Of a stretch of DNA of 32,000 nucleotides, positions 1 through 32,000 are shown piece after piece (position 1 is the stretch's first letter; each line of letters opens with the position of its first letter). The position numbers and the translations under genes are program-made. The notes below the pieces were generated by a model. It made no database searches. It was not told the origin of the DNA and saw only the letters and a list, made by a program, of their open reading frames with translations. Source of the stretch: an uncultured Rhodospirillaceae bacterium. GTDB taxonomy: Bacteria > Pseudomonadota > Alphaproteobacteria > Rhodospirillales > Casp-alpha2. The stretch covers positions 1-32,000 of the forward strand of contig CAJWCU010000029.1 of NCBI GenBank assembly GCA_913030825.1, read 5' to 3'.

Positions 1-310
1 CCCTGGCATGCTTTCTGGCAAGCTCGTCGGAATAGCTGGCACAGATCACCCTCAAACCTGGGTTATGGCCCAGCAGCCAGGCCGGGAAGGCCACGGTGGC
101 CGCGACGGACTTCAGGTAGCGAGGTGGCAACGTAATCACCAGGCGCTTGATCCCGCGCTGGGCCGCCCGCTCCAGGTAATGGGCCAGGACTTCGATGTGC
201 CAGTTGGGCTTGTAGGCTTGGCTGCCGTCGACGGTCACGAAGGTCTTGGCGATGAACGACGCCAAATCCTGGCGCAGCAACGCCTGCAAAACAGCCTGTT
301 CATCTGGCAT
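1..310 (-). CDS. Phage terminase large subunit, N-terminal part (gene continues past the window start)
   Basis: Reverse-strand translation from ATG at 310-308 gives MPDEQAVLQALLRQDLASFIAKTFVTVDGSQAYKPNWHIEVLAHYLERAAQRGIKRLVITLPPRYLKSVAATVAFPAWLLGHNPGLRVICASYSDELARKHAR, open to position 1. The pattern NWH...RLxIxxPPRxLKS...AFPAWLLGHxP is the N-terminal signature I associate with large terminases of alphaproteobacterial prophages and GTA-like elements. ATGA overlap with the stop (310-312) of the upstream gene. Missing from the ORF track because it has no stop inside the window. Confidence 0.75.
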   Translation of the reverse strand, partial: MPDEQAVLQALLRQDLASFIAKTFVTVDGSQAYKPNWHIEVLAHYLERAAQRGIKRLVITLPPRYLKSVAATVAFPAWLLGHNPGLRVICASYSDELARKHAR

Positions 311-690
311 CAGCTACCCTCCGATTTGGGCTTTTCGCGGGCGATATACTGCTCCAACAACGCCTGGTCGGTTTCAGACAAGGCCCCATCCTCCCCGTCG
401 TCCTGGTCAGCCAGGATATGCTGGGCGGCAAGCCTGAGGACCAGATCCATGCCCCTGGGGTCTCCCTTGAGGGCCTTGGCCAGCAGCGCTTTGACCACAC
501 CCTCCAGCTTGCTGATCTTTTTCTGGCGATCGCCCTCCCGGACGACGATGGTCTCCGACAGCTCGGCCTCCAGGATGGTCTTCAGGTTTTTGGCTCCCTT
601 GGGCCGGCCGCAGGGGTTACCGGAGAGACCTTTTTTGAACCGGCTGTGTTTAGGCGGCTTCTTGTAGCCGACCTCGTAATCTTCAGACAT
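310..690 (-). CDS. DUF5681-like small phage protein (putative small terminase / DNA-recognition subunit)
   Basis: Internal ATG at 690-688 gives MSEDYEVGYKKPPKHSRFKKGLSGNPCGRPKGAKN..., the GYxKPPxxxRFxKGxSGNPxGRPKG motif typical of DUF5681. It sits between the methylase and the large terminase. There is an 8-nt overlap (ATGTCTGA) with the methylase stop at 683-685 and an ATGA overlap with the terminase start. The track start at 795 lies inside the upstream gene. Confidence 0.7.
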   Translation of the reverse strand: MSEDYEVGYKKPPKHSRFKKGLSGNPCGRPKGAKNLKTILEAELSETIVVREGDRQKKISKLEGVVKALLAKALKGDPRGMDLVLRLAAQHILADQDDGEDGALSETDQALLEQYIAREKPKSEGS

Positions 691-2086
691 CGCAGCCGCC
701 CTCCCGGACTTGGTCCGGCATGCCTGCATCCTCCCTGTCATGGGATGCCTGCCGCGCGACCGCGGTCTCCTCAAAGGTCCCGCCCGTCGCCTCAAGGACA
801 GCAGACCGGCCCGTCAGGTCTTGCCACCTTCGGACCGACACATCCACGTAGCCTGGGGCCAGCTCCATACAGCGGGCCCGCCGGCCGACCTGTTCGGCCG
901 CCACCAGCGTCGTGCCGCTGCCCGCAAAGGCGTCCAGCACAAGGCCGCCCCGGTGCGAACAGTCGCGCATTGCGTCGGCCACCAGGGCCACCGGCTTCAC
1001 GGTCGGGTGCATGGCAAGCGCCTCAGCCCGGCCATCGTGAAGGCTGCTGACGCCCGGGTAGTCCCAGACGTTCGTCCGGTTGCGGCCATGGCAGCCCAGT
1101 TGGACGTTGTTCACATGCGGGGCCCGTCCCTTTTTGTAGACGAAGACAAGCTCGTGCTTGGAGCGGTAGAGCGAGCCCATGCCGCCGTTGTCCTTGTTCC
1201 AGACACAGAGGTTCTTGAGTTCCTGGTAGGCCTTTCGGCCGGCTGCGCCCAGTTCACCCAGGTGGCGCCAGTCCATGCAGATGAAGTGGATCGACCCGTC
1301 GACCGAGTTGTCCGCCAGGTGCCCGAGGGTCGTTTCCAGGAAAGCCTGGAACTCGCCCTCGGACATTTCCCCGGAGGCCATGGCGAATTCGTCATGGGCA
1401 TGCTTACCAAGCCCCGACACATGGCCATTGATCGGAACATTGTAAGGCGGGTCCGTGAATACCATTTGGGCTCGTTCGCCCTGAAGGAGCTTTTCGTAAG
1501 GCTCGGCTTCCAGAGCGTTACCGCAGATCAGCCGGTGCGGACCTAAGCACCAGACGTCGCCTGGCCGCGTGATGACATCGGTGGCTTTCGGCATCGCCGG
1601 CACGGCGTCCGCCTCGTCTGCGGGGTCTTCGCTGCCCTCAAGCAGAAGGTCGATCTCGGGCATGTCGAAGCCGGTCAACGTCACATCGAAAGCGACCTCT
1701 TCATCCAGCAGGAACTGGAGTTCATTTGCCAGAAGTTCAGGGTCCCAGCCGGCGTTCTCTGCAAGCTTGTTATCGGCGATGATGTAGGTACGGCGCTGTG
1801 CCTCACTCATGTCTTCCAAGCGGATGGTCGGCACCGATGCCAGACCCAGAAGCCGGCCGGCCTCGACGCGGCCGTGGCCGGCAATGATCCGGTCCTCCCC
1901 GTCGATCAGGACCGGGTTGGTGAACCCGAATTCCTCGATGCTGTCGGCGATCTGGCGGAGTTGTTTCTTGCTGTGGGTGCGGGGATTGCGTTCGTAGGGC
2001 TTGAGATCCGTGATGTTGCGGTAACGGACCTCAAGAGGCTCCCCGGAAGTTATCAAATCTTGTTTGGCGGAACGGTCGGCGGTCAT
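683..2086 (-). CDS. ParB-like nuclease domain fused to a beta-class DNA methyltransferase (N6-adenine or N4-cytosine)
   Basis: The N-terminus (YERNPRTHSKKQLRQIADSIEEFGFTNPVLID...IIAGHGRVEA) is a ParB/Srx-type domain. Motif IV FTDPPYN comes before motif I LDAFAGSGTTLVAAE, which is the beta-class order. Preferred start is ATG 2086 (MTADRS), preceded by GAAGGAGAAGG. The track start 2107 is also possible. Confidence 0.85.
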   Translation of the reverse strand: MTADRSAKQDLITSGEPLEVRYRNITDLKPYERNPRTHSKKQLRQIADSIEEFGFTNPVLIDGEDRIIAGHGRVEAGRLLGLASVPTIRLEDMSEAQRRTYIIADNKLAENAGWDPELLANELQFLLDEEVAFDVTLTGFDMPEIDLLLEGSEDPADEADAVPAMPKATDVITRPGDVWCLGPHRLICGNALEAEPYEKLLQGERAQMVFTDPPYNVPINGHVSGLGKHAHDEFAMASGEMSEGEFQAFLETTLGHLADNSVDGSIHFICMDWRHLGELGAAGRKAYQELKNLCVWNKDNGGMGSLYRSKHELVFVYKKGRAPHVNNVQLGCHGRNRTNVWDYPGVSSLHDGRAEALAMHPTVKPVALVADAMRDCSHRGGLVLDAFAGSGTTLVAAEQVGRRARCMELAPGYVDVSVRRWQDLTGRSAVLEATGGTFEETAVARQASHDREDAGMPDQVREGGCDV

Positions 2087-2441
2087 GGCCTTCTCCTTCA
2101 AGTTCAAGGAGAGCCCCGACGATCAATGTAAGTGATAAACGCGCGGGGCTCTGACATCTCTGCCAGCAGCCCCCGGCCGCTGTAGCCTTTGGGCCCCGCC
2201 CGCATTTAAGAAGCTCTCTCGACCGCCCCGCGTAACCAGAGCCCCGCCCTGGTACGAGATCCGCTTCGGCATGGCCCGATCATAGCGCGGGGGTTCAAGA
2301 GCCCAAAATGAAGAGCGCTCATATTTTGCACAATCTATTGTTTTGAATTGGGAATTTAGATTTCACGTCGTCCAAAATCGTGGACTTCGGCACGTGAACC
2401 CGTAACTTGAACGCGTCGAATCGGTAGAGACGGAGGGGCAA

Positions 2442-2843
2442 ATGGCCGACCGCATGACACTCGAGCGAGGCCGCTGGTACGCCTGGCAGATGCTGCCAGG
2501 GTATGTGAATGGCGCTTACTACTCACCGATTAGAGTGAATGAAGTTGAGCCCTTAAAGTCTGGGCAGTCGCGGATGAAACTCGACTATCTAAACGCGGCC
2601 TATGCCCAAGGGGTACAGTCTTTCAAAGATACCTTGCGCGTTCTTCTGCGCGCCGAGGATTACATGATCGTCGTTCGGGAGGAAGGGCAGGAACCCGCGA
2701 AAGTCCGGTCCGCGATCATCACCCCCATTACCTGGGACTGGTTGAGGCTGCATTTTGGTGGGTTTGTTCAAAACAACCGACCAAGACCCGACGAACTGTC
2801 CTCGGAAGGCCTCCGTGAATACCTTCAACGTGTCTTAACGTAG
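2442..2843 (+). CDS. Hypothetical protein (133 aa), no recognisable domain
   Basis: ATG preceded by GACGGAGGGGCAA (Shine-Dalgarno-like). First gene after the compositional drop at about 2300. I recognise no motif. Confidence 0.5.
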   Translation: MADRMTLERGRWYAWQMLPGYVNGAYYSPIRVNEVEPLKSGQSRMKLDYLNAAYAQGVQSFKDTLRVLLRAEDYMIVVREEGQEPAKVRSAIITPITWDWLRLHFGGFVQNNRPRPDELSSEGLREYLQRVLT

Positions 2844-3192
2844 TTTCGGGACCACGGCCGGGGCCAAATTTTTACTCCACATTCCGAAGACGATTTGTGG
2901 CGCGCCTACCGACTTCAATCGATCAGTGTACGGAACCGAACTTCAGAGCGGGGGAATTTCAGGGAGCACGGTCAAATCAAAGGGGCATTACTACACTTGG
3001 AGAGGTCGGGTTATTGGGTCAAAAACAGTATCTGGCGCTTCAGCGGGGACTTTGAATGTTCCAGTTTAGTTACCTCTGATCGCATAATTTGCGATCTGTA
3101 GGAAGAGCTTCAGAGCGCCAGAATAACTAGGCCCTAACAATGGGCCATTACGAAATTGGGGCCGATCATCTCCATTTGGATCAAAGGTGTGA

Positions 3193-4374
3193 TCATTTAA
3201 ATTTTTCAAAGTATCGGTTGATGCCATTCTCGAGAGCATTGACAGCTTTAGAATTACAGGTTTTTTGATCTCTAACGAATGTGTCGATGTCAGCGTCCGC
3301 CATGTTCACGATCTGCCCTATGCCCCCGAGTTTCCCGAACCATCTTCCGACGTCCTGTGATGATTTTGATTTTAACAGGGCGCCCAAGGCGTAGAGGCTA
3401 TATATGCCGTCGAGCGTTTTACGTTTTGCCTGATTGGAAGACGACAAAAATCGCCCGCAAGTTTGTTCAAGTCTCTTTGATGCCTTGATCACGTATATTG
3501 ATGTGAGGCTCTTTTCGGTGTCTTGCTGGTTCAACAGCGCCTTGTAGTTGGAATGATAAAGCCACTCCATGACGTGAGGAGCTTTGAACCTACTCTCAAC
3601 AAAATAAGTTGACTGGGTGTGTCCAGCGATTGGGCCTGACGATGTTTTTAACTGCGTGGTCACAGCGATCGAGAAAAAGACCGAAAACAGGCCCACCGCC
3701 AACCATGCACCGCCTCCGGCCCAATTGCGGCCACCTTTCAATCGCAAATACGTCCGCAATTGTTCGGACGTTTGATTGTGAAGTGCGCGGCCCACGCGCA
3801 GGGTCTTGAAAACAGCACTCCGATAGAAATAGTTGCCGAACAGCCCCATGAGCAAAAATGAAATCGAACCGGATGCCAGAAATCCAAGGATGATCGCGTC
3901 CCCTTTGACAACACCTTGACCCAAAAAGAGGACGGTCAGCAGGAAGTGAACGCTCGAAAAAACCGCAATCAGTGTAAGCGCGTGAATGTGCATTTTCCGA
4001 AAACCAAGCCAGATAGGCCCCAACAGACCCGCGACCCAATTGAAACTGATATTGGATCCCTTGATGGACATTTCCCGCCAGTGAACCCAATACCAGTCAT
4101 GATTTTCGCCGACCAGGTCCGCGGCATGATCTTTGGTCAAGGTCTCACCACGCCATTCGAGGGTGTCCTCAAATTTCGGTGTACCGGATTGCTGGCTTCC
4201 GTCGGACCTTGATGGGGAAGACGCCGACGCTTCATTCGGGTTGATGTTTCGGTTGTCTTCAGTCCGTTCCGAGTCGGCGCTTGGCGATTGGCTAAACACA
4301 AAACCGCAGTATGGACATTCATTCGGCGTACCGTAGGTCCGCTTTGAACATTCTGGGCAATCTATGTGAGACAC
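3193..4374 (-). CDS. Zinc-ribbon / DUF2628-like multi-pass membrane protein with an unknown C-terminal domain
   Basis: GTG start preceded by GGGGGAGG. The N-terminal CPECx(11)CPYC is a zinc ribbon, followed by a low-complexity S/P/E linker. FNWVAGLLGPIWLGFRKMH plus 3-4 hydrophobic helices resemble DUF2628. The roughly 150-aa C-terminal region is unassigned. Confidence 0.65.
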   Translation of the reverse strand: MSHIDCPECSKRTYGTPNECPYCGFVFSQSPSADSERTEDNRNINPNEASASSPSRSDGSQQSGTPKFEDTLEWRGETLTKDHAADLVGENHDWYWVHWREMSIKGSNISFNWVAGLLGPIWLGFRKMHIHALTLIAVFSSVHFLLTVLFLGQGVVKGDAIILGFLASGSISFLLMGLFGNYFYRSAVFKTLRVGRALHNQTSEQLRTYLRLKGGRNWAGGGAWLAVGLFSVFFSIAVTTQLKTSSGPIAGHTQSTYFVESRFKAPHVMEWLYHSNYKALLNQQDTEKSLTSIYVIKASKRLEQTCGRFLSSSNQAKRKTLDGIYSLYALGALLKSKSSQDVGRWFGKLGGIGQIVNMADADIDTFVRDQKTCNSKAVNALENGINRYFEKFK

Positions 4375-4433
4375 GTGCGCCTCCCCCTATATTGTTCAGT
4401 CAAATGTTTGGCTAAGTCGATTGAGCAGCGGGC

Positions 4434-5528
4434 TCACCTCTTTGGCCAAACCTTCTCCATCCCGTAGACAAAGAGGTCAACGTTCTTACCTGCGCCGTAG
4501 GCCTCTATCGCGAACATCCCCCGCGTCCCGGCCCTGCCACTAAATGACATCTGTACATTTGCGCAACGCTCCAGATTTTTTCTCAATAGATCCGAAAAAC
4601 GCTTCTTACGTTTCGATTTCACCCGCCATGAGACCTTCAATACCGTCGCGTTGAAGCGGTCGGAAACCTCATAGATTTTGCATTGGGCGCCTGCGGGGCA
4701 GTAGGTAGACGTCCAGAAAGGCGATGGCCAATACTTTGGCTCGCGCTTTTTCCCGATGAAATCCTTGAACCTGTTTTCGGACCCGGCCAATAGCCTGGCA
4801 GCCATGTCGCAGGTTTTCATGTGTTGAAGTAGTGCATCATCCGAATAGTCTGTTTGCTCGTTTTTCTTCTTTGAAGACTCCTCGGTTTTCGAAGGGGCAC
4901 TGCTCCCGACTTTCTCCAGCGCGAACCAAGGCGTCGTTCGAATGAGGCGAACAAATTCCAGGTCGCCAAACAGGCTCTTGATTTCCGTGGTCGACAGCTT
5001 GCCGGTGAATGAATACGAACGCTCTCCCTTGAACATCAGATTGAGCCCGTGTTTTTTCGCTAGACTGATCGCTCTGTCATTCGCGACACGCTTGCCGTCT
5101 GATTTTGCGTCTCGAATTGCCAGGAACTCGAACGACCATTTCCCCGCCGAACCGTTCGGCGAGATTTTGGCGTAGAGCATTTCGTTGTTCTTGAAGGCTT
5201 TATCTTTTGTGTCGAACAAAAGCAAAAAACCGGGTGTTGCAAGAGGCAGCACATAGAATGGAAAGATTTTCTTCGATTTCGATTTGTCATCCCGAACGCT
5301 TAGTGTGTAGGCGCCATTCCCGCCTTGGATCAAGACGACTTCACCGGACGGTTTGCCGACTTCATCAAATGATTTGTACTTCCCCGGCAGGCCCCGGATC
5401 GTTGCGAGATCCGATTTCACGATCGTCGGCCGCGGACTTCCGATGCAGCCGTAAAGGAGCATGCCCGCAAGAATGAGTGCCAGGACGGCAAGGCTTCGTT
5501 GCACAAGGAAATTGGCGGTTCGGATCAT
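4434..5528 (-). CDS. Putative lipoprotein (364 aa), function unknown
   Basis: ATG preceded by GGGAAAGAGAG. Signal peptide with a lipobox-like LLYGC (MIRTANFLVQRSLAVLALILAGMLLYGCIGS). It lies 59 nt upstream of, and is co-oriented with, the zinc-ribbon membrane gene, and is divergent from the TIR gene. Confidence 0.6.
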   Translation of the reverse strand: MIRTANFLVQRSLAVLALILAGMLLYGCIGSPRPTIVKSDLATIRGLPGKYKSFDEVGKPSGEVVLIQGGNGAYTLSVRDDKSKSKKIFPFYVLPLATPGFLLLFDTKDKAFKNNEMLYAKISPNGSAGKWSFEFLAIRDAKSDGKRVANDRAISLAKKHGLNLMFKGERSYSFTGKLSTTEIKSLFGDLEFVRLIRTTPWFALEKVGSSAPSKTEESSKKKNEQTDYSDDALLQHMKTCDMAARLLAGSENRFKDFIGKKREPKYWPSPFWTSTYCPAGAQCKIYEVSDRFNATVLKVSWRVKSKRKKRFSDLLRKNLERCANVQMSFSGRAGTRGMFAIEAYGAGKNVDLFVYGMEKVWPKR

Positions 5529-5743
5529 AGTCTCTCTTTCCCTGGTCGATGCTAGTTATACTAATGCGGCGACGTAAGCGCCAAGCGTTTATGCTCACTA
5601 AGAATAGATACGCAAGGATTTAAAGCAAAATTTACAAGTAAAGAATGTGCAGAATAACCTGCTTCCTTTACGAGCTTATGGATCCTGACTATCATTTTTT
5701 TGTGAAGAGCCTGCTCCGCATTTAGGCTGATCCTGGAGATAGA

Positions 5744-8677
5744 ATGAGCACCCCAGAGGCGACCAAAAGAAAGGTTCACCGGTACAAGGCGTTTATCAGT
5801 TATCGCCATGTGGACAGAGACCGCCGTTGGGCCAAGTGGTTGATTGACGGTCTTGAGACCTACCGCGTTCCCAAGGAACTGGTGGCCTCCGGCTATCCCA
5901 CCCGAATTGGTACCCTGTTTCGCGATGACGAGGAAATTCCCGCATCGCCGGATCTTTCCAATCAAATTGAAGACGCCCTGGATGACAGCGAATTCCTGAT
6001 CGTTATCTGCTCGCCCGATACGCCCGCGTCACAGTGGGTCCGGCGGGAGATAACCTATTTTCAGGAGCAGGGACGGGGTGACCATATATTGCCGCTCCTG
6101 GTCGAAGGCGAGCCGTCCGACTCCTTCCCGCCCGAGTTGCGATTTGCAGAGCGTGAAGTGACGGACGCCGACGGAAATGCCTCCAAGGTCCGCGAAGAGA
6201 TTGAACCGCTGGCGGCTGACGTGCGCGCCCGGACGGACGAGCCGAAAAAAGCGACGGAGCACCGCGCCCTGATCCGGATTGCCGCGGGGCTCCTTCGCTG
6301 CCGGTTCGATGACCTTGCCCAAAGAGATGCACAACGCGAAGCAAAACGCAGACGGATGGTTATTTCAGCTGCGGCCACATGCCTTGTCGCCGCCATCTCC
6401 AGCGGACTCTATTGGTGGGATCAAACCCGCATAAAGACGAGTTATTACGCCAACTTCGGAACGAAATGGGGCGTGCCGTTTGGCGTTGGGAGACTGGATA
6501 AAGAGACTCAGAAGCAGAGGCACTCCAGCTTCGCCATAGACACCCGAGGGGGACGCATCGTTGAAATGCGGCATGTCAATGGCCTGGGGTTTCCGCGCAA
6601 ACTTTCTCCACAATCAGCGCACTCAATTTCCCACCCGTGGCTTAATGGAGGTGAAAGGTGGCTATTTGAATTCGCTGACGATGGGCGTCTACGGAAGGTG
6701 AGCCAAATCAACTCGAAAGACCCCCGTAGACAACTCGCCTCGGGCGCCCAGAATTTTCTCGTGTTCAGGTTTGAATACCTCGCCGACAAAAACGCGGTTG
6801 TTTCGTTCAGAACTGAAGGAAGAACCAAAACGCTGGCAGCGGGAGCGTTCACGATAAGTCGTGAAAACAACCGCAACTCCAGCTCGTCTATAACGAGCCA
6901 CACAAACATTGCACAACACAGATTGGCGTTCGACAACTCGGGCTTCATTGTCTCTCGTCAGTTTGAAACCGAGACTGGGCAGCCCACCAGTGAGTTGTCG
7001 GGAAGCTACGGGAGAAAGTATTTCTACGATGAAAGGGGCCTTGTTTCCGCATTTGGGAACTTGAACCGGTCAGGAAGGCTGATGGCTGAACACGGCGGGG
7101 TGATGACGGTTCAATTTCAATACGATACCCAAGGCGACCTCATAAAAACTATCTATCTCGACAAAAAGGGAAGACCGCTGAGAAACCAAAAGTGGCTCCC
7201 GAAAATTGAGTTTAAAAGATCGCCAGTGGGGAATGTGTTGGAAGCATCCTATTTTTCCATTGATGGACGGCTCGGAACCAATGGAGAAGGGTACTCACGT
7301 GAGGTAAAAACTTATGACAGGCACGGCAACATGACCCGCCGCCGTCTTTTCCATGCGGACGGGAATCCCGCGGTGCACGATAAATATGGGTACTCGATGC
7401 AGACGTGGGAGCACAATTTTAGAGGGCAAGTCGTCCGAACCTCTTTTTACGACGACGAGTTGCAGCCTATCGTTCTGCCGAGCCTTGGATTCGCGCAATC
7501 AAAGAAAACATACGATGAGCGCGGAAACACAATAGAAGAATCATATCTAGATACCGGAGGGATGCTGCTCCGTCAAAAATGGGGATATGCGAAAGTCAAA
7601 TTTTCATACGACGCATTGGACCGGATAACTGAAATTATTTATTTCGATGTCGATAACGCGCCAACACAAGAAAGTCGCGGGTTTGCCAGCCTGAAGTGGA
7701 AATATGATGCCCAAGGAAATCGTATTCGTGAGAGTTACTATGACGCGGAAGGAAATTTGACCGAAAACGCTCGTGGAGTGGCGTCGCAGAGCTGGGCCTA
7801 TACGCCCAGAGGGAGCGTAAAAGAGACCAGTTTTTTCAACCAAGCAAACGAATTGGTCACCCCCGGCAAGCCCAATTGGGCGCGGAAGGTTTGGCGATAT
7901 GACCATCGAGGAAACGCAAAGGAAGTCTCATTTTATGGACCAGCTGGACAGCCAGTGCTCTCGAAAAATGGTTGCGCCAAATACGAAAGAGATTTTAACG
8001 ACGCCGGAAAAGTAACGAGAAAAATTTGCGTTGGAACGGATGGGCAACCAAAGCTCGGTACAAACAAGGCTGCTTATACGGAAATCGACTTTGACCAAAA
8101 AGGAAATAAAATCCAAGTTACCTACAAAGACACCCGGGAGCAACTCACACTGTCAGTGTTTGGTTATGCCCGGGTAGTTCAGAAATATGATGAGCTGAGT
8201 CGGTTGACCGAAAGGTCATATTTTGACGTAAATGGGAATTATATTGAACATAAGAAGCAGGGATTCGCGCGCCTGATCAAAAAGTATGACACCTTTGGAA
8301 ATTTGGTCGAAGAAGCATTTATAGGTAAAAATGGTAAATTGATTCAACCGTCAGGCAAAAATTACGCGCGGTTTATTGAAAAATACAATGATCAAAATCA
8401 AACAATCGAAGAAGCCTATTATTCGGCTGATGGTAAACTCGCGATAAATACCGAGTGGGAGTTTGCCCGCAAGCTGACGATCTATGACGATCAGAACAGG
8501 GTCATACGCGAATCTTTTTTCGGCGATGGCGGAGAGCCGATCCTCTACGAAGGCGTCTTCCACCATTTAGAAAGGCAATACAACCAAGATGGAAAATTGG
8601 TTGCGTTGAGGTCGCTGAATAAATTTGGAAAGGTTGTATTTGTAAATCGAGATGAGTCGTTTCTATCGCAATGGTAA
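5744..8677 (+). CDS. Membrane-anchored TIR-domain protein: N-terminal TIR, single TM helix, C-terminal YD-like repeat ectodomain (977 aa)
   Basis: ATG preceded by GGAG. TIR signature YKAFISYRHVDRD...LFRDDEEI...SEFLIVICSPDTPASQWVRREI. A PLAADVR juxtamembrane helix and KRRR precede the hydrophobic MVISAAATCLVAAISSGLYWW. About 750 aa follow, with a regular YDxxGN...Y.D..G...G.A repeat. Confidence 0.85.
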   Translation: MSTPEATKRKVHRYKAFISYRHVDRDRRWAKWLIDGLETYRVPKELVASGYPTRIGTLFRDDEEIPASPDLSNQIEDALDDSEFLIVICSPDTPASQWVRREITYFQEQGRGDHILPLLVEGEPSDSFPPELRFAEREVTDADGNASKVREEIEPLAADVRARTDEPKKATEHRALIRIAAGLLRCRFDDLAQRDAQREAKRRRMVISAAATCLVAAISSGLYWWDQTRIKTSYYANFGTKWGVPFGVGRLDKETQKQRHSSFAIDTRGGRIVEMRHVNGLGFPRKLSPQSAHSISHPWLNGGERWLFEFADDGRLRKVSQINSKDPRRQLASGAQNFLVFRFEYLADKNAVVSFRTEGRTKTLAAGAFTISRENNRNSSSSITSHTNIAQHRLAFDNSGFIVSRQFETETGQPTSELSGSYGRKYFYDERGLVSAFGNLNRSGRLMAEHGGVMTVQFQYDTQGDLIKTIYLDKKGRPLRNQKWLPKIEFKRSPVGNVLEASYFSIDGRLGTNGEGYSREVKTYDRHGNMTRRRLFHADGNPAVHDKYGYSMQTWEHNFRGQVVRTSFYDDELQPIVLPSLGFAQSKKTYDERGNTIEESYLDTGGMLLRQKWGYAKVKFSYDALDRITEIIYFDVDNAPTQESRGFASLKWKYDAQGNRIRESYYDAEGNLTENARGVASQSWAYTPRGSVKETSFFNQANELVTPGKPNWARKVWRYDHRGNAKEVSFYGPAGQPVLSKNGCAKYERDFNDAGKVTRKICVGTDGQPKLGTNKAAYTEIDFDQKGNKIQVTYKDTREQLTLSVFGYARVVQKYDELSRLTERSYFDVNGNYIEHKKQGFARLIKKYDTFGNLVEEAFIGKNGKLIQPSGKNYARFIEKYNDQNQTIEEAYYSADGKLAINTEWEFARKLTIYDDQNRVIRESFFGDGGEPILYEGVFHHLERQYNQDGKLVALRSLNKFGKVVFVNRDESFLSQW
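5783..6118 (+). other. TIR domain (residues ~14-125), candidate catalytic Glu102 at 6047-6049
   Basis: FISY start motif, DDEEI loop and the SQWVRRE motif. In characterised bacterial TIR NADases, the Glu after the conserved Trp is the catalytic position. Assignment is by motif only. Confidence 0.75.
6356..6418 (+). other. Predicted transmembrane helix of the TIR protein (residues ~205-225)
   Basis: A 21-residue hydrophobic stretch preceded by REAKRRR. The positive-inside rule places the TIR domain in the cytoplasm and the repeats outside. Confidence 0.65.
6929..8674 (+). repeat. About 18 tandem protein-level repeats of 32-33 aa (96-99 nt), YD/RHS-like beta-hairpin type
   Basis: (Y/F)(D/N)xxG anchors at residues 396, 428, 460, 492, 524, 557, 590, 622, 654, 686, 719, 751, 783, 815, 848, 881, 914 and 946. 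The spacing is always 32 or 33. The copies are diverged at the DNA level. Confidence 0.8.
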
Positions 8678-8814
8678 TTGGGTCATTTTTCGCGATGTCG
8701 CGTCGCGGTGTTAGACGACTTTGATGAAATTCGATGATCGACCTGGTTCGCGGGCGACCCTAAACTGAAAAATTGATTGTCTGACTGTTAAATCGTATCT
8801 GCGGTAGCAATTCG

Positions 8815-11295
8815 ATGTTGAACCGAAAATTGGATGTAATCGTCTGGGCGATCCTGGGCGGTTTGGCGATTGCCAGTATCGGCCTCAGTTTCTGGGGTTG
8901 GTTTCAGTTCGAGACCGGCCGCCAGACCGAAATGACGGCCGGCGTCTGGTTGGATATCGCGGCGAGGACGATCTCTTTCTTTTTTGCCGAGCGGCCGGAC
9001 GTGGACATCCCGGGCACCGGCGTCGCCGTGCCGCCCGGATATATCTCGCTCAACATTGCTCGCGTACTGGCGCCGACGGCGACCATGGGCGCGATCCTGC
9101 GCGTGGCGATTGAGTTCTTTTTCGGCCAGATCAGGGCCTCCCGCGTTCGGAACATGAAAGGCCATACGGTCGTCAGCGGCCTGTCGGATAACGGTTTGGC
9201 CTTCGCCAGGTCGGAAGCGGCGATGGGGCGTAAGGTCGTCATCGTTGGTCCGGAAGAGAACAGCTCCGCGGCATTTCTCGGCAGCCTTCATGGTTTTGAA
9301 TTCGTGTTGGGCGATCCCAGGGAGATTGAAGTTTTGCGCGCCGCGGGCGTTGGCGAAGCAAGGAATCTTGTGAGTGTTTTGCCGGATGACGGCGACAATC
9401 TCGAGGTCGCCATGCTCGCACGGAAAATCGTCGAGAAAGACCGAAAGGCAGCCGAACCTCTGCTGGTCAACGTCGCGATCGCAAATCGCCGGCTCTGGCG
9501 CCAGATCGTCCGCTCAGACGCGATCGAGCGAAGCCATGGCAAGTTCGAGATGCTGCCGTTCAATTTGGCCATCTGGGCGGCCCGACAGTTCACCTGGCGG
9601 GAGCCGCTTTGGGGGTATGCCGCATTGCGGGGTCAAAAAAAAATTCATGCCGTGTTCATTGGCTTTGACGAATATGCGGAGGCAATGATCGGGCAGATCC
9701 CGCCCGCCTGTGTGGCCGGCGACCTGGAGCGTCCGGCGTTTTCGATTTTGACCGGCCAGGAAAAATTCGCTCGGGGGAGTCTCGCCCAATCCTACGATCA
9801 GTTGGCCGAGGTTTGCGACATTACCTACCATCATTTCGAGCCGCGCATGTTTTCACTGACCGAAACCTTGATGGAAACCGTATCCGAGGTTGGCGAGGTG
9901 ACAGCCGTCTTCGTCTGCCTCGATGATGAAGAAGAATCCCTTGGCGCCGCCATTCATGTTCAAGACGTCATGCACCGCACGGGGCAATGGGGCGCTCCGG
10001 TTTATCTGAGATTGGCTAAGTGCGAGGGCGTTGGCGATCTTCTGGTTGATTCCGCGCGCGCCCGTAGGTTCTCGGAAGTGATACAGCCCTTTGGTGTTGA
10101 AGATGAACTCTGCAGCCTGGATGCTGTCGAAGGCAGGCTCGAAAAATTGGCGAGAGCGATCCATGTCGCTTACGAGGCATCCCGCGATGCCAGTGTGTTT
10201 ATCGATGATCCCGAACGCAGCTCCGCGACCCTTTCCGATTGGCGCAGCCTTCCGGAAACGTTTCGGGTGTCCAACCGGCGGGCAGCCGACAATATTCAAG
10301 CCAAATTGTGGAGTTGCGGCAGCTATGTCCCCGTGGGGACAAAATTGGATGCGTGCAAAGGCTTTCAAATGGCGTCGTCACCGGCAGTGCTGGAAGAACT
10401 GGCAGAACTTGAACACCGGTCGTGGGTCGCCGGGCGCTACGTTGACGGCTGGCAGTATGGCGATCACCGGGATGACCGCCGGAAAAGGCATCCGAACATG
10501 GTTGCCTATTCGGAATTGGATGAACCGACCAAGGAATTCGACAGGGACCAAATTCACTTGATCGACAAAACGCTGATCAACCGGCCGGACAATGCGCCTT
10601 CGAACGAGTTGATCCGAGTGGACCATTGGATCGGCCTCATCGGCAAGAACCTTGTACACGCAGAAGAAGTCCCGTGGATAAAGGAACAATGTACCGCGTT
10701 CCTGTCGACGTTCGTGGAGAAGCGACCCGATTGCCACGTTACTTTGGTCACTCCACTTGCGCCGGGGTCCGACTTTATTCTCGCTTCCGGGGCGCTTGCA
10801 TACCTGAAAGAAAAGGGTGTCCCGCATCGGCTTTTGGTTGTCGCGGCCGTGCCTTCGGAGCACATGATCGAAGACTACCGGGAGAATTTTGAGAACGGCG
10901 GAGTCTGGGATGGGGAGGATTCTGTCCGAAGTGACAAGTCATGGACCGGGGGCGATGGAGATGGTCAGCGCGACTTAATTAGGAAGCACCGGGATAAGAT
11001 CATTGCCTCTGAAGCGACCGAATGGGTTATCGACTTGACGGACGCAGAGGCTGACTACAGAGAGCAGACGAGCCGCCAAGCAGGGTATCGAACGGCAGCA
11101 GACTATATCGCCACCCGGGCGCACACTCTTATTGCCGTGCACCGTCCGGAACCTGGCGACAGGGGGGCAAAAATGGGCGGGACGGAAGACACATTGCGTC
11201 GGCGCCCGGACTTGTTGGTCCGTCGTCCCGATACAATATATCGAAACGTGGTTTTTGATTTGCAGGCGTGTGGAGTGAGCGAAGACGATTTGTAG
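8815..11295 (+). CDS. Membrane protein: 2-TM pore-like module + RCK/TrkA-N-like domains + RyR domain + C-terminal SLOG/LOG-like domain (826 aa)
   Basis: N-terminal hydrophobic helices VIVWAILGGLAIASIGLSFWGWF and ISLNIARVLAPTATMGAILRVAIEFFF flank WLDIAARTISFFF. Rossmann-like GHTVVSGLSDNGLAF...KVVIVGPE...NLVSVLPDDGDNLEVAMLARKI. RyR motif LAELEHRSWVAGRYVDGWQYGDHRDDRRKRHPNMVAYSELDEPTKEFDRDQ. The C-terminal strands HWIGLIG, VTLVTPLAPGSDFILASGAL, LLVVAAVP and TLIAVH...MGGTEDT resemble LOG/SLOG (PGGxGTxxE-like). There is no clear SD, so the start is uncertain. Confidence 0.8.
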   Translation: MLNRKLDVIVWAILGGLAIASIGLSFWGWFQFETGRQTEMTAGVWLDIAARTISFFFAERPDVDIPGTGVAVPPGYISLNIARVLAPTATMGAILRVAIEFFFGQIRASRVRNMKGHTVVSGLSDNGLAFARSEAAMGRKVVIVGPEENSSAAFLGSLHGFEFVLGDPREIEVLRAAGVGEARNLVSVLPDDGDNLEVAMLARKIVEKDRKAAEPLLVNVAIANRRLWRQIVRSDAIERSHGKFEMLPFNLAIWAARQFTWREPLWGYAALRGQKKIHAVFIGFDEYAEAMIGQIPPACVAGDLERPAFSILTGQEKFARGSLAQSYDQLAEVCDITYHHFEPRMFSLTETLMETVSEVGEVTAVFVCLDDEEESLGAAIHVQDVMHRTGQWGAPVYLRLAKCEGVGDLLVDSARARRFSEVIQPFGVEDELCSLDAVEGRLEKLARAIHVAYEASRDASVFIDDPERSSATLSDWRSLPETFRVSNRRAADNIQAKLWSCGSYVPVGTKLDACKGFQMASSPAVLEELAELEHRSWVAGRYVDGWQYGDHRDDRRKRHPNMVAYSELDEPTKEFDRDQIHLIDKTLINRPDNAPSNELIRVDHWIGLIGKNLVHAEEVPWIKEQCTAFLSTFVEKRPDCHVTLVTPLAPGSDFILASGALAYLKEKGVPHRLLVVAAVPSEHMIEDYRENFENGGVWDGEDSVRSDKSWTGGDGDGQRDLIRKHRDKIIASEATEWVIDLTDAEADYREQTSRQAGYRTAADYIATRAHTLIAVHRPEPGDRGAKMGGTEDTLRRRPDLLVRRPDTIYRNVVFDLQACGVSEDDL
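8836..9123 (+). other. Putative degenerate 2-TM ion-channel pore module (residues ~8-103)
   Basis: The order TM1 / short helix WLDIAARTISFFF / loop AERPDVDIPGTG / TM2 mirrors K-channel M1 / pore helix / filter / M2 placed ahead of an RCK domain. No TVGYG filter is present. Confidence 0.4.
10387..10569 (+). other. RyR (ryanodine-receptor type) domain, residues ~525-585
   Basis: Matches the RyR consensus as I remember it: LAExxHxxW...GWxYGxxxDxxxKxHPxxVxYxELxExxKExDR. An upstream half-repeat (LARAIHVAYE...WRSLPETFRVSNRRAADNIQAKL) precedes it. Confidence 0.8.
10621..11214 (+). other. SLOG/LOG-like Rossmannoid domain (putative nucleotide-ligand sensor), residues ~603-800
   Basis: A beta-alpha pattern with a glycine-rich loop after strand 2 (PLAPGSD) and a C-terminal GGTEDT motif, as in LOG/DprA/YpsA/ThsA-SLOG folds. 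Motif-level call only. Confidence 0.5.
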
Positions 11296-11322
11296 ACATT
11301 GGAACAGCCACGAGCCGATCGT

Positions 11323-12363
11323 TCAGAACAAATTGGCATGCACCTGTTGTCTCGCGGCCTGCCTCGCAAGGCCCAGAAGGCGGTCAACCATTTCCGGTCG
11401 ATCAAGTTGCGCGAGAACTTCCAACTCCTTTTGCGTGACGTCGGCGCCAATATTGGAACGCAGCCATTCCCGATCCAGTTTAATGTCAAATCGCTCGTAC
11501 TTGAATAGCGGCGGCGCGGCCGGCAGTTCGTTCGCCAATGTTCCAGCCTCACTGTCGATCTCCCAGGGGTTCTGACTGGTTCCCAACCACTGGAGGATCG
11601 CCTGCGCCTGCCACATGGTGTCGGTGATCATGGATTCCAGCGCGTGGATCGCTTGAAGGCTGCTCGGCAAGCGTAAGAATGACGTGACTGTATGCTGCGG
11701 CGTGTAGATCCCCGTACCCACGGAAAATATCGACAGGTTTTCAGGGCCTGATGGCCAGCCGTACCCGTAGGCTTTTGACGTAGCCATCGTCGCCAGCAAC
11801 AGGGCTGGGTTGTTGTATGGGCTGACCCCACCGTCAACGAAGAGTCCGCGAAATTCCTCGGTAACCTGGATTTCTTCTGGTTCAAAGTAGGTCGGCGCCG
11901 CCGTGCTTGCTCGGAGAATCTGGGCAATCTCGTAGTCGCGGTTTGCGAAGGCACCTGGATCATCTTCAGGCGGGTCGAAATATTTTGACCGCGGGTTGTT
12001 GTGAAAGACCCAGGGGCTCCCCGTGTCGATCCGCTTTGCCGCGATAGCCAGTCCTGTTCGCACCTCGTCGGACCCCAGCCTGCGGTGTCCGATCATTTTC
12101 CGGATGATGCGATCTACATTCTCGCCTTTGAACTTCGGAGAGAGGATGCCCCCGTGCCACCGAGAACCCTCAAACGCATCTTTTGCCAGTATGCGATACG
12201 TTTCAAGCAGGTCCGCAACAGAAAACCCGAGTGCAAGACCCGCCGCGATTGTCGCGCCCGCGGATGTTCCGCCGATCAAATCGAAATAATCACACAGCCG
12301 GAAATCCGGGCCACCGCCTTCTTGATTGCGTAGTACGTTTTCGACCTCTTCTAGAAACCCCAA
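11323..12363 (-). CDS. Patatin-like phospholipase (CapV-like size); the true N-terminus lies upstream of the track start
   Basis: GTSAG (GxSxG) at 12256-12270 and FVDGGVSPYNNP (the catalytic Asp of the DGG motif). The track start is a TTG at 12363. The same frame stays open upstream to 12486 and encodes KRVLSIDGGGVRG (12373-12393), the patatin oxyanion-hole motif. No ATG, GTG or TTG precedes that motif in frame. Convergent with the 826-aa gene, with a 27-nt gap. Confidence 0.85.
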   Translation of the reverse strand: MGFLEEVENVLRNQEGGGPDFRLCDYFDLIGGTSAGATIAAGLALGFSVADLLETYRILAKDAFEGSRWHGGILSPKFKGENVDRIIRKMIGHRRLGSDEVRTGLAIAAKRIDTGSPWVFHNNPRSKYFDPPEDDPGAFANRDYEIAQILRASTAAPTYFEPEEIQVTEEFRGLFVDGGVSPYNNPALLLATMATSKAYGYGWPSGPENLSIFSVGTGIYTPQHTVTSFLRLPSSLQAIHALESMITDTMWQAQAILQWLGTSQNPWEIDSEAGTLANELPAAPPLFKYERFDIKLDREWLRSNIGADVTQKELEVLAQLDRPEMVDRLLGLARQAARQQVHANLF

Positions 12364-12486
12364 CGCGACGATTCCTCGGACGCCGCCGCCGTCGATCGAA
12401 AGGACGCGTTTAGGTCCCGGGCCGAATAAGTGATCTTCAAGATTTGGAATGATATGTCCCCCACACGCGCGCCATTTTACGAGCGC

Positions 12487-12669
12487 TTAGATATCGTCTT
12501 TCGGTGAATTCTTGTGTTTTGCGGTATTCCGCGCGGACTTGATGGCGTTTTTGAGGTTATTGGAGAAGAACTCAATCGTCTCTGCGTGTTCGATGAGGAC
12601 ATCGTATGCCCTATCGTTTGGTGATTGATGATTGAAGGCTTCCTGAATAACCAAGGCTGCGTCCAGCAT
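12487..12669 (-). CDS. Small hypothetical protein (60 aa), doubtful
   Basis: ATG ORF MLDAALVIQEAFNHQSPNDRAYDVLIEHAETIEFFSNNLKNAIKSARNTAKHKNSPKDDI. Its TAA stop is in the same frame as the patatin ORF. No recognisable domain. Confidence 0.3.
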   Translation of the reverse strand: MLDAALVIQEAFNHQSPNDRAYDVLIEHAETIEFFSNNLKNAIKSARNTAKHKNSPKDDI

Positions 12670-12926
12670 TTCGCCAGCCGCCTTTAAGACGTTGCCATCA
12701 TGGAGCCCTTACATAATTTCGCCCATTGTCGGGCCATCGGATTCAGCGAAAGCTCGGTCCGCTTGAGGGTGCATTTGCACGACGTTCCCGCGCTCTTCTT
12801 CATCTTTCGCCATCTTTGCGCTTCGTCCTTATTGAATGTTCGTTAAGAGAATCCCCCCCAACTGATCAGGTCTTCGCTAACAATTCTCTTGGCTGGGTCT
12901 GAGCGGCCAGCGTGACGCCCAATGAG

Positions 12927-13013
12927 TGACCCGCCCCTCACTGACTGGTCCAGTTAGAATGTTAGTGCATTGACCTGCCCCCACTGACTGGTCCGGTTTG
13001 AATGTTAGTGCAT
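12927..13013. repeat. Tandem duplication (44 + 43 bp, ~90% identical) of an IS terminal repeat
   Basis: Copy A (12927-12970): TGACCCGCCCCTCACTGACTGGTCCAGTTAGAATGTTAGTGCAT. Copy B (12971-13013): TGACCTGCCCCCACTGACTGGTCCGGTTTGAATGTTAGTGCAT. Copy B overlaps the last codons of the transposase fragment. Confidence 0.8.
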
Positions 13014-13640
13014 CATCCGTTTTTCCTCCATGGGGATGGTGCTTTCCGGTGCCGGCGGCCTGTATCCGAGAGCTGAGTGCGGTCGCTTCGTGTTGTAATG
13101 CTGTCGCCACTGTTCGATGACGATCTGGGCTTCTTTTAGGCTGTAGAAGATTTCGCCATTCAGTAGCTCGTCGCGGAACCTGGCGTTGAAGCTCTCGCAG
13201 TAACCATTCTCCCTGGGTGAACCCAGTTCGATATAGGCAACCTTCGAACCGACGGCGTTGATCCACTGTCTGACGGCTTCCGCGATGAACTCCGGGCCAT
13301 TGTCAGAGCGAATATAAGCCGGAACGCCTCGGATGATGAACAAGTCAGTCAGGGCATCGATTACATCTGCCGAGTTCAGCTTGCGCTTTACCCTGATCGC
13401 GAAGCACTCCCGACTGAACTCATCAATGATGTTGAGCGTTCTACAGGCAAGGCCATCTTCCGTTCAGTGGTGAACGAAGTTGTACGACCAGATGTGGTCA
13501 ACGTGCTGTGGCCTAAGGCGAATACACGATCCGTCAATCAGCCACAGCCGACCGCGCTTCGGCTGCTTTATGGGAACCTTCAGCCCCTCACGGCGCCACA
13601 GGCGTTCGCCCCGCTTGTCGTTCAGCTGCCGCCCGGCTCA
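12971..13640 (-). mobile_element. Truncated insertion-sequence remnant (rve/DDE transposase type, IS3-like end starting TGACCTGCCCCC)
   Basis: Only the 3' two-thirds of the transposase ORF and one terminal repeat are present. The 5' part (OrfA and the opposite end) is absent, and similarity is lost beyond about 13640. Confidence 0.7.
13005..13637 (-). pseudogene. Integrase-core (rve) transposase fragment with an in-frame TGA
   Basis: The frame reads AGRQLNDKRGERLWRREGLKVPIKQPKRGRLWLIDGSCIRLRPQHVDHIWSYNFVHH*TEDGLACRTLNIIDEFSRECFAIRVKRKLNSADVIDALTDLFIIRGVPAYIRSDNGPEF...YNTKRPHSALGYRPPAPE. The TGA is at 13464-13466 and tandem TGA TGA at 13638-13643. Where related transposases carry a conserved WSYDF (as I recall it), this copy reads WSYNF. 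Confidence 0.75.
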
Positions 13641-14062
13641 TCAGTAACCGACAAAGAACCTGTGCCTCACGCCACTGATTCAGTTTTATAGGATCAGGGA
13701 CGCAGGAAGTTTCAGGAGCAGGTTCTTAATGCCTGAAATGCAATGGTATCCCCCGCAACAACAGAATAATTCCCTGATATTCTGTTTAGGGAAATGACCT
13801 GAGGAACGGTCGGAACGTAAGGCTTGCCCTCATAGGTTTGGATCCAATTCGCCGGAAGATCATCAACTTCCCTGTATCTTCCCTGCCGATCAAGGAATTT
13901 ACCCCAGGAAAACTAGAGAGACCGGTTCGCCTCAGGCTGCGCCCACCACCATCACTTCCAAGACACTGATATTTCAAAGAATTACTACAAGTCGACAAGC
14001 ACAAACCTGGGCACCGCGCATGTCCGCATATGACCCAAAGCAGATTCTACGCCCTGATCCGG

Positions 14063-14755
14063 TCATCCCAGCACGTCGCGGGCAACCTCCTCGGTGGTTC
14101 GAATATCGGCAAAACAGCTGGAAAGGCTGACCAGGCTCGTGAAATGGTCTTCTTTTGTCAGAGCCGCCGTTGCATCAGACACGACAAGAACGCGATAATT
14201 GCGCATCATGGCGTCACGTGCCGTAGACTCGCAGCACACATTGGTTGCCACACCCGCAATAATTATATTTTCAATGCCACGTTCTGTGAGTAATGGCTCC
14301 AAATCGCTGGCTCCGGGTGCAAATGGGGAAAACCGGAACTTTTCAAGTCTAACATCTTCAGGGGCAGTCTCGAGCTCCGAAAGGAGGGCGTGATCAGGGT
14401 GGCCTCGTCCCAGGCGGGTCATGTGCTCCCGCGCTTTTGCTTGGCTAAAGAAACGTTCATGGTACTCCGGCCAAGTCGAAACGCCATTTGCCCCCATGGT
14501 ATTCTGGACCCACACCACGAGGCCGCCACGCGAGCGTAGCGTGCTGGCCAGCACGTTGACGTTTTCAGATACCGCCGCAAGGTCAGGCACCAAATCACGA
14601 TAATAGCCCTGCACATCGACGACCAAGAGAGCCGTCTTGGCCGGTTCCAATCGCTCATATACGTGCAAACGGCCTCGCTTTTCCATAACGCGCTGGTCGC
14701 CGCGTCGGAGCGGGTTAACGGGGCCATCTGTAGCGTGGCTGGGGGTACGTTTCAC
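14063..14755 (-). CDS. Isochorismatase-family cysteine hydrolase
   Basis: GTG start with GAAGGAGG about 9 nt upstream. Motifs ALLVVDVQGYY, VVWVQN and IIIAGVATNVCCESTARDA (catalytic Cys region). Confidence 0.8.
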   Translation of the reverse strand: MKRTPSHATDGPVNPLRRGDQRVMEKRGRLHVYERLEPAKTALLVVDVQGYYRDLVPDLAAVSENVNVLASTLRSRGGLVVWVQNTMGANGVSTWPEYHERFFSQAKAREHMTRLGRGHPDHALLSELETAPEDVRLEKFRFSPFAPGASDLEPLLTERGIENIIIAGVATNVCCESTARDAMMRNYRVLVVSDATAALTKEDHFTSLVSLSSCFADIRTTEEVARDVLG

Positions 14756-15090
14756 CTGTTAAGCCTCCTTCGAAACACCGCAAAGATACAGGGTGTAAAC
14801 GACAGAACAAGCGGTGACAGCGAACCAATGTTATGGGATGGCCAACCGCAATAGCCTGCGAAATGTTTCTCAGAATTATTGTGCCAACGTCCGAACGCTC
14901 CGCGATGAATTAGCCGCTAATGGCTAATAGCGGACATTCACACGTTTTAAAGCGATAACGACAATCCAGTGCGCAGCTTCGCCCTGCCTGGCCCACCATT
15001 CCTTCGACGCCTCTGATATTTATGTGTCTTATGGACTGCTAATAAGCACGGGCCCTGGCATCGCCCCTGTCCGCTTTCTGATGGGGAAGG

Positions 15091-15789
15091 CTATTCCGAA
15101 TACTTGTACACATGTTGAAAGGTGCCGTCCGCACGCCGGACGGTTAGCAGAGAAGGTGCCCGGCCACGCACATATCGGCGTGCGGCCTTAATGCCCTCGC
15201 CCTTGTTCTCGAACACCATGGTCGGCGCGTTGGCTCCATCAAGCACCAGTGCCCAGCGCCCATCCGAACCTTTCTGCAGAAAATATTGCGAGGCGCTCGT
15301 TTCCAGGTCCCGGTTCAGGTAGGGCTGCAGTCCTTCATTGACACGCTGAACCATGGCGCGCAGGTCCCAGAACCCGGCTTCCGTGCGGGCTTGCAACTCA
15401 GACCAGCGATGTTCCAGTTCTTGCCAGGATTGATCCCCTGTCTTGCGCCATTCCTTGAGCCGGTCTTTGCTCGTTTTATGGGCCGTTTTCAGGCGCTTCT
15501 CGCCGGTCTCATAATAATCTTCGAGACGTTGGGCGACTTCCTTCCAGTCGATATTGCGGAGCTCCGTGCCAAGGTCTTCCAAATTGCGGCCCAGGTGTTG
15601 CGCATGACCGCGCAAGTCCTCGTACACTTGGCTCCAATCGATCTCTTCGTAGCGCTCGCCCTCGACGAGGCTTAGCTTCTTGCGCGCTTCAACCTGCTCG
15701 CCGCGCATTTTCTCGATACGATCTTTTAGCGCATCCAATTCCTTCTTGGATCGTTCGGCGTACGTTCCGCTGGCAATGGCATCGGCCAT
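15091..15789 (-). CDS. Coiled-coil protein with a C-terminal DUF2188-like domain
   Basis: ATG preceded by AAGGAG. The N-terminal ~160 aa are charged and helical with repeated W-containing heptad-like segments. The C-terminus, QKGSDGRWALVLDGANAPTMVFENKGEGIKAARRYVRGRAPSLLTVRRADGTFQHVY, resembles DUF2188. Confidence 0.6.
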   Translation of the reverse strand: MADAIASGTYAERSKKELDALKDRIEKMRGEQVEARKKLSLVEGERYEEIDWSQVYEDLRGHAQHLGRNLEDLGTELRNIDWKEVAQRLEDYYETGEKRLKTAHKTSKDRLKEWRKTGDQSWQELEHRWSELQARTEAGFWDLRAMVQRVNEGLQPYLNRDLETSASQYFLQKGSDGRWALVLDGANAPTMVFENKGEGIKAARRYVRGRAPSLLTVRRADGTFQHVYKYSE

Positions 15790-16070
15790 GTTCGTCTCCT
15801 TAACTTGCTGTCTTGCATACTCATACGGTCCCCCCGAAAAGCGTTCTCTCGATACAAATAAGAATTGCGGACCACCCTTTCCAGGCCGCCCCCCTATGGA
15901 AAGAGGTGAGTTCGCCGGCCGGTTGGGCGGCCGCCGCTATCAGATAAGGTCGGAATTCTCGATTAGCGCTATCCGCGAACATTCTTTTGCCCGAACGCCG
16001 CGACGCTACCTCGGCTCGCGGCTTCGCCCTCTCCGGCCCACCAATTCTCGGGCATGAACGGTCCGGTCGC

Positions 16071-16985
16071 TTATTCGTGCGAACCGCTGCCCGCCTGGGT
16101 TTTCGTCGCCCCCGTCACGGGCGCGATGCTGGAGCGGGCGAAGTATTCGGTGATCAGATCGCCCATCACGTCGGCGGCGGCGTTGTTGCGCTTGCCGGCG
16201 CGGTAGAGCACCAGGTCGACGCCTTCCAACGCGGGGAAGCTCTCCGCTTCGCCGATGATCCGCATGCCGGGCAGGACCGAGCTTTTGGCGACGACGCTGA
16301 CCGCGCTGCCGCTGAGCACGGCCGCCTGCAGGCCGCTGATCCCCGCGCTGACGAAGGCGATCTTCCACTTCCGCCCGACCGAGGCCAGACCGGCCAGGGC
16401 CAGATCCCGGAACACGTTGCCCGGCGGCAGCACGGCGAGCGGCACCGGATTGTTGGTATGGAGAGACCGTGCCTCGCCGGTCACCCAGACCAGCGGTTCG
16501 CGGGCGACCACGTCGCCTTCGTCGAAGGCCCGCATATCGGTGACCAGAGCCAGATCGATCTCGCCCCGCTTCAACTGAGTGACCAGGGGGCTCGACAGCA
16601 TGGTGCGCAGCTCAACCTCGATATCGGGGAAGGCGCTGGCGAAGCTGGAAAGGATCGGCGGCATCAGATAGGCGGCGTACAGGTCGGGCACACCGAGCAC
16701 GACCTTGCCGCTCAGCTTCGGCGCGGTCAGGCGGACCTTGACCTCTTCCTGAAGGTTCATGATCGTCCGCGCATAACCGAGCAGCAATTCGCCGTCCGGC
16801 GTCAGCACCAGCTTGCGGTTCACGGTCGTGAACAACTTCGCCTGGACGGTTTCCTCCAGGCGCCGCATCTGTAGACTGACGGCCGGCTGGGTGCGTCCCG
16901 TGCGGCGCGCGGTTTCCGACACGCTGCCCGTTTCCACCAGCAGAATGAAGGCCTGCAGCAGGCGTAAATCCAAGGGTTGCTTCAT
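16071..16985 (-). CDS. LysR-family transcriptional regulator
   Basis: N-terminal wHTH (LRLLQAFILLVETGSVSETARRTGRTQPAVSLQMRRLEE) followed by a LysR substrate-binding domain. Divergent from the ABC operon. Confidence 0.9.
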   Translation of the reverse strand: MKQPLDLRLLQAFILLVETGSVSETARRTGRTQPAVSLQMRRLEETVQAKLFTTVNRKLVLTPDGELLLGYARTIMNLQEEVKVRLTAPKLSGKVVLGVPDLYAAYLMPPILSSFASAFPDIEVELRTMLSSPLVTQLKRGEIDLALVTDMRAFDEGDVVAREPLVWVTGEARSLHTNNPVPLAVLPPGNVFRDLALAGLASVGRKWKIAFVSAGISGLQAAVLSGSAVSVVAKSSVLPGMRIIGEAESFPALEGVDLVLYRAGKRNNAAADVMGDLITEYFARSSIAPVTGATKTQAGSGSHE

Positions 16986-17111
16986 CTTCTAACCATTAAA
17001 TATATTTATGGAAATTATTTAAAGAATAAATTTAGTAAATTTTGCACTGCACCCTAAAGTCACTCCTGCGTCATTCAAGTCGGGTTGATCCCGCCACAAC
17101 AGGAGATTGTC
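16986..17111. promoter_or_regulatory. AT-rich divergent promoter region between the LysR gene and the ABC operon
   Basis: CCATTAAATATATTTATGG (imperfect dyad) and the direct repeat TAAATTT-AG-TAAATTT lie in an otherwise high-GC context. This is typical of LysR T-N11-A operator regions. AGGAGA lies before ATG 17112. Confidence 0.4.
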
Positions 17112-18077
17112 ATGTCAGGCACCACACGCCGGAAATTCTTCCATCTCGCCATCGCCGGGGCCTTCTGCGCCTTGGCTGCCGGGGCGTTCACGCCGGCGGC
17201 CGCGGCCGACCGGGTGATCAAGGTCGGCACCTTGAAGCTGATCCACGGTGTCACCCCCTATTTCTACGAGAAGTTCGCACCTGCGGGATACAAGATCGAG
17301 GTCGTCCCCTTCGAAAGCCCCACGGACGGTAAGAACGCCGTGGTCACCGGGACGGTCGATTTCGGGATTTACGGCCTCGCCGCCGCCACCCTGGGCGCCG
17401 CCGCGGGCGAGCCCGTCGTCGTCGTCGCCGCCGCCTGCAACCGCGGCATGGCCGTGGTCTCGGGCGCCGATTCCTCGATCAACACGATCAAGGACCTGAA
17501 GGGCAAGAAAGTCGGCATCTGGCCGGGTTCGACCCAGGAGGTCGTGATCCTGGACCGGCTCAGCGCCGAAGGCATGACCATCAAGGACATCAAGCCGATC
17601 CGCGTGTCATTCAGCGACATGGCCCCGGCGTTGGAGCGCGGCGACCTGGACGCCTATGTCGGCGCCGAACCGGGCCCGGGCATCAGCCTGGCCAAGGGCG
17701 TCGGCAAAATCGTCGAATATCCCTATTCGACGCCGACGGGATCGCTCAACATGGTTCTGACGACCAGCCAGGAGAAGATCGACAAGGACCCGGAACTGGT
17801 CATGACCCTGCTGACCATTCACCGCAAGGCCGCCGAATACGCCATGAAGACCACGTCCGAATTCGTCGCCATCGCGATGCAGAAGCTGGGCCAGCAGAAA
17901 CCGTCCATCGAGAAGGCCGCGCCCAACGTGGAACTGACCTGGATGATCGACGATCTGTTCCTCAAACAAGCCAACTATTACGGCACCCAGATGCTGAACA
18001 AAAAGCAGATCCGCCAGTTGCCCGACTATAAGACCTTCATCAACCCGACCTTCATCACCAAAGTCGCGGGCATGTAA
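17112..18077 (+). CDS. ABC transporter substrate-binding protein (NMT1/SsuA/TauA-like, NitT/TauT family), Tat signal
   Basis: Start at ATG 17112 after AGGAGA. The twin-arginine motif TRRKFF is followed by AAGAFTPAAA. A periplasmic-binding fold with the KGKKVGIWPGS motif. Confidence 0.85.
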   Translation: MSGTTRRKFFHLAIAGAFCALAAGAFTPAAAADRVIKVGTLKLIHGVTPYFYEKFAPAGYKIEVVPFESPTDGKNAVVTGTVDFGIYGLAAATLGAAAGEPVVVVAAACNRGMAVVSGADSSINTIKDLKGKKVGIWPGSTQEVVILDRLSAEGMTIKDIKPIRVSFSDMAPALERGDLDAYVGAEPGPGISLAKGVGKIVEYPYSTPTGSLNMVLTTSQEKIDKDPELVMTLLTIHRKAAEYAMKTTSEFVAIAMQKLGQQKPSIEKAAPNVELTWMIDDLFLKQANYYGTQMLNKKQIRQLPDYKTFINPTFITKVAGM

Positions 18078-18085
18078 TCGTCGAC

Positions 18086-18958
18086 ATGGCCAACGAAGTG
18101 AACACCACTACACCAAGCGAAACGGTTGCGTCCGGGGGCACCCCCCCGGCGCAACCCGCTTTTGGTCGTGCCGTGGCCCGGCGGCTGCGAAAAATCGGCC
18201 TGGGCCTGATCTTCCCCCTGGCCCTGATCGGGTTCTGGGAATTCATGGTCCGCTGGACCGGGACGCGCCTGATCCCGCCGCCCGGCGACGTTCTCACCAT
18301 GATGTGGGATTTCGCCTTCGGCGGCATCTACGAAGACGCCTTTAGCGCCAGCCTGCCGATCCATCTCTGGGTCTCGCTGCAGCGGGTTTACGGCGGGTTC
18401 TTGGCGGCGGCGCTGATCGGCATTCCGCTGGGCGTGGCCCTCGGCCGTTCGCCCCTGCTGCGCGCCATGCTCGACCCGACCTTGTCGTTGCTGCGCCCGG
18501 TGCCCGTCACGGCCTGGCTGCCGCTGTCGATGATCTTTTTCGGCCTGGGGCCCAAGTCGGCGGTATTCCTCGTCTTCCTGGGGGCGTTCTATCCGATCCT
18601 GCTGAACACCGTGTTCGGCGTGAAGTCGGTCGACGAACGGTTGCTTGAAGCGGCCGCCATGCTGGGCTGCAAAGGCTCGCAACTGTTCCGCTCGGTCGTG
18701 CTGCCCGCCGCGACCCCCAGCATCTTCAACGGCCTGCGCCTGGGCCACGGTTTCGCCTGGATCCTGATCGTGGTCGGCGAAATGACCGGGGTGCCCGAAG
18801 GCCTGGGCGCCGTGATCATGGATGGGCGGACGCTGTCGCGCACCGATCTGGTGATCACCGGCATGATCGTCATCGGCGTGACCGGTTTCCTGTCCGATCG
18901 TTTGATCGTCCTGCTCAACAACCGCCTGCTGCGATGGAGCCCTCAGCACCATGTCTGA
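18086..18958 (+). CDS. ABC transporter permease (NitT/TauT family)
   Basis: Multi-pass membrane protein with the EAA-type loop LLEAAAMLGCKGSQLFRSVVLPAATP. Confidence 0.9.
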   Translation: MANEVNTTTPSETVASGGTPPAQPAFGRAVARRLRKIGLGLIFPLALIGFWEFMVRWTGTRLIPPPGDVLTMMWDFAFGGIYEDAFSASLPIHLWVSLQRVYGGFLAAALIGIPLGVALGRSPLLRAMLDPTLSLLRPVPVTAWLPLSMIFFGLGPKSAVFLVFLGAFYPILLNTVFGVKSVDERLLEAAAMLGCKGSQLFRSVVLPAATPSIFNGLRLGHGFAWILIVVGEMTGVPEGLGAVIMDGRTLSRTDLVITGMIVIGVTGFLSDRLIVLLNNRLLRWSPQHHV

Positions 18959-19772
18959 TATCGCCCCCCAAAAGACGGAACATCATCCGCCGATCATCCG
19001 CATCGCTGGTCTGAGCAAATCCTTCCAGTCCGAAACCGGCTCGTTCCAGGCGCTCCGCGGGATCGACCTGGACATCGACAAAGGCGAGTTCGTCTGCCTG
19101 CTGGGCGCGTCGGGCTGCGGCAAATCGACCCTGCTGCGCATCATCGCCGGGTTCGAGACGGCCAGCGAAGGCACGGCCAGCGTGTTCGACCGGCCGGTCG
19201 AAGCGCCGGGCCCCGACCGCGGCATCGTGTTCCAGGACTACGCCCTGTTCCCCTGGCTGACGGTGCACGAAAACATCGCCTTCGGCCCGAAGCACGCCGG
19301 CATGTCGGCCAAGGAAGTCAAACGGATCGCCGACAAGTTCACAGAGATGGTCGGCCTGACCGAGTTCATCCACCATTTCCCGAGCCAGCTTTCCGGCGGC
19401 ATGAAGCAACGGGTCGCCATTGCCCGCGTGCTCGCCAACGACACGGACATCCTGTTGATGGACGAACCGTTCGGCGCGTTGGATGCGTTGACCCGGGCGA
19501 AACTGCAGGAAGAGCTTCTGGATATCTGGCAGCAGACCAAATTGACGGTCATCTTCGTCACCCATTCGGTGGAAGAGGCCGTGGTTCTGGCGGACCGTAT
19601 CGTCGTCATGAGCGCCGGCCCCGGCCGGGTCGATTGCGACATGACCGTCGATCTTCCGCGGCCGCGGGACGTCTCGTCGGAACCGTTCAACGCCATCCGC
19701 CGCACCGTCGCGGAGCGGCTCAGCAGCAACCTTGCGCCGGGCCGCCGGCTGACAGCCGGAGACGCCGCCTAA
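18951..19772 (+). CDS. ABC transporter ATP-binding protein
   Basis: Walker A GASGCGKST, signature LSGGMKQR and Walker B ILLMDEPF. 8-nt overlap with the permease gene. Confidence 0.9.
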   Translation: MSDIAPQKTEHHPPIIRIAGLSKSFQSETGSFQALRGIDLDIDKGEFVCLLGASGCGKSTLLRIIAGFETASEGTASVFDRPVEAPGPDRGIVFQDYALFPWLTVHENIAFGPKHAGMSAKEVKRIADKFTEMVGLTEFIHHFPSQLSGGMKQRVAIARVLANDTDILLMDEPFGALDALTRAKLQEELLDIWQQTKLTVIFVTHSVEEAVVLADRIVVMSAGPGRVDCDMTVDLPRPRDVSSEPFNAIRRTVAERLSSNLAPGRRLTAGDAA

Positions 19773-19773
19773 C

Positions 19774-20640
19774 ATGCCGACCGAACAGACCACCAAAGCC
19801 TATCGCGGCATGGAACGCCCGGCGATCGACGCGGCCTACAACAATTCGGCGGCGGTAAAAGAAAGCCCCGAACATCTGGAAGACTGGCGCCGGCGAAGCG
19901 ACGAGACCCGCGCCCGGCCGACGGCGCGGCTCGACCTGCGCTATGGGCCGAAAGCCAACAACCGCATCGATTTCTTTCCCGCGGCGACGCCCGGCGCGCC
20001 CCTGTTCATCTTTATTCATGGTGGCTATTGGCATCGCAACACGAAGGAAATCTTCGCCTTCGTCGCCGACGGCGCCAATGCCAAGGGCGTCAACGTCGCG
20101 ACGGTCGGGTATACCCTGGCGCCAGATGCGGGGCTGACGGAGATCGTCGCGGAAATCGTGCAATCGATCGATTTTCTGATCGCCGCCGCGGAAGACCTGG
20201 GGTTCGATCCTACCTCCGTCATCGTCGGCGGCTGGTCCGCCGGCGGGCACCTCGCCGCCCTCGCCGCCGATCACCCGAATGTATCCGGCGTGCTGTCGAT
20301 CAGCGGGATTTTCGACCTGACGCCCATCGCGCTCAGCTACATCAACGATGCCTTGGATTTGACGCCTGAGGAAGTCGCCGGGTTGAGCCCGCTGTTCAAC
20401 CTACCGACCAGGAAAATTCCCCATCGCCTGTTCGTCGGCGGTGGCGAACTGCCCGAGCTACAGCGGCAATCGACTGTCTATGCCGAGGCGCTCAACCGGC
20501 ACGGCATCCCGGCGGCCTTGGAAATCGTGCCGGACCTCAACCATTTCACCATCGTCAACGAGCTGGCGGCCGAAGGCGGCAGCCTGCTGAGCGGACTTCT
20601 CCGTCTCGTCAATCAGGTCGCGTCGACACCCGCGACCTAA
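19774..20640 (+). CDS. Alpha/beta hydrolase, arylformamidase (kynurenine formamidase)-like
   Basis: HGGYW oxyanion motif and the nucleophile elbow GGWSAGGHL. The ATG starts 1 nt after the ATPase stop. Confidence 0.7.
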   Translation: MPTEQTTKAYRGMERPAIDAAYNNSAAVKESPEHLEDWRRRSDETRARPTARLDLRYGPKANNRIDFFPAATPGAPLFIFIHGGYWHRNTKEIFAFVADGANAKGVNVATVGYTLAPDAGLTEIVAEIVQSIDFLIAAAEDLGFDPTSVIVGGWSAGGHLAALAADHPNVSGVLSISGIFDLTPIALSYINDALDLTPEEVAGLSPLFNLPTRKIPHRLFVGGGELPELQRQSTVYAEALNRHGIPAALEIVPDLNHFTIVNELAAEGGSLLSGLLRLVNQVASTPAT

Positions 20641-21539
20641 GCGACCCGTTCGGCGCGAACCTTGTCTTCGGGGTATTGGTAGCGCGGCGTTTCGTCCCGC
20701 GCGCCCCGGGTATCGGACTGGTCGTCGTTGATGGTCTTATCCTTCCAGTCGGGATCGATATCGTCCCAATCGCGGCCCATGTCGACGATGGTGCCGGGCT
20801 CGGCCACGGTCTCCAACAGCCCGAGCGCACCCTTCAGCACCTCGTACTGATCCTCGGGATTGTTGGGCTTTCCGGCCGTATGGCCCAGGGGGTAGTCGAT
20901 GAACGCGGCGCGCGGCGGCTTGACCGACTGGACGATGTCCAGCGCGCTGATCGACAGCGTCGTGGGGATGCCGTCGTCTTCCAGGGCGCGGGCCAGCATC
21001 GACATGGTTTGATGACAGACCGGGCACATGGGGATCAACAGCACGGCGTCCGCCCCCAGATCCCGAACGGTTTCCAGGATCGACGGGGTAACGATCTCGC
21101 GTACCTTGCGGCTGGAATAGATGCCGCCCATCAAGGAAATCAGCGGATCGACGATCTCGCCGACGACGCCGTCGCGTTCCAGGCGGGCGAGCGCGTTGAT
21201 CGGGACCAGGCAATTGGGTTCCGCCCGGGCGTCGGGCAGAAAGCGTTCGGCGACATGGCTGAACCGCAGGTCCGCCGTATCCACGTCCTTCGAGATCATC
21301 CGCATGCCCGTGTCGTCTTTGTAATGAAAGGCGACCTGCCCCACGACGTAGGCACCGCCCGAGACGATGACCGAGACCCTGCTTTCGCCGAGCGGCTTGG
21401 ACGGCTTGACCAAGCCCGACGGGTCGTCGTTATGAACCCAGCGGTAATCGTCGTAGCCGTGGCTGCGATAGCGGTCGCGAGTCAGTCTGATGTATTCGAC
21501 GGGCCAGGTGATCCGGTCGTTGGTTGCGTCGTTAGGCAT
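20637..21539 (-). CDS. GrdB-family (glycine/sarcosine/betaine reductase component B-like) protein, Cys-type with no in-frame TGA
   Basis: Start at ATG 21539 (MPNDATND) after GGAGGAGAAG. 8-nt overlap with the CoA-transferase stop. The central motif DAVLLIPMCPVCHQT...GIPTTLIS...PPRAAFIDYPLGHTAGKP resembles GRDB-family proteins. Confidence 0.55.
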   Translation of the reverse strand: MPNDATNDRITWPVEYIRLTRDRYRSHGYDDYRWVHNDDPSGLVKPSKPLGESRVSVIVSGGAYVVGQVAFHYKDDTGMRMISKDVDTADLRFSHVAERFLPDARAEPNCLVPINALARLERDGVVGEIVDPLISLMGGIYSSRKVREIVTPSILETVRDLGADAVLLIPMCPVCHQTMSMLARALEDDGIPTTLSISALDIVQSVKPPRAAFIDYPLGHTAGKPNNPEDQYEVLKGALGLLETVAEPGTIVDMGRDWDDIDPDWKDKTINDDQSDTRGARDETPRYQYPEDKVRAERVA

Positions 21540-22761
21540 TGTCTTCTCCTCCACATCCGATAACACCCTGAGTTTCAAGATCGCCGATCGCGGCCCCATC
21601 CATGCCCAGGTACTCGGCCAGGACGGCCTGGGTATCCGCACCCTGCGGCCGCCCCGCCCAGCGGACCCGGCCGGGCGAGCCCATCAACTTGGGCACCACG
21701 CCGGGCACGGTGACGCTGTCCAGTTCGTCGCTGGGCACGGTCAGCAGCATGTCGCGTTCGCGGAAATGCGCGTCGCGGAAAATGTCGGCGACGTCGAAGA
21801 TCGGCGCCGCCGGGACATGCCCGGCGTTCAGCCGCTCGTCCAGGTCCGCCAGGCTCCGCGCCATCGTCCATTCGGTAATCAACGCCGTCAGCTCCGCCTC
21901 GTTCTCGTTGCGGGCCACGGCTTCGGCGAAGCGCGGATCGTCCTTCAAATCCGGTCGGTCCATGGCGTCGGCCAGGCGGCGAAAGACGGAATCGTTGCCG
22001 GCAGCGATGTGGATGTAGCTGCCGTCGCCGGTCGGGAAGAGATCGTTGGGCGCGTGCCCGGGCAGGCGCCCACCGGCGCGGGCCGCGACCTTGCCCAGTT
22101 TTTCATAGGCTGGGATCAGGCCCTCCATCACGGTAAAGGCAGATTCGTAAAGCGTCGCATCGACGCATTGGCCCTTGCCCGTATCGCGCCGGTGATAGAG
22201 TGCCATCATCGCGCCGAGCGCGGCGTAGACGCCGGTCAGGTAATCGGTCAACGGCACGGCGGCGCGGCTGGGCGGACGGTCCGGCTCGCCGGTGATGCTG
22301 CGCAGGCCGCTCATCCCTTCGCCGATGATGCCGAAGCCGGGGCGGTCGCGGTAGGGTCCCGTCTGGCCGAAACCGCTGACCCGGACCATCACCAGACCCG
22401 GGTTGTCCTTCGCCAGATCGTCATATCCCAGGCCCCATTTTTCCATGGTGCCGGGGCGGAAATTTTCGATCAGCACGTCGCATTTGGCGGCCAACTTGGC
22501 GACCAGGGCACGACCTTCCTCCGTCCGCAGATTGACGGAGATCACCCGTTTGTTGCGCGACAGGCTGGCCCAGGACAGGGACTTGCCTTCGAATTGATCG
22601 CCGAAGCTGCGGACCGGATCGCCGTCGGGGGATTCGACCTTGACGACCTCGGCCCCGAAATCGGCCATCAGCCGCCCGCAATAGGGCCCCGCCACCGTCG
22701 AGCCCAACTCCAACACGCGGCAGCCCTGCAGCGGCCCCATTTCAAACCCGTTTTCTGACAT
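21532..22761 (-). CDS. Family III CoA-transferase (CaiB/BaiF type)
   Basis: Start at ATG 22761 after GGGAGGGA. N-terminal motif GCRVLELGSTVAGPYCGRLMADFGAEVVKVESPDGDPVR. Confidence 0.9.
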   Translation of the reverse strand: MSENGFEMGPLQGCRVLELGSTVAGPYCGRLMADFGAEVVKVESPDGDPVRSFGDQFEGKSLSWASLSRNKRVISVNLRTEEGRALVAKLAAKCDVLIENFRPGTMEKWGLGYDDLAKDNPGLVMVRVSGFGQTGPYRDRPGFGIIGEGMSGLRSITGEPDRPPSRAAVPLTDYLTGVYAALGAMMALYHRRDTGKGQCVDATLYESAFTVMEGLIPAYEKLGKVAARAGGRLPGHAPNDLFPTGDGSYIHIAAGNDSVFRRLADAMDRPDLKDDPRFAEAVARNENEAELTALITEWTMARSLADLDERLNAGHVPAAPIFDVADIFRDAHFRERDMLLTVPSDELDSVTVPGVVPKLMGSPGRVRWAGRPQGADTQAVLAEYLGMDGAAIGDLETQGVIGCGGEDNA

Positions 22762-22782
22762 GGCGTCCCTCCCGTGACACAT

Positions 22783-22799
22783 AGGCATGCCGCATGCCT
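22783..22799. promoter_or_regulatory. Perfect 8-bp inverted repeat AGGCATGC-C-GCATGCCT upstream of the CoA-transferase start
   Basis: Read directly from the sequence. It lies 22 nt upstream of ATG 22761, in the divergent LysR / CoA-transferase intergenic region. Confidence 0.3.
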
Positions 22800-22868
22800 G
22801 CGGCGGTCTTGGATCCGCACGATGCAGCCAATCCCATCGGCGCGGTCGGCGGTTATCTTAGGAAGCGG

Positions 22869-22902
22869 CAATAAGTTTCAATAACAAAATTTGTTTACTT
22901 AT
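22869..22902. promoter_or_regulatory. Dyad AATAAGT-N20-ACTTATT (candidate LysR operator)
   Basis: 7-bp perfect arms at 22869-22875 and 22896-22902. The internal sequence is the near-palindrome AACAAAATTTGTT. An AT-rich patch in high-GC DNA, about 60 nt upstream of the LysR start. Confidence 0.35.
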
Positions 22903-22959
22903 TAAGTGACGTTTTCTTACCTTTAGTCCCCAACCACATCCCAGCCCCGGGAGCCCACC

Positions 22960-23844
22960 ATGCGGGTCAGACATCTGAAAACCTTCGTCGTCGCGGCGGA
23001 ATCGGGCAACTTCGCCCAGGCCGCCGACCGTTTGAACATGACGCCCTCGGCGGTCAGCCTGCAGATGAAAACGCTGGAGGAAGCCCTGTCCACGGCGTTG
23101 TTCGACCGCACGGTCCGCCCGGCGCAGCTGACGCCGCAGGGCCGCGCGATCCTGCCCAACGCGCGCGAGATCGTCAGCCTCTACGACCGGCTTCTGGTTC
23201 AGGCCTCGGGCGACGAGTTGAGCGGCCAGATCCGCATCGGCGCCGTCGGCACCACCCTGACCGGCATCCTGCCGCGCGCCCTGTCGGCGCTGCAGTCGCG
23301 ACACCCGAACCTGGGGTTCCAGGTCGTCGACGGGTTTTCCTTCGACCTCGTCACCGAACTGGAAGCGGACGCCTTCGACGTGGTTCTGATCAGCGAACCC
23401 GCCGCCGTGCCCGACGGCTACGAATGGCGGCCCGTGGCCAACGAAACCCTGGTCGTGATCGCGCCGCTCGATTGTTCCGGGACCTACGACGAAGAGGTTC
23501 TGCGGGCCTATCCCTATATCCGCTTCGACCGCCGCGCCTGGTATTCCCATCTGGTCGACGAACAGCTCAAGCAACGCGGGATCGAGGTGGTGGAGAAGAT
23601 GAGCTTTCGAACACTGGAGGCCGTCTCGACCATGGTGTTCTTCGGGCATGGCGTGTCCATCGTGCCGCTGCGCTACCTCAATCAGCCCTTTCCCATGGCC
23701 TTGAAGCGCTTTCCCTTCGGCCATCCGCCGGTGACACGCGGTATCGGCATCCTGTCGCGCCGGGATCACGAAAAACTGGACCTGATCCATGCCTTCCACA
23801 TGGAGCTTCTGGCCCAGCGCGGCATGGAAGCACGGGAAACCTGA
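22960..23844 (+). CDS. LysR-family transcriptional regulator
   Basis: wHTH (LKTFVVAAESGNFAQAADRLNMTPSAVSLQMKTLEE) followed by an effector-binding domain. GGGAG lies before the ATG. Confidence 0.9.
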   Translation: MRVRHLKTFVVAAESGNFAQAADRLNMTPSAVSLQMKTLEEALSTALFDRTVRPAQLTPQGRAILPNAREIVSLYDRLLVQASGDELSGQIRIGAVGTTLTGILPRALSALQSRHPNLGFQVVDGFSFDLVTELEADAFDVVLISEPAAVPDGYEWRPVANETLVVIAPLDCSGTYDEEVLRAYPYIRFDRRAWYSHLVDEQLKQRGIEVVEKMSFRTLEAVSTMVFFGHGVSIVPLRYLNQPFPMALKRFPFGHPPVTRGIGILSRRDHEKLDLIHAFHMELLAQRGMEARET

Positions 23845-23875
23845 CGGGCGGCCCGTCCGGGCGCGGCGTCGCCCC

Positions 23876-24652
23876 TTACGACATGATGTGAAAGCCCGCG
23901 TCGATATAGGTGACGTCGCCGGTGATCGAGCGCGCCCGGTCGGAAATCAGAAAGGCCGCCATGTCGCCGACCTCACGGATCGAGACCAATTGGCGTTCCG
24001 GCGCGCGAGCGCGGGCCTGATCGATCAGATCGTCGAAATGGGCGATGCCCGACGCCGCGCGGGTCGCGATCGGCCCGGGCGACAGCGCGTTGACGCGGAT
24101 GCCGCGCGGCCCCAATTCCGCCGCCATGTAGCGGGTCGCCGATTCCAACGCCGCCTTCACCGGGCCCATGACGTTGTAGCGGTCGACCACTTTCTCGGCC
24201 CCATAGTAGCTGACGGTCAGCAGGCTGCCGCCGTCGGCCATCAGCGGTTCCGCCAGCCGCGCCATACGCAGGAAGGAATGCACGGAAACGTCCATCGCCC
24301 GCGAGAACCCGGCGGCCGAGCAATCGACGACCCGGCCGTGCAGGTCTTCCATGGGGCAGAAGGCGATGGAATGAAGCAGGAAATCGAGGCGCCCCCAACG
24401 GGCCTCGATCTCGGCGAACACGGCTTCCAACTGGCCATCGGCCTCGACATCCAGCGGCAGCAGCATCTGCGCTCCCAACCGGTCGGCCAAGGGTGCGACA
24501 TGAGGATGCGCCTTGTCGTTCAAATAGGTGACCGCCAAGTCGGCACCGGCCTCGGTGAAGGCCTCGGCGCATCCAGCGGCGATGGAATGATCGTTGGCGA
24601 TCCCGACGACCAGGCCTTTTTTACCGCTCAAGGTTCCCGAAAATCCGTCCAT
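23876..24652 (-). CDS. fabI: Enoyl-[acyl-carrier-protein] reductase (NADH), FabI-type SDR
   Basis: Start at ATG 24652 (MDGFSGTLSGKKGLVVGIANDHSIA). The Y-x6-K motif YNVMGPVKAALE and a length of 258 aa are typical of FabI. The longer track ORF adds an implausible 61-aa leader. Confidence 0.8.
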   Translation of the reverse strand: MDGFSGTLSGKKGLVVGIANDHSIAAGCAEAFTEAGADLAVTYLNDKAHPHVAPLADRLGAQMLLPLDVEADGQLEAVFAEIEARWGRLDFLLHSIAFCPMEDLHGRVVDCSAAGFSRAMDVSVHSFLRMARLAEPLMADGGSLLTVSYYGAEKVVDRYNVMGPVKAALESATRYMAAELGPRGIRVNALSPGPIATRAASGIAHFDDLIDQARARAPERQLVSIREVGDMAAFLISDRARSITGDVTYIDAGFHIMS

Positions 24653-24940
24653 TCCTAATCTTCCCTGCAGGTTCGATGGTCTCGATTGCCTGCCGGTTAT
24701 GCCAAGGAACAATGAAACGGCGATGACCTTGACGTAACCCGCGGGCGACACAACGCGGATCGGCGCCTCTCCCCGGCGGTGCGGACAGGCCATGACGTAA
24801 CGATTTACCTGGAGGGATCCTGGAACGCGCGGCATTCGCCGTCTTTTTATCGGCGCGCGGTACGGACGAAACGAACGGCCGCGCGACCCGCCTATGTTAG
24901 CGGATCGCGCGGGATGCCGAAATCGAAAGGTTTGTGACGC

Positions 24941-25183
24941 TCAGGCGGCCTTCGCCATGCCGTCGAACAACTGCGCATTGGGACAGAACCAATGATAGTC
25001 CTGGGCGCCGTCGAACCCGGCCAGCCAGGAGAAGCAGGCGTCGGAATGTTCGCAGCTTTGGCAGCGTGCATTGGCCAGCCGCATGCGATCCTGCGGCACA
25101 TGGCTCGCGTCGATATCGAGGGTTTTCAGCGCCTCTTTCAACAGCGGGGATTGCGGGACGTCGATTTCAAGAAGATGAACCAT
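24941..25183 (-). CDS. Small Cys-rich protein (DUF6455-like)
   Basis: ATG 25183 preceded by GAGGAG. Sequence LKTLDIDASHV...RCQSCEHSDACFSWL...FCPNAQLF. The family assignment is from memory of the RCxxC...C..WL...FCPN pattern. Confidence 0.5.
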   Translation of the reverse strand: MVHLLEIDVPQSPLLKEALKTLDIDASHVPQDRMRLANARCQSCEHSDACFSWLAGFDGAQDYHWFCPNAQLFDGMAKAA

Positions 25184-25304
25184 GATGATGCTCCTCATCG
25201 TTCGGGGTGGTGATCATTGGCACCATCCTAGTGAACGATCTCGGGGCCGCATTGATCCAGGTCATCCGCGCCGCGGTTTTCTTCAGGCGGCGAGGCGGGC
25301 TCGA

Positions 25305-26432
25305 TCAAGCATCCATGTCGTGAAGCATCTTGGCCAATTGCTTAGACGCCGGGGTGACGATGGCGACGAAATAGGATTCGCGAAGCCGCCGCTGCGCCGG
25401 AGCCTCGTAAAGATAGCCGCGCGCGCCCGCGTGCAGCATCGCCGCCTGGGCCGCGACCAGGGACAGGTCGCTGCCCGCCAGACGGGCCTTGAGGACCGCC
25501 CGGAAATAATCGTCCGATGTCTCGTAGGGCGTCTGACAGAGAATCACCACTTCTTCCTTCAATGCGGCCAGCTTTTCCGCGATGGCGTCGGGCCGGTCGG
25601 GCAGGAAGCGGTTGACGTGTTCGTGCGACTTGTCGGTCTGGCGCATGATCTGAAGACAGCCTTCGATCAGGCCCGCCGCCATGCCGCATTGCATAAGGAT
25701 GAAACCGGCGCGGATGTCGCGCACGAATTCACCGGCCGGATCGGCCAGGATCATGTCGTCGGGCACGAAGTGTTCCTTGAACTTGACCGCGTATGTGCGA
25801 GTTCCTTCAAGGGCGGTGAAGCTGGCGTTCTGCGACAGGCTGACGCCCGGCGCCGAACAATCGACGCAGAACATGACCGGCGGGCCGTCGCCGCCGTCGG
25901 AGCCGAAGATGGCGCCGAAATACCTGTCCTCGCCGATGTTGGAGACCCAGGGCAACGTGCCGCTGACGACATAGCCGCCGTCGGCCTTGACCCCTTTAAG
26001 GCGCATCTTTTCGATCCCGAAGAAGTTCTTCATGGGATTGGACAGGCCCGTCCCGGCGCCCAAGGCGGCGGTCGAGACGGCCCGCAGCATCTTGGACTTC
26101 AGCGCTTCGTTCGGCGTATTGGCCAGATACCAGGCCATGGCGTTCTGACACCACATGCAGAACGACGTCGAAAGACATTCCTCGCCGACGATCGCCATGG
26201 CCTCGGTCGCCAGGTCGAGGCGCGGTTCGGCCCCGACATGCTGGGAATAGGCGCCGGCCGCGCCCAATGCCCGCATGACCGCATCGGGATACACCCCTTC
26301 GCGGTCGATCTGGTTGACGATGGGATGAAGGTCATTGTCCGTAATGGCCCGGACGGCGGCGAGCATGTCCGCCCCGCCGTCCGGCGCCGTTACGCCCCCC
26401 ACTGCCACGTCCTGTTCCAATGCGCCCAGCAT
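25305..26432 (-). CDS. Acyl-CoA dehydrogenase family protein
   Basis: 375 aa. The overall ACAD-like layout has an N-terminal helical part, a middle beta domain (GGYVVSGTLPWVSNIG) and a C-terminal helical part (ARGYLYEAPAQRRLRES). Confidence 0.75.
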   Translation of the reverse strand: MLGALEQDVAVGGVTAPDGGADMLAAVRAITDNDLHPIVNQIDREGVYPDAVMRALGAAGAYSQHVGAEPRLDLATEAMAIVGEECLSTSFCMWCQNAMAWYLANTPNEALKSKMLRAVSTAALGAGTGLSNPMKNFFGIEKMRLKGVKADGGYVVSGTLPWVSNIGEDRYFGAIFGSDGGDGPPVMFCVDCSAPGVSLSQNASFTALEGTRTYAVKFKEHFVPDDMILADPAGEFVRDIRAGFILMQCGMAAGLIEGCLQIMRQTDKSHEHVNRFLPDRPDAIAEKLAALKEEVVILCQTPYETSDDYFRAVLKARLAGSDLSLVAAQAAMLHAGARGYLYEAPAQRRLRESYFVAIVTPASKQLAKMLHDMDA

Positions 26433-26485
26433 GGCGTTCGTCCTTTCTTTCTTGTCGGCTCCCCCGGCCGGCGGGAGCGGCTGGC

Positions 26486-27025
26486 TCAGCCGGCGTCGAT
26501 ATCCAGGTTGACCGGACGGGTGAAGGTATTGGCGACCGGCGACCAGGCTTTGACATGGTCGATCAGGGCCGCAATCTCCTCGTCCGAGGTATCGGCCTCA
26601 AGGTTCACTTTGACGCGCACGTCGGTGAACCCGACGGGCTTTTCGCTGGTGTCGCCCGTACCCCAGACGGCGGTGATGTTCAGATCGCCTTCCAGTTCCA
26701 GTTCCAGCTTCTGAATGGTGATGCCGCGGGCGACCGCGTTGGCGTGGATGCCGACGGCCAGGCAGGAGCCCAGGGCGGCCAGCGAGGCTTCCGACGGGTT
26801 CGGCGCCGTGTCGTCGCCAAGCAGGGCCGGCGGCTCGTCGACGATGTAGGGCTCCAGATCGCGGATGTAGTTCAGGTGCCGGAAGCGGCCTTCGGCCACG
26901 GTCTTGCAGCTGAGCGTCTTGATGGCCTGCGGGTTTTCCTTGCCCTTGGCGATCAGGCTTTCCAGACCGCCCTTGTCGATGGGGGCGAGGCAGCCGGTGA
27001 GGGCAGTGGCGGGTTCATTCGACAT
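26486..27025 (-). CDS. OsmC/Ohr-family protein
   Basis: ATG preceded by AAGGGAG. The LAALGSCLAVGIHANA motif is typical of OsmC-like proteins. Confidence 0.75.
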   Translation of the reverse strand: MSNEPATALTGCLAPIDKGGLESLIAKGKENPQAIKTLSCKTVAEGRFRHLNYIRDLEPYIVDEPPALLGDDTAPNPSEASLAALGSCLAVGIHANAVARGITIQKLELELEGDLNITAVWGTGDTSEKPVGFTDVRVKVNLEADTSDEEIAALIDHVKAWSPVANTFTRPVNLDIDAG

Positions 27026-27055
27026 GATGGTTACTCCCTTCGTTGAAAATGTCGA

Positions 27056-27880
27056 TCAGGCGTTCCTGACCCAGCTGTACCGGCGGATCGCATAGAGGCA
27101 GATGGCGTCCAATGCGAAACCGATGGCACCGATGATCAGGACGATGGCGGTAATTCGGTCGTATTCCAGGGTGTCGCGGGCATCGTTGATGGCGTAGCCC
27201 AGGCCCGAGGTGACCCCTAAGTATTCGGCGGGGACCAGCACCACCCAGGCGACGCCCAAGGCCAGACGAATGCCGGTCAGGACGTCCTGGGCGATGGCCG
27301 GAAGAATGATGACGGCCAGCATGTGCCAGCCGCGCGCGCCTAAGTTCTGCGCGACACGAAACCATTTGGGGTCGACCTTGCGCAGGCCGGCGGCGGTCGA
27401 AAAGGTGATCGGCCAGACGGCGGCGGCGAAGATCAAAAAGACGATGGCCGCATGCCATGTCTCGAACGCCAGGACGGCGATCGGCATCCAGGCCAGCGGG
27501 CTGATCATGCGCAGGAACTGGAACGGCAGGTGCGTCGCCTCGCGGACGACGGCAAGCCTGCCGATGGCGATGCCGACGGGCACGCCGATGACGATCGCCC
27601 ACAGCAGTCCCTGGCCGATGCGTGCCAGGCTGGGCAGGCTCATGCCCACGACTTCGCCCGATTGCAGGATGTCCCACAGCCGGTCGAAGGTCGGGCCCGG
27701 CGCGAAATCGGCGAAGGACGCCGTGTCCGGATTCATGGCGACCAGGATGCCGCCGACCTGCCACAGCGCCAACGTCGCCGCCACCCCGATGACGGCGGGC
27801 GCGAACCTTTTGATCAGGTCCGTGACCGCCGCCGGGGCGGAAGCGGGCGGGCCCGCCTGTTGCGCGACGCCGGTGGTCAT
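27056..27880 (-). CDS. ABC transporter permease (NitT/TauT family)
   Basis: Multi-pass membrane protein with the loop KWFRVAQNLGARGWHMLAVIILPAI. ATGA overlap with the substrate-binding gene stop. Confidence 0.9.
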   Translation of the reverse strand: MTTGVAQQAGPPASAPAAVTDLIKRFAPAVIGVAATLALWQVGGILVAMNPDTASFADFAPGPTFDRLWDILQSGEVVGMSLPSLARIGQGLLWAIVIGVPVGIAIGRLAVVREATHLPFQFLRMISPLAWMPIAVLAFETWHAAIVFLIFAAAVWPITFSTAAGLRKVDPKWFRVAQNLGARGWHMLAVIILPAIAQDVLTGIRLALGVAWVVLVPAEYLGVTSGLGYAINDARDTLEYDRITAIVLIIGAIGFALDAICLYAIRRYSWVRNA

Positions 27881-29106
27881 AGAGCCAACAGCTCCTCACG
27901 CTCGTACGGGTTGTTGGGATCGACGCTCGGGTGCTTCTTCCACTCGGGATATTTCTCGAGCGCGTTGCGGATGAATTTGTAGTCGACCAGATCGTCGGCG
28001 ACGAAGGCCGGGTCCAGATTCTCCAGGAAGGTCTTATCGCCGCTGACCACCGTGTCGTTCATCGCCTCGACGATGAACTTGGTCGCCGACGGATAGGGCC
28101 AGCCCAGGAAATCGATGCGGCCCGATCCCCAATCGGGATGCTGGATCGCTTCGGGGCTGGCGTAGTCCTTGGGGTCGTAATAGGTCATGGCGCGGGTCAC
28201 CACGGGGGCCGGGGCGGGCAGATATTTCTCGCCGTCGCGGGACAGCAGCTTCGCCGTCTCGGCCTTGTTCTCCATGGCGAAGTTCATGCCGCGGACCAGG
28301 GCGTTCATCACTGCCTGGGTCCATTCCGGCTTGGTGTCGACCGTGTCCTCGTGCATGCAGATGGTGCAGCAGGGATGGTTGCGCCACATGTCGCCGGTGA
28401 ACCGCAGCATCTTGGCCCCGGCCTTCAACTCACCCAGGGCATTGAACGGCTCGGCGACGATGAAGGCGTCGATCTTCCTACCGGCCAGGGCCGGCGGCAT
28501 GTCCGGCGGCGGCATGACCTGCAGGTTGCATTCGTCGGGCGCCAGCGCAGCACCCTGCGGTTTGATGACGGCCTTCACGTTGGCTTCACGAAGCGCCATC
28601 TGCAGCACGATGTTGTGCATGGAATACCAATAGGGCACGGCGACCTGCTTGCCGCCCAGGTCTGCGAAGCTGTCGATGCCCGTGTCCTTGCCGACGACCA
28701 GAGCCGATCCGTTGGTATGGGCCCAGGCCATCAGCTTGACCGGGAACTTGTTGTTGTACCGCATCCAGATGGGGATGGGCTTCAGGAAGTGAACCAGGTT
28801 GAACTTGCGCGCGGCGAAGCCTTCGATCAGCGGCGACCAGCCGCGGATCAGGGTCGGCTTCTCGGCTTCCAGTCCTTCGTCCTTGAAGTAGCCGTTGGCA
28901 TGGGCGACCAGCAGCGCCGTCGCATCGGTGATCGGAAGGTAGCCGATCCGCACGACGTCGTCGTCGGGTGCCGCCATGGCCGGGATCGACAAGCCGGCAA
29001 GGGCCGCCGCGAGGCCGCCTTTCGCCATGATGTCGAGCCATTGGCGCCGTGAAATTCCCTGTTCAAGTACTTCTTCGTCAACGGCCATTGCGAATTCGTC
29101 ATGCAT
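27877..29106 (-). CDS. ABC transporter substrate-binding protein (NrtA/CmpA/SsuA-like), Tat signal
   Basis: Preferred start is ATG 29106 (MHDEFAMAVDEE...). The twin-arginine motif SRRQWLDIMAKGGLAAALAGLSIPAMA is present. 8-nt overlap with the ATPase stop. The track start 29235 lies inside the ATPase gene. Confidence 0.85.
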   Translation of the reverse strand: MHDEFAMAVDEEVLEQGISRRQWLDIMAKGGLAAALAGLSIPAMAAPDDDVVRIGYLPITDATALLVAHANGYFKDEGLEAEKPTLIRGWSPLIEGFAARKFNLVHFLKPIPIWMRYNNKFPVKLMAWAHTNGSALVVGKDTGIDSFADLGGKQVAVPYWYSMHNIVLQMALREANVKAVIKPQGAALAPDECNLQVMPPPDMPPALAGRKIDAFIVAEPFNALGELKAGAKMLRFTGDMWRNHPCCTICMHEDTVDTKPEWTQAVMNALVRGMNFAMENKAETAKLLSRDGEKYLPAPAPVVTRAMTYYDPKDYASPEAIQHPDWGSGRIDFLGWPYPSATKFIVEAMNDTVVSGDKTFLENLDPAFVADDLVDYKFIRNALEKYPEWKKHPSVDPNNPYEREELLAL

Positions 29107-30010
29107 GGCGAGCCCCCGCTGTCTGAGTTTTCGATTGCGTGATGTCGTCCGACGACGGATCGCCGGGCGCGGATATGGCGCCGGCGCGTTCCGGCAGTTC
29201 TTCGACGTTGAAGGTGGTGTCGGTTGCCTCGGCATCTTCTTGGCCGTCCCCGTCGGCGTCGCCGCCGATGAGCGCCATGAGCCGGCGGCGCATGTCTTCG
29301 CTGGCTGCCTCGCCGCCCGCCTGTCCGCCGTTCCCGGCCAGGGCCGCGGTGTCTTCGATGGCGGCGATGCGGCCCGGGTTGGGCGTCATGGCGACGACCC
29401 GGTTGCCCATGGAAATCGCTTCGTCCAGATCGTGGGTGACCAGGACCAGCGTGATATCGAGACGCCGCGTGATCTCCAGCACGTCGCGCTGCAGGGCGCG
29501 GCGGGTAATCGCGTCGAGCGCGGAAAAAGGTTCGTCCAGGAACAGGGCGGTCGGCTCGACGGCGAGCGAGCGGGCCAAGGCGACGCGCTGCTGCTGGCCC
29601 CCGGAAAGCTGTTGCACGTTGACGTCACGCAGCGCCGAAAGGCCGACCATCTCCAACAACGGCTCGACGATTTTTGCCGCTTCCTTCATCCGGCCCGCGA
29701 AACGCAGGCCCAGGGACGCGTTTTCGAACACGGTCATCCAGGGATAGAGCAGCGGTTCCTGGAACATCAGGTTCCATTTCGGCGACGGTCCGTCGACGTA
29801 GGTACCGTCCACGTAAACCTTCCCCGACGAGGGCGTCATCATGCCGCAGGCGATCTGCAGCAGCGTCGATTTGCCGCAGCCGCTTCGCCCGACGATGGCA
29901 GTGCTGAGCCCCGGCTCCATGGTGAGGGAAATGTCGTCCAGAACGACCGCCTGTCCCCAGCGATACCGGTGGGAGACGTTTTCGATCAGGATGTGCGCTG
30001 AACGAGCCAT
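29099..30010 (-). CDS. ABC transporter ATP-binding protein with an acidic low-complexity C-terminal tail
   Basis: Start at ATG 30010 (MARSAHILIENVSHRY). Walker A GRSGCGKST, signature LSGGQQQR and Walker B LFLDEPF. The last ~80 aa are Gly/Asp/Glu-rich. Confidence 0.9.
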   Translation of the reverse strand: MARSAHILIENVSHRYRWGQAVVLDDISLTMEPGLSTAIVGRSGCGKSTLLQIACGMMTPSSGKVYVDGTYVDGPSPKWNLMFQEPLLYPWMTVFENASLGLRFAGRMKEAAKIVEPLLEMVGLSALRDVNVQQLSGGQQQRVALARSLAVEPTALFLDEPFSALDAITRRALQRDVLEITRRLDITLVLVTHDLDEAISMGNRVVAMTPNPGRIAAIEDTAALAGNGGQAGGEAASEDMRRRLMALIGGDADGDGQEDAEATDTTFNVEELPERAGAISAPGDPSSDDITQSKTQTAGARHA

Positions 30011-30013
30011 GCC

Positions 30014-30039
30014 AAAAAGAATGACCGATCGTTCTTTTT
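30014..30039. promoter_or_regulatory. Inverted repeat AAAAAGAA-N10-TTCTTTTT beside the ABC operon start (TetR operator or 5' mRNA hairpin candidate)
   Basis: 8-bp perfect arms with a spacer containing the palindrome CGATCG. It lies 4 nt upstream of ATG 30010, in the intergenic region shared with the divergent TetR gene. Confidence 0.35.
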
Positions 30040-30246
30040 TGTCAAACAAATTTTTGCGATGCAACACAGATTCATGCAGCGCAGCATTGAAATCAAGTGG
30101 TTCGCGGAGATCGAAAGCCCCCATTTTCCGCAGCCGCGGCCCGTCATCGCCCCGTAAAAACTCAATAAATTCGTATGATTTCTTGCGATTTTCCGAAAAC
30201 GGAGGCATAAGAAGCCAGTGAATAACCAGATCTGAAGGCGCGGGAC

Positions 30247-30882
30247 ATGGACGATCAAACGATCCCGACGATGACCGTACCGAAACGCCGGCGGGCCAAC
30301 GACCCGGCAGACCGATTGGTCTCAACCGCCCGGGACCTGTTCTGCAAACAGGGAATCGCCGCCACCGGCGTGCAGGAAGTTCTGGACGCCGCCGGCGTCT
30401 CACGGATGACCCTCTACAACCGTTTCGGCTCGAAACAGGCGCTGGTCAACGCGGCCCTGGAACTGGAAGGCCGGCAATGGCGGACCTGGTTCTTCGACGC
30501 CATCGAACAGGCCGGGCGCACGCCGCGCCAGCGGCTCTTGAACATCTTCGCCGTCCTGGAGGATTGGTTCTCGCGCGACGACTATTACGGTTGCGGCTTC
30601 ATCAACGCGATTTCCGAAAGCGACAAGTCGGATCAGGACGTCCGAACCCTGGCGCTGGAACACAAAAGCCAGGTGAAGGGCTTCCTGCAGCATCTCGCCC
30701 GCGAGGCCGGATTGGACAATCCGGAAGGCTTCGTCGATCAGCTGATCCTGATCATCGACGGCGCCATCGTCTGCCGCCTGGGCAATCCGCGGGCATCCCT
30801 GCGCGGCCCGTCCGAGGCGTTATTGTCGTTGTTGCTGACCGAACACGGCGGCGACTGGGCGCGAAAGCCGACCGCGGCCTGA
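30247..30882 (+). CDS. TetR/AcrR-family transcriptional regulator
   Basis: N-terminal HTH (LVSTARDLFCKQGIAATGVQEVLDAAGVSRMTLYNRFGSKQAL). Divergent from the ABC operon. Confidence 0.9.
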   Translation: MDDQTIPTMTVPKRRRANDPADRLVSTARDLFCKQGIAATGVQEVLDAAGVSRMTLYNRFGSKQALVNAALELEGRQWRTWFFDAIEQAGRTPRQRLLNIFAVLEDWFSRDDYYGCGFINAISESDKSDQDVRTLALEHKSQVKGFLQHLAREAGLDNPEGFVDQLILIIDGAIVCRLGNPRASLRGPSEALLSLLLTEHGGDWARKPTAA

Positions 30883-30929
30883 CCCCACCCACCCCTGTTC
30901 TCCGTACGACGGCCGAGCCGATCTCTTTG

Positions 30930-31592
30930 TCATTTCCAATAATTCGCCGCCGCGGACGATGCCGCCGCCCCGACCACGGCGGCATCCACCCCCGGACAAT
31001 CCGTGAACCGCGCGCCGGTCACATCGGCCCCGCTGAGGCCCGCGTCCGTCAGGTCCGTCCGCTCGAAGATCGCGAACCGCAGATTGGCGCCCGTCAAATC
31101 GGCGTCCCGCAGATCGGCATCGGTGAAATCCGCCCCCGCCAGGCAGGCCCCCGCCAACCGGGCACGGCAAAGGCGCGCTCCGATAAATACGCCGCCGCCG
31201 AAATCGCCGCCCTGCCCATCGGCTTCGGACAGATCCGCCCCCGCCAGCAGAATGCCGGGTGCCCGCAAGTGCGCCAGAACCGCGCCGTGCAGGTCCATGC
31301 CCCGGCCCTGAAACTGCGCCAGGCTCGCCCCGGCCAGACGCGCCCGGGAAAAATCGGCGTCCTCGGCCGCCGCCGCATCCAGGCGCGCCCCGGTGAAATC
31401 CGCGCCCGCCGCCGCCGCGCCCGCGAACTGGGCCCGGCGCAGGTCGCATCCGGCGAACGACGCGCCCGTCAGAACCGCCCGCGCGAACCCCGCCATCTTC
31501 AAATCCGCACCGTCGAACCGGGCGGCGGCCAGGTCCTTTCCGGTAAAGTCCTCGGCGATCAGGGATTGATTACGATGGTCGGCTGGGGTCAT
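30930..31592 (-). CDS. Pentapeptide-repeat protein
   Basis: Continuous A(D/N)LxG-type pentapeptides: ADLSEADGQGGDFGGGVFIGARLCRARLAGACLAGADFTDADLRDADLTGANLRFAIFERTDLTDAGLSGADVTGARF. Confidence 0.85.
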   Translation of the reverse strand: MTPADHRNQSLIAEDFTGKDLAAARFDGADLKMAGFARAVLTGASFAGCDLRRAQFAGAAAAGADFTGARLDAAAAEDADFSRARLAGASLAQFQGRGMDLHGAVLAHLRAPGILLAGADLSEADGQGGDFGGGVFIGARLCRARLAGACLAGADFTDADLRDADLTGANLRFAIFERTDLTDAGLSGADVTGARFTDCPGVDAAVVGAAASSAAANYWK

Positions 31593-31636
31593 GTCGTGTC
31601 CTGTAGATCGATCCGCGACGATGGGGGTGGCCCGGC

Positions 31637-32000
31637 ATGACCGGACCGGAGATTGAAATTCCGCCGACGTGCACCGGCGTGACCCTGCCCGCCGGAGTGA
31701 CCGCCACCGATTTCGACGGCGCGGGCACGGCCTGGCTGGGCTTGGCCGACGGCAGTATAGCCTGCTGGCCCGATGGCGGCAGCCCCCAGGTCCGGGAAAC
31801 GCCCGACGCCATCACCCTCTGCCTCGCCGGGCTGCCGGTGGGATGCCTCGCGGGCGGCGACGGCGGTGTCCTGCGCCGCGTCGATATAGGCGGCGTCGTC
31901 GAGGAATGGGAAGCCCCCGGCGGCTGGATCGAACATCTTCTGCTGCATTCGGCAACCGGCCGCTGGGCCGCCGTGACGCCACGCGGCATTACCCTGTTCG
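31637..32000 (+). CDS. Hypothetical protein, N-terminal part, possibly WD40/beta-propeller-like (runs off the window end)
   Basis: From ATG 31637: MTGPEIEIPPTCTGVTLPAGVTATDFDGAGTAWLGLADGSIACWPDGGSPQVRETPDAITLCLAGLPVGCLAGGDGGVLRRVDIGGVVEEWEAPGGWIEHLLLHSATGRWAAVTPRGITLF. By hand count, third-position GC is about 85% over the first 42 codons. The composition looks like a real protein, unlike the overlapping minus-strand ORFs. Missing from the track because there is no stop in the window. Confidence 0.5.
   Translation, partial: MTGPEIEIPPTCTGVTLPAGVTATDFDGAGTAWLGLADGSIACWPDGGSPQVRETPDAITLCLAGLPVGCLAGGDGGVLRRVDIGGVVEEWEAPGGWIEHLLLHSATGRWAAVTPRGITLF

Follow-up and report, generated by a model that had tools for sequence, protein, structure and literature searches.

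A prophage-adjacent gene trio of a marine bacterium: a membrane TIR protein, a channel-like protein with RyR and SLOG domains, and a patatin

Type I Thoeris pairs the TIR protein ThsB with ThsA, a SIR2-SLOG protein whose SLOG domain is the signal receptor. In the catalogue of about 29 Thoeris effector types by Yirmiya et al. 2025 (bioRxiv 10.64898/2025.12.03.692087) are an ion channel, designated type X, and two untested-positive candidates called 'SLOG Patatin' and 'SLOG and 4TM'. For phage RyR-domain proteins such as RyDEP, either nanomolar binding of 2'/3'cADPR or its cleavage has been shown, through H75, W78, H100 and D117, and RyR domains can act as enzymes or sponges instead of receptors (Lopez Rivera et al. 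2026 preprint, PMC13232231).

Here we describe three adjoining genes in a 32,000-nucleotide stretch of DNA from a marine bacterium (the window). They lie beside a prophage and encode a TIR protein (gene 1), a membrane protein with RyR and SLOG domains (gene 2) and a patatin (gene 3). As in Thoeris, a TIR gene whose product keeps the catalytic Glu adjoins a gene for a SLOG receptor domain attached to a predicted membrane-damaging output, SLOG and patatin are linked, and the arrangement is modular, one TIR clade occurring with varied effectors. In contrast to Thoeris, neither SIR2 nor Macro occurs among the island ORFs scanned; unlike two-gene Thoeris the locus has three genes, and unlike 'SLOG Patatin' its SLOG domain is fused to a channel-like protein and not to the patatin. 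Gene 2 also adds tandem RCK and RyR domains to what the Thoeris effector lists contain: no RyR-containing effector is named in those of Yirmiya et al. 2025, and the type X 'ion channel' effectors were compared with gene 2 by description only. Given the entries for type X and for the two SLOG candidates, the statement in the original prediction that no described system was known to combine TIR with TM-RCK-RyR-SLOG is now too strong.

GC content across about 2.5-15.5 kb of the window is 0.45-0.57, versus 0.62-0.66 outside, with a sharp step from 0.45 in the 3' half of gene 1 to 0.55-0.60 in gene 2. A module of prophage packaging genes occupies the left edge of the window (1..2107, minus strand). 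It encodes a large terminase, of which only the N-terminus lies inside the window, together with a small DUF5681-like protein and, at 683-2107 on the minus strand, a ParB-N6 DNA methylase. An IS3-family integrase (rve_3) remnant identified with Pfam (13005..13343, minus strand) bounds the island; module and remnant are context only, the latter outside the system. Composition, Pfam and the ORFs thus bear out the low-GC island beside phage packaging genes and an IS remnant, and the 137-nt same-strand gap between genes 1 and 2, that had been read from the sequence. As also anticipated, SIR2, Macro and CD-NTase had no match among the five island ORFs scanned, and PADLOC and NCBIfam gave no system-level call for the locus. 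It is the neighbouring genes that suggest defence-island status.

Gene 1 (5744..8677, plus strand) encodes a membrane-anchored TIR receptor of 977 aa, as judged from the ORF, Pfam and hydropathy. Residues 17-143 (5792..6172, plus strand) match Pfam TIR_2 (E 9e-15) and also ThsB_TIR. The expected intact WVRRE motif was found within SQWVRRE (W98 to E102, with the catalytic Glu102 codon at 6047-6049), and every one of the 19 TIR domains near RyR genes has this Glu. A hydropathy scan places a single hydrophobic transmembrane helix at about residues 205-223 (6356..6412, plus strand), preceded by the positively charged N-terminal flank RDAQREAKRRR and followed by about 750 aa of YD/RHS-like repeats that match RHS_repeat and YD_repeat weakly (Pfam and NCBIfam). 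The TIR domain is therefore predicted to be cytoplasmic and the repeats to lie outside the cytoplasm, a membrane-anchored form with a large outer repeat domain, which is not how ThsB proteins have been presented. The same layout of TIR, one transmembrane helix and a variable C-terminus occurs in TIR neighbours at loci L002, L003, L007, L009, L013, L021, L024, L037 and L040; the variable outer domains of TIR neighbours include PG_binding_1, WD40 and YD repeats. At L003, a gene-1 orthologue with the same repeats adjoins a gene-2 homologue. None of the six relatives nearest to the gene-1 TIR-transmembrane region has a RyR neighbour, so this TIR can occur without such a partner, perhaps as an effector that depletes NAD; judged by such neighbourhoods, the TIR protein need not be paired with gene 2, its closest relatives often being alone. 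The closest gene-1 relatives sit in mobile-element-rich regions.

Gene 2 (8815..11295, plus strand) was analysed by ORF, Pfam, AlphaFold2, Foldseek and phmmer. Its 826-aa product consists of two long helices with a short one between them, tandem RCK domains, an R12-like RyR domain and a YpsA-like SLOG domain; Pfam, AlphaFold2 and Foldseek agree here with the predicted order of N-terminal transmembrane helices, RCK-like Rossmann domains, RyR and a C-terminal SLOG-like domain. In the membrane module (residues 1-112; 8815..9150, plus strand) the AlphaFold2 secondary structure comprises helix 2-35, a short helix 42-54, a loop and helix 77-112, and the family conserves the short helix, the loop and an 'ARxxAP' second helix. 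The tandem RCK (TrkA_N-like) domains, assigned by Pfam, AlphaFold2 and Foldseek, span residues ~113-435 (9151..10119, plus strand); Pfam places TrkA_N at residues 119-209 and the AlphaFold2 model has two Rossmann-like domains. Among PDB structures, Foldseek matches the model best to GsuK and TrkA, both tandem-RCK proteins, and next to MthK and Slo1, with the full-length GsuK channel at the top (E 1e-9); according to the titles of the best matches, GsuK-type RCK rings bind NAD+ and ADP. The NCBIfam Kch and TrkA models match gene 2 far below their cut-offs.

As modelled, the membrane topology resembles a channel pore, and gene 2 shares with GsuK, MthK, Kch, BK/Slo1 and TrkA the long-short-long helices followed by tandem Rossmann-type RCK domains. 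Unlike RCK-gated channels, it carries extra RyR and SLOG domains, and no TVGYG-type K+ selectivity filter occurs in gene 2 or anywhere in its family. For lack of that filter the term 'channel' reflects the fold alone, and since the RyR region of the full-length AlphaFold2 model is also of low confidence, pore formation remains a prediction. Hundreds of clusters, with 646 representatives at E<=1e-30, keep RyR fused to the channel-like module; a search of IMG/VR gave no gene-2 relatives.

The RyR/R12-like domain identified by Pfam RyR and phmmer (residues ~440-600; 10132..10614, plus strand) has a degenerate first half followed by a canonical repeat, a two-part layout like that of small phage RyR proteins, for example Gordonia phage ScarletRaider gp61. 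Pfam RyR matches residues 524-588 (E 3.6e-14), and phmmer retrieves B. thetaiotaomicron 3NRT as well as RyR1/2/3 chains down to 5e-24, the best stretch of the latter lying at about residues 980-1060. On the plus strand, H534 (10414-10416), W537 (10423-10425), H559 (10489-10491) and D576 (10540-10542) are candidate ligand residues, their 3/25/42 spacing being that of H75/W78/H100/D117 in RyDEP, which has the same Pfam domain (PF02026, R12). All four are invariant in the close family A1 and kept in most members of the wider family. Unlike RyDEP, a small soluble viral counter-defence protein, this RyR domain is host-encoded, lies inside a large membrane protein and is genetically linked to a TIR, a putative signal maker. 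Its likeness to animal RyR1-3 is to the repeat region and is confined to R12; pore and architecture are entirely different, a RyR subunit being ~6 times as large as the gene-2 protein. TRPM channels contain SLOG-like domains. By analogy, gene 2 may share with RyR and TRPM2 a theme in which a nucleotide derived from NAD acts on a cation channel, gating by cADPR being something we infer for gene 2 and animal RyR/TRPM2 alike.

The SLOG domain (residues ~601-826; 10615..11292, plus strand; AlphaFold2 and Foldseek) was modelled alone with pLDDT 88 and pTM 0.87. Foldseek ranks YpsA first (2nx2; E 3.6e-5, probability 1.0), then DprA and Moco carrier protein, all of the SLOG superfamily, as the original prediction had proposed for this domain. 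The G-x-x-G, PLAPGSD and GGT loops are conserved, with GGTEDT present, and in the homologue alignment the G, A-x-G-x-D and GG columns are invariant and T nearly so. Standalone homologues give weak Pfam matches only to the SLOG families YAcAr, YpsA and DprA. Some homologues of the domain are small proteins encoded beside this patatin subfamily, two such loci also having a TIR gene; others are fused to the patatin or to a SLATT-like region, and one is divergent from a gene-1 orthologue. The SLOG domain had been named as the sensor of the signal; its fold holds, but the RyR domain had been given no role. From sequence, RyR appears at least as good a sensor candidate, because its tetrad of matching spacing is invariant in the close family and because the TIR association holds in members that have no SLOG domain.

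Gene 3 (11323..12475, minus strand; ORF, Pfam, PADLOC and NCBIfam) encodes a patatin-like phospholipase (Pfam Patatin, E 1e-22). Its best PADLOC matches are CBASS 'Effector phospholipase' models (1e-32), and NCBIfam CBASS_lipase matches at 83.7, under the cut-off of 200. It is like CBASS CapV in its patatin fold with GGGxRG, GxSxG and DGG, and unlike CapV in its setting, there being no CD-NTase among the island ORFs scanned and the subfamily travelling with TIR and SLOG genes, not cyclases. The motifs foreseen for the trio are all present, with a qualification for this gene: GTSAG and DGG fall within the uninterrupted ORF, which starts at TTG 12363 (346 aa), the first in-frame ATG/GTG/TTG, but GGGVRG lies upstream of it, where the frame is open to the stop at 12487-12489 and has no start codon. 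The likely ATG (12475-12473) is one base out of frame with GGGVRG, so gene 3 is either frameshifted, mis-sequenced or begun at a rare start. An extra G in the five-G run 12458-12462 separates the two (a +1 frameshift), and removing one G gives an N-terminus like that of homologues. The lipase arm in this window may thus be inactive.

The three families recur together. A TIR_2 gene, mostly adjacent, is present in 14 of 33 membrane-RCK-RyR loci (P ~ 2e-17 against an assumed, generous background of one TIR gene per 1000 genes), and two further loci encode DUF4062, a TIR-like NADase domain, as a fusion with a STAND NTPase. STAND NTPases and this patatin subfamily are each neighbours at 7 loci; the patatin (35-65% identity) adjoins gene-2 homologues at L001, L003, L005, L007 and L013 and is fragmented in L001 and L012. 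TIR and patatin genes therefore accompany gene-2 homologues far beyond chance, as the proposed survey was to ask. Judged by these neighbourhoods, the TIR link follows the membrane-RCK-RyR module whether or not SLOG is attached; SLOG tracks the patatin (6 of 14 loci versus 1 of 19, p = 0.026). L003, L007 and L013 each have all three families, and at least 10 more loci of different phyla have two of them; among the pairs is L021, where stop and start codons overlap. Gene-2 homologues share 26-52% identity and are patchy across phyla, their partners recurring in unrelated genomes. About half of the membrane-RCK-RyR loci have no TIR within the neighbourhood DNA examined, and at L016, L017 and L023 the gene lies beside ordinary transporters (at L016, CitMHS with TrkA_C). 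Conflict-system partners also recur, namely STAND NTPases, TIR-STAND, TIR-reverse transcriptase, DUF4062, a SLATT-like region and the CBASS-type patatin.

That the three genes are unrelated cargo, neighbours by chance in an island gained by horizontal transfer, is very improbable. The GC step between genes 1 and 2 and the convergent, frameshifted patatin would fit it, but it is contradicted by the recurrence of the trio and of pairs across phyla and by the codon overlap at L021; the identities among gene-2 homologues make a single recent transfer unlikely. An unlikely reading, though a far stronger one, is that the TIR protein both senses and kills by itself, through NAD+ depletion, and that gene 2 is not a signal-gated effector. 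Gene 2 could then read falling NAD+ or rising ADPR via RCK, RyR or SLOG, consistent with the NAD+ and ADP binding of GsuK-type rings, or act like RyDEP as a glycosidase or sponge, averting auto-immunity or resetting the system; the patatin would be the sole genuine effector downstream, or would form a second, unrelated system. The solitary gene-1 relatives in mobile-element-rich regions suit this reading, as do the DUF4062 partners, plain NADases making ADPR, and the catalytic His/Asp dyad that gene 2 keeps in common with RyR domains of the RyDEP type, which cleave or sequester cADPR isomers. A membrane module and a tandem-RCK ring, however, are superfluous in a mere sponge or hydrolase, the RyR-channel-like fusion is widely kept, and Thoeris SLOG domains are receptors.

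Ordinary signalling is a less probable account still: an envelope-sensing TIR messenger would gate the channel in osmotic, contact or stress responses and the patatin would remodel lipid. Many membrane-RCK-RyR genes do lack a TIR neighbour, some standing by transporters as at L016, the variable outer domains (PG_binding_1, WD40, YD repeats) could be sensors of the cell's own envelope, and no defence model matches gene 2. Against this stand the recurrent hallmark parts of conflict systems, the low-GC island beside a prophage and IS remnant, the patchy spread across phyla and the repeated decay of the lipase gene, expected of a toxic effector.

We consider it somewhat probable, from domain content, structural models and gene neighbourhoods, that the locus is a Thoeris-like TIR signalling system built of membrane proteins. 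The best reading of such a system is a periplasm-sensing TIR, two nucleotide sensors (RyR and SLOG) and two membrane-damaging outputs, the channel-like protein and the lipase. By analogy with their ADP-ribose-signal-binding relatives, two domains of gene 2 would link such signals to a channel-like module and a tandem-RCK ring. In this Thoeris-like system, the gene-1 repeats in the periplasm would sense an envelope event, for example phage attack, and the cytoplasmic TIR would then turn NAD+ into a cyclic ADPR-type signal bound by the RyR and/or SLOG domain of gene 2. Binding would shift the RCK ring so that the membrane module opens or is perturbed, with ion leak and depolarisation, and the SLOG arm would switch on the patatin to degrade membrane phospholipid. 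The infected cell would thereby halt growth or die ahead of phage release.

Gene 1 (5744-8677, + strand; 977 aa) encodes a protein that begins with a TIR domain (Pfam TIR_2, E 9e-15, plus a ThsB_TIR match), in which the catalytic glutamate is intact (E102, inside SQWVRRE). This is followed by a single hydrophobic helix at residues ~205-223. Because a run of Arg and Lys residues occurs just before the helix, the TIR domain is predicted to be cytoplasmic (positive-inside rule). The ~750 residues after the helix carry weak RHS/YD-repeat signatures. A Rhs-type polymorphic toxin was considered and rejected, given that the TIR domain is N-terminal and on the cytoplasmic side and that there is no C-terminal toxin module. 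The arrangement of TIR domain, one transmembrane (TM) helix and outer domain matches that of a Toll-like receptor, but the order along the chain is reversed. GC content jumps within the operon (7000-9000), from 0.445-0.49 in the repeat-encoding 3' half of gene 1 to 0.55-0.60 in gene 2. The jump is consistent with exchange of the outer sensor domain, a part that varies among TIR neighbours elsewhere.

Gene 2 (8815-11295, + strand; 826 aa) starts 137 nt downstream of gene 1, and no terminator-like site was identified in the gap. Pfam assigns TrkA_N to residues 119-209 and RyR to residues 524-588. A full-length AlphaFold2 model built from 7 homologues predicts a helix (2-35), a short helix (42-54), a loop and another helix (77-112), then two Rossmann-like domains. 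Its best PDB matches in Foldseek are the tandem-RCK channel GsuK (E 1e-9), followed by TrkA, MthK and Slo1. Based on the model, Foldseek and the TrkA_N match, the protein has the layout of RCK-gated K+ channels, with paired RCK domains after a two-helix pore domain. The K+ selectivity filter (T[VI]G[YF]G) is absent from gene 2, and one weak look-alike (TIGLG) was found among 33 members of the family formed by gene 2 and its relatives (hereafter membrane-RCK-RyR; 646 representative clusters at E<=1e-30). The RyR region of the full-length model has a pLDDT below 50, and no structural argument rests on it there.

The RyR domain of gene 2 scores well above the gathering score of the RyR (R12) family (PF02026; 53.2 bits versus 27.4) and has the His/Trp/His/Asp ligand tetrad (H534, W537, H559 and D576). 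It also matches RyR1-3 chains (E down to 5e-24), with the best stretch at ~980-1060. The spacing of the tetrad (+3, +25, +42) is exactly that of RyDEP, one of the phage RyR-domain proteins that bind or cleave 2'/3'cADPR; this comparison uses residue spacing and a small Gordonia phage homologue that shares both the spacing and the two-part domain layout, rather than direct alignment to the DyoEdafos RyDEP. In RyDEP, the catalytic dyad consists of H75 and D117; W78 makes a stacking contact with the adenine, and the phosphates are held by H100. The authors report all four to be conserved throughout the family as well as in the R12 domains of animal RyRs (PMC13232231). The tetrad is invariant in our alignment of seven proteins and is kept in most of the ~45 RyR domains across loci.

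Full-length gene-2 homologues are not common. An initial search returned six (26-52% identity), and alongside each of them is a lipase, a STAND NTPase or a TIR gene. Scanning 185,579 species genomes brought in 36 more loci, which belong to Proteobacteria, Acidobacteria, Actinobacteria, Firmicutes, Bacteroidota and one archaeon (individual loci are denoted L001 and so on). Six-frame translations of every locus were queried with module-specific iterated HMMs, and TIR calls were verified against Pfam. A TIR_2 gene occurs in 14 of the 33 distinct membrane-RCK-RyR loci, usually adjacent and sometimes with stop/start overlap (L021); as many loci are on short contigs, absences are only tentative, and some source assemblies fragment genes. 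Under an assumed, generous background of 1 TIR gene per 1000 genes, this gives P ~2e-17. Two further loci (L001, L018) encode a STAND NTPase that starts with DUF4062, a TIR-like NADase according to a 2026 preprint, which brings the total with TIR or TIR-like genes to 16/33. Unsupervised clustering of all neighbours recovered only three recurrent partner types, namely TIR proteins, STAND NTPases (7 loci) and the patatin subfamily to which gene 3 belongs (7 loci). The original prediction was to be checked by how often TIR and/or patatin genes accompany gene-2 homologues, and the counts, far beyond chance, agree with it. RyR proteins that are small or differently built also adjoin TIR-WD40 or TIR-STAND genes (L026, L028). 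No relatives of gene 2 were found in IMG/VR.

The catalytic Glu is present without exception in the 19 neighbouring TIR domains. Most of these proteins consist of an N-terminal TIR domain, one TM helix and a variable C-terminal domain, which may be YD repeats (the window and L003), PG_binding_1 (L002) or WD40 (L021, L037). In the cultured Duganella qianjiadongensis CY13W (L021, 4846-9494), the stop of a TIR-TM-WD40 gene overlaps the start of a short-form membrane-RCK-RyR gene. This locus has neither SLOG nor patatin and represents a clean two-gene case. Two actinobacterial loci (L024, 6214-11022; L036, 6059-10914) have a small standalone RyR protein, with the second His replaced by Ser, encoded between the TIR and membrane-RCK-RyR genes. 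This small protein might buffer or regulate the signal from within the system. Sphingomonad loci (L016, 1962-9057; L017, 1-3067; L023) have two tandem membrane-RCK-RyR paralogues beside a CitMHS/TrkA_C transporter, with no TIR gene in view, a hint that some family members may serve housekeeping functions.

Modelled alone, the C-terminal 231 residues of gene 2 gave a confident structure (pLDDT 88, pTM 0.87), for which YpsA is the sole strong structural match in Foldseek (E 3.6e-5, probability 1.0). DprA chains rank 2-4 and Moco carrier protein ranks 10, amid weak matches to non-SLOG proteins. YpsA, DprA and Moco carrier protein all belong to the SLOG superfamily. Sequence searches of PDB and Pfam, whether started from single sequences or from profiles of 6 and 18 members, returned noise only (Muskelin, SpoU methylase), and there was no significant sequence match to the curated SLOG families (YpsA, YAcAr, DprA, LOG and ThsA-SLOG). 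Homologous standalone small proteins match Pfam at E 0.002-0.1, to YAcAr, YpsA and DprA only. Thus, the SLOG placement comes from the fold comparison and from the weak matches of these small homologues. An alignment of 18 members has invariant G, A-x-G-x-D and GG columns and a nearly invariant T, all intact in the window. The fold and the conserved glycine-rich loops bear out the SLOG-like assignment made earlier, and the domain is a distinct, unmodelled SLOG family.

The SLOG domain was originally proposed to be the sensor of the TIR signal. Its fold holds up, but the RyR domain is a candidate reader of that signal at least on a par with SLOG, given that it has the RyDEP tetrad and that the link to TIR is independent of SLOG. 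TIR genes are also found beside family members that lack SLOG (L021, L024, L029, L036, L037 and L040), so it is the membrane-RCK-RyR module that TIR tracks. The SLOG domain has a different association. The patatin is a direct neighbour in 6 of the 14 loci whose gene-2 homologue has the C-terminal region versus 1 of the 19 without it (Fisher p = 0.026). In a reciprocal scan from the patatin subfamily, for which 80 metagenomic loci were fetched, a RyR gene was found in none of the 80, and, among the 41 loci that are 6 kb or longer, 13 have a TIR gene. Six loci encode a 200-260-aa homologue of the gene-2 C-terminal domain directly 3' of the patatin, with a TIR gene close downstream in two of them (adjacent in L119, ~1 kb off in L061). 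Patatin and SLOG are fused in one locus (L095), and in two others a gene-2-type SLOG is joined to a region that matches DUF4231/SLATT weakly, below the Pfam gathering score (L005, L077). In L126, a fragmented orthologue of gene 1 is divergent from a standalone SLOG protein. Gene 2 thus looks like a two-module fusion whose parts are also found apart, a RyR-bearing channel-like unit that accompanies TIR and a SLOG unit that accompanies patatin and TIR.

One of these loci (L005, 1-9946) encodes a TIR-STAND-FGE-sulfatase protein, a TIR-reverse transcriptase, a STAND-TPR protein, the SLOG-like protein with the weak DUF4231/SLATT match, a patatin and a gene-2 homologue that has lost its own SLOG motifs. 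The locus looks like a dense conflict island in which the separate SLOG protein may stand in for the decayed one.

Gene 3 (- strand) encodes a patatin (Pfam E 1e-22). It matches PADLOC models of CBASS-type effector lipases (1e-32) and scores 83.7 bits against the NCBIfam CBASS_lipase model (NF041079), below its 200-bit cut-off. The GTSAG and DGG motifs are inside a 346-aa ORF that starts at TTG 12363. The GGGVRG motif is upstream of this TTG, in a frame that is open to a stop at 12487-12489 and has no start codon. An ATG at 12475 is shifted by one base relative to the GGGVRG frame, owing to one extra G in a five-G run at 12458-12462; removal of one G from this run yields MARVWGHIIPNLEDHLFGPGPKRVLSIDGGGVRG, in agreement with the N-termini of homologues. 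Gene 3 is either frameshifted, mis-sequenced at the homopolymer or translated from a rare start. What had been read from the sequence originally stands, except for the attribution of GGGVRG to the lipase, as the motif is upstream of the first in-frame start. Patatin homologues are split into 2-3 pieces in L001 and L012. Such broken reading frames may reflect counter-selection of a toxic lipase, homopolymer phase variation or assembly error. A 60-aa ORF without a family match (12487-12669, - strand; MLDAALVIQEAFNHQSPNDRAYDVLIEHAETIEFFSNNLKNAIKSARNTAKHKNSPKDDI) ends 11 nt ahead of the patatin ATG.

The three large genes are located in a low-GC island of the window (0.45-0.57 over ~2.5-15.5 kb, versus 0.62-0.66 on both sides). 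At the left edge is a prophage packaging module, composed of the N-terminus of a large terminase that runs off the window start (- strand), a small DUF5681-like protein and a ParB-N6 DNA methylase (683-2107). An IS3 integrase remnant (13005-13343) is found to the right of the three genes. Just beyond the stop of the integrase fragment, at ~12925-13015 (- strand), there are two imperfect tandem copies of ~42 nt (gcactaacattc[a/t]aac[c/t]ggaccagtcagtg...), which probably represent an IS end that was duplicated. Identical sequences for genes 1 and 2 occur in Tara Oceans and further marine assemblies; thus, the host is a marine bacterium. A plasmid search with the flanking DNA returned only short ABC-transporter matches, and a scan for promoters and terminators gave no more signal than shuffled sequence. 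Immediately upstream of the TIR gene, two genes of unknown function (3193-4374 and 4434-5528, both - strand), one encoding a membrane protein with a zinc ribbon and DUF2628 and the other a lipoprotein-like protein, were ruled out as members of the system, as they have no homologues in any related locus. A hydrolase of the isochorismatase family is encoded near the system both in the window (14063-14755, - strand) and in L002 (15597-16247). We dropped the idea that the former acts as a nicotinamidase in TIR/NAD chemistry, as its best NCBIfam match is RutB-like and its PncA match is weak.

The recurrent pairing of a TIR protein that has its catalytic Glu with a neighbouring membrane protein that carries receptor domains is the general pattern of Thoeris, and from its gene content the system is predicted to work like Thoeris. 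Searches with Pfam, NCBIfam and PADLOC found no SIR2 domain, which together with SLOG makes up type I ThsA, in genes 1-3 or in the ORFs at 3193-4374 and 4434-5528. They also found no match to Macro, which is joined to TM helices in the type II effector. No CD-NTase was matched among the scanned island ORFs, where the patatin alone matched CBASS effector models. Without SIR2, Macro or a cyclase, the locus is not type I or type II Thoeris, nor is it CBASS, and the scans of genes 1-3 and the neighbouring island ORFs confirm the earlier exclusion of the canonical systems. The accompanying statement that no such system had been described was too strong. Yirmiya et al. 2025 (10.64898/2025.12.03.692087) report ~29 effector types beside signalling TIRs, including a validated ion channel (type X) and 'SLOG Patatin' and 'SLOG and 4TM' effectors that were tested and had no phenotype. 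Thus, the general idea is already known from the effectors listed there. The type X effectors, ThsK (IMG 8023446598, 2611628341 and 643630790), are labelled 'Ion channel'; the TIRs listed with them are DUF1863-like, unlike gene 1, and gene 2 can be compared with these effectors by description only. New relative to the literature searched are a host-encoded RyR-domain protein as the partner of a TIR, the fusion of that partner to tandem RCK domains and SLOG, and the membrane-anchored, Toll-like receptor layout of the TIR protein.

From the observed domains, motifs and linkage we infer, with moderate confidence, a pathway that ends in sacrifice of the infected cell. The outer repeat domain of gene 1 would detect an event at the envelope, and the cytoplasmic TIR domain would then turn NAD+ into a cADPR-type signal. 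This signal would be bound by the RyR and/or SLOG domains of gene 2. The RCK ring could pass the change on to the membrane module and cause an ion leak, while the SLOG arm could turn on the lipase.

The main rival to this pathway is that the TIR protein kills alone by depleting NAD+, and that gene 2 is a sensor of the resulting metabolic shift, or else breaks down or buffers the TIR products. We regard this as unlikely, yet several observations favour it: no RyR neighbour accompanies any of the six relatives nearest to the TIR-TM region of gene 1, so that on the TIR side pairing with a gene-2 type is not obligate; RyR domains can be enzymes or sponges (PMC13232231); and GsuK-type RCK rings bind NAD+ and ADP. 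Signalling outside immunity appears less probable still, even though around half of the family loci show no TIR gene and some have transporter neighbours. That genes 1-3 are together by chance is very improbable, given their recurrence across phyla. The pathway from TIR signal to membrane effector and lipase remains our preferred reading. A wider proposal is possible but doubtful, namely that membrane-RCK-RyR proteins are ion channels gated through the RyR (R12) domain by TIR-made cyclic ADP-ribose isomers, in which case the R12 repeat of animal ryanodine receptors would have its origin in a prokaryotic receptor of cADPR-type immune signals.

If that proposal is true, these loci would represent, in minimal form, a working model of how nucleotide signals act on a channel through the R12 domain, with the signal coming from a protein of Toll-like receptor layout (sensor outside, one TM helix, TIR inside). 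The action of cADPR on animal ryanodine receptors is a long-debated question. A possible interaction of cADPR-type signals with the R12 region is an open question in both preprints (PMC13232231; 10.64898/2025.12.03.692087). A small bacterial protein with R12 and a membrane module, encoded beside an enzyme predicted to make cADPR, would make this question testable. The system would add a class of TIR/Thoeris effector, a channel-like protein with RyR and SLOG alongside a lipase. It would also be the first host-side RyR domain in nucleotide immune signalling, where hitherto only phage counter-defence proteins had one. Finally, the swappable outer domains (YD repeats, peptidoglycan-binding and WD40) suggest that bacteria sense envelope attack with a Toll-like receptor layout.

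What the first reader, a model, noticed from the sequence alone, without database searches (positions are those of the whole stretch)
5744..8677. Toll-like-receptor-style topology in a bacterial TIR protein: cytoplasmic TIR, one TM helix, ~750-aa extracytoplasmic repeat domain
Seen in sequence:
- There is no signal peptide.
- The TIR domain spans residues ~14-125.
- A charged helix ending in KRRR immediately precedes the only hydrophobic helix (205-225).
- The remaining 750 residues are beta-rich repeats.

By the positive-inside rule, the TIR domain faces the cytoplasm and the repeat domain faces the periplasm or cell surface. The protein is therefore built like a receptor (repeat ectodomain / TM / TIR), with type II orientation.

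Most characterised bacterial defence TIR proteins are cytosolic sensors. An envelope-facing sensor would imply detection of an extracellular or periplasmic cue, such as phage adsorption or ejection, envelope damage or a competitor toxin.
Basis: partly seen in the sequence, partly recalled or inferred. Interest (0 to 1): 0.7.

Follow-up and report, generated by a model that had tools for sequence, protein, structure and literature searches.

The report
Membrane-anchored bacterial TIR receptor-like protein
This gene most likely encodes a membrane receptor with an NAD-cleaving TIR enzyme inside the cell and a large repeat domain outside the inner membrane, one member of a very large unstudied family, and here it sits beside a channel-like protein whose ryanodine-receptor-type domain should bind the TIR product.

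Summary
ORF 5744..8677 (+) encodes 977 aa with four parts. The first is an N-terminal TIR domain (Pfam TIR_2, E 9e-15). The second is a conserved linker. The third is the protein's only hydrophobic helix (205-225), preceded by KRRR. The fourth is about 23 regular YD/Rhs-type beta-hairpin repeats (AlphaFold2 pLDDT 90.6).

The N-in/C-out reading holds across the family. The TIR-linker-helix module defines at least 2,597 clusters (E<=1e-30). In 124 of 127 members with a clear helix, K+R is higher before the helix than after. The C-terminal sensor swaps between YD, WD40, TPR, FGE-sulfatase and a peptidoglycan-binding domain. The TIR catalytic Glu (E102) is the only invariant residue in 107 homologs.

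New here: the downstream gene (8815..11295) encodes a membrane-anchored protein resembling the GsuK channel and TrkA ring in its tandem RCK (TrkA_N) domains. It also carries a RyR Repeat12 domain with the four residues shown in 2026 to bind or cleave 2'/3'cADPR. A CapV-like patatin phospholipase follows. RyR-domain genes recur next to membrane TIRs in distant phyla.

Best reading: a Thoeris-like signalling system whose TIR is wired to a periplasmic sensor. Topology, enzyme activity, cue and defence role are all predicted, not shown.

The parts
5744..8677 (+). Whole gene for the TIR / linker / TM helix / YD-repeat protein (977 aa)
   Evidence: ORF. Domains. AlphaFold2 pLDDT 90.6 and pTM 0.75. 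Homologs.
5783..6142 (+). TIR domain (residues ~14-133). The predicted catalytic Glu is E102, in the motif SQWVRREI.
   Evidence: Pfam TIR_2 E 9e-15. E102 is the only invariant column in 107 homologs. It aligns with the Glu of the W-x-x-x-E motif of flax L6 and of TIR-STING.
6143..6355 (+). Conserved juxtamembrane linker (residues ~134-204): a beta-hairpin at 134-152, a helix at 168-184, and the charged start of the long helix, which ends in KRRR
   Evidence: Secondary structure. It is 49% identical across the 16 closest homologs. It is conserved together with the TIR in the WD40, TPR and FGE-sulfatase variants.
6356..6418 (+). Predicted transmembrane helix (residues 205-225), followed by the aromatic-belt residues YWW-D
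   Evidence: It is the only hydrophobic segment. Its position is conserved and the charge bias is positive-inside in 124 of 127 family members.
6419..8674 (+). Predicted extracytoplasmic domain (residues 226-977): about 23 YD/Rhs-type beta-hairpin repeats. It has no Rhs protease motif and no C-terminal toxin.
   Evidence: Strand pattern. Foldseek best matches are Rhs cores, teneurins and TcB/TcC at E 1e-25 to 1e-14, but with TM-score only 0.13-0.27. Repeat register and absence of a DPxG motif.
8815..11295 (+). Candidate partner (826 aa). Domains in order: an N-terminal membrane helix plus two further helices; tandem RCK/TrkA_N domains (~118-400); a RyR Repeat12 domain (~505-590); and a Rossmann-like C-terminal domain (600-826) of unknown family.
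   Evidence: Pfam TrkA_N and RyR. AlphaFold2 pLDDT 85. Foldseek matches GsuK, TrkA, MthK, Slo1 and RyR3 Repeat12. H534, W537 and H559 are invariant and D576 is >=90% conserved in the 16-sequence alignment A4; adding the two locus homologs (A3) leaves H559 at >=90%. Their spacing matches the cADPR-contacting residues of RyDEP. Homologs lie directly downstream of membrane TIRs in L010, L011 and L082.
11323..12363 (-). Patatin-like phospholipase, convergent with the partner gene; candidate effector
   Evidence: Pfam Patatin E 1.2e-22. Best NCBIfam matches are the CBASS cGAMP-activated phospholipase (1.4e-23) and an anti-phage phospholipase (2e-19); both fall below the curated cut-offs. A patatin gene also lies next to the partner homolog in L081 and L083.

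Best explanation
The gene encodes a type II single-pass inner-membrane protein that works as a receptor-coupled TIR NAD+ glycohydrolase or cyclase.

Proposed mechanism:
1. The catalytic TIR domain and a conserved juxtamembrane linker lie in the cytoplasm.
2. The ~750-aa YD-repeat domain lies in the periplasm and acts as the sensor.
3. A periplasmic or envelope cue changes the arrangement or clustering of the ectodomains.
4. That change passes through the continuous linker-TM helix and lets the TIR domains self-associate. Known TIR enzymes need this association to form an active site.
5. The active TIR cleaves NAD+ into an ADP-ribose-derived signal such as 2'/3'cADPR, or simply depletes NAD+.
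6. In this locus the signal is read by the downstream membrane protein, through its RyR Repeat12 domain and perhaps its NAD-binding-type RCK domains.
7. A CapV-like patatin phospholipase provides the membrane-damaging output.

Shown here: domain content, structure models, conservation of the catalytic and ligand-binding residues, family-wide topology signals and recurrent gene adjacency.

Inferred: membrane insertion and orientation, enzyme activity, product identity, the cue, the coupling to the partner, and the physiological role (anti-phage or other conflict).
For: - TIR domain with an invariant catalytic Glu.
- A single conserved hydrophobic helix with positive-inside bias across the family.
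- Conservation falls along the protein: TIR 66%, linker 49%, TM 33%, ectodomain 28%.
- The module is fused to swappable C-terminal domains: YD, WD40, TPR, FGE-sulfatase, PDZ-tailed YD and PG_binding_1.
- The family holds at least 2,597 clusters at E<=1e-30.
- The YD ectodomain model is confident and resembles only secreted or surface YD proteins.
- The partner has a GsuK/TrkA-like tandem RCK and a RyR Repeat12 domain.
- The partner's H534/W537/H559/D576 are conserved at 90-100%: invariant or nearly so in A4, and H559 and D576 at >=90% in A3. Their +3/+25/+42 spacing matches H75/W78/H100/D117 of RyDEP. In RyDEP those residues contact 3'cADPR-derived ADPR, and RyR-domain proteins there bind or cleave 2'/3'cADPR (PMC13232231).
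- RyR-domain genes lie within a few kb of the membrane-TIR gene in 7 of 80 genome loci from Pseudomonas, Chitinispirillaceae, Lentisphaerae, Planctomycetia and Firmicutes. L086 and L082 add two more.
- Other nucleotide-signalling genes sit in these neighbourhoods: RelA_SpoT-SLOG-RyR, TPR-S-cyclase and DUF4231.
- No terminator-like site lies in the 137-bp gap between the TIR gene and the partner gene.
- The locus sits in a low-GC island.
Against: - No experiment and no dedicated topology predictor was available.
- This protein's helix is marginal on the Hessa scale (+1.9 kcal/mol).
- Half of the family carries classical WD40 propellers, and some carry TPR_10/12 arrays. In other bacterial conflict systems these domains are usually cytoplasmic, so the C-out reading is less intuitive for them.
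- The three close YD-type homologs whose contexts were annotated (P0007, P0015, P0028) have no RyR or phospholipase gene nearby and are flanked mainly by metabolic and transport genes; a PI-PLC-X gene lies upstream of P0007. The partner is therefore not obligatory and a defence role is not general.
- PADLOC models gave only a weak TIR hit and nothing for the neighbours.
- The partner's second and third N-terminal helices are not very hydrophobic and have no K+ selectivity-filter motif. A pore is therefore not established.
- The partner's RyR domain keeps the His/Asp pair that is catalytic in RyDEP, so it could degrade the signal and not sense it.
Confidence: 0.62

Rival explanations
1. It is a stand-alone membrane-tethered TIR NADase. 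The same N-in/C-out receptor acts as its own effector by depleting NAD+ on activation. The adjacent RyR/RCK and patatin genes form a separate or merely co-resident system.
For: The three close YD-type homologs with annotated contexts (P0007, P0015, P0028) have no RyR or phospholipase partner; flanks are mainly metabolic and transport genes, plus a PI-PLC-X gene near P0007. The partner-plus-patatin pair also occurs with a different upstream gene, an nSTAND1-TPR protein, in L081. Many characterised TIR effectors kill by NAD+ depletion alone (established knowledge: SARM1, TIR-STING, TIR-SAVED).
Against: A partner homolog lies directly downstream of a membrane TIR in three independent lineages: the window, P. 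fluorescens HK44 (L010) and the gammaproteobacterial MAG L082. RyR-domain genes are enriched next to membrane TIRs across phyla. The RyR domain keeps the cADPR-contacting residues.
Confidence: 0.2
2. It is a non-immune envelope or cell-contact signalling receptor built like a teneurin: a type II protein with an outward YD domain. It would report envelope state, peptidoglycan status or neighbour contact through an NAD-derived second messenger, not phage attack.
For: Teneurins share the type II topology and the YD repeats (topology from established knowledge). Another membrane TIR with the same layout carries a peptidoglycan-binding domain. The three homologs with annotated contexts lie outside defence islands. 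The C-terminal domain set (WD40, TPR, FGE-sulfatase) recalls, from memory and untested here, bacterial receptor Ser/Thr kinases; one source labels this protein COG0515.
Against: In this window the gene sits in a low-GC island with a ParB-methylase gene and a CapV-like patatin. Neighbourhoods elsewhere include SLOG, TPR-S-cyclase, DUF4231 and STAND genes, which are typical of conflict systems.
Confidence: 0.13
3. It is an Rhs-type polymorphic toxin or secreted effector. The YD repeats would form a delivery shell and the TIR would be an NADase toxin aimed at other cells.
For: The best structural matches are T6SS Rhs cores and Tc toxins. NAD-degrading toxins exist in interbacterial competition (established knowledge).
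Against: - The TIR is N-terminal and lies outside the repeats.
- There is no C-terminal toxin.
- There is no Rhs aspartyl-protease motif (no DPxG).
- No PAAR, VgrG or immunity gene lies nearby.
- TM-scores to Rhs cocoons are only 0.13-0.27.
- The internal signal-anchor with positive-inside bias retains the TIR in the producer's cytoplasm.
Confidence: 0.02
4. The hydrophobic segment is not a membrane helix but a buried oligomerisation helix, and the whole protein is cytosolic, like other TIR-repeat sensors.
For: The hydrophobicity of this particular helix is marginal. WD40 and TPR sensor arrays in related proteins are usually cytosolic.
Against: - The segment has 21 uncharged residues, flanked by KRRR on one side and a YWW aromatic belt on the other.
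- Family median on the simple Hessa sum is -0.57 kcal/mol, and Kyte-Doolittle values reach 2.99.
- The sequence is variable while the hydrophobicity is kept.
- The PG_binding_1 variant exists.
- The partner protein is itself membrane-anchored.
Confidence: 0.03

Closest known systems
Thoeris ThsB and the wider set of TIR-based signalling defence systems (types I-XI; Sorek-lab preprint 10.64898/2025.12.03.692087)
   Same: - A TIR_2/ThsB_TIR-type domain with the catalytic Glu.
- It is adjacent to candidate effectors of classes already listed for predicted or validated Thoeris types: ion channel (type X), 'SLOG Patatin' and TM proteins.
   Different: - ThsB proteins are small and, from memory, cytosolic; the preprint passages retrieved mention transmembrane helices only for effectors, and no term tied to a membrane-anchored TIR or a RyR domain was found.
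- This TIR is fused through a TM helix to a 750-aa predicted periplasmic sensor.
- PADLOC ThsB models hit only weakly (E 0.024).
- No defence phenotype has been tested.
Animal Toll-like and IL-1 receptors
   Same: Single-pass membrane proteins with an outward repeat domain and a cytoplasmic TIR. Activation by ectodomain-driven TIR association is the proposed logic here too.
   Different: - The orientation is opposite: type I with a C-terminal TIR in TLRs, type II with an N-terminal TIR here.
- TLRs use LRR or Ig ectodomains, not YD repeats.
- TLR TIRs are scaffolds, whereas this one keeps the catalytic Glu.
- No common origin of the architecture is implied.
Teneurins and bacterial Rhs/Tc YD-shell proteins
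   Same: YD-type beta-hairpin repeats (Foldseek E 1e-25 to 1e-14). Teneurins are also type II membrane proteins with the YD domain outside (established knowledge).
   Different: - The repeat period of about 32 aa is very regular.
- TM-scores are low (0.13-0.27), so a closed cocoon is not demonstrated.
- There is no plug, no aspartyl-protease motif and no encapsulated C-terminal toxin.
- The cytoplasmic domain is a TIR enzyme.
[quoted passage not shown]
   Same: The partner gene's RyR domain matches RyR1/2/3 Repeat12 at E 1e-20 to 1e-26. It keeps the His/Trp/His/Asp set at the same spacing as the RyDEP residues that contact the cADPR-derived ligand.
   Different: - Here the domain is host-encoded.
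- It is fused to a membrane anchor, tandem RCK domains and a further Rossmann-like domain.
- It sits next to the TIR gene, which suggests signal reception or buffering and not viral evasion.
- Binding has not been tested.
GsuK / MthK / TrkA RCK-regulated K+ channels and transporters
   Same: The partner has two Rossmann-type RCK domains after N-terminal membrane helices. Its top Foldseek match is GsuK bound to NAD.
   Different: - There is no TVGYG-type selectivity filter.
- The loop 58-76 is poorly predicted and not conserved.
- Helices 2 and 3 are weakly hydrophobic.
- Channel function is therefore uncertain.

Membership tests
TIR domain NAD+ glycohydrolases/cyclases (Pfam TIR_2 / ThsB_TIR) | Sequence match to the TIR profile above the curated threshold | tested here: met
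   TIR_2 scores 55.7 bits against a cut-off of 28. ThsB_TIR scores 35.5 bits against 21.2.
TIR domain NAD+ glycohydrolases/cyclases (Pfam TIR_2 / ThsB_TIR) | Catalytic glutamate in the alpha-C helix (the W-x-x-x-E motif) | tested here: met
   E102 (WVRREI) is the only invariant column in 107 homologs. It aligns with the motif Glu of L6 and TIR-STING.
TIR domain NAD+ glycohydrolases/cyclases (Pfam TIR_2 / ThsB_TIR) | NAD+ cleavage activity and identity of the product | not testable with these tools
   This needs an enzyme assay with LC-MS.
Thoeris-type defence system | TIR gene in an operon with an effector that carries a domain binding the TIR-derived signal | tested here: inconclusive
   The adjacent gene has a RyR domain with conserved cADPR-contacting residues, and a patatin follows. 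The pairing recurs in L010, L011 and L082. However, P0007, P0015 and P0028 lack it.
Thoeris-type defence system | Match to curated ThsB or defence-system models | tested here: not met
   In PADLOC, ThsB1 hits at E 0.024 and SAVED_TIR at 3.7e-5 only, and the neighbours have no hits. NCBIfam Thoeris type III ThcB4 scores 15.4 bits against a cut-off of 220.
Thoeris-type defence system | Protection against phage | not testable with these tools
   This needs plaque assays.
Rhs / YD-repeat polymorphic toxins | YD repeats | tested here: met
   RHS_repeat scores 31.5 bits against a cut-off of 22, and YD_repeat_2x scores 28.4 against 15.8, both as whole-protein sums. Foldseek matches Rhs cores at E 1e-25.
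Rhs / YD-repeat polymorphic toxins | Closed cocoon with an Rhs core aspartyl-protease motif (DPxGL...DPxG) and a C-terminal toxin | tested here: not met
   There is no DPxG motif and the protein ends inside the repeats. TM-scores to cocoons are 0.13-0.27.
Single-pass type II membrane receptor (N-in, C-out) | One hydrophobic helix of TM length, no cleavable signal peptide, and positive-inside charge bias | tested here: met
   Before-over-after K+R bias holds in 124 of 127 family members.
Single-pass type II membrane receptor (N-in, C-out) | Experimentally mapped topology | not testable with these tools
   This needs PhoA/LacZ or split-GFP fusions. No TMHMM, DeepTMHMM or SignalP was available.
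RyR Repeat12 / RyDEP nucleotide-binding domain (partner gene) | Pfam RyR match and conserved His/Trp/His/Asp ligand residues | tested here: met
   RyR scores 53.2 bits against a cut-off of 27.4. H534, W537, H559 and D576 are invariant or >=90% conserved. Their spacing equals that of RyDEP H75/W78/H100/D117.
RCK-gated K+ channel (partner gene) | Pore helix plus selectivity-filter signature between two TM helices | tested here: not met
   There is no TVGYG-like motif. The loop is variable and has low confidence.

The most novel reading that the evidence does not exclude
Bacteria possess a very large, unstudied class of true transmembrane TIR receptors. An extracytoplasmic sensor domain (YD, WD40, TPR, FGE-sulfatase or peptidoglycan-binding) controls a cytoplasmic TIR enzyme. 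In a subset, including this locus, the TIR's cADPR-type product gates a membrane RCK protein through a ryanodine-receptor Repeat12 domain. That would be a prokaryotic counterpart of both Toll-like-receptor logic and the animal cADPR-RyR axis, and it would sense events at the envelope before or without cytoplasmic invasion.
Probability: 0.3. Interest if true: 0.9.

Novelty: new variant of a known kind. Interest (0 to 1): 0.72.

Why it matters
- **Sensing outside the cytoplasm.** In the TIR systems covered by the papers read here, the cue is phage infection and membrane helices are described only for effectors; that the TIR sensors themselves are cytosolic is recalled knowledge. A TIR wired through the membrane to a periplasmic sensor would extend TIR signalling to cues outside the cytoplasm, such as phage adsorption or ejection, cell-wall damage or competitor attack. 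It would be a bacterial example of receptor-type TIR activation.
- **Scale.** The module is abundant: at least 2,597 clusters at 50% identity across many phyla. I found no paper that describes it.
- **A testable link to RyR domains.** The recurrent link to host-encoded RyR-domain proteins matters because RyR domains were shown in 2026 to bind 2'/3'cADPR. The link gives a concrete hypothesis for what bacterial RyR domains do. It also bears on the long-debated connection between cADPR and ryanodine receptors.

Tried and rejected
- **Alignment too diverse for a locus search.** A1 (107 sequences) was too diverse. A smaller alignment, A2, was used instead.
- **The window's own contig.** It could not be retrieved by exact protein look-up. 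The organism is known only as a marine Tara Oceans scaffold.
- **Model coordinates.** AlphaFold coordinates are not exposed, so I could not decide whether the YD domain is a closed cocoon or an open ribbon. The low TM-scores and the matches to OspA single-layer sheets hint at an open form.
- **Partner C-terminal domain (residues 600-826).** I suspected a SLOG fold from its 'LAPGSD...GGT' motifs. Pfam, NCBIfam and a profile search of PDB sequences found nothing, so the SLOG label is dropped.
- **Isochorismatase genes.** They occur near both the window locus and L082 and looked like a possible nicotinamide-salvage link. They share only 28% identity over 65 aa, and the window's best match is RutB-like, so this is coincidence.
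- **Window neighbours.** The upstream lipoprotein-like and DUF2628 genes have no counterparts in the 80 genome-scan loci (L001-L080).
- **Literature.** Searches for a described membrane-anchored bacterial TIR with YD or WD40 domains found none.
- **Burroughs et al. 2015 (NAR).** The paper was not held.
- **Rhs-toxin reading.** It was rejected on motif and architecture grounds.

Full report
**1. Checking the observation**

The ORF at 5744..8677 (+) is real. It starts at ATG, encodes 977 aa and has a GGAG 8 nt upstream.

- Pfam places a TIR_2 domain at residues 17-143 (E 9e-15) and ThsB_TIR at 17-116.
- A Kyte-Doolittle scan finds one hydrophobic window only. It starts at residue 205 (MVISAAATCLVAAISSGLY, 1.77), and nothing at the N-terminus resembles a signal peptide.
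- The helix is preceded by AQREAKRRR and followed by YWWDQ.
- K+R count is 8 in residues 185-205 and 3 in 226-246.
- An AlphaFold2 model built on 107 homologs is confident (mean pLDDT 90.6, pTM 0.75).
- The model shows a TIR fold (14-133), a hairpin (134-152), a helix (168-184) and one continuous helix (188-228) that contains the hydrophobic stretch.
- About 23 two-strand hairpins follow, from 231 to 968, with a period of about 32 residues.
- The repeat consensus is YDxxGNxxExxxFGxDGxPxLxxxGxAxxxxx.
- Whole-protein sums pass the RHS_repeat and YD_repeat thresholds.

**2. What the protein is**

*TIR domain.* E102, in SQWVRREI, is the only invariant column among 107 homologs. It aligns with the Glu of the W-x-x-x-E motif in flax L6 and in TIR-STING. 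From established knowledge this is the catalytic glutamate of TIR NADases (SARM1 E642, WVHKEI). The family is therefore under selection as an enzyme, not only as a scaffold.

*Ectodomain.* Foldseek's best matches in the PDB are T6SS Rhs cores, Tse15, teneurins and TcB/TcC (E 1e-25 to 1e-14). TM-scores are only 0.13-0.27, and single-layer OspA sheets come next. The repeat type is thus YD/Rhs, but a closed cocoon is not shown. There is no DPxG protease motif and no C-terminal toxin, because the protein ends inside the repeats. It is not an Rhs toxin.

**3. Topology tested at family level**

- *The 120 best full-length homologs.* Most have a hydrophobic helix at residues 175-215, with 5-9 K/R just before it and 0-3 after. 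This includes proteins whose C-terminal part is WD40, TPR or FGE-sulfatase instead of YD.
- *Family size.* I searched residues 1-230 against 1.84 billion cluster representatives. This gave 15,707 hits at E<=1e-3, 9,966 at <=1e-10 and 2,597 at <=1e-30. The best 150 all align through to about residue 225.
- *Helix and charge bias.* In those 150, 127 have a Kyte-Doolittle value >=1.6 at the homologous position. Of the other 23, 21 score 1.30-1.59 and two 254-aa, probably truncated sequences score 0.75 and 1.06. K+R averages 6.3 before the helix and 2.6 after, and before exceeds after in 124 of 127.
- *Hessa scale.* On a simple sum this protein's helix is marginal (+1.9 kcal/mol, with the next-best segment at +13). 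The family median is -0.57.
- *Conservation gradient.* Identity to the 16 closest homologs falls from 66% (TIR) to 49% (linker), 33% (helix) and 28% (repeats). This fits a conserved signalling module, a membrane anchor that is variable in sequence but always hydrophobic, and a fast-evolving sensor.
- *C-terminal domains.* Of 58 randomly chosen representatives, 29 carry WD40 propellers. Others carry TPR, PQQ/BamB-like propellers, PDZ-tailed YD or FGE-sulfatase domains.
- *The most telling variant.* L082 holds a 290-aa protein with a TIR, then KKKK, then a TM helix (160-182, Kyte-Doolittle 2.3), then PG_binding_1. A peptidoglycan-binding domain can only meet its ligand outside the inner membrane.

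Together with the cytoplasmic location of NAD+, these results support N-in/C-out. The nearest relatives of both genes are proteobacterial. The repeat domain would therefore be periplasmic and not on the cell surface.

**4. Genomic context**

*The window.* The gene lies in a low-GC stretch, about 0.46-0.60 between 2 and 16 kb against about 0.64 in the flanks. A ParB_N-DNA-methylase gene sits at one edge. The next gene (8815..11295) starts 137 bp downstream, with no terminator-like site between them.

*The downstream partner.*
- It encodes 826 aa with TrkA_N and RyR domains.
- Its AlphaFold2 model has pLDDT 85 and pTM 0.82.
- The model shows a long hydrophobic N-terminal helix and two further helices.
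- These are followed by two Rossmann-type RCK domains, a helical RyR domain and a C-terminal alpha/beta domain.
- Foldseek's top matches are GsuK (including the NAD-bound form), the TrkA ring, MthK, Slo1 and RyR3 Repeat12.
- The RyR segment matches RyR1/2/3 Repeat12 and the Bacteroides RyR-like protein at E 1e-12 to 1e-26.

*Why the RyR domain matters.* A May 2026 preprint (PMC13232231) shows that phage RyR-domain proteins (RyDEP) bind 2'/3'cADPR, and that one cleaves it. It names H75, W78, H100 and D117 as the ligand-contacting and catalytic residues, conserved across PF02026. In the partner family H534 and W537 are invariant in both alignments. H559 is invariant in A4 and >=90% conserved in A3. 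D576 is >=90% conserved in both. The spacing is the same (+3, +25, +42). I did not have the RyDEP sequence, so the correspondence rests on spacing and on the shared Pfam model.

*The patatin.* The gene convergent with the partner (11323..12363) is a patatin. Its best NCBIfam matches are the CBASS cGAMP-activated phospholipase (1.4e-23) and an anti-phage phospholipase (2e-19). Both fall below the curated cut-offs.

**5. Is the pairing conserved?**

*Seen from the TIR side.* Among 80 genome loci recovered with the family alignment (at least 525 exist), a homolog of the partner lies directly downstream in two:
- Pseudomonas fluorescens HK44 (L010), with 31% identity over 749 aa;
- a Chitinispirillaceae MAG (L011).

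RyR-domain ORFs lie within a few kb of the TIR gene in 7 of the 80 loci: L010, L011, L025, L031, L041, L043 and L063. These span Proteobacteria, Fibrobacterota-related bacteria, Lentisphaerae, Planctomycetia and Firmicutes. One more occurs near the YD-type homolog P0003 (L086).

Other nucleotide-signalling genes accompany these loci:
- RelA_SpoT-SLOG(LSDAT_prok)-RyR in L011;
- RyR followed by TPR-S-cyclase upstream of a TIR-TM-TPR gene in L025 and L031;
- DUF4231 proteins in L083 and L086.

*Seen from the partner side.* Only 16 homologs were found. Three contexts were retrieved:
- nSTAND1-TPR | partner | patatin (L081);
- TIR-TM-PG_binding_1 | partner (L082);
- patatin | partner, with TIR-STAND genes nearby (L083).

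The conserved core therefore looks like the RyR/RCK protein plus a patatin, with an exchangeable upstream sensor or signal-generator gene. In three lineages that gene is a membrane TIR.

*Against generality.* The three close YD-type homologs with annotated contexts (P0007, P0015, P0028) have no RyR or phospholipase partner. Their flanks are mainly metabolic and transport genes, plus a PI-PLC-X gene upstream of P0007. PADLOC recognises nothing in the neighbours.

**6. Mechanism (inference marked)**

*Shown:* architecture, conservation of the catalytic and ligand-binding residues, family-wide topology signals and recurrent adjacency.

*Inferred:*
1. The periplasmic YD domain senses a cue.
2. The resulting change in ectodomain arrangement is passed through the continuous linker-TM helix.
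3. The TIR domains associate, as known TIR enzymes require, and cleave NAD+ to an ADPR-type signal.
4. The partner's RyR domain, and possibly its NAD-type RCK domains, binds the signal.
5. The membrane protein and the CapV-like patatin compromise the membrane.

*Uncertainties:*
- The partner's N-terminal helices lack a selectivity-filter motif and are only weakly hydrophobic after the first. 'Channel' is therefore a hypothesis.
- The RyR domain keeps the His/Asp dyad that is catalytic in RyDEP, so it could terminate the signal and not read it.
- For orphan family members, NAD+ depletion by the TIR alone is the simplest output.

**7. Comparison with what is known**

- *Thoeris-type TIR signalling.* The logic is closest to this. 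A 2025 preprint lists ion-channel (type X), 'SLOG Patatin' and TM effectors. In the passages retrieved it mentions transmembrane helices only for effectors, and searches of it for membrane-TIR and RyR terms found nothing relevant.
- *Toll-like receptors.* The resemblance is architectural only, and the orientation is inverted.
- *Teneurins.* Their type II topology with an outward YD domain is the closer structural analogy.
- *Literature.* I found no paper describing bacterial TIR-TM-YD or TIR-TM-WD40 receptors. Database annotations call them only 'TIR domain-containing protein'.

I rate this a new variant of a known kind.

**8. Verdict**

- The specific cue and the defence role remain open.
- The added finding raises the interest. 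This is the recurrent link between membrane TIRs and host RyR-domain proteins, in a locus with an RCK membrane protein and a CapV-like phospholipase.

Noticed in passing
window 8815-11295 (+): An 826-aa protein with a membrane helix, tandem RCK/TrkA_N domains, a RyR Repeat12 domain and an unassigned Rossmann-like C-terminal domain (600-826, motifs LAPGSD and GGT). Only 16 homologs were found in 5.8 billion proteins. The RyR ligand residues are conserved.
   Followed up: yes
window 11323-12363 (-): A patatin-like phospholipase whose closest curated families are the CBASS cGAMP-activated lipase and an anti-phage phospholipase. A patatin gene also lies beside the RyR/RCK gene in L081 and L083.
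   Followed up: partly
window 2000-16000: A low-GC stretch (0.46-0.60, against about 0.64 in the flanks). A ParB_N-DNA-methyltransferase gene at 683-2107 (-) sits at its edge, which suggests a horizontally acquired island. No tRNA gene is present in the window.
   Followed up: partly
window 3193-4374 (-) and 4434-5528 (-): Two genes lie divergent from the TIR gene. One is a zinc-ribbon plus DUF2628 multi-pass membrane protein. The other is a 364-aa protein with a lipoprotein-like signal (…LLYGC). Neither has a counterpart in the 80 genome-scan loci (L001-L080).
   Followed up: partly
L032 8416-9939 and 29 other loci (e.g. L033, L037, L048, L027, L028): In Lachnospiraceae and other Firmicutes the TIR-TM-WD40 gene lies next to a ~500-aa DHH/DHHA1 phosphoesterase-like gene, in either orientation. 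It could degrade nucleotide signals, or the adjacency could be plain synteny among related genomes.
   Followed up: partly
L011 6076-17243: A Chitinispirillaceae locus with four genes in a row: RelA_SpoT-SLOG(LSDAT_prok)-RyR; an FtsW/RodA-like multi-pass membrane domain fused to a C-terminal TIR; TIR-TM-YD; and TrkA_N-RyR.
   Followed up: partly
L025 6408-11077 and L031 7202-16774: A conserved same-strand run of three genes in a Lentisphaerae MAG and a Planctomycetia MAG: a small RyR-domain protein, a TPR-S / MAP3K_TRAF_bd-adenylate/guanylate cyclase protein, and a TIR-TM protein (TPR repeats in L025; the 2,280-aa L031 protein's C-terminal part was not scanned).
   Followed up: partly
L082 6932-7804: A 290-aa TIR-TM-PG_binding_1 protein lies directly upstream of a 51%-identical homolog of the window's RyR/RCK gene, in a gammaproteobacterial MAG.
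   Followed up: yes
L083 4875-6788 and L086 9807-11768: Proteins of ~640-650 aa with a weak DUF4231 match lie beside the RyR/RCK gene (L083) and beside a TIR-TM-YD gene (L086). From memory, DUF4231 belongs to the SLATT clan of 2TM effectors.
   Followed up: no
P0092 and P0095 (homologs): Some TIR-TM-YD homologs carry three more strongly hydrophobic helices at the extreme C-terminus. Their repeat domain would then be tethered to the membrane at both ends.
   Followed up: no

What the first reader, a model, noticed from the sequence alone, without database searches (positions are those of the whole stretch)
8815..11295. Possible prokaryotic ligand-gated channel combining a K-channel-like 2-TM/RCK chassis with RyR and SLOG domains
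Seen in sequence:
- The order is TM1, then a short helix WLDIAARTISFFF, then the loop AERPDVDIPGTG, then TM2, followed by a TrkA-N/RCK-like domain. This is the layout of MthK/Kch-type channels, but the TVGYG selectivity filter is replaced.
- Two further modules follow. One is an unambiguous RyR domain (GWQYG...RHPNMVAYSELDEPTKEFDR). The other is a LOG/SLOG-like C-terminal domain.

Established knowledge:
- RCK domains gate pores on ligand binding.
- SLOG-type domains bind ADPR-family nucleotides in ThsA and TRPM2.
- The RyR domain is named after the animal Ca-release channel, and its function in bacteria is unknown.

Inference: this is a nucleotide-gated, non-selective pore acting as a suicide effector. 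It would also give a functional context for bacterial RyR domains.
Basis: partly seen in the sequence, partly recalled or inferred. Interest (0 to 1): 0.75.

Follow-up and report, generated by a model that had tools for sequence, protein, structure and literature searches.

The report
Bacterial RyR-SLOG channel-like TIR-system effector
An 826-residue bacterial membrane protein joins a potassium-channel-like chassis to two nucleotide-sensor domains (RyR and SLOG) and sits beside a TIR immune-signalling gene, so it is probably the signal-gated membrane effector of an undescribed defence system and a bacterial parallel to the animal calcium channels regulated by cADPR and ADPR.

Summary
It runs TM1, short helix, loop, TM2, then a tandem RCK pair (closest fold GsuK), a tandem RyR (R12-like) domain, and a C-terminal SLOG-fold domain (closest fold YpsA/DprA).

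- **The pore is unproven.** The TM module has channel topology, but it shows no sequence homology to K-channel pores. Its "filter" loop is the least conserved part of the protein.
- **RyR function is now partly known.** Two 2026 preprints show that phage RyR domains bind or cleave TIR-made 2'/3'cADPR through four residues. Those residues are present here with identical spacing (H534, W537, H559, D576) and are conserved across the family.
- **Genomic context.** A membrane-anchored TIR protein lies 138 nt upstream. TIR or TIR-like genes flank 11 of 17 SLOG-form loci, and patatin genes flank 6. Six loci are orphans.
- **Family size.** At least 2,727 clusters at 50% identity. The terminal modules have no Pfam model, and no description was found in the literature searched.
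- **Closest validated system.** The type X Thoeris "ion channel" effector is an unrelated 208-aa protein.

Best reading: a TIR-signal-gated membrane effector whose RyR domain, and possibly SLOG domain, act as sensor. This is a new variant of Thoeris-like signalling. It is interesting but entirely untested.

The parts
5744..8677 (+). Partner gene for a receptor-like TIR protein of 977 aa. It has an N-terminal TIR domain (aa ~10-154, nt 5771-6205) with the putative catalytic Glu E102 in 'WVRREI', one TM helix (aa 205-225, nt 6356-6418), and a C-terminal YD/RHS-repeat region. It ends 138 nt upstream of the finding on the same strand.
   Evidence: Pfam gives TIR_2 at E 9e-15, ThsB_TIR at 1.4e-8 and RHS_repeat. 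NCBIfam gives YD_repeat. E102 is invariant in six partner TIRs, and each has a TM helix after the TIR domain. The protein is a full-length ortholog of the L004 neighbour, 40% identical over ~990 aa.
8815..11295 (+). The finding: an 826-aa protein with the order 2-TM module, RCK1, RCK2, RyR-A, RyR-B, SLOG.
8836..8904 (+). TM1 (aa 8-30), with the conserved 'LG..G' motif.
   Evidence: AF2 helix 2-35. Mean hydropathy is +1.56 and basic residues precede it.
8938..8985 (+). Short hydrophobic helix (aa 42-57, family motif LD..Y..L.LF). It is a candidate re-entrant 'pore helix'.
   Evidence: AF2 helix 42-54. At 1.51 bits it is as conserved as the RCK domains, and it is too short to span a membrane.
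8986..9042 (+). Variable Pro/Gly-rich loop (aa 58-76). It is not a conserved selectivity filter.
   Evidence: It is the least conserved segment (0.54 bits). Family loop length is 8-48 residues with a median of 14, against 21 here. The five closest homologues lack an insertion present here. AF2 pLDDT is below 50 for aa 59-69.
9043..9126 (+). TM2 (aa 77-104). It starts with the conserved 'L..AR.LAP' motif, contains R83, R96 and E100, and runs directly into RCK1.
   Evidence: AF2 helix 77-112. Conservation is 1.55 bits. The phmmer alignment to MthK pairs query 89-214 with MthK 85-210.
9163..9444 (+). RCK1 / TrkA_N domain (aa 117-210). The glycine motif is degenerate here (GLSDNG against the family consensus GLG..G).
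   Evidence: Pfam TrkA_N at E 5.9e-10. hhalign against the MthK RCK gives 97%.
9460..10110 (+). Second RCK-like Rossmann domain (aa 216-432).
   Evidence: hhalign against RCK1 gives 97%. Foldseek hits are GsuK (E 1e-9), TrkA and Slo1. Pfam Slo-like_RCK matches 7 of 51 members.
10132..10329 (+). RyR repeat A (aa 440-505), a degenerate repeat. H450 and Y453 are kept, while S470 and N487 replace the His and Asp of the pocket. The motif 'ANRRAADH' is highly conserved.
   Evidence: hhalign RyA against RyB gives 95%, E 3e-8.
10372..10584 (+). RyR repeat B (aa 520-590), with a complete ligand pocket: H534, W537, R552, H559 and D576.
   Evidence: Pfam RyR at E 3.6e-14. phmmer matches RyR1-3 R12 domains down to E 7e-25. 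The 3/22/17 spacing is identical to RyDEP H75/W78/H100/D117 and RyR Tad H129/W132/H154/D171. Conservation is 154/160, 159/160, 150/158 (R or K), 123/160 and 150/159.
10618..11292 (+). C-terminal SLOG-fold domain (aa 602-826), with motifs IGLxG, TLxTPLAPGxD, HRLLV and GGT.
   Evidence: AF2 on the domain alone gives pLDDT 88 and pTM 0.87. Foldseek against the PDB gives YpsA 2nx2 at E 3.6e-5 (TMt 0.61), then DprA and the MoCo carrier protein. There is no sequence-level match.
11323..12450 (-). Convergent partner gene for a patatin-like phospholipase. It is probably about 375 aa long and starts at a non-canonical ATT (12450) or ATC (12453) after a GGGGGA Shine-Dalgarno-like run. The ORF lister reported only 11323-12363.
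   Evidence: Pfam Patatin at E 1.2e-22, the PADLOC phospholipase effector model at 1e-32, and NCBIfam CBASS_lipase below its cut-off. The frame stays open through 'SIDGGGVRG' with no ATG, GTG or TTG. Orthologs at 53-65% identity lie in four other loci, and a 35%-identical homologue in a fifth.

Best explanation
The protein is the membrane receptor and effector of a TIR-based, Thoeris-like conflict system.

Proposed mechanism:
1. The neighbouring membrane-anchored TIR protein has a cytoplasmic TIR domain, one TM helix and an extracytoplasmic YD-repeat sensor. On a trigger at the cell envelope, it converts NAD+ into an ADPR-derived signal.
2. That signal is bound by the R12-like tandem RyR domain, which has one complete pocket (H534, W537, R552, H559, D576), and possibly also by the YpsA-like SLOG domain.
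3. The resulting conformational change passes through the tandem-RCK ring, as in GsuK, MthK and BK.
4. This opens a poorly selective pore formed by the 2-TM module. The membrane depolarises, causing growth arrest or death.
5. The co-inherited patatin phospholipase acts as a second membrane-directed effector.

Shown here: the domain architecture, the conserved pocket residues, the tandem RCK pair, the SLOG fold, and the genomic association with TIR and patatin genes.

Inferred: the ligand identity, which domain senses it, oligomerisation, pore formation, and the defence phenotype.
For: - **Architecture.** Pfam TrkA_N and RyR. Foldseek top hits are GsuK (E 1e-9; 547 aligned columns against a 548-residue chain), TrkA, MthK and Slo1. 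RCK2 matches RCK1 at 97% and RyA matches RyB at 95%.
- **SLOG fold.** YpsA at E 3.6e-5, then DprA and the MoCo carrier protein.
- **RyR pocket.** The four ligand residues are present with the same 3/22/17 spacing as in RyDEP and RyR Tad. Three are 94-99% conserved and H559 is 77% conserved across 160 representatives. In those phage proteins the same residues bind 2'/3'cADPR, with a Kd of 43 nM for RyR Tad (PMC13232231; 10.64898/2026.06.04.730250).
- **Context.** The TIR gene is 138 nt upstream on the same strand, with no terminator-like site in the gap. Bona fide TIR genes lie within 10 kb in 10 of 17 SLOG-form loci, and a DUF4062-STAND gene in one more. The TIR or TIR-like gene is immediately adjacent in 7 loci. 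SLOG-less relatives also flank TIR-CHAT-STAND and DUF4062-NACHT genes.
- **Partner TIRs.** All six aligned keep the putative catalytic Glu.
- **Patatin.** Orthologs lie in 6 SLOG-form loci.
- **TM module.** The N-in, C-in 2-TM topology has a conserved short helix and a conserved TM2 start, and the RCK begins at the same residue number as in MthK.
- **Precedent.** Thoeris types V, VI, VII and X use membrane or channel-like effectors (10.64898/2025.12.03.692087).
Against: - **No sequence evidence for a P-loop pore.** Pfam Ion_trans_2 is absent from all 14 N-terminal segments and all 51 full-length members scanned. hhalign against MthK/KcsA/NaK gives 0.4-3.4%. No filter motif occurs in 163 sequences.
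- **The loop where a filter would sit is the least conserved segment** and varies in length.
- **The pore could not be modelled as a tetramer.** The monomer model is of only moderate confidence (pLDDT 71), and the RyR region was poorly modelled.
- **Six of 17 SLOG-form loci have no TIR within reach.** Four of them are flanked by housekeeping genes.
- **The partner TIRs are not ThsB-type.** PADLOC finds no known system.
- **The pocket residues do not separate sensing from degrading or sponging** the signal. Animal R12 domains also bind ATP and ADP, so the ligand need not be a cADPR isomer.
- **The SLOG assignment rests on fold alone.**
Confidence: 0.5

Rival explanations
1. The protein is a membrane-anchored signal receptor or scaffold, not a pore. 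The 2-TM module only tethers an RCK-RyR-SLOG sensor at the membrane, next to the membrane-bound TIR receptor. The lethal activity comes from the patatin phospholipase (a GDSL lipase at one locus), which this protein recruits or activates when it binds ligand.
For: The TM module has no detectable pore homology and no conserved filter loop. Patatin orthologs are co-inherited in 6 SLOG-form loci, immediately adjacent in several, and a GDSL lipase takes that position at the P0006 locus. The partner TIRs are themselves membrane-anchored.
Against: Eleven of 17 SLOG-form loci, and nearly all short-form loci, have no patatin. A tandem RCK pair directly fused to an inner-helix-like TM2 is otherwise known only as a channel or transporter gating device. 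The short helix and the start of TM2 are as conserved as the catalytic-type domains, which is unusual for a passive anchor.
Confidence: 0.2
2. The protein is a signal-quenching regulator. Its RyR domain would be a RyDEP-like glycosidase that hydrolyses TIR-made cADPR isomers at the membrane. This would set an activation threshold or switch the system off, by analogy with ring nucleases in type III CRISPR. Another gene, such as the patatin, would be the true effector.
For: Both residues of the RyDEP catalytic dyad are present and conserved: H75 corresponds to H534 and D117 to D576. L008 carries an extra stand-alone 109-aa RyR gene in the same neighbourhood.
Against: The preprint reports that the other RyDEP homologues it tested did not degrade the signals despite high sequence conservation, and that six of the eight formed stable complexes with them, so dyad conservation does not predict catalysis. 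This reading does not explain why a quencher would need a 2-TM module, two RCK domains and a SLOG domain. The architecture resembles that of an output device.
Confidence: 0.12
3. The protein is a housekeeping ion channel or transport regulator gated by nucleotides. It would sense cellular adenine-nucleotide or NAD(H) status through its RCK, RyR and SLOG domains, with no dedicated role in conflict. The TIR linkage would reflect island co-location. A weaker version is that it senses NAD+ depletion caused by TIR NADase activity rather than a specific signal.
For: Six of 17 SLOG-form loci and about half of the short-form loci lack TIR or DUF4062 genes, and four orphans lie among metabolic genes. 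GsuK RCK domains bind NAD+ and ADP (PDB titles). Animal R12 domains bind ATP and ADP (PMC12627627 abstract).
Against: TIR or TIR-like genes occur in about half of some 45 distinct loci. They are usually the adjacent, co-oriented gene, and this holds across unrelated phyla and with very different TIR fusion partners. TIR genes are rare in bacterial genomes (general knowledge). The window copy sits in a low-GC island with an IS fragment and a ParB-methylase gene.
Confidence: 0.1

Closest known systems
GsuK (Geobacter) and MthK, prokaryotic RCK-gated 2-TM K+ channels; BK/Slo1
   Same: The order is the same: outer TM, short helix, loop, inner TM fused directly to an RCK domain. There are tandem RCK domains per chain, as in GsuK and BK. 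GsuK is the best fold match (E 1e-9), and the RCK starts at the same residue number as in MthK.
   Different: There is no Ion_trans_2 homology, no TVGYG-type filter, and a variable loop in its place. A further ~390 residues of RyR and SLOG domains follow the RCK pair. The family is linked genomically to TIR genes rather than to ion homeostasis.
Phage RyDEP and RyR Tad, RyR/R12-domain anti-Thoeris proteins (PMC13232231; 10.64898/2026.06.04.730250)
   Same: They share the Pfam family PF02026, and the four ligand residues have identical spacing. The two-fold arrangement is also shared: a homodimer in the phage proteins and a tandem A+B repeat here.
   Different: The phage proteins are small, soluble and virus-encoded, and they destroy or sequester the host signal. 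This protein is host-encoded, membrane-embedded, fused to output-type domains, and sits beside the TIR signal generator. No relative was found on viral contigs. The preprint text searched does not mention transmembrane or fused RyR-domain proteins.
Animal ryanodine receptor Repeat12 (R12) domain; oomycete PKD-RR channels
   Same: The RyR domain matches RyR1-3 R12 at E down to 7e-25. In all three cases the domain is attached to a cation-channel-type protein (PMC7399828 for oomycetes).
   Different: The channel chassis is unrelated: a 2-TM/RCK module here, against the six-TM RyR/ITPR and PKD/TRP folds. Here the partner enzyme that could make a cADPR-type ligand is encoded next door.
ThsA (SIR2-SLOG) of type I Thoeris; YpsA; TRPM2 N-terminal SLOG domain
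   Same: The C-terminal domain has a SLOG-superfamily fold, with YpsA as the best hit. In ThsA and TRPM2 a SLOG domain binds 3'cADPR or ADPR and controls an effector or channel (established knowledge; for ThsA).
   Different: There is no sequence-level match to any SLOG Pfam family or PDB chain. Neither ThsA nor TRPM2 appears among the top 50 fold hits. The effector part is a TM-RCK module, not SIR2.
Type X Thoeris (ThsB plus the 'ion channel' effector ThsK), and types V, VI and VII with membrane effectors (10.64898/2025.12.03.692087)
   Same: The concept is the same: a TIR gene paired with a channel-like or membrane effector. For type X the signal is still unknown.
   Different: The presumed type X effector in Vibrio is a 208-aa protein with a weak Ion_trans_2 match and a 'TLTYGG' motif. 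It has no RCK, RyR or SLOG domain, and BLASTP against the window protein gives E > 3. Its TIRs are small ThsB-type proteins. Here the TIRs are large and either membrane-anchored or fused to STAND NTPases.
CBASS CapV-type patatin effectors
   Same: The neighbouring patatin matches PADLOC phospholipase effector models (E 1e-32) and NCBIfam CBASS_lipase.
   Different: Its score of 83.7 is below the 200-bit CBASS_lipase cut-off. No CD-NTase gene was identified in the locus, and the patatin is paired with TIR and the RyR-SLOG protein instead.

Membership tests
P-loop K+ channel pore (Pfam Ion_trans_2; MthK/GsuK/KcsA type) | Two TM helices flanking a short re-entrant helix, with N- and C-termini in the cytoplasm | tested here: met
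   Prediction only. AF2 gives helices 2-35, 42-54 and 77-112. Hydropathy and flanking basic residues agree.
P-loop K+ channel pore (Pfam Ion_trans_2; MthK/GsuK/KcsA type) | Selectivity-filter signature T[VI]G[YF]G after the pore helix | tested here: not met
   The motif is absent at that position in all 163 family sequences. The loop there is variable in sequence and length.
P-loop K+ channel pore (Pfam Ion_trans_2; MthK/GsuK/KcsA type) | Detectable sequence or profile homology of the pore domain | tested here: not met
   Pfam gives no hit in 14 N-terminal segments or 51 full-length members. The HMM search against PDB sequences finds nothing. hhalign gives 0.4% and 3.4%.
P-loop K+ channel pore (Pfam Ion_trans_2; MthK/GsuK/KcsA type) | Tetrameric assembly with a central ion conduit, and measurable conductance | not testable with these tools
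RCK/KTN-gated channels and transporters (TrkA_N) | RCK Rossmann domain following the inner helix, in a tandem or ring-forming arrangement | tested here: met
   Pfam TrkA_N at E 5.9e-10. hhalign against the MthK RCK gives 97%, with query residue 115 aligned to MthK 115. The second RCK matches at 97%. Foldseek hits GsuK, TrkA and Slo1.
RyR / R12 domain (Pfam PF02026), cADPR-isomer binding type | Pfam match above the gathering score | tested here: met
   The score is 53.2 bits against a cut-off of 27.4. Fifty of 51 members match.
RyR / R12 domain (Pfam PF02026), cADPR-isomer binding type | Ligand residues His-x2-Trp ... His ... Asp (RyDEP H75/W78/H100/D117; RyR Tad H129/W132/H154/D171) | tested here: met
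   H534, W537, H559 and D576 have the identical 3/22/17 spacing. Three are 94-99% conserved, and H559 is 77% conserved.
RyR / R12 domain (Pfam PF02026), cADPR-isomer binding type | Two-fold (dimeric or tandem-repeat) domain | tested here: met
   Repeat A (aa 440-505) is homologous to repeat B at 95% by hhalign. The 3D arrangement was not reliably modelled, with pLDDT 30-45.
RyR / R12 domain (Pfam PF02026), cADPR-isomer binding type | Actual binding or cleavage of 2'cADPR, 3'cADPR or cADPR | not testable with these tools
   This needs biochemistry.
SLOG superfamily (LOG / DprA / YpsA / ThsA-SLOG / TRPM-SLOG) | Rossmannoid fold closest to known SLOG members | tested here: met
   The domain model has pLDDT 88. 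The Foldseek hits at ranks 1-4 are YpsA (E 3.6e-5) and DprA, and the MoCo carrier protein is at rank 10.
SLOG superfamily (LOG / DprA / YpsA / ThsA-SLOG / TRPM-SLOG) | Sequence-profile match to a SLOG family | tested here: not met
   Pfam finds nothing at E<=10 for the domain, and nothing across 51 members. Profiles against PDB sequences find nothing.
SLOG superfamily (LOG / DprA / YpsA / ThsA-SLOG / TRPM-SLOG) | Glycine-rich loop after strand 1 and a GGxGT-like motif near the C-terminus | tested here: inconclusive
   IGLxG (607-610), PLAPGxD (647-653) and GGT (788-790) are conserved. Their equivalence to the LOG and DprA motifs was judged by eye and from memory only.
Thoeris (TIR signal generator plus signal-activated effector) | TIR-domain gene adjacent to the effector gene | tested here: met
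   In the window the gap is 138 nt on the same strand. TIR genes occur in 10 of 17 SLOG-form loci, and 6 loci have none.
Thoeris (TIR signal generator plus signal-activated effector) | TIR with a catalytic glutamate | tested here: met
   E102 is invariant in six partner TIRs. Its assignment as the catalytic residue is by homology and from memory.
Thoeris (TIR signal generator plus signal-activated effector) | Match to known Thoeris models (ThsA-L, or ThsB-type TIR) | tested here: not met
   PADLOC gives no hit for the effector, and the TIR matches ThsB only at E 0.024. NCBIfam gives a sub-threshold ThcB4 match. The type X effector is unrelated.
Thoeris (TIR signal generator plus signal-activated effector) | Anti-phage protection that depends on the TIR and the effector | not testable with these tools
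   This needs experiments.

The most novel reading that the evidence does not exclude
This family would be a prokaryotic ion channel gated by cADPR or its isomers, with an R12-type RyR domain as sensor and a TRPM-like SLOG domain as a second site. It would be driven by Toll-like-receptor-style transmembrane TIR proteins that sense events outside the cytoplasm. That would make it a bacterial counterpart, and possibly the evolutionary source, of the animal cADPR-to-RyR and ADPR-to-TRPM2 signalling axes. It would define a new Thoeris-like defence type with thousands of members.
Probability: 0.3. Interest if true: 0.9.

Novelty: new variant of a known kind. Interest (0 to 1): 0.78.

Why it matters
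- **A host-side role for bacterial RyR domains.** Their function was called unknown as recently as 2020 (PMC7399828). In 2026 it was defined only for phage anti-defence proteins. Here the same ligand pocket sits in a host membrane protein encoded next to the enzyme class that makes the ligand. That gives the bacterial domain a host-side role that can be tested directly.
- **A tractable model for a disputed question in animal physiology.** Whether cADPR acts directly on ryanodine receptors has long been argued. A small bacterial protein that couples an R12-like domain to a channel-like chassis could show how this domain transduces ADPR-type ligands into gating.
- **Two animal sensor modules in one protein.** The protein combines homologues of the sensor modules of both animal NAD-metabolite-linked Ca2+ channels, RyR R12 and TRPM SLOG.
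- **More diversity in TIR immune systems.** The family is large and lies outside current defence-system models. Its TIR partners have a receptor-like topology, with a cytoplasmic TIR, one TM helix and an extracytoplasmic YD-repeat or peptidoglycan-binding domain. This hints at envelope-triggered TIR signalling.

Tried and rejected
- **Sequence homology of the TM module to K-channel pores.** The Pfam scan of 14 N-terminal segments, the HMM search against PDB sequences, and hhalign with 14- and 144-sequence profiles against MthK/KcsA/NaK were all negative.
- **Sequence-level SLOG assignment.** Pfam at E<=10, two HMM profiles against PDB sequences, and a profile search of the 5.8-billion-protein set all failed. 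The last returned a single family fragment because of the word index.
- **The 'two stretches' in the PDB search.** I first read them as two RyR repeats in the query. They are one query region matching both repeats of the target. The true second repeat was then shown by hhalign.
- **Identity with the type X Thoeris 'ion channel'.** Rejected.
- **Phage origin or anti-defence sponge.** No relatives were found on IMG/VR contigs, although the search is limited to exact peptide patterns.
- **Truncated patatin pseudogene.** Rejected in favour of a non-canonical start codon.
- **DUF4062 as TIR-like.** My small-profile hhalign gave only 33%, so DUF4062 loci are counted separately.
- **In-house TIR HMM drift.** The HMM drifted onto the target's own Rossmann domain in L030 and L042. 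Those hits were excluded.
- **Source organism.** Megablast against plasmids found only short ABC-transporter matches.
- **Rfam and tRNA scans of the island.** Both were empty.
- **Attempts that returned an error.** A locus search with alignment A5 failed because the alignment was too divergent. A PADLOC scan of the other island genes failed on a bad coordinate.

Full report

The window contains one uninterrupted ORF at 8815-11295(+) that encodes 826 residues. The overlapping ORFs on the other frames are short and have no support. The protein has full-length homologues at 39-52% identity. An exhaustive profile search of 1.84 billion cluster representatives found 16,806 relatives at E<=1e-3 and 2,727 at E<=1e-30. 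It is therefore a real, widespread gene.

Pfam places TrkA_N at aa 119-209 (E 5.9e-10) and RyR at aa 524-588 (E 3.6e-14). Both scores are above the curated cut-offs. An AlphaFold2 model (pLDDT 71) gives helix 2-35, a short helix 42-54, a low-confidence loop 55-76 and a long helix 77-112 that runs into the first Rossmann domain.

**2. The cytoplasmic chassis**

Foldseek of the full model against the PDB is led by the GsuK channel (E 1.1e-9; 547 aligned columns against a 548-residue chain). TrkA, MthK and human Slo1 follow.

Profile-profile comparison shows that RCK1 matches the MthK RCK at 97%, and that the domain begins at residue 115 in both proteins. The large middle domain (aa 216-432) is a second RCK, matching RCK1 at 97%.

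**3. The membrane module**

Hydropathy, the basic residues before TM1 and after TM2, and the predicted helices all point to an N-in, C-in two-TM topology. A 13-15-residue hydrophobic helix lies between the two TM helices. That is the topology of a P-loop pore.

Every sequence-based test for homology was negative:
- Pfam finds no Ion_trans_2 hit in 14 N-terminal segments or in 51 diverse full-length members.
- An HMM search against PDB sequences finds nothing.
- hhalign against MthK/KcsA/NaK gives 0.4% with 14 sequences and 3.4% with 144.
- None of 163 family sequences has a T[VI]G[YF]G motif in the right place.

Conservation is informative. The short helix (LD..Y..L.LF, 1.51 bits) and TM2 (1.55 bits), which starts with L..AR.LAP, are as conserved as the RCK domains. 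The loop between them is the least conserved part of the protein (0.54 bits). It varies from 8 to 48 residues with a median of 14, and it is rich in Pro and Gly. The window's copy has 21 residues, including an insertion that its five closest homologues lack.

So 'the filter is replaced' is not the right description, because there is no conserved filter. A pore remains plausible. An inner-helix-like TM2 fused to a tandem RCK pair is otherwise a gating arrangement, and the conserved elements are the ones that would face a conduit. It is nevertheless unproven, and I could not run a multimer model.

**4. The RyR module**

The Pfam hit (repeat B, aa 520-590) matches the Repeat12 domains of RyR1-3 at E down to 7e-25. 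The segment upstream of it (aa 440-505) is a second, degenerate repeat, with hhalign A against B at 95% and E 3e-8. The protein thus carries an intramolecular two-fold R12-like domain.

Two 2026 preprints change what this means:
- Phage RyR Tad binds 3'cADPR with a Kd of 43 nM, and also binds 2'cADPR and cADPR, through H129/W132, K147/H154 and K170/D171 (10.64898/2026.06.04.730250).

The window protein has H534, W537, H559 and D576 with the same 3/22/17 spacing, and R552 at the position of K147. Across about 160 representatives these residues are conserved in 154/160, 159/160, 123/160, 150/159 and 150/158 (R or K). Repeat A keeps the His and an aromatic residue (H450, Y453), but it has Ser and Asn in place of the second His and the Asp. 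The RyR repeats are the best conserved part of the whole protein, at 1.83 and 1.93 bits.

**5. The C-terminal domain**

Modelled alone, the domain is confident (pLDDT 88, pTM 0.87) and forms an alpha/beta sandwich. Its best PDB matches are YpsA (E 3.6e-5, TMt 0.61), then DprA, with the MoCo carrier protein at rank 10. All three are SLOG-superfamily members.

No sequence method detects this relationship. The conserved motifs IGLxG, TLxTPLAPGxD, HRLLV and GGT resemble the glycine-rich loops of SLOG proteins, but I judged that by eye.

Among the 163 best representatives, 101 have the full TM-RCK-RCK-RyR-RyR-SLOG architecture. Another 42 end after the RyR domain, at about 580-600 aa.

**6. Genomic context**

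*The window.* A 977-aa protein ends 138 nt upstream on the same strand. It has an N-terminal TIR domain (TIR_2, E 9e-15), one TM helix and YD/RHS repeats. No terminator-like site lies in the gap. A patatin phospholipase gene lies convergent, 28 nt downstream. The genes sit in a low-GC stretch. It is flanked on one side by a ParB-DNA-methylase gene. On the other side are an IS integrase fragment and then an isochorismatase gene.

*SLOG-form loci.* I examined 17 distinct loci.
- Ten have a bona fide TIR gene within 10 kb.
- One has a DUF4062-nSTAND1-TPR gene in the same upstream position.
- In seven loci the TIR or TIR-like gene is the immediately adjacent gene.
- Six loci have none. Four of those are flanked by housekeeping genes, and one lies at a contig end.

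*Partner TIR proteins.* They are strikingly diverse after the TIR domain, which can be followed by YD repeats, a peptidoglycan-binding domain, nSTAND1-TPR, or TPR. All six that I aligned keep an invariant Glu at the position of the TIR catalytic residue, and all have a TM helix after the TIR. The window's TIR-YD protein is a full-length ortholog of the one in L004.

*Patatin.* Patatin genes 53-65% identical to the window's occur in four other loci, and a 35%-identical one in a fifth. A GDSL lipase takes that place at another locus.

*Short-form loci.* The SLOG-less relatives are also embedded among TIR-CHAT-STAND, DUF4062-NACHT-WD40/TPR and TIR genes. About 13 of 29 such loci score positive. 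The TIR link therefore belongs to the TM-RCK-RyR core and not to the SLOG domain.

*Distribution.* The family occurs in Gamma- and Alphaproteobacteria, Acidobacteriota, Myxococcota, Actinomycetota, Bacteroidota and Bacillota, mostly in environmental MAGs. None was found on viral contigs.

**7. Mechanism**

The most economical reading has four steps:
1. The TIR protein makes an NAD-derived signal.
2. The RyR pocket, and perhaps the SLOG domain, binds it.
3. The RCK ring transmits the change to the TM module.
4. Membrane integrity or ion balance is lost, with patatin as a second effector.

The shown parts are the architecture, the conserved pocket and the gene association. The ligand, the sensor assignment, oligomerisation, conduction and phenotype are inferred. 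I give the whole chain 0.5.

I rate the narrower claim, that this is a receptor for a TIR-derived or adenine-nucleotide ligand in a conflict system, at about 0.75, and pore formation at about 0.45.

The rivals are:
- a membrane-tethered scaffold that activates the lipase (0.2);
- a RyDEP-like signal quencher, since the H/D dyad is conserved (0.12);
- a housekeeping nucleotide-gated channel, or a sensor of NAD+ depletion (0.1).

**8. Comparison with what is known**

The December 2025 expansion of Thoeris lists types V-XI and further candidates, including 'ion channel' (type X), 'SLOG and 4TM' and 'SLOG patatin'. RyR and TrkA are not mentioned in its text or in the supplementary files held as text.

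I recovered the type X locus of Vibrio sp. JCM 19052 from its published TIR sequence. A 208-aa gene sits between two ThsB-type TIR genes. I take it to be the effector, from its position and its weak Ion_trans_2 match (E 0.001). It has a 'TLTYGG' motif, and BLASTP against the window protein gives only chance-level matches, E > 3. It is an analogue, not a homologue.

PADLOC has no model for the window protein. Text searches of the RyDEP preprint found no mention of transmembrane or fused RyR-domain proteins. Searches combining RyR with TrkA, RCK, SLOG, TIR or Thoeris found no description of this fusion. The searchable library omits most subscription journals.

I therefore class the finding as a new variant of a known kind: a TIR-signalling system with a membrane effector, built from an undescribed effector family.

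**9. Verdict**

It is sharpened in one respect, because the RyR domain now has a known ligand class and is the likelier sensor. It is weakened in another, because pore homology cannot be shown and the association with TIR is not universal.

Interest is high. This is a large uncharacterised family that places an R12-type pocket for cADPR-type ligands on a channel-like chassis, next to a TIR gene. It parallels the animal RyR and TRPM2 sensor logic and is directly testable.

Noticed in passing
window 5744-8677 (+); also L002:8932-9804, L004:1441-5136, L013:9448-11403, L015:12612-13793: The partner TIR proteins have a receptor-like topology. A cytoplasmic N-terminal TIR domain is followed by one TM helix and then a variable extracytoplasmic domain (YD/RHS repeats, PG_binding_1, or an unknown region). 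This is a Toll-like-receptor arrangement with N- and C-termini reversed, and it suggests envelope-triggered TIR signalling.
   Followed up: partly
window 11323-12450 (-): The patatin reading frame is open through the GGGxRG oxyanion motif, but it has no ATG, GTG or TTG before it. An in-frame ATT (12450) or ATC (12453) follows a GGGGGA Shine-Dalgarno-like run. This means either a non-canonical start codon or a lost one. The ORF lister reports only the shorter 346-aa version.
   Followed up: yes
L001:12483-13680 (-) and L018:8513-9915 (-): The patatin genes next to family members in these two loci are split into two overlapping ORFs. This could be frameshift decay or an assembly error.
   Followed up: no
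L008:5523-5852 (-): A stand-alone 109-aa RyR-domain gene lies immediately downstream of a short-form TM-RCK-RyR gene, near a DUF4062 gene. It could be a host-encoded signal buffer or quencher, by analogy with the phage RyR sponges.
   Followed up: no
L003:1-9946: A dense conflict island lies upstream of one family member. It contains TIR-nSTAND1-FGE-sulfatase, a TIR_2 + RVT_1 (reverse transcriptase) fusion, nSTAND1-TPR, a 638-aa protein with a weak DUF4231 match (E 8e-4), and then patatin.
   Followed up: no
window 9178-9195 (aa 122-127): The RCK1 dinucleotide-binding glycine motif is degenerate in the window protein and its closest relatives (GLSDNG, GITRNA), whereas the family consensus is GLG..G. 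RCK1 may have lost nucleotide binding in this subfamily.
   Followed up: no
window ~2000-9000 and 13005-13343 (-): GC content falls to 46-57% here, against about 64% in the right-hand two-thirds of the window. An rve_3 integrase-core fragment of 112 aa lies just beyond the patatin gene, and a ParB_N-DNA-methylase gene lies at 683-2107 (-). The locus looks like a horizontally acquired island. No tRNA gene is present.
   Followed up: partly
window 3193-4374 (-) and 4434-5528 (-): Two island genes lie divergent from the TIR gene. One is a zinc-ribbon plus multi-TM DUF2628 protein of 393 aa. The other is a 364-aa protein with a lipoprotein-like signal sequence ('LLYGC') and no Pfam match. Whether they relate to the system is unknown.
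   Followed up: no
L011:3369-3995 (+): The presumed type X Thoeris 'ion channel' effector of Vibrio sp. JCM 19052 is a 208-aa protein flanked by two ThsB-type TIR genes. It has only a sub-threshold Ion_trans_2 match (E 0.001) and a 'TLTYGG' filter-like motif.
   Followed up: yes
L032 (Methanoregulaceae archaeon MAG), 4409-4861: A short RyR-domain ORF of 150 aa in an archaeal MAG lies next to DUF4062 and TIR-like genes. The RyR-TIR linkage may extend to archaea and to proteins that lack the TM-RCK chassis.
   Followed up: no
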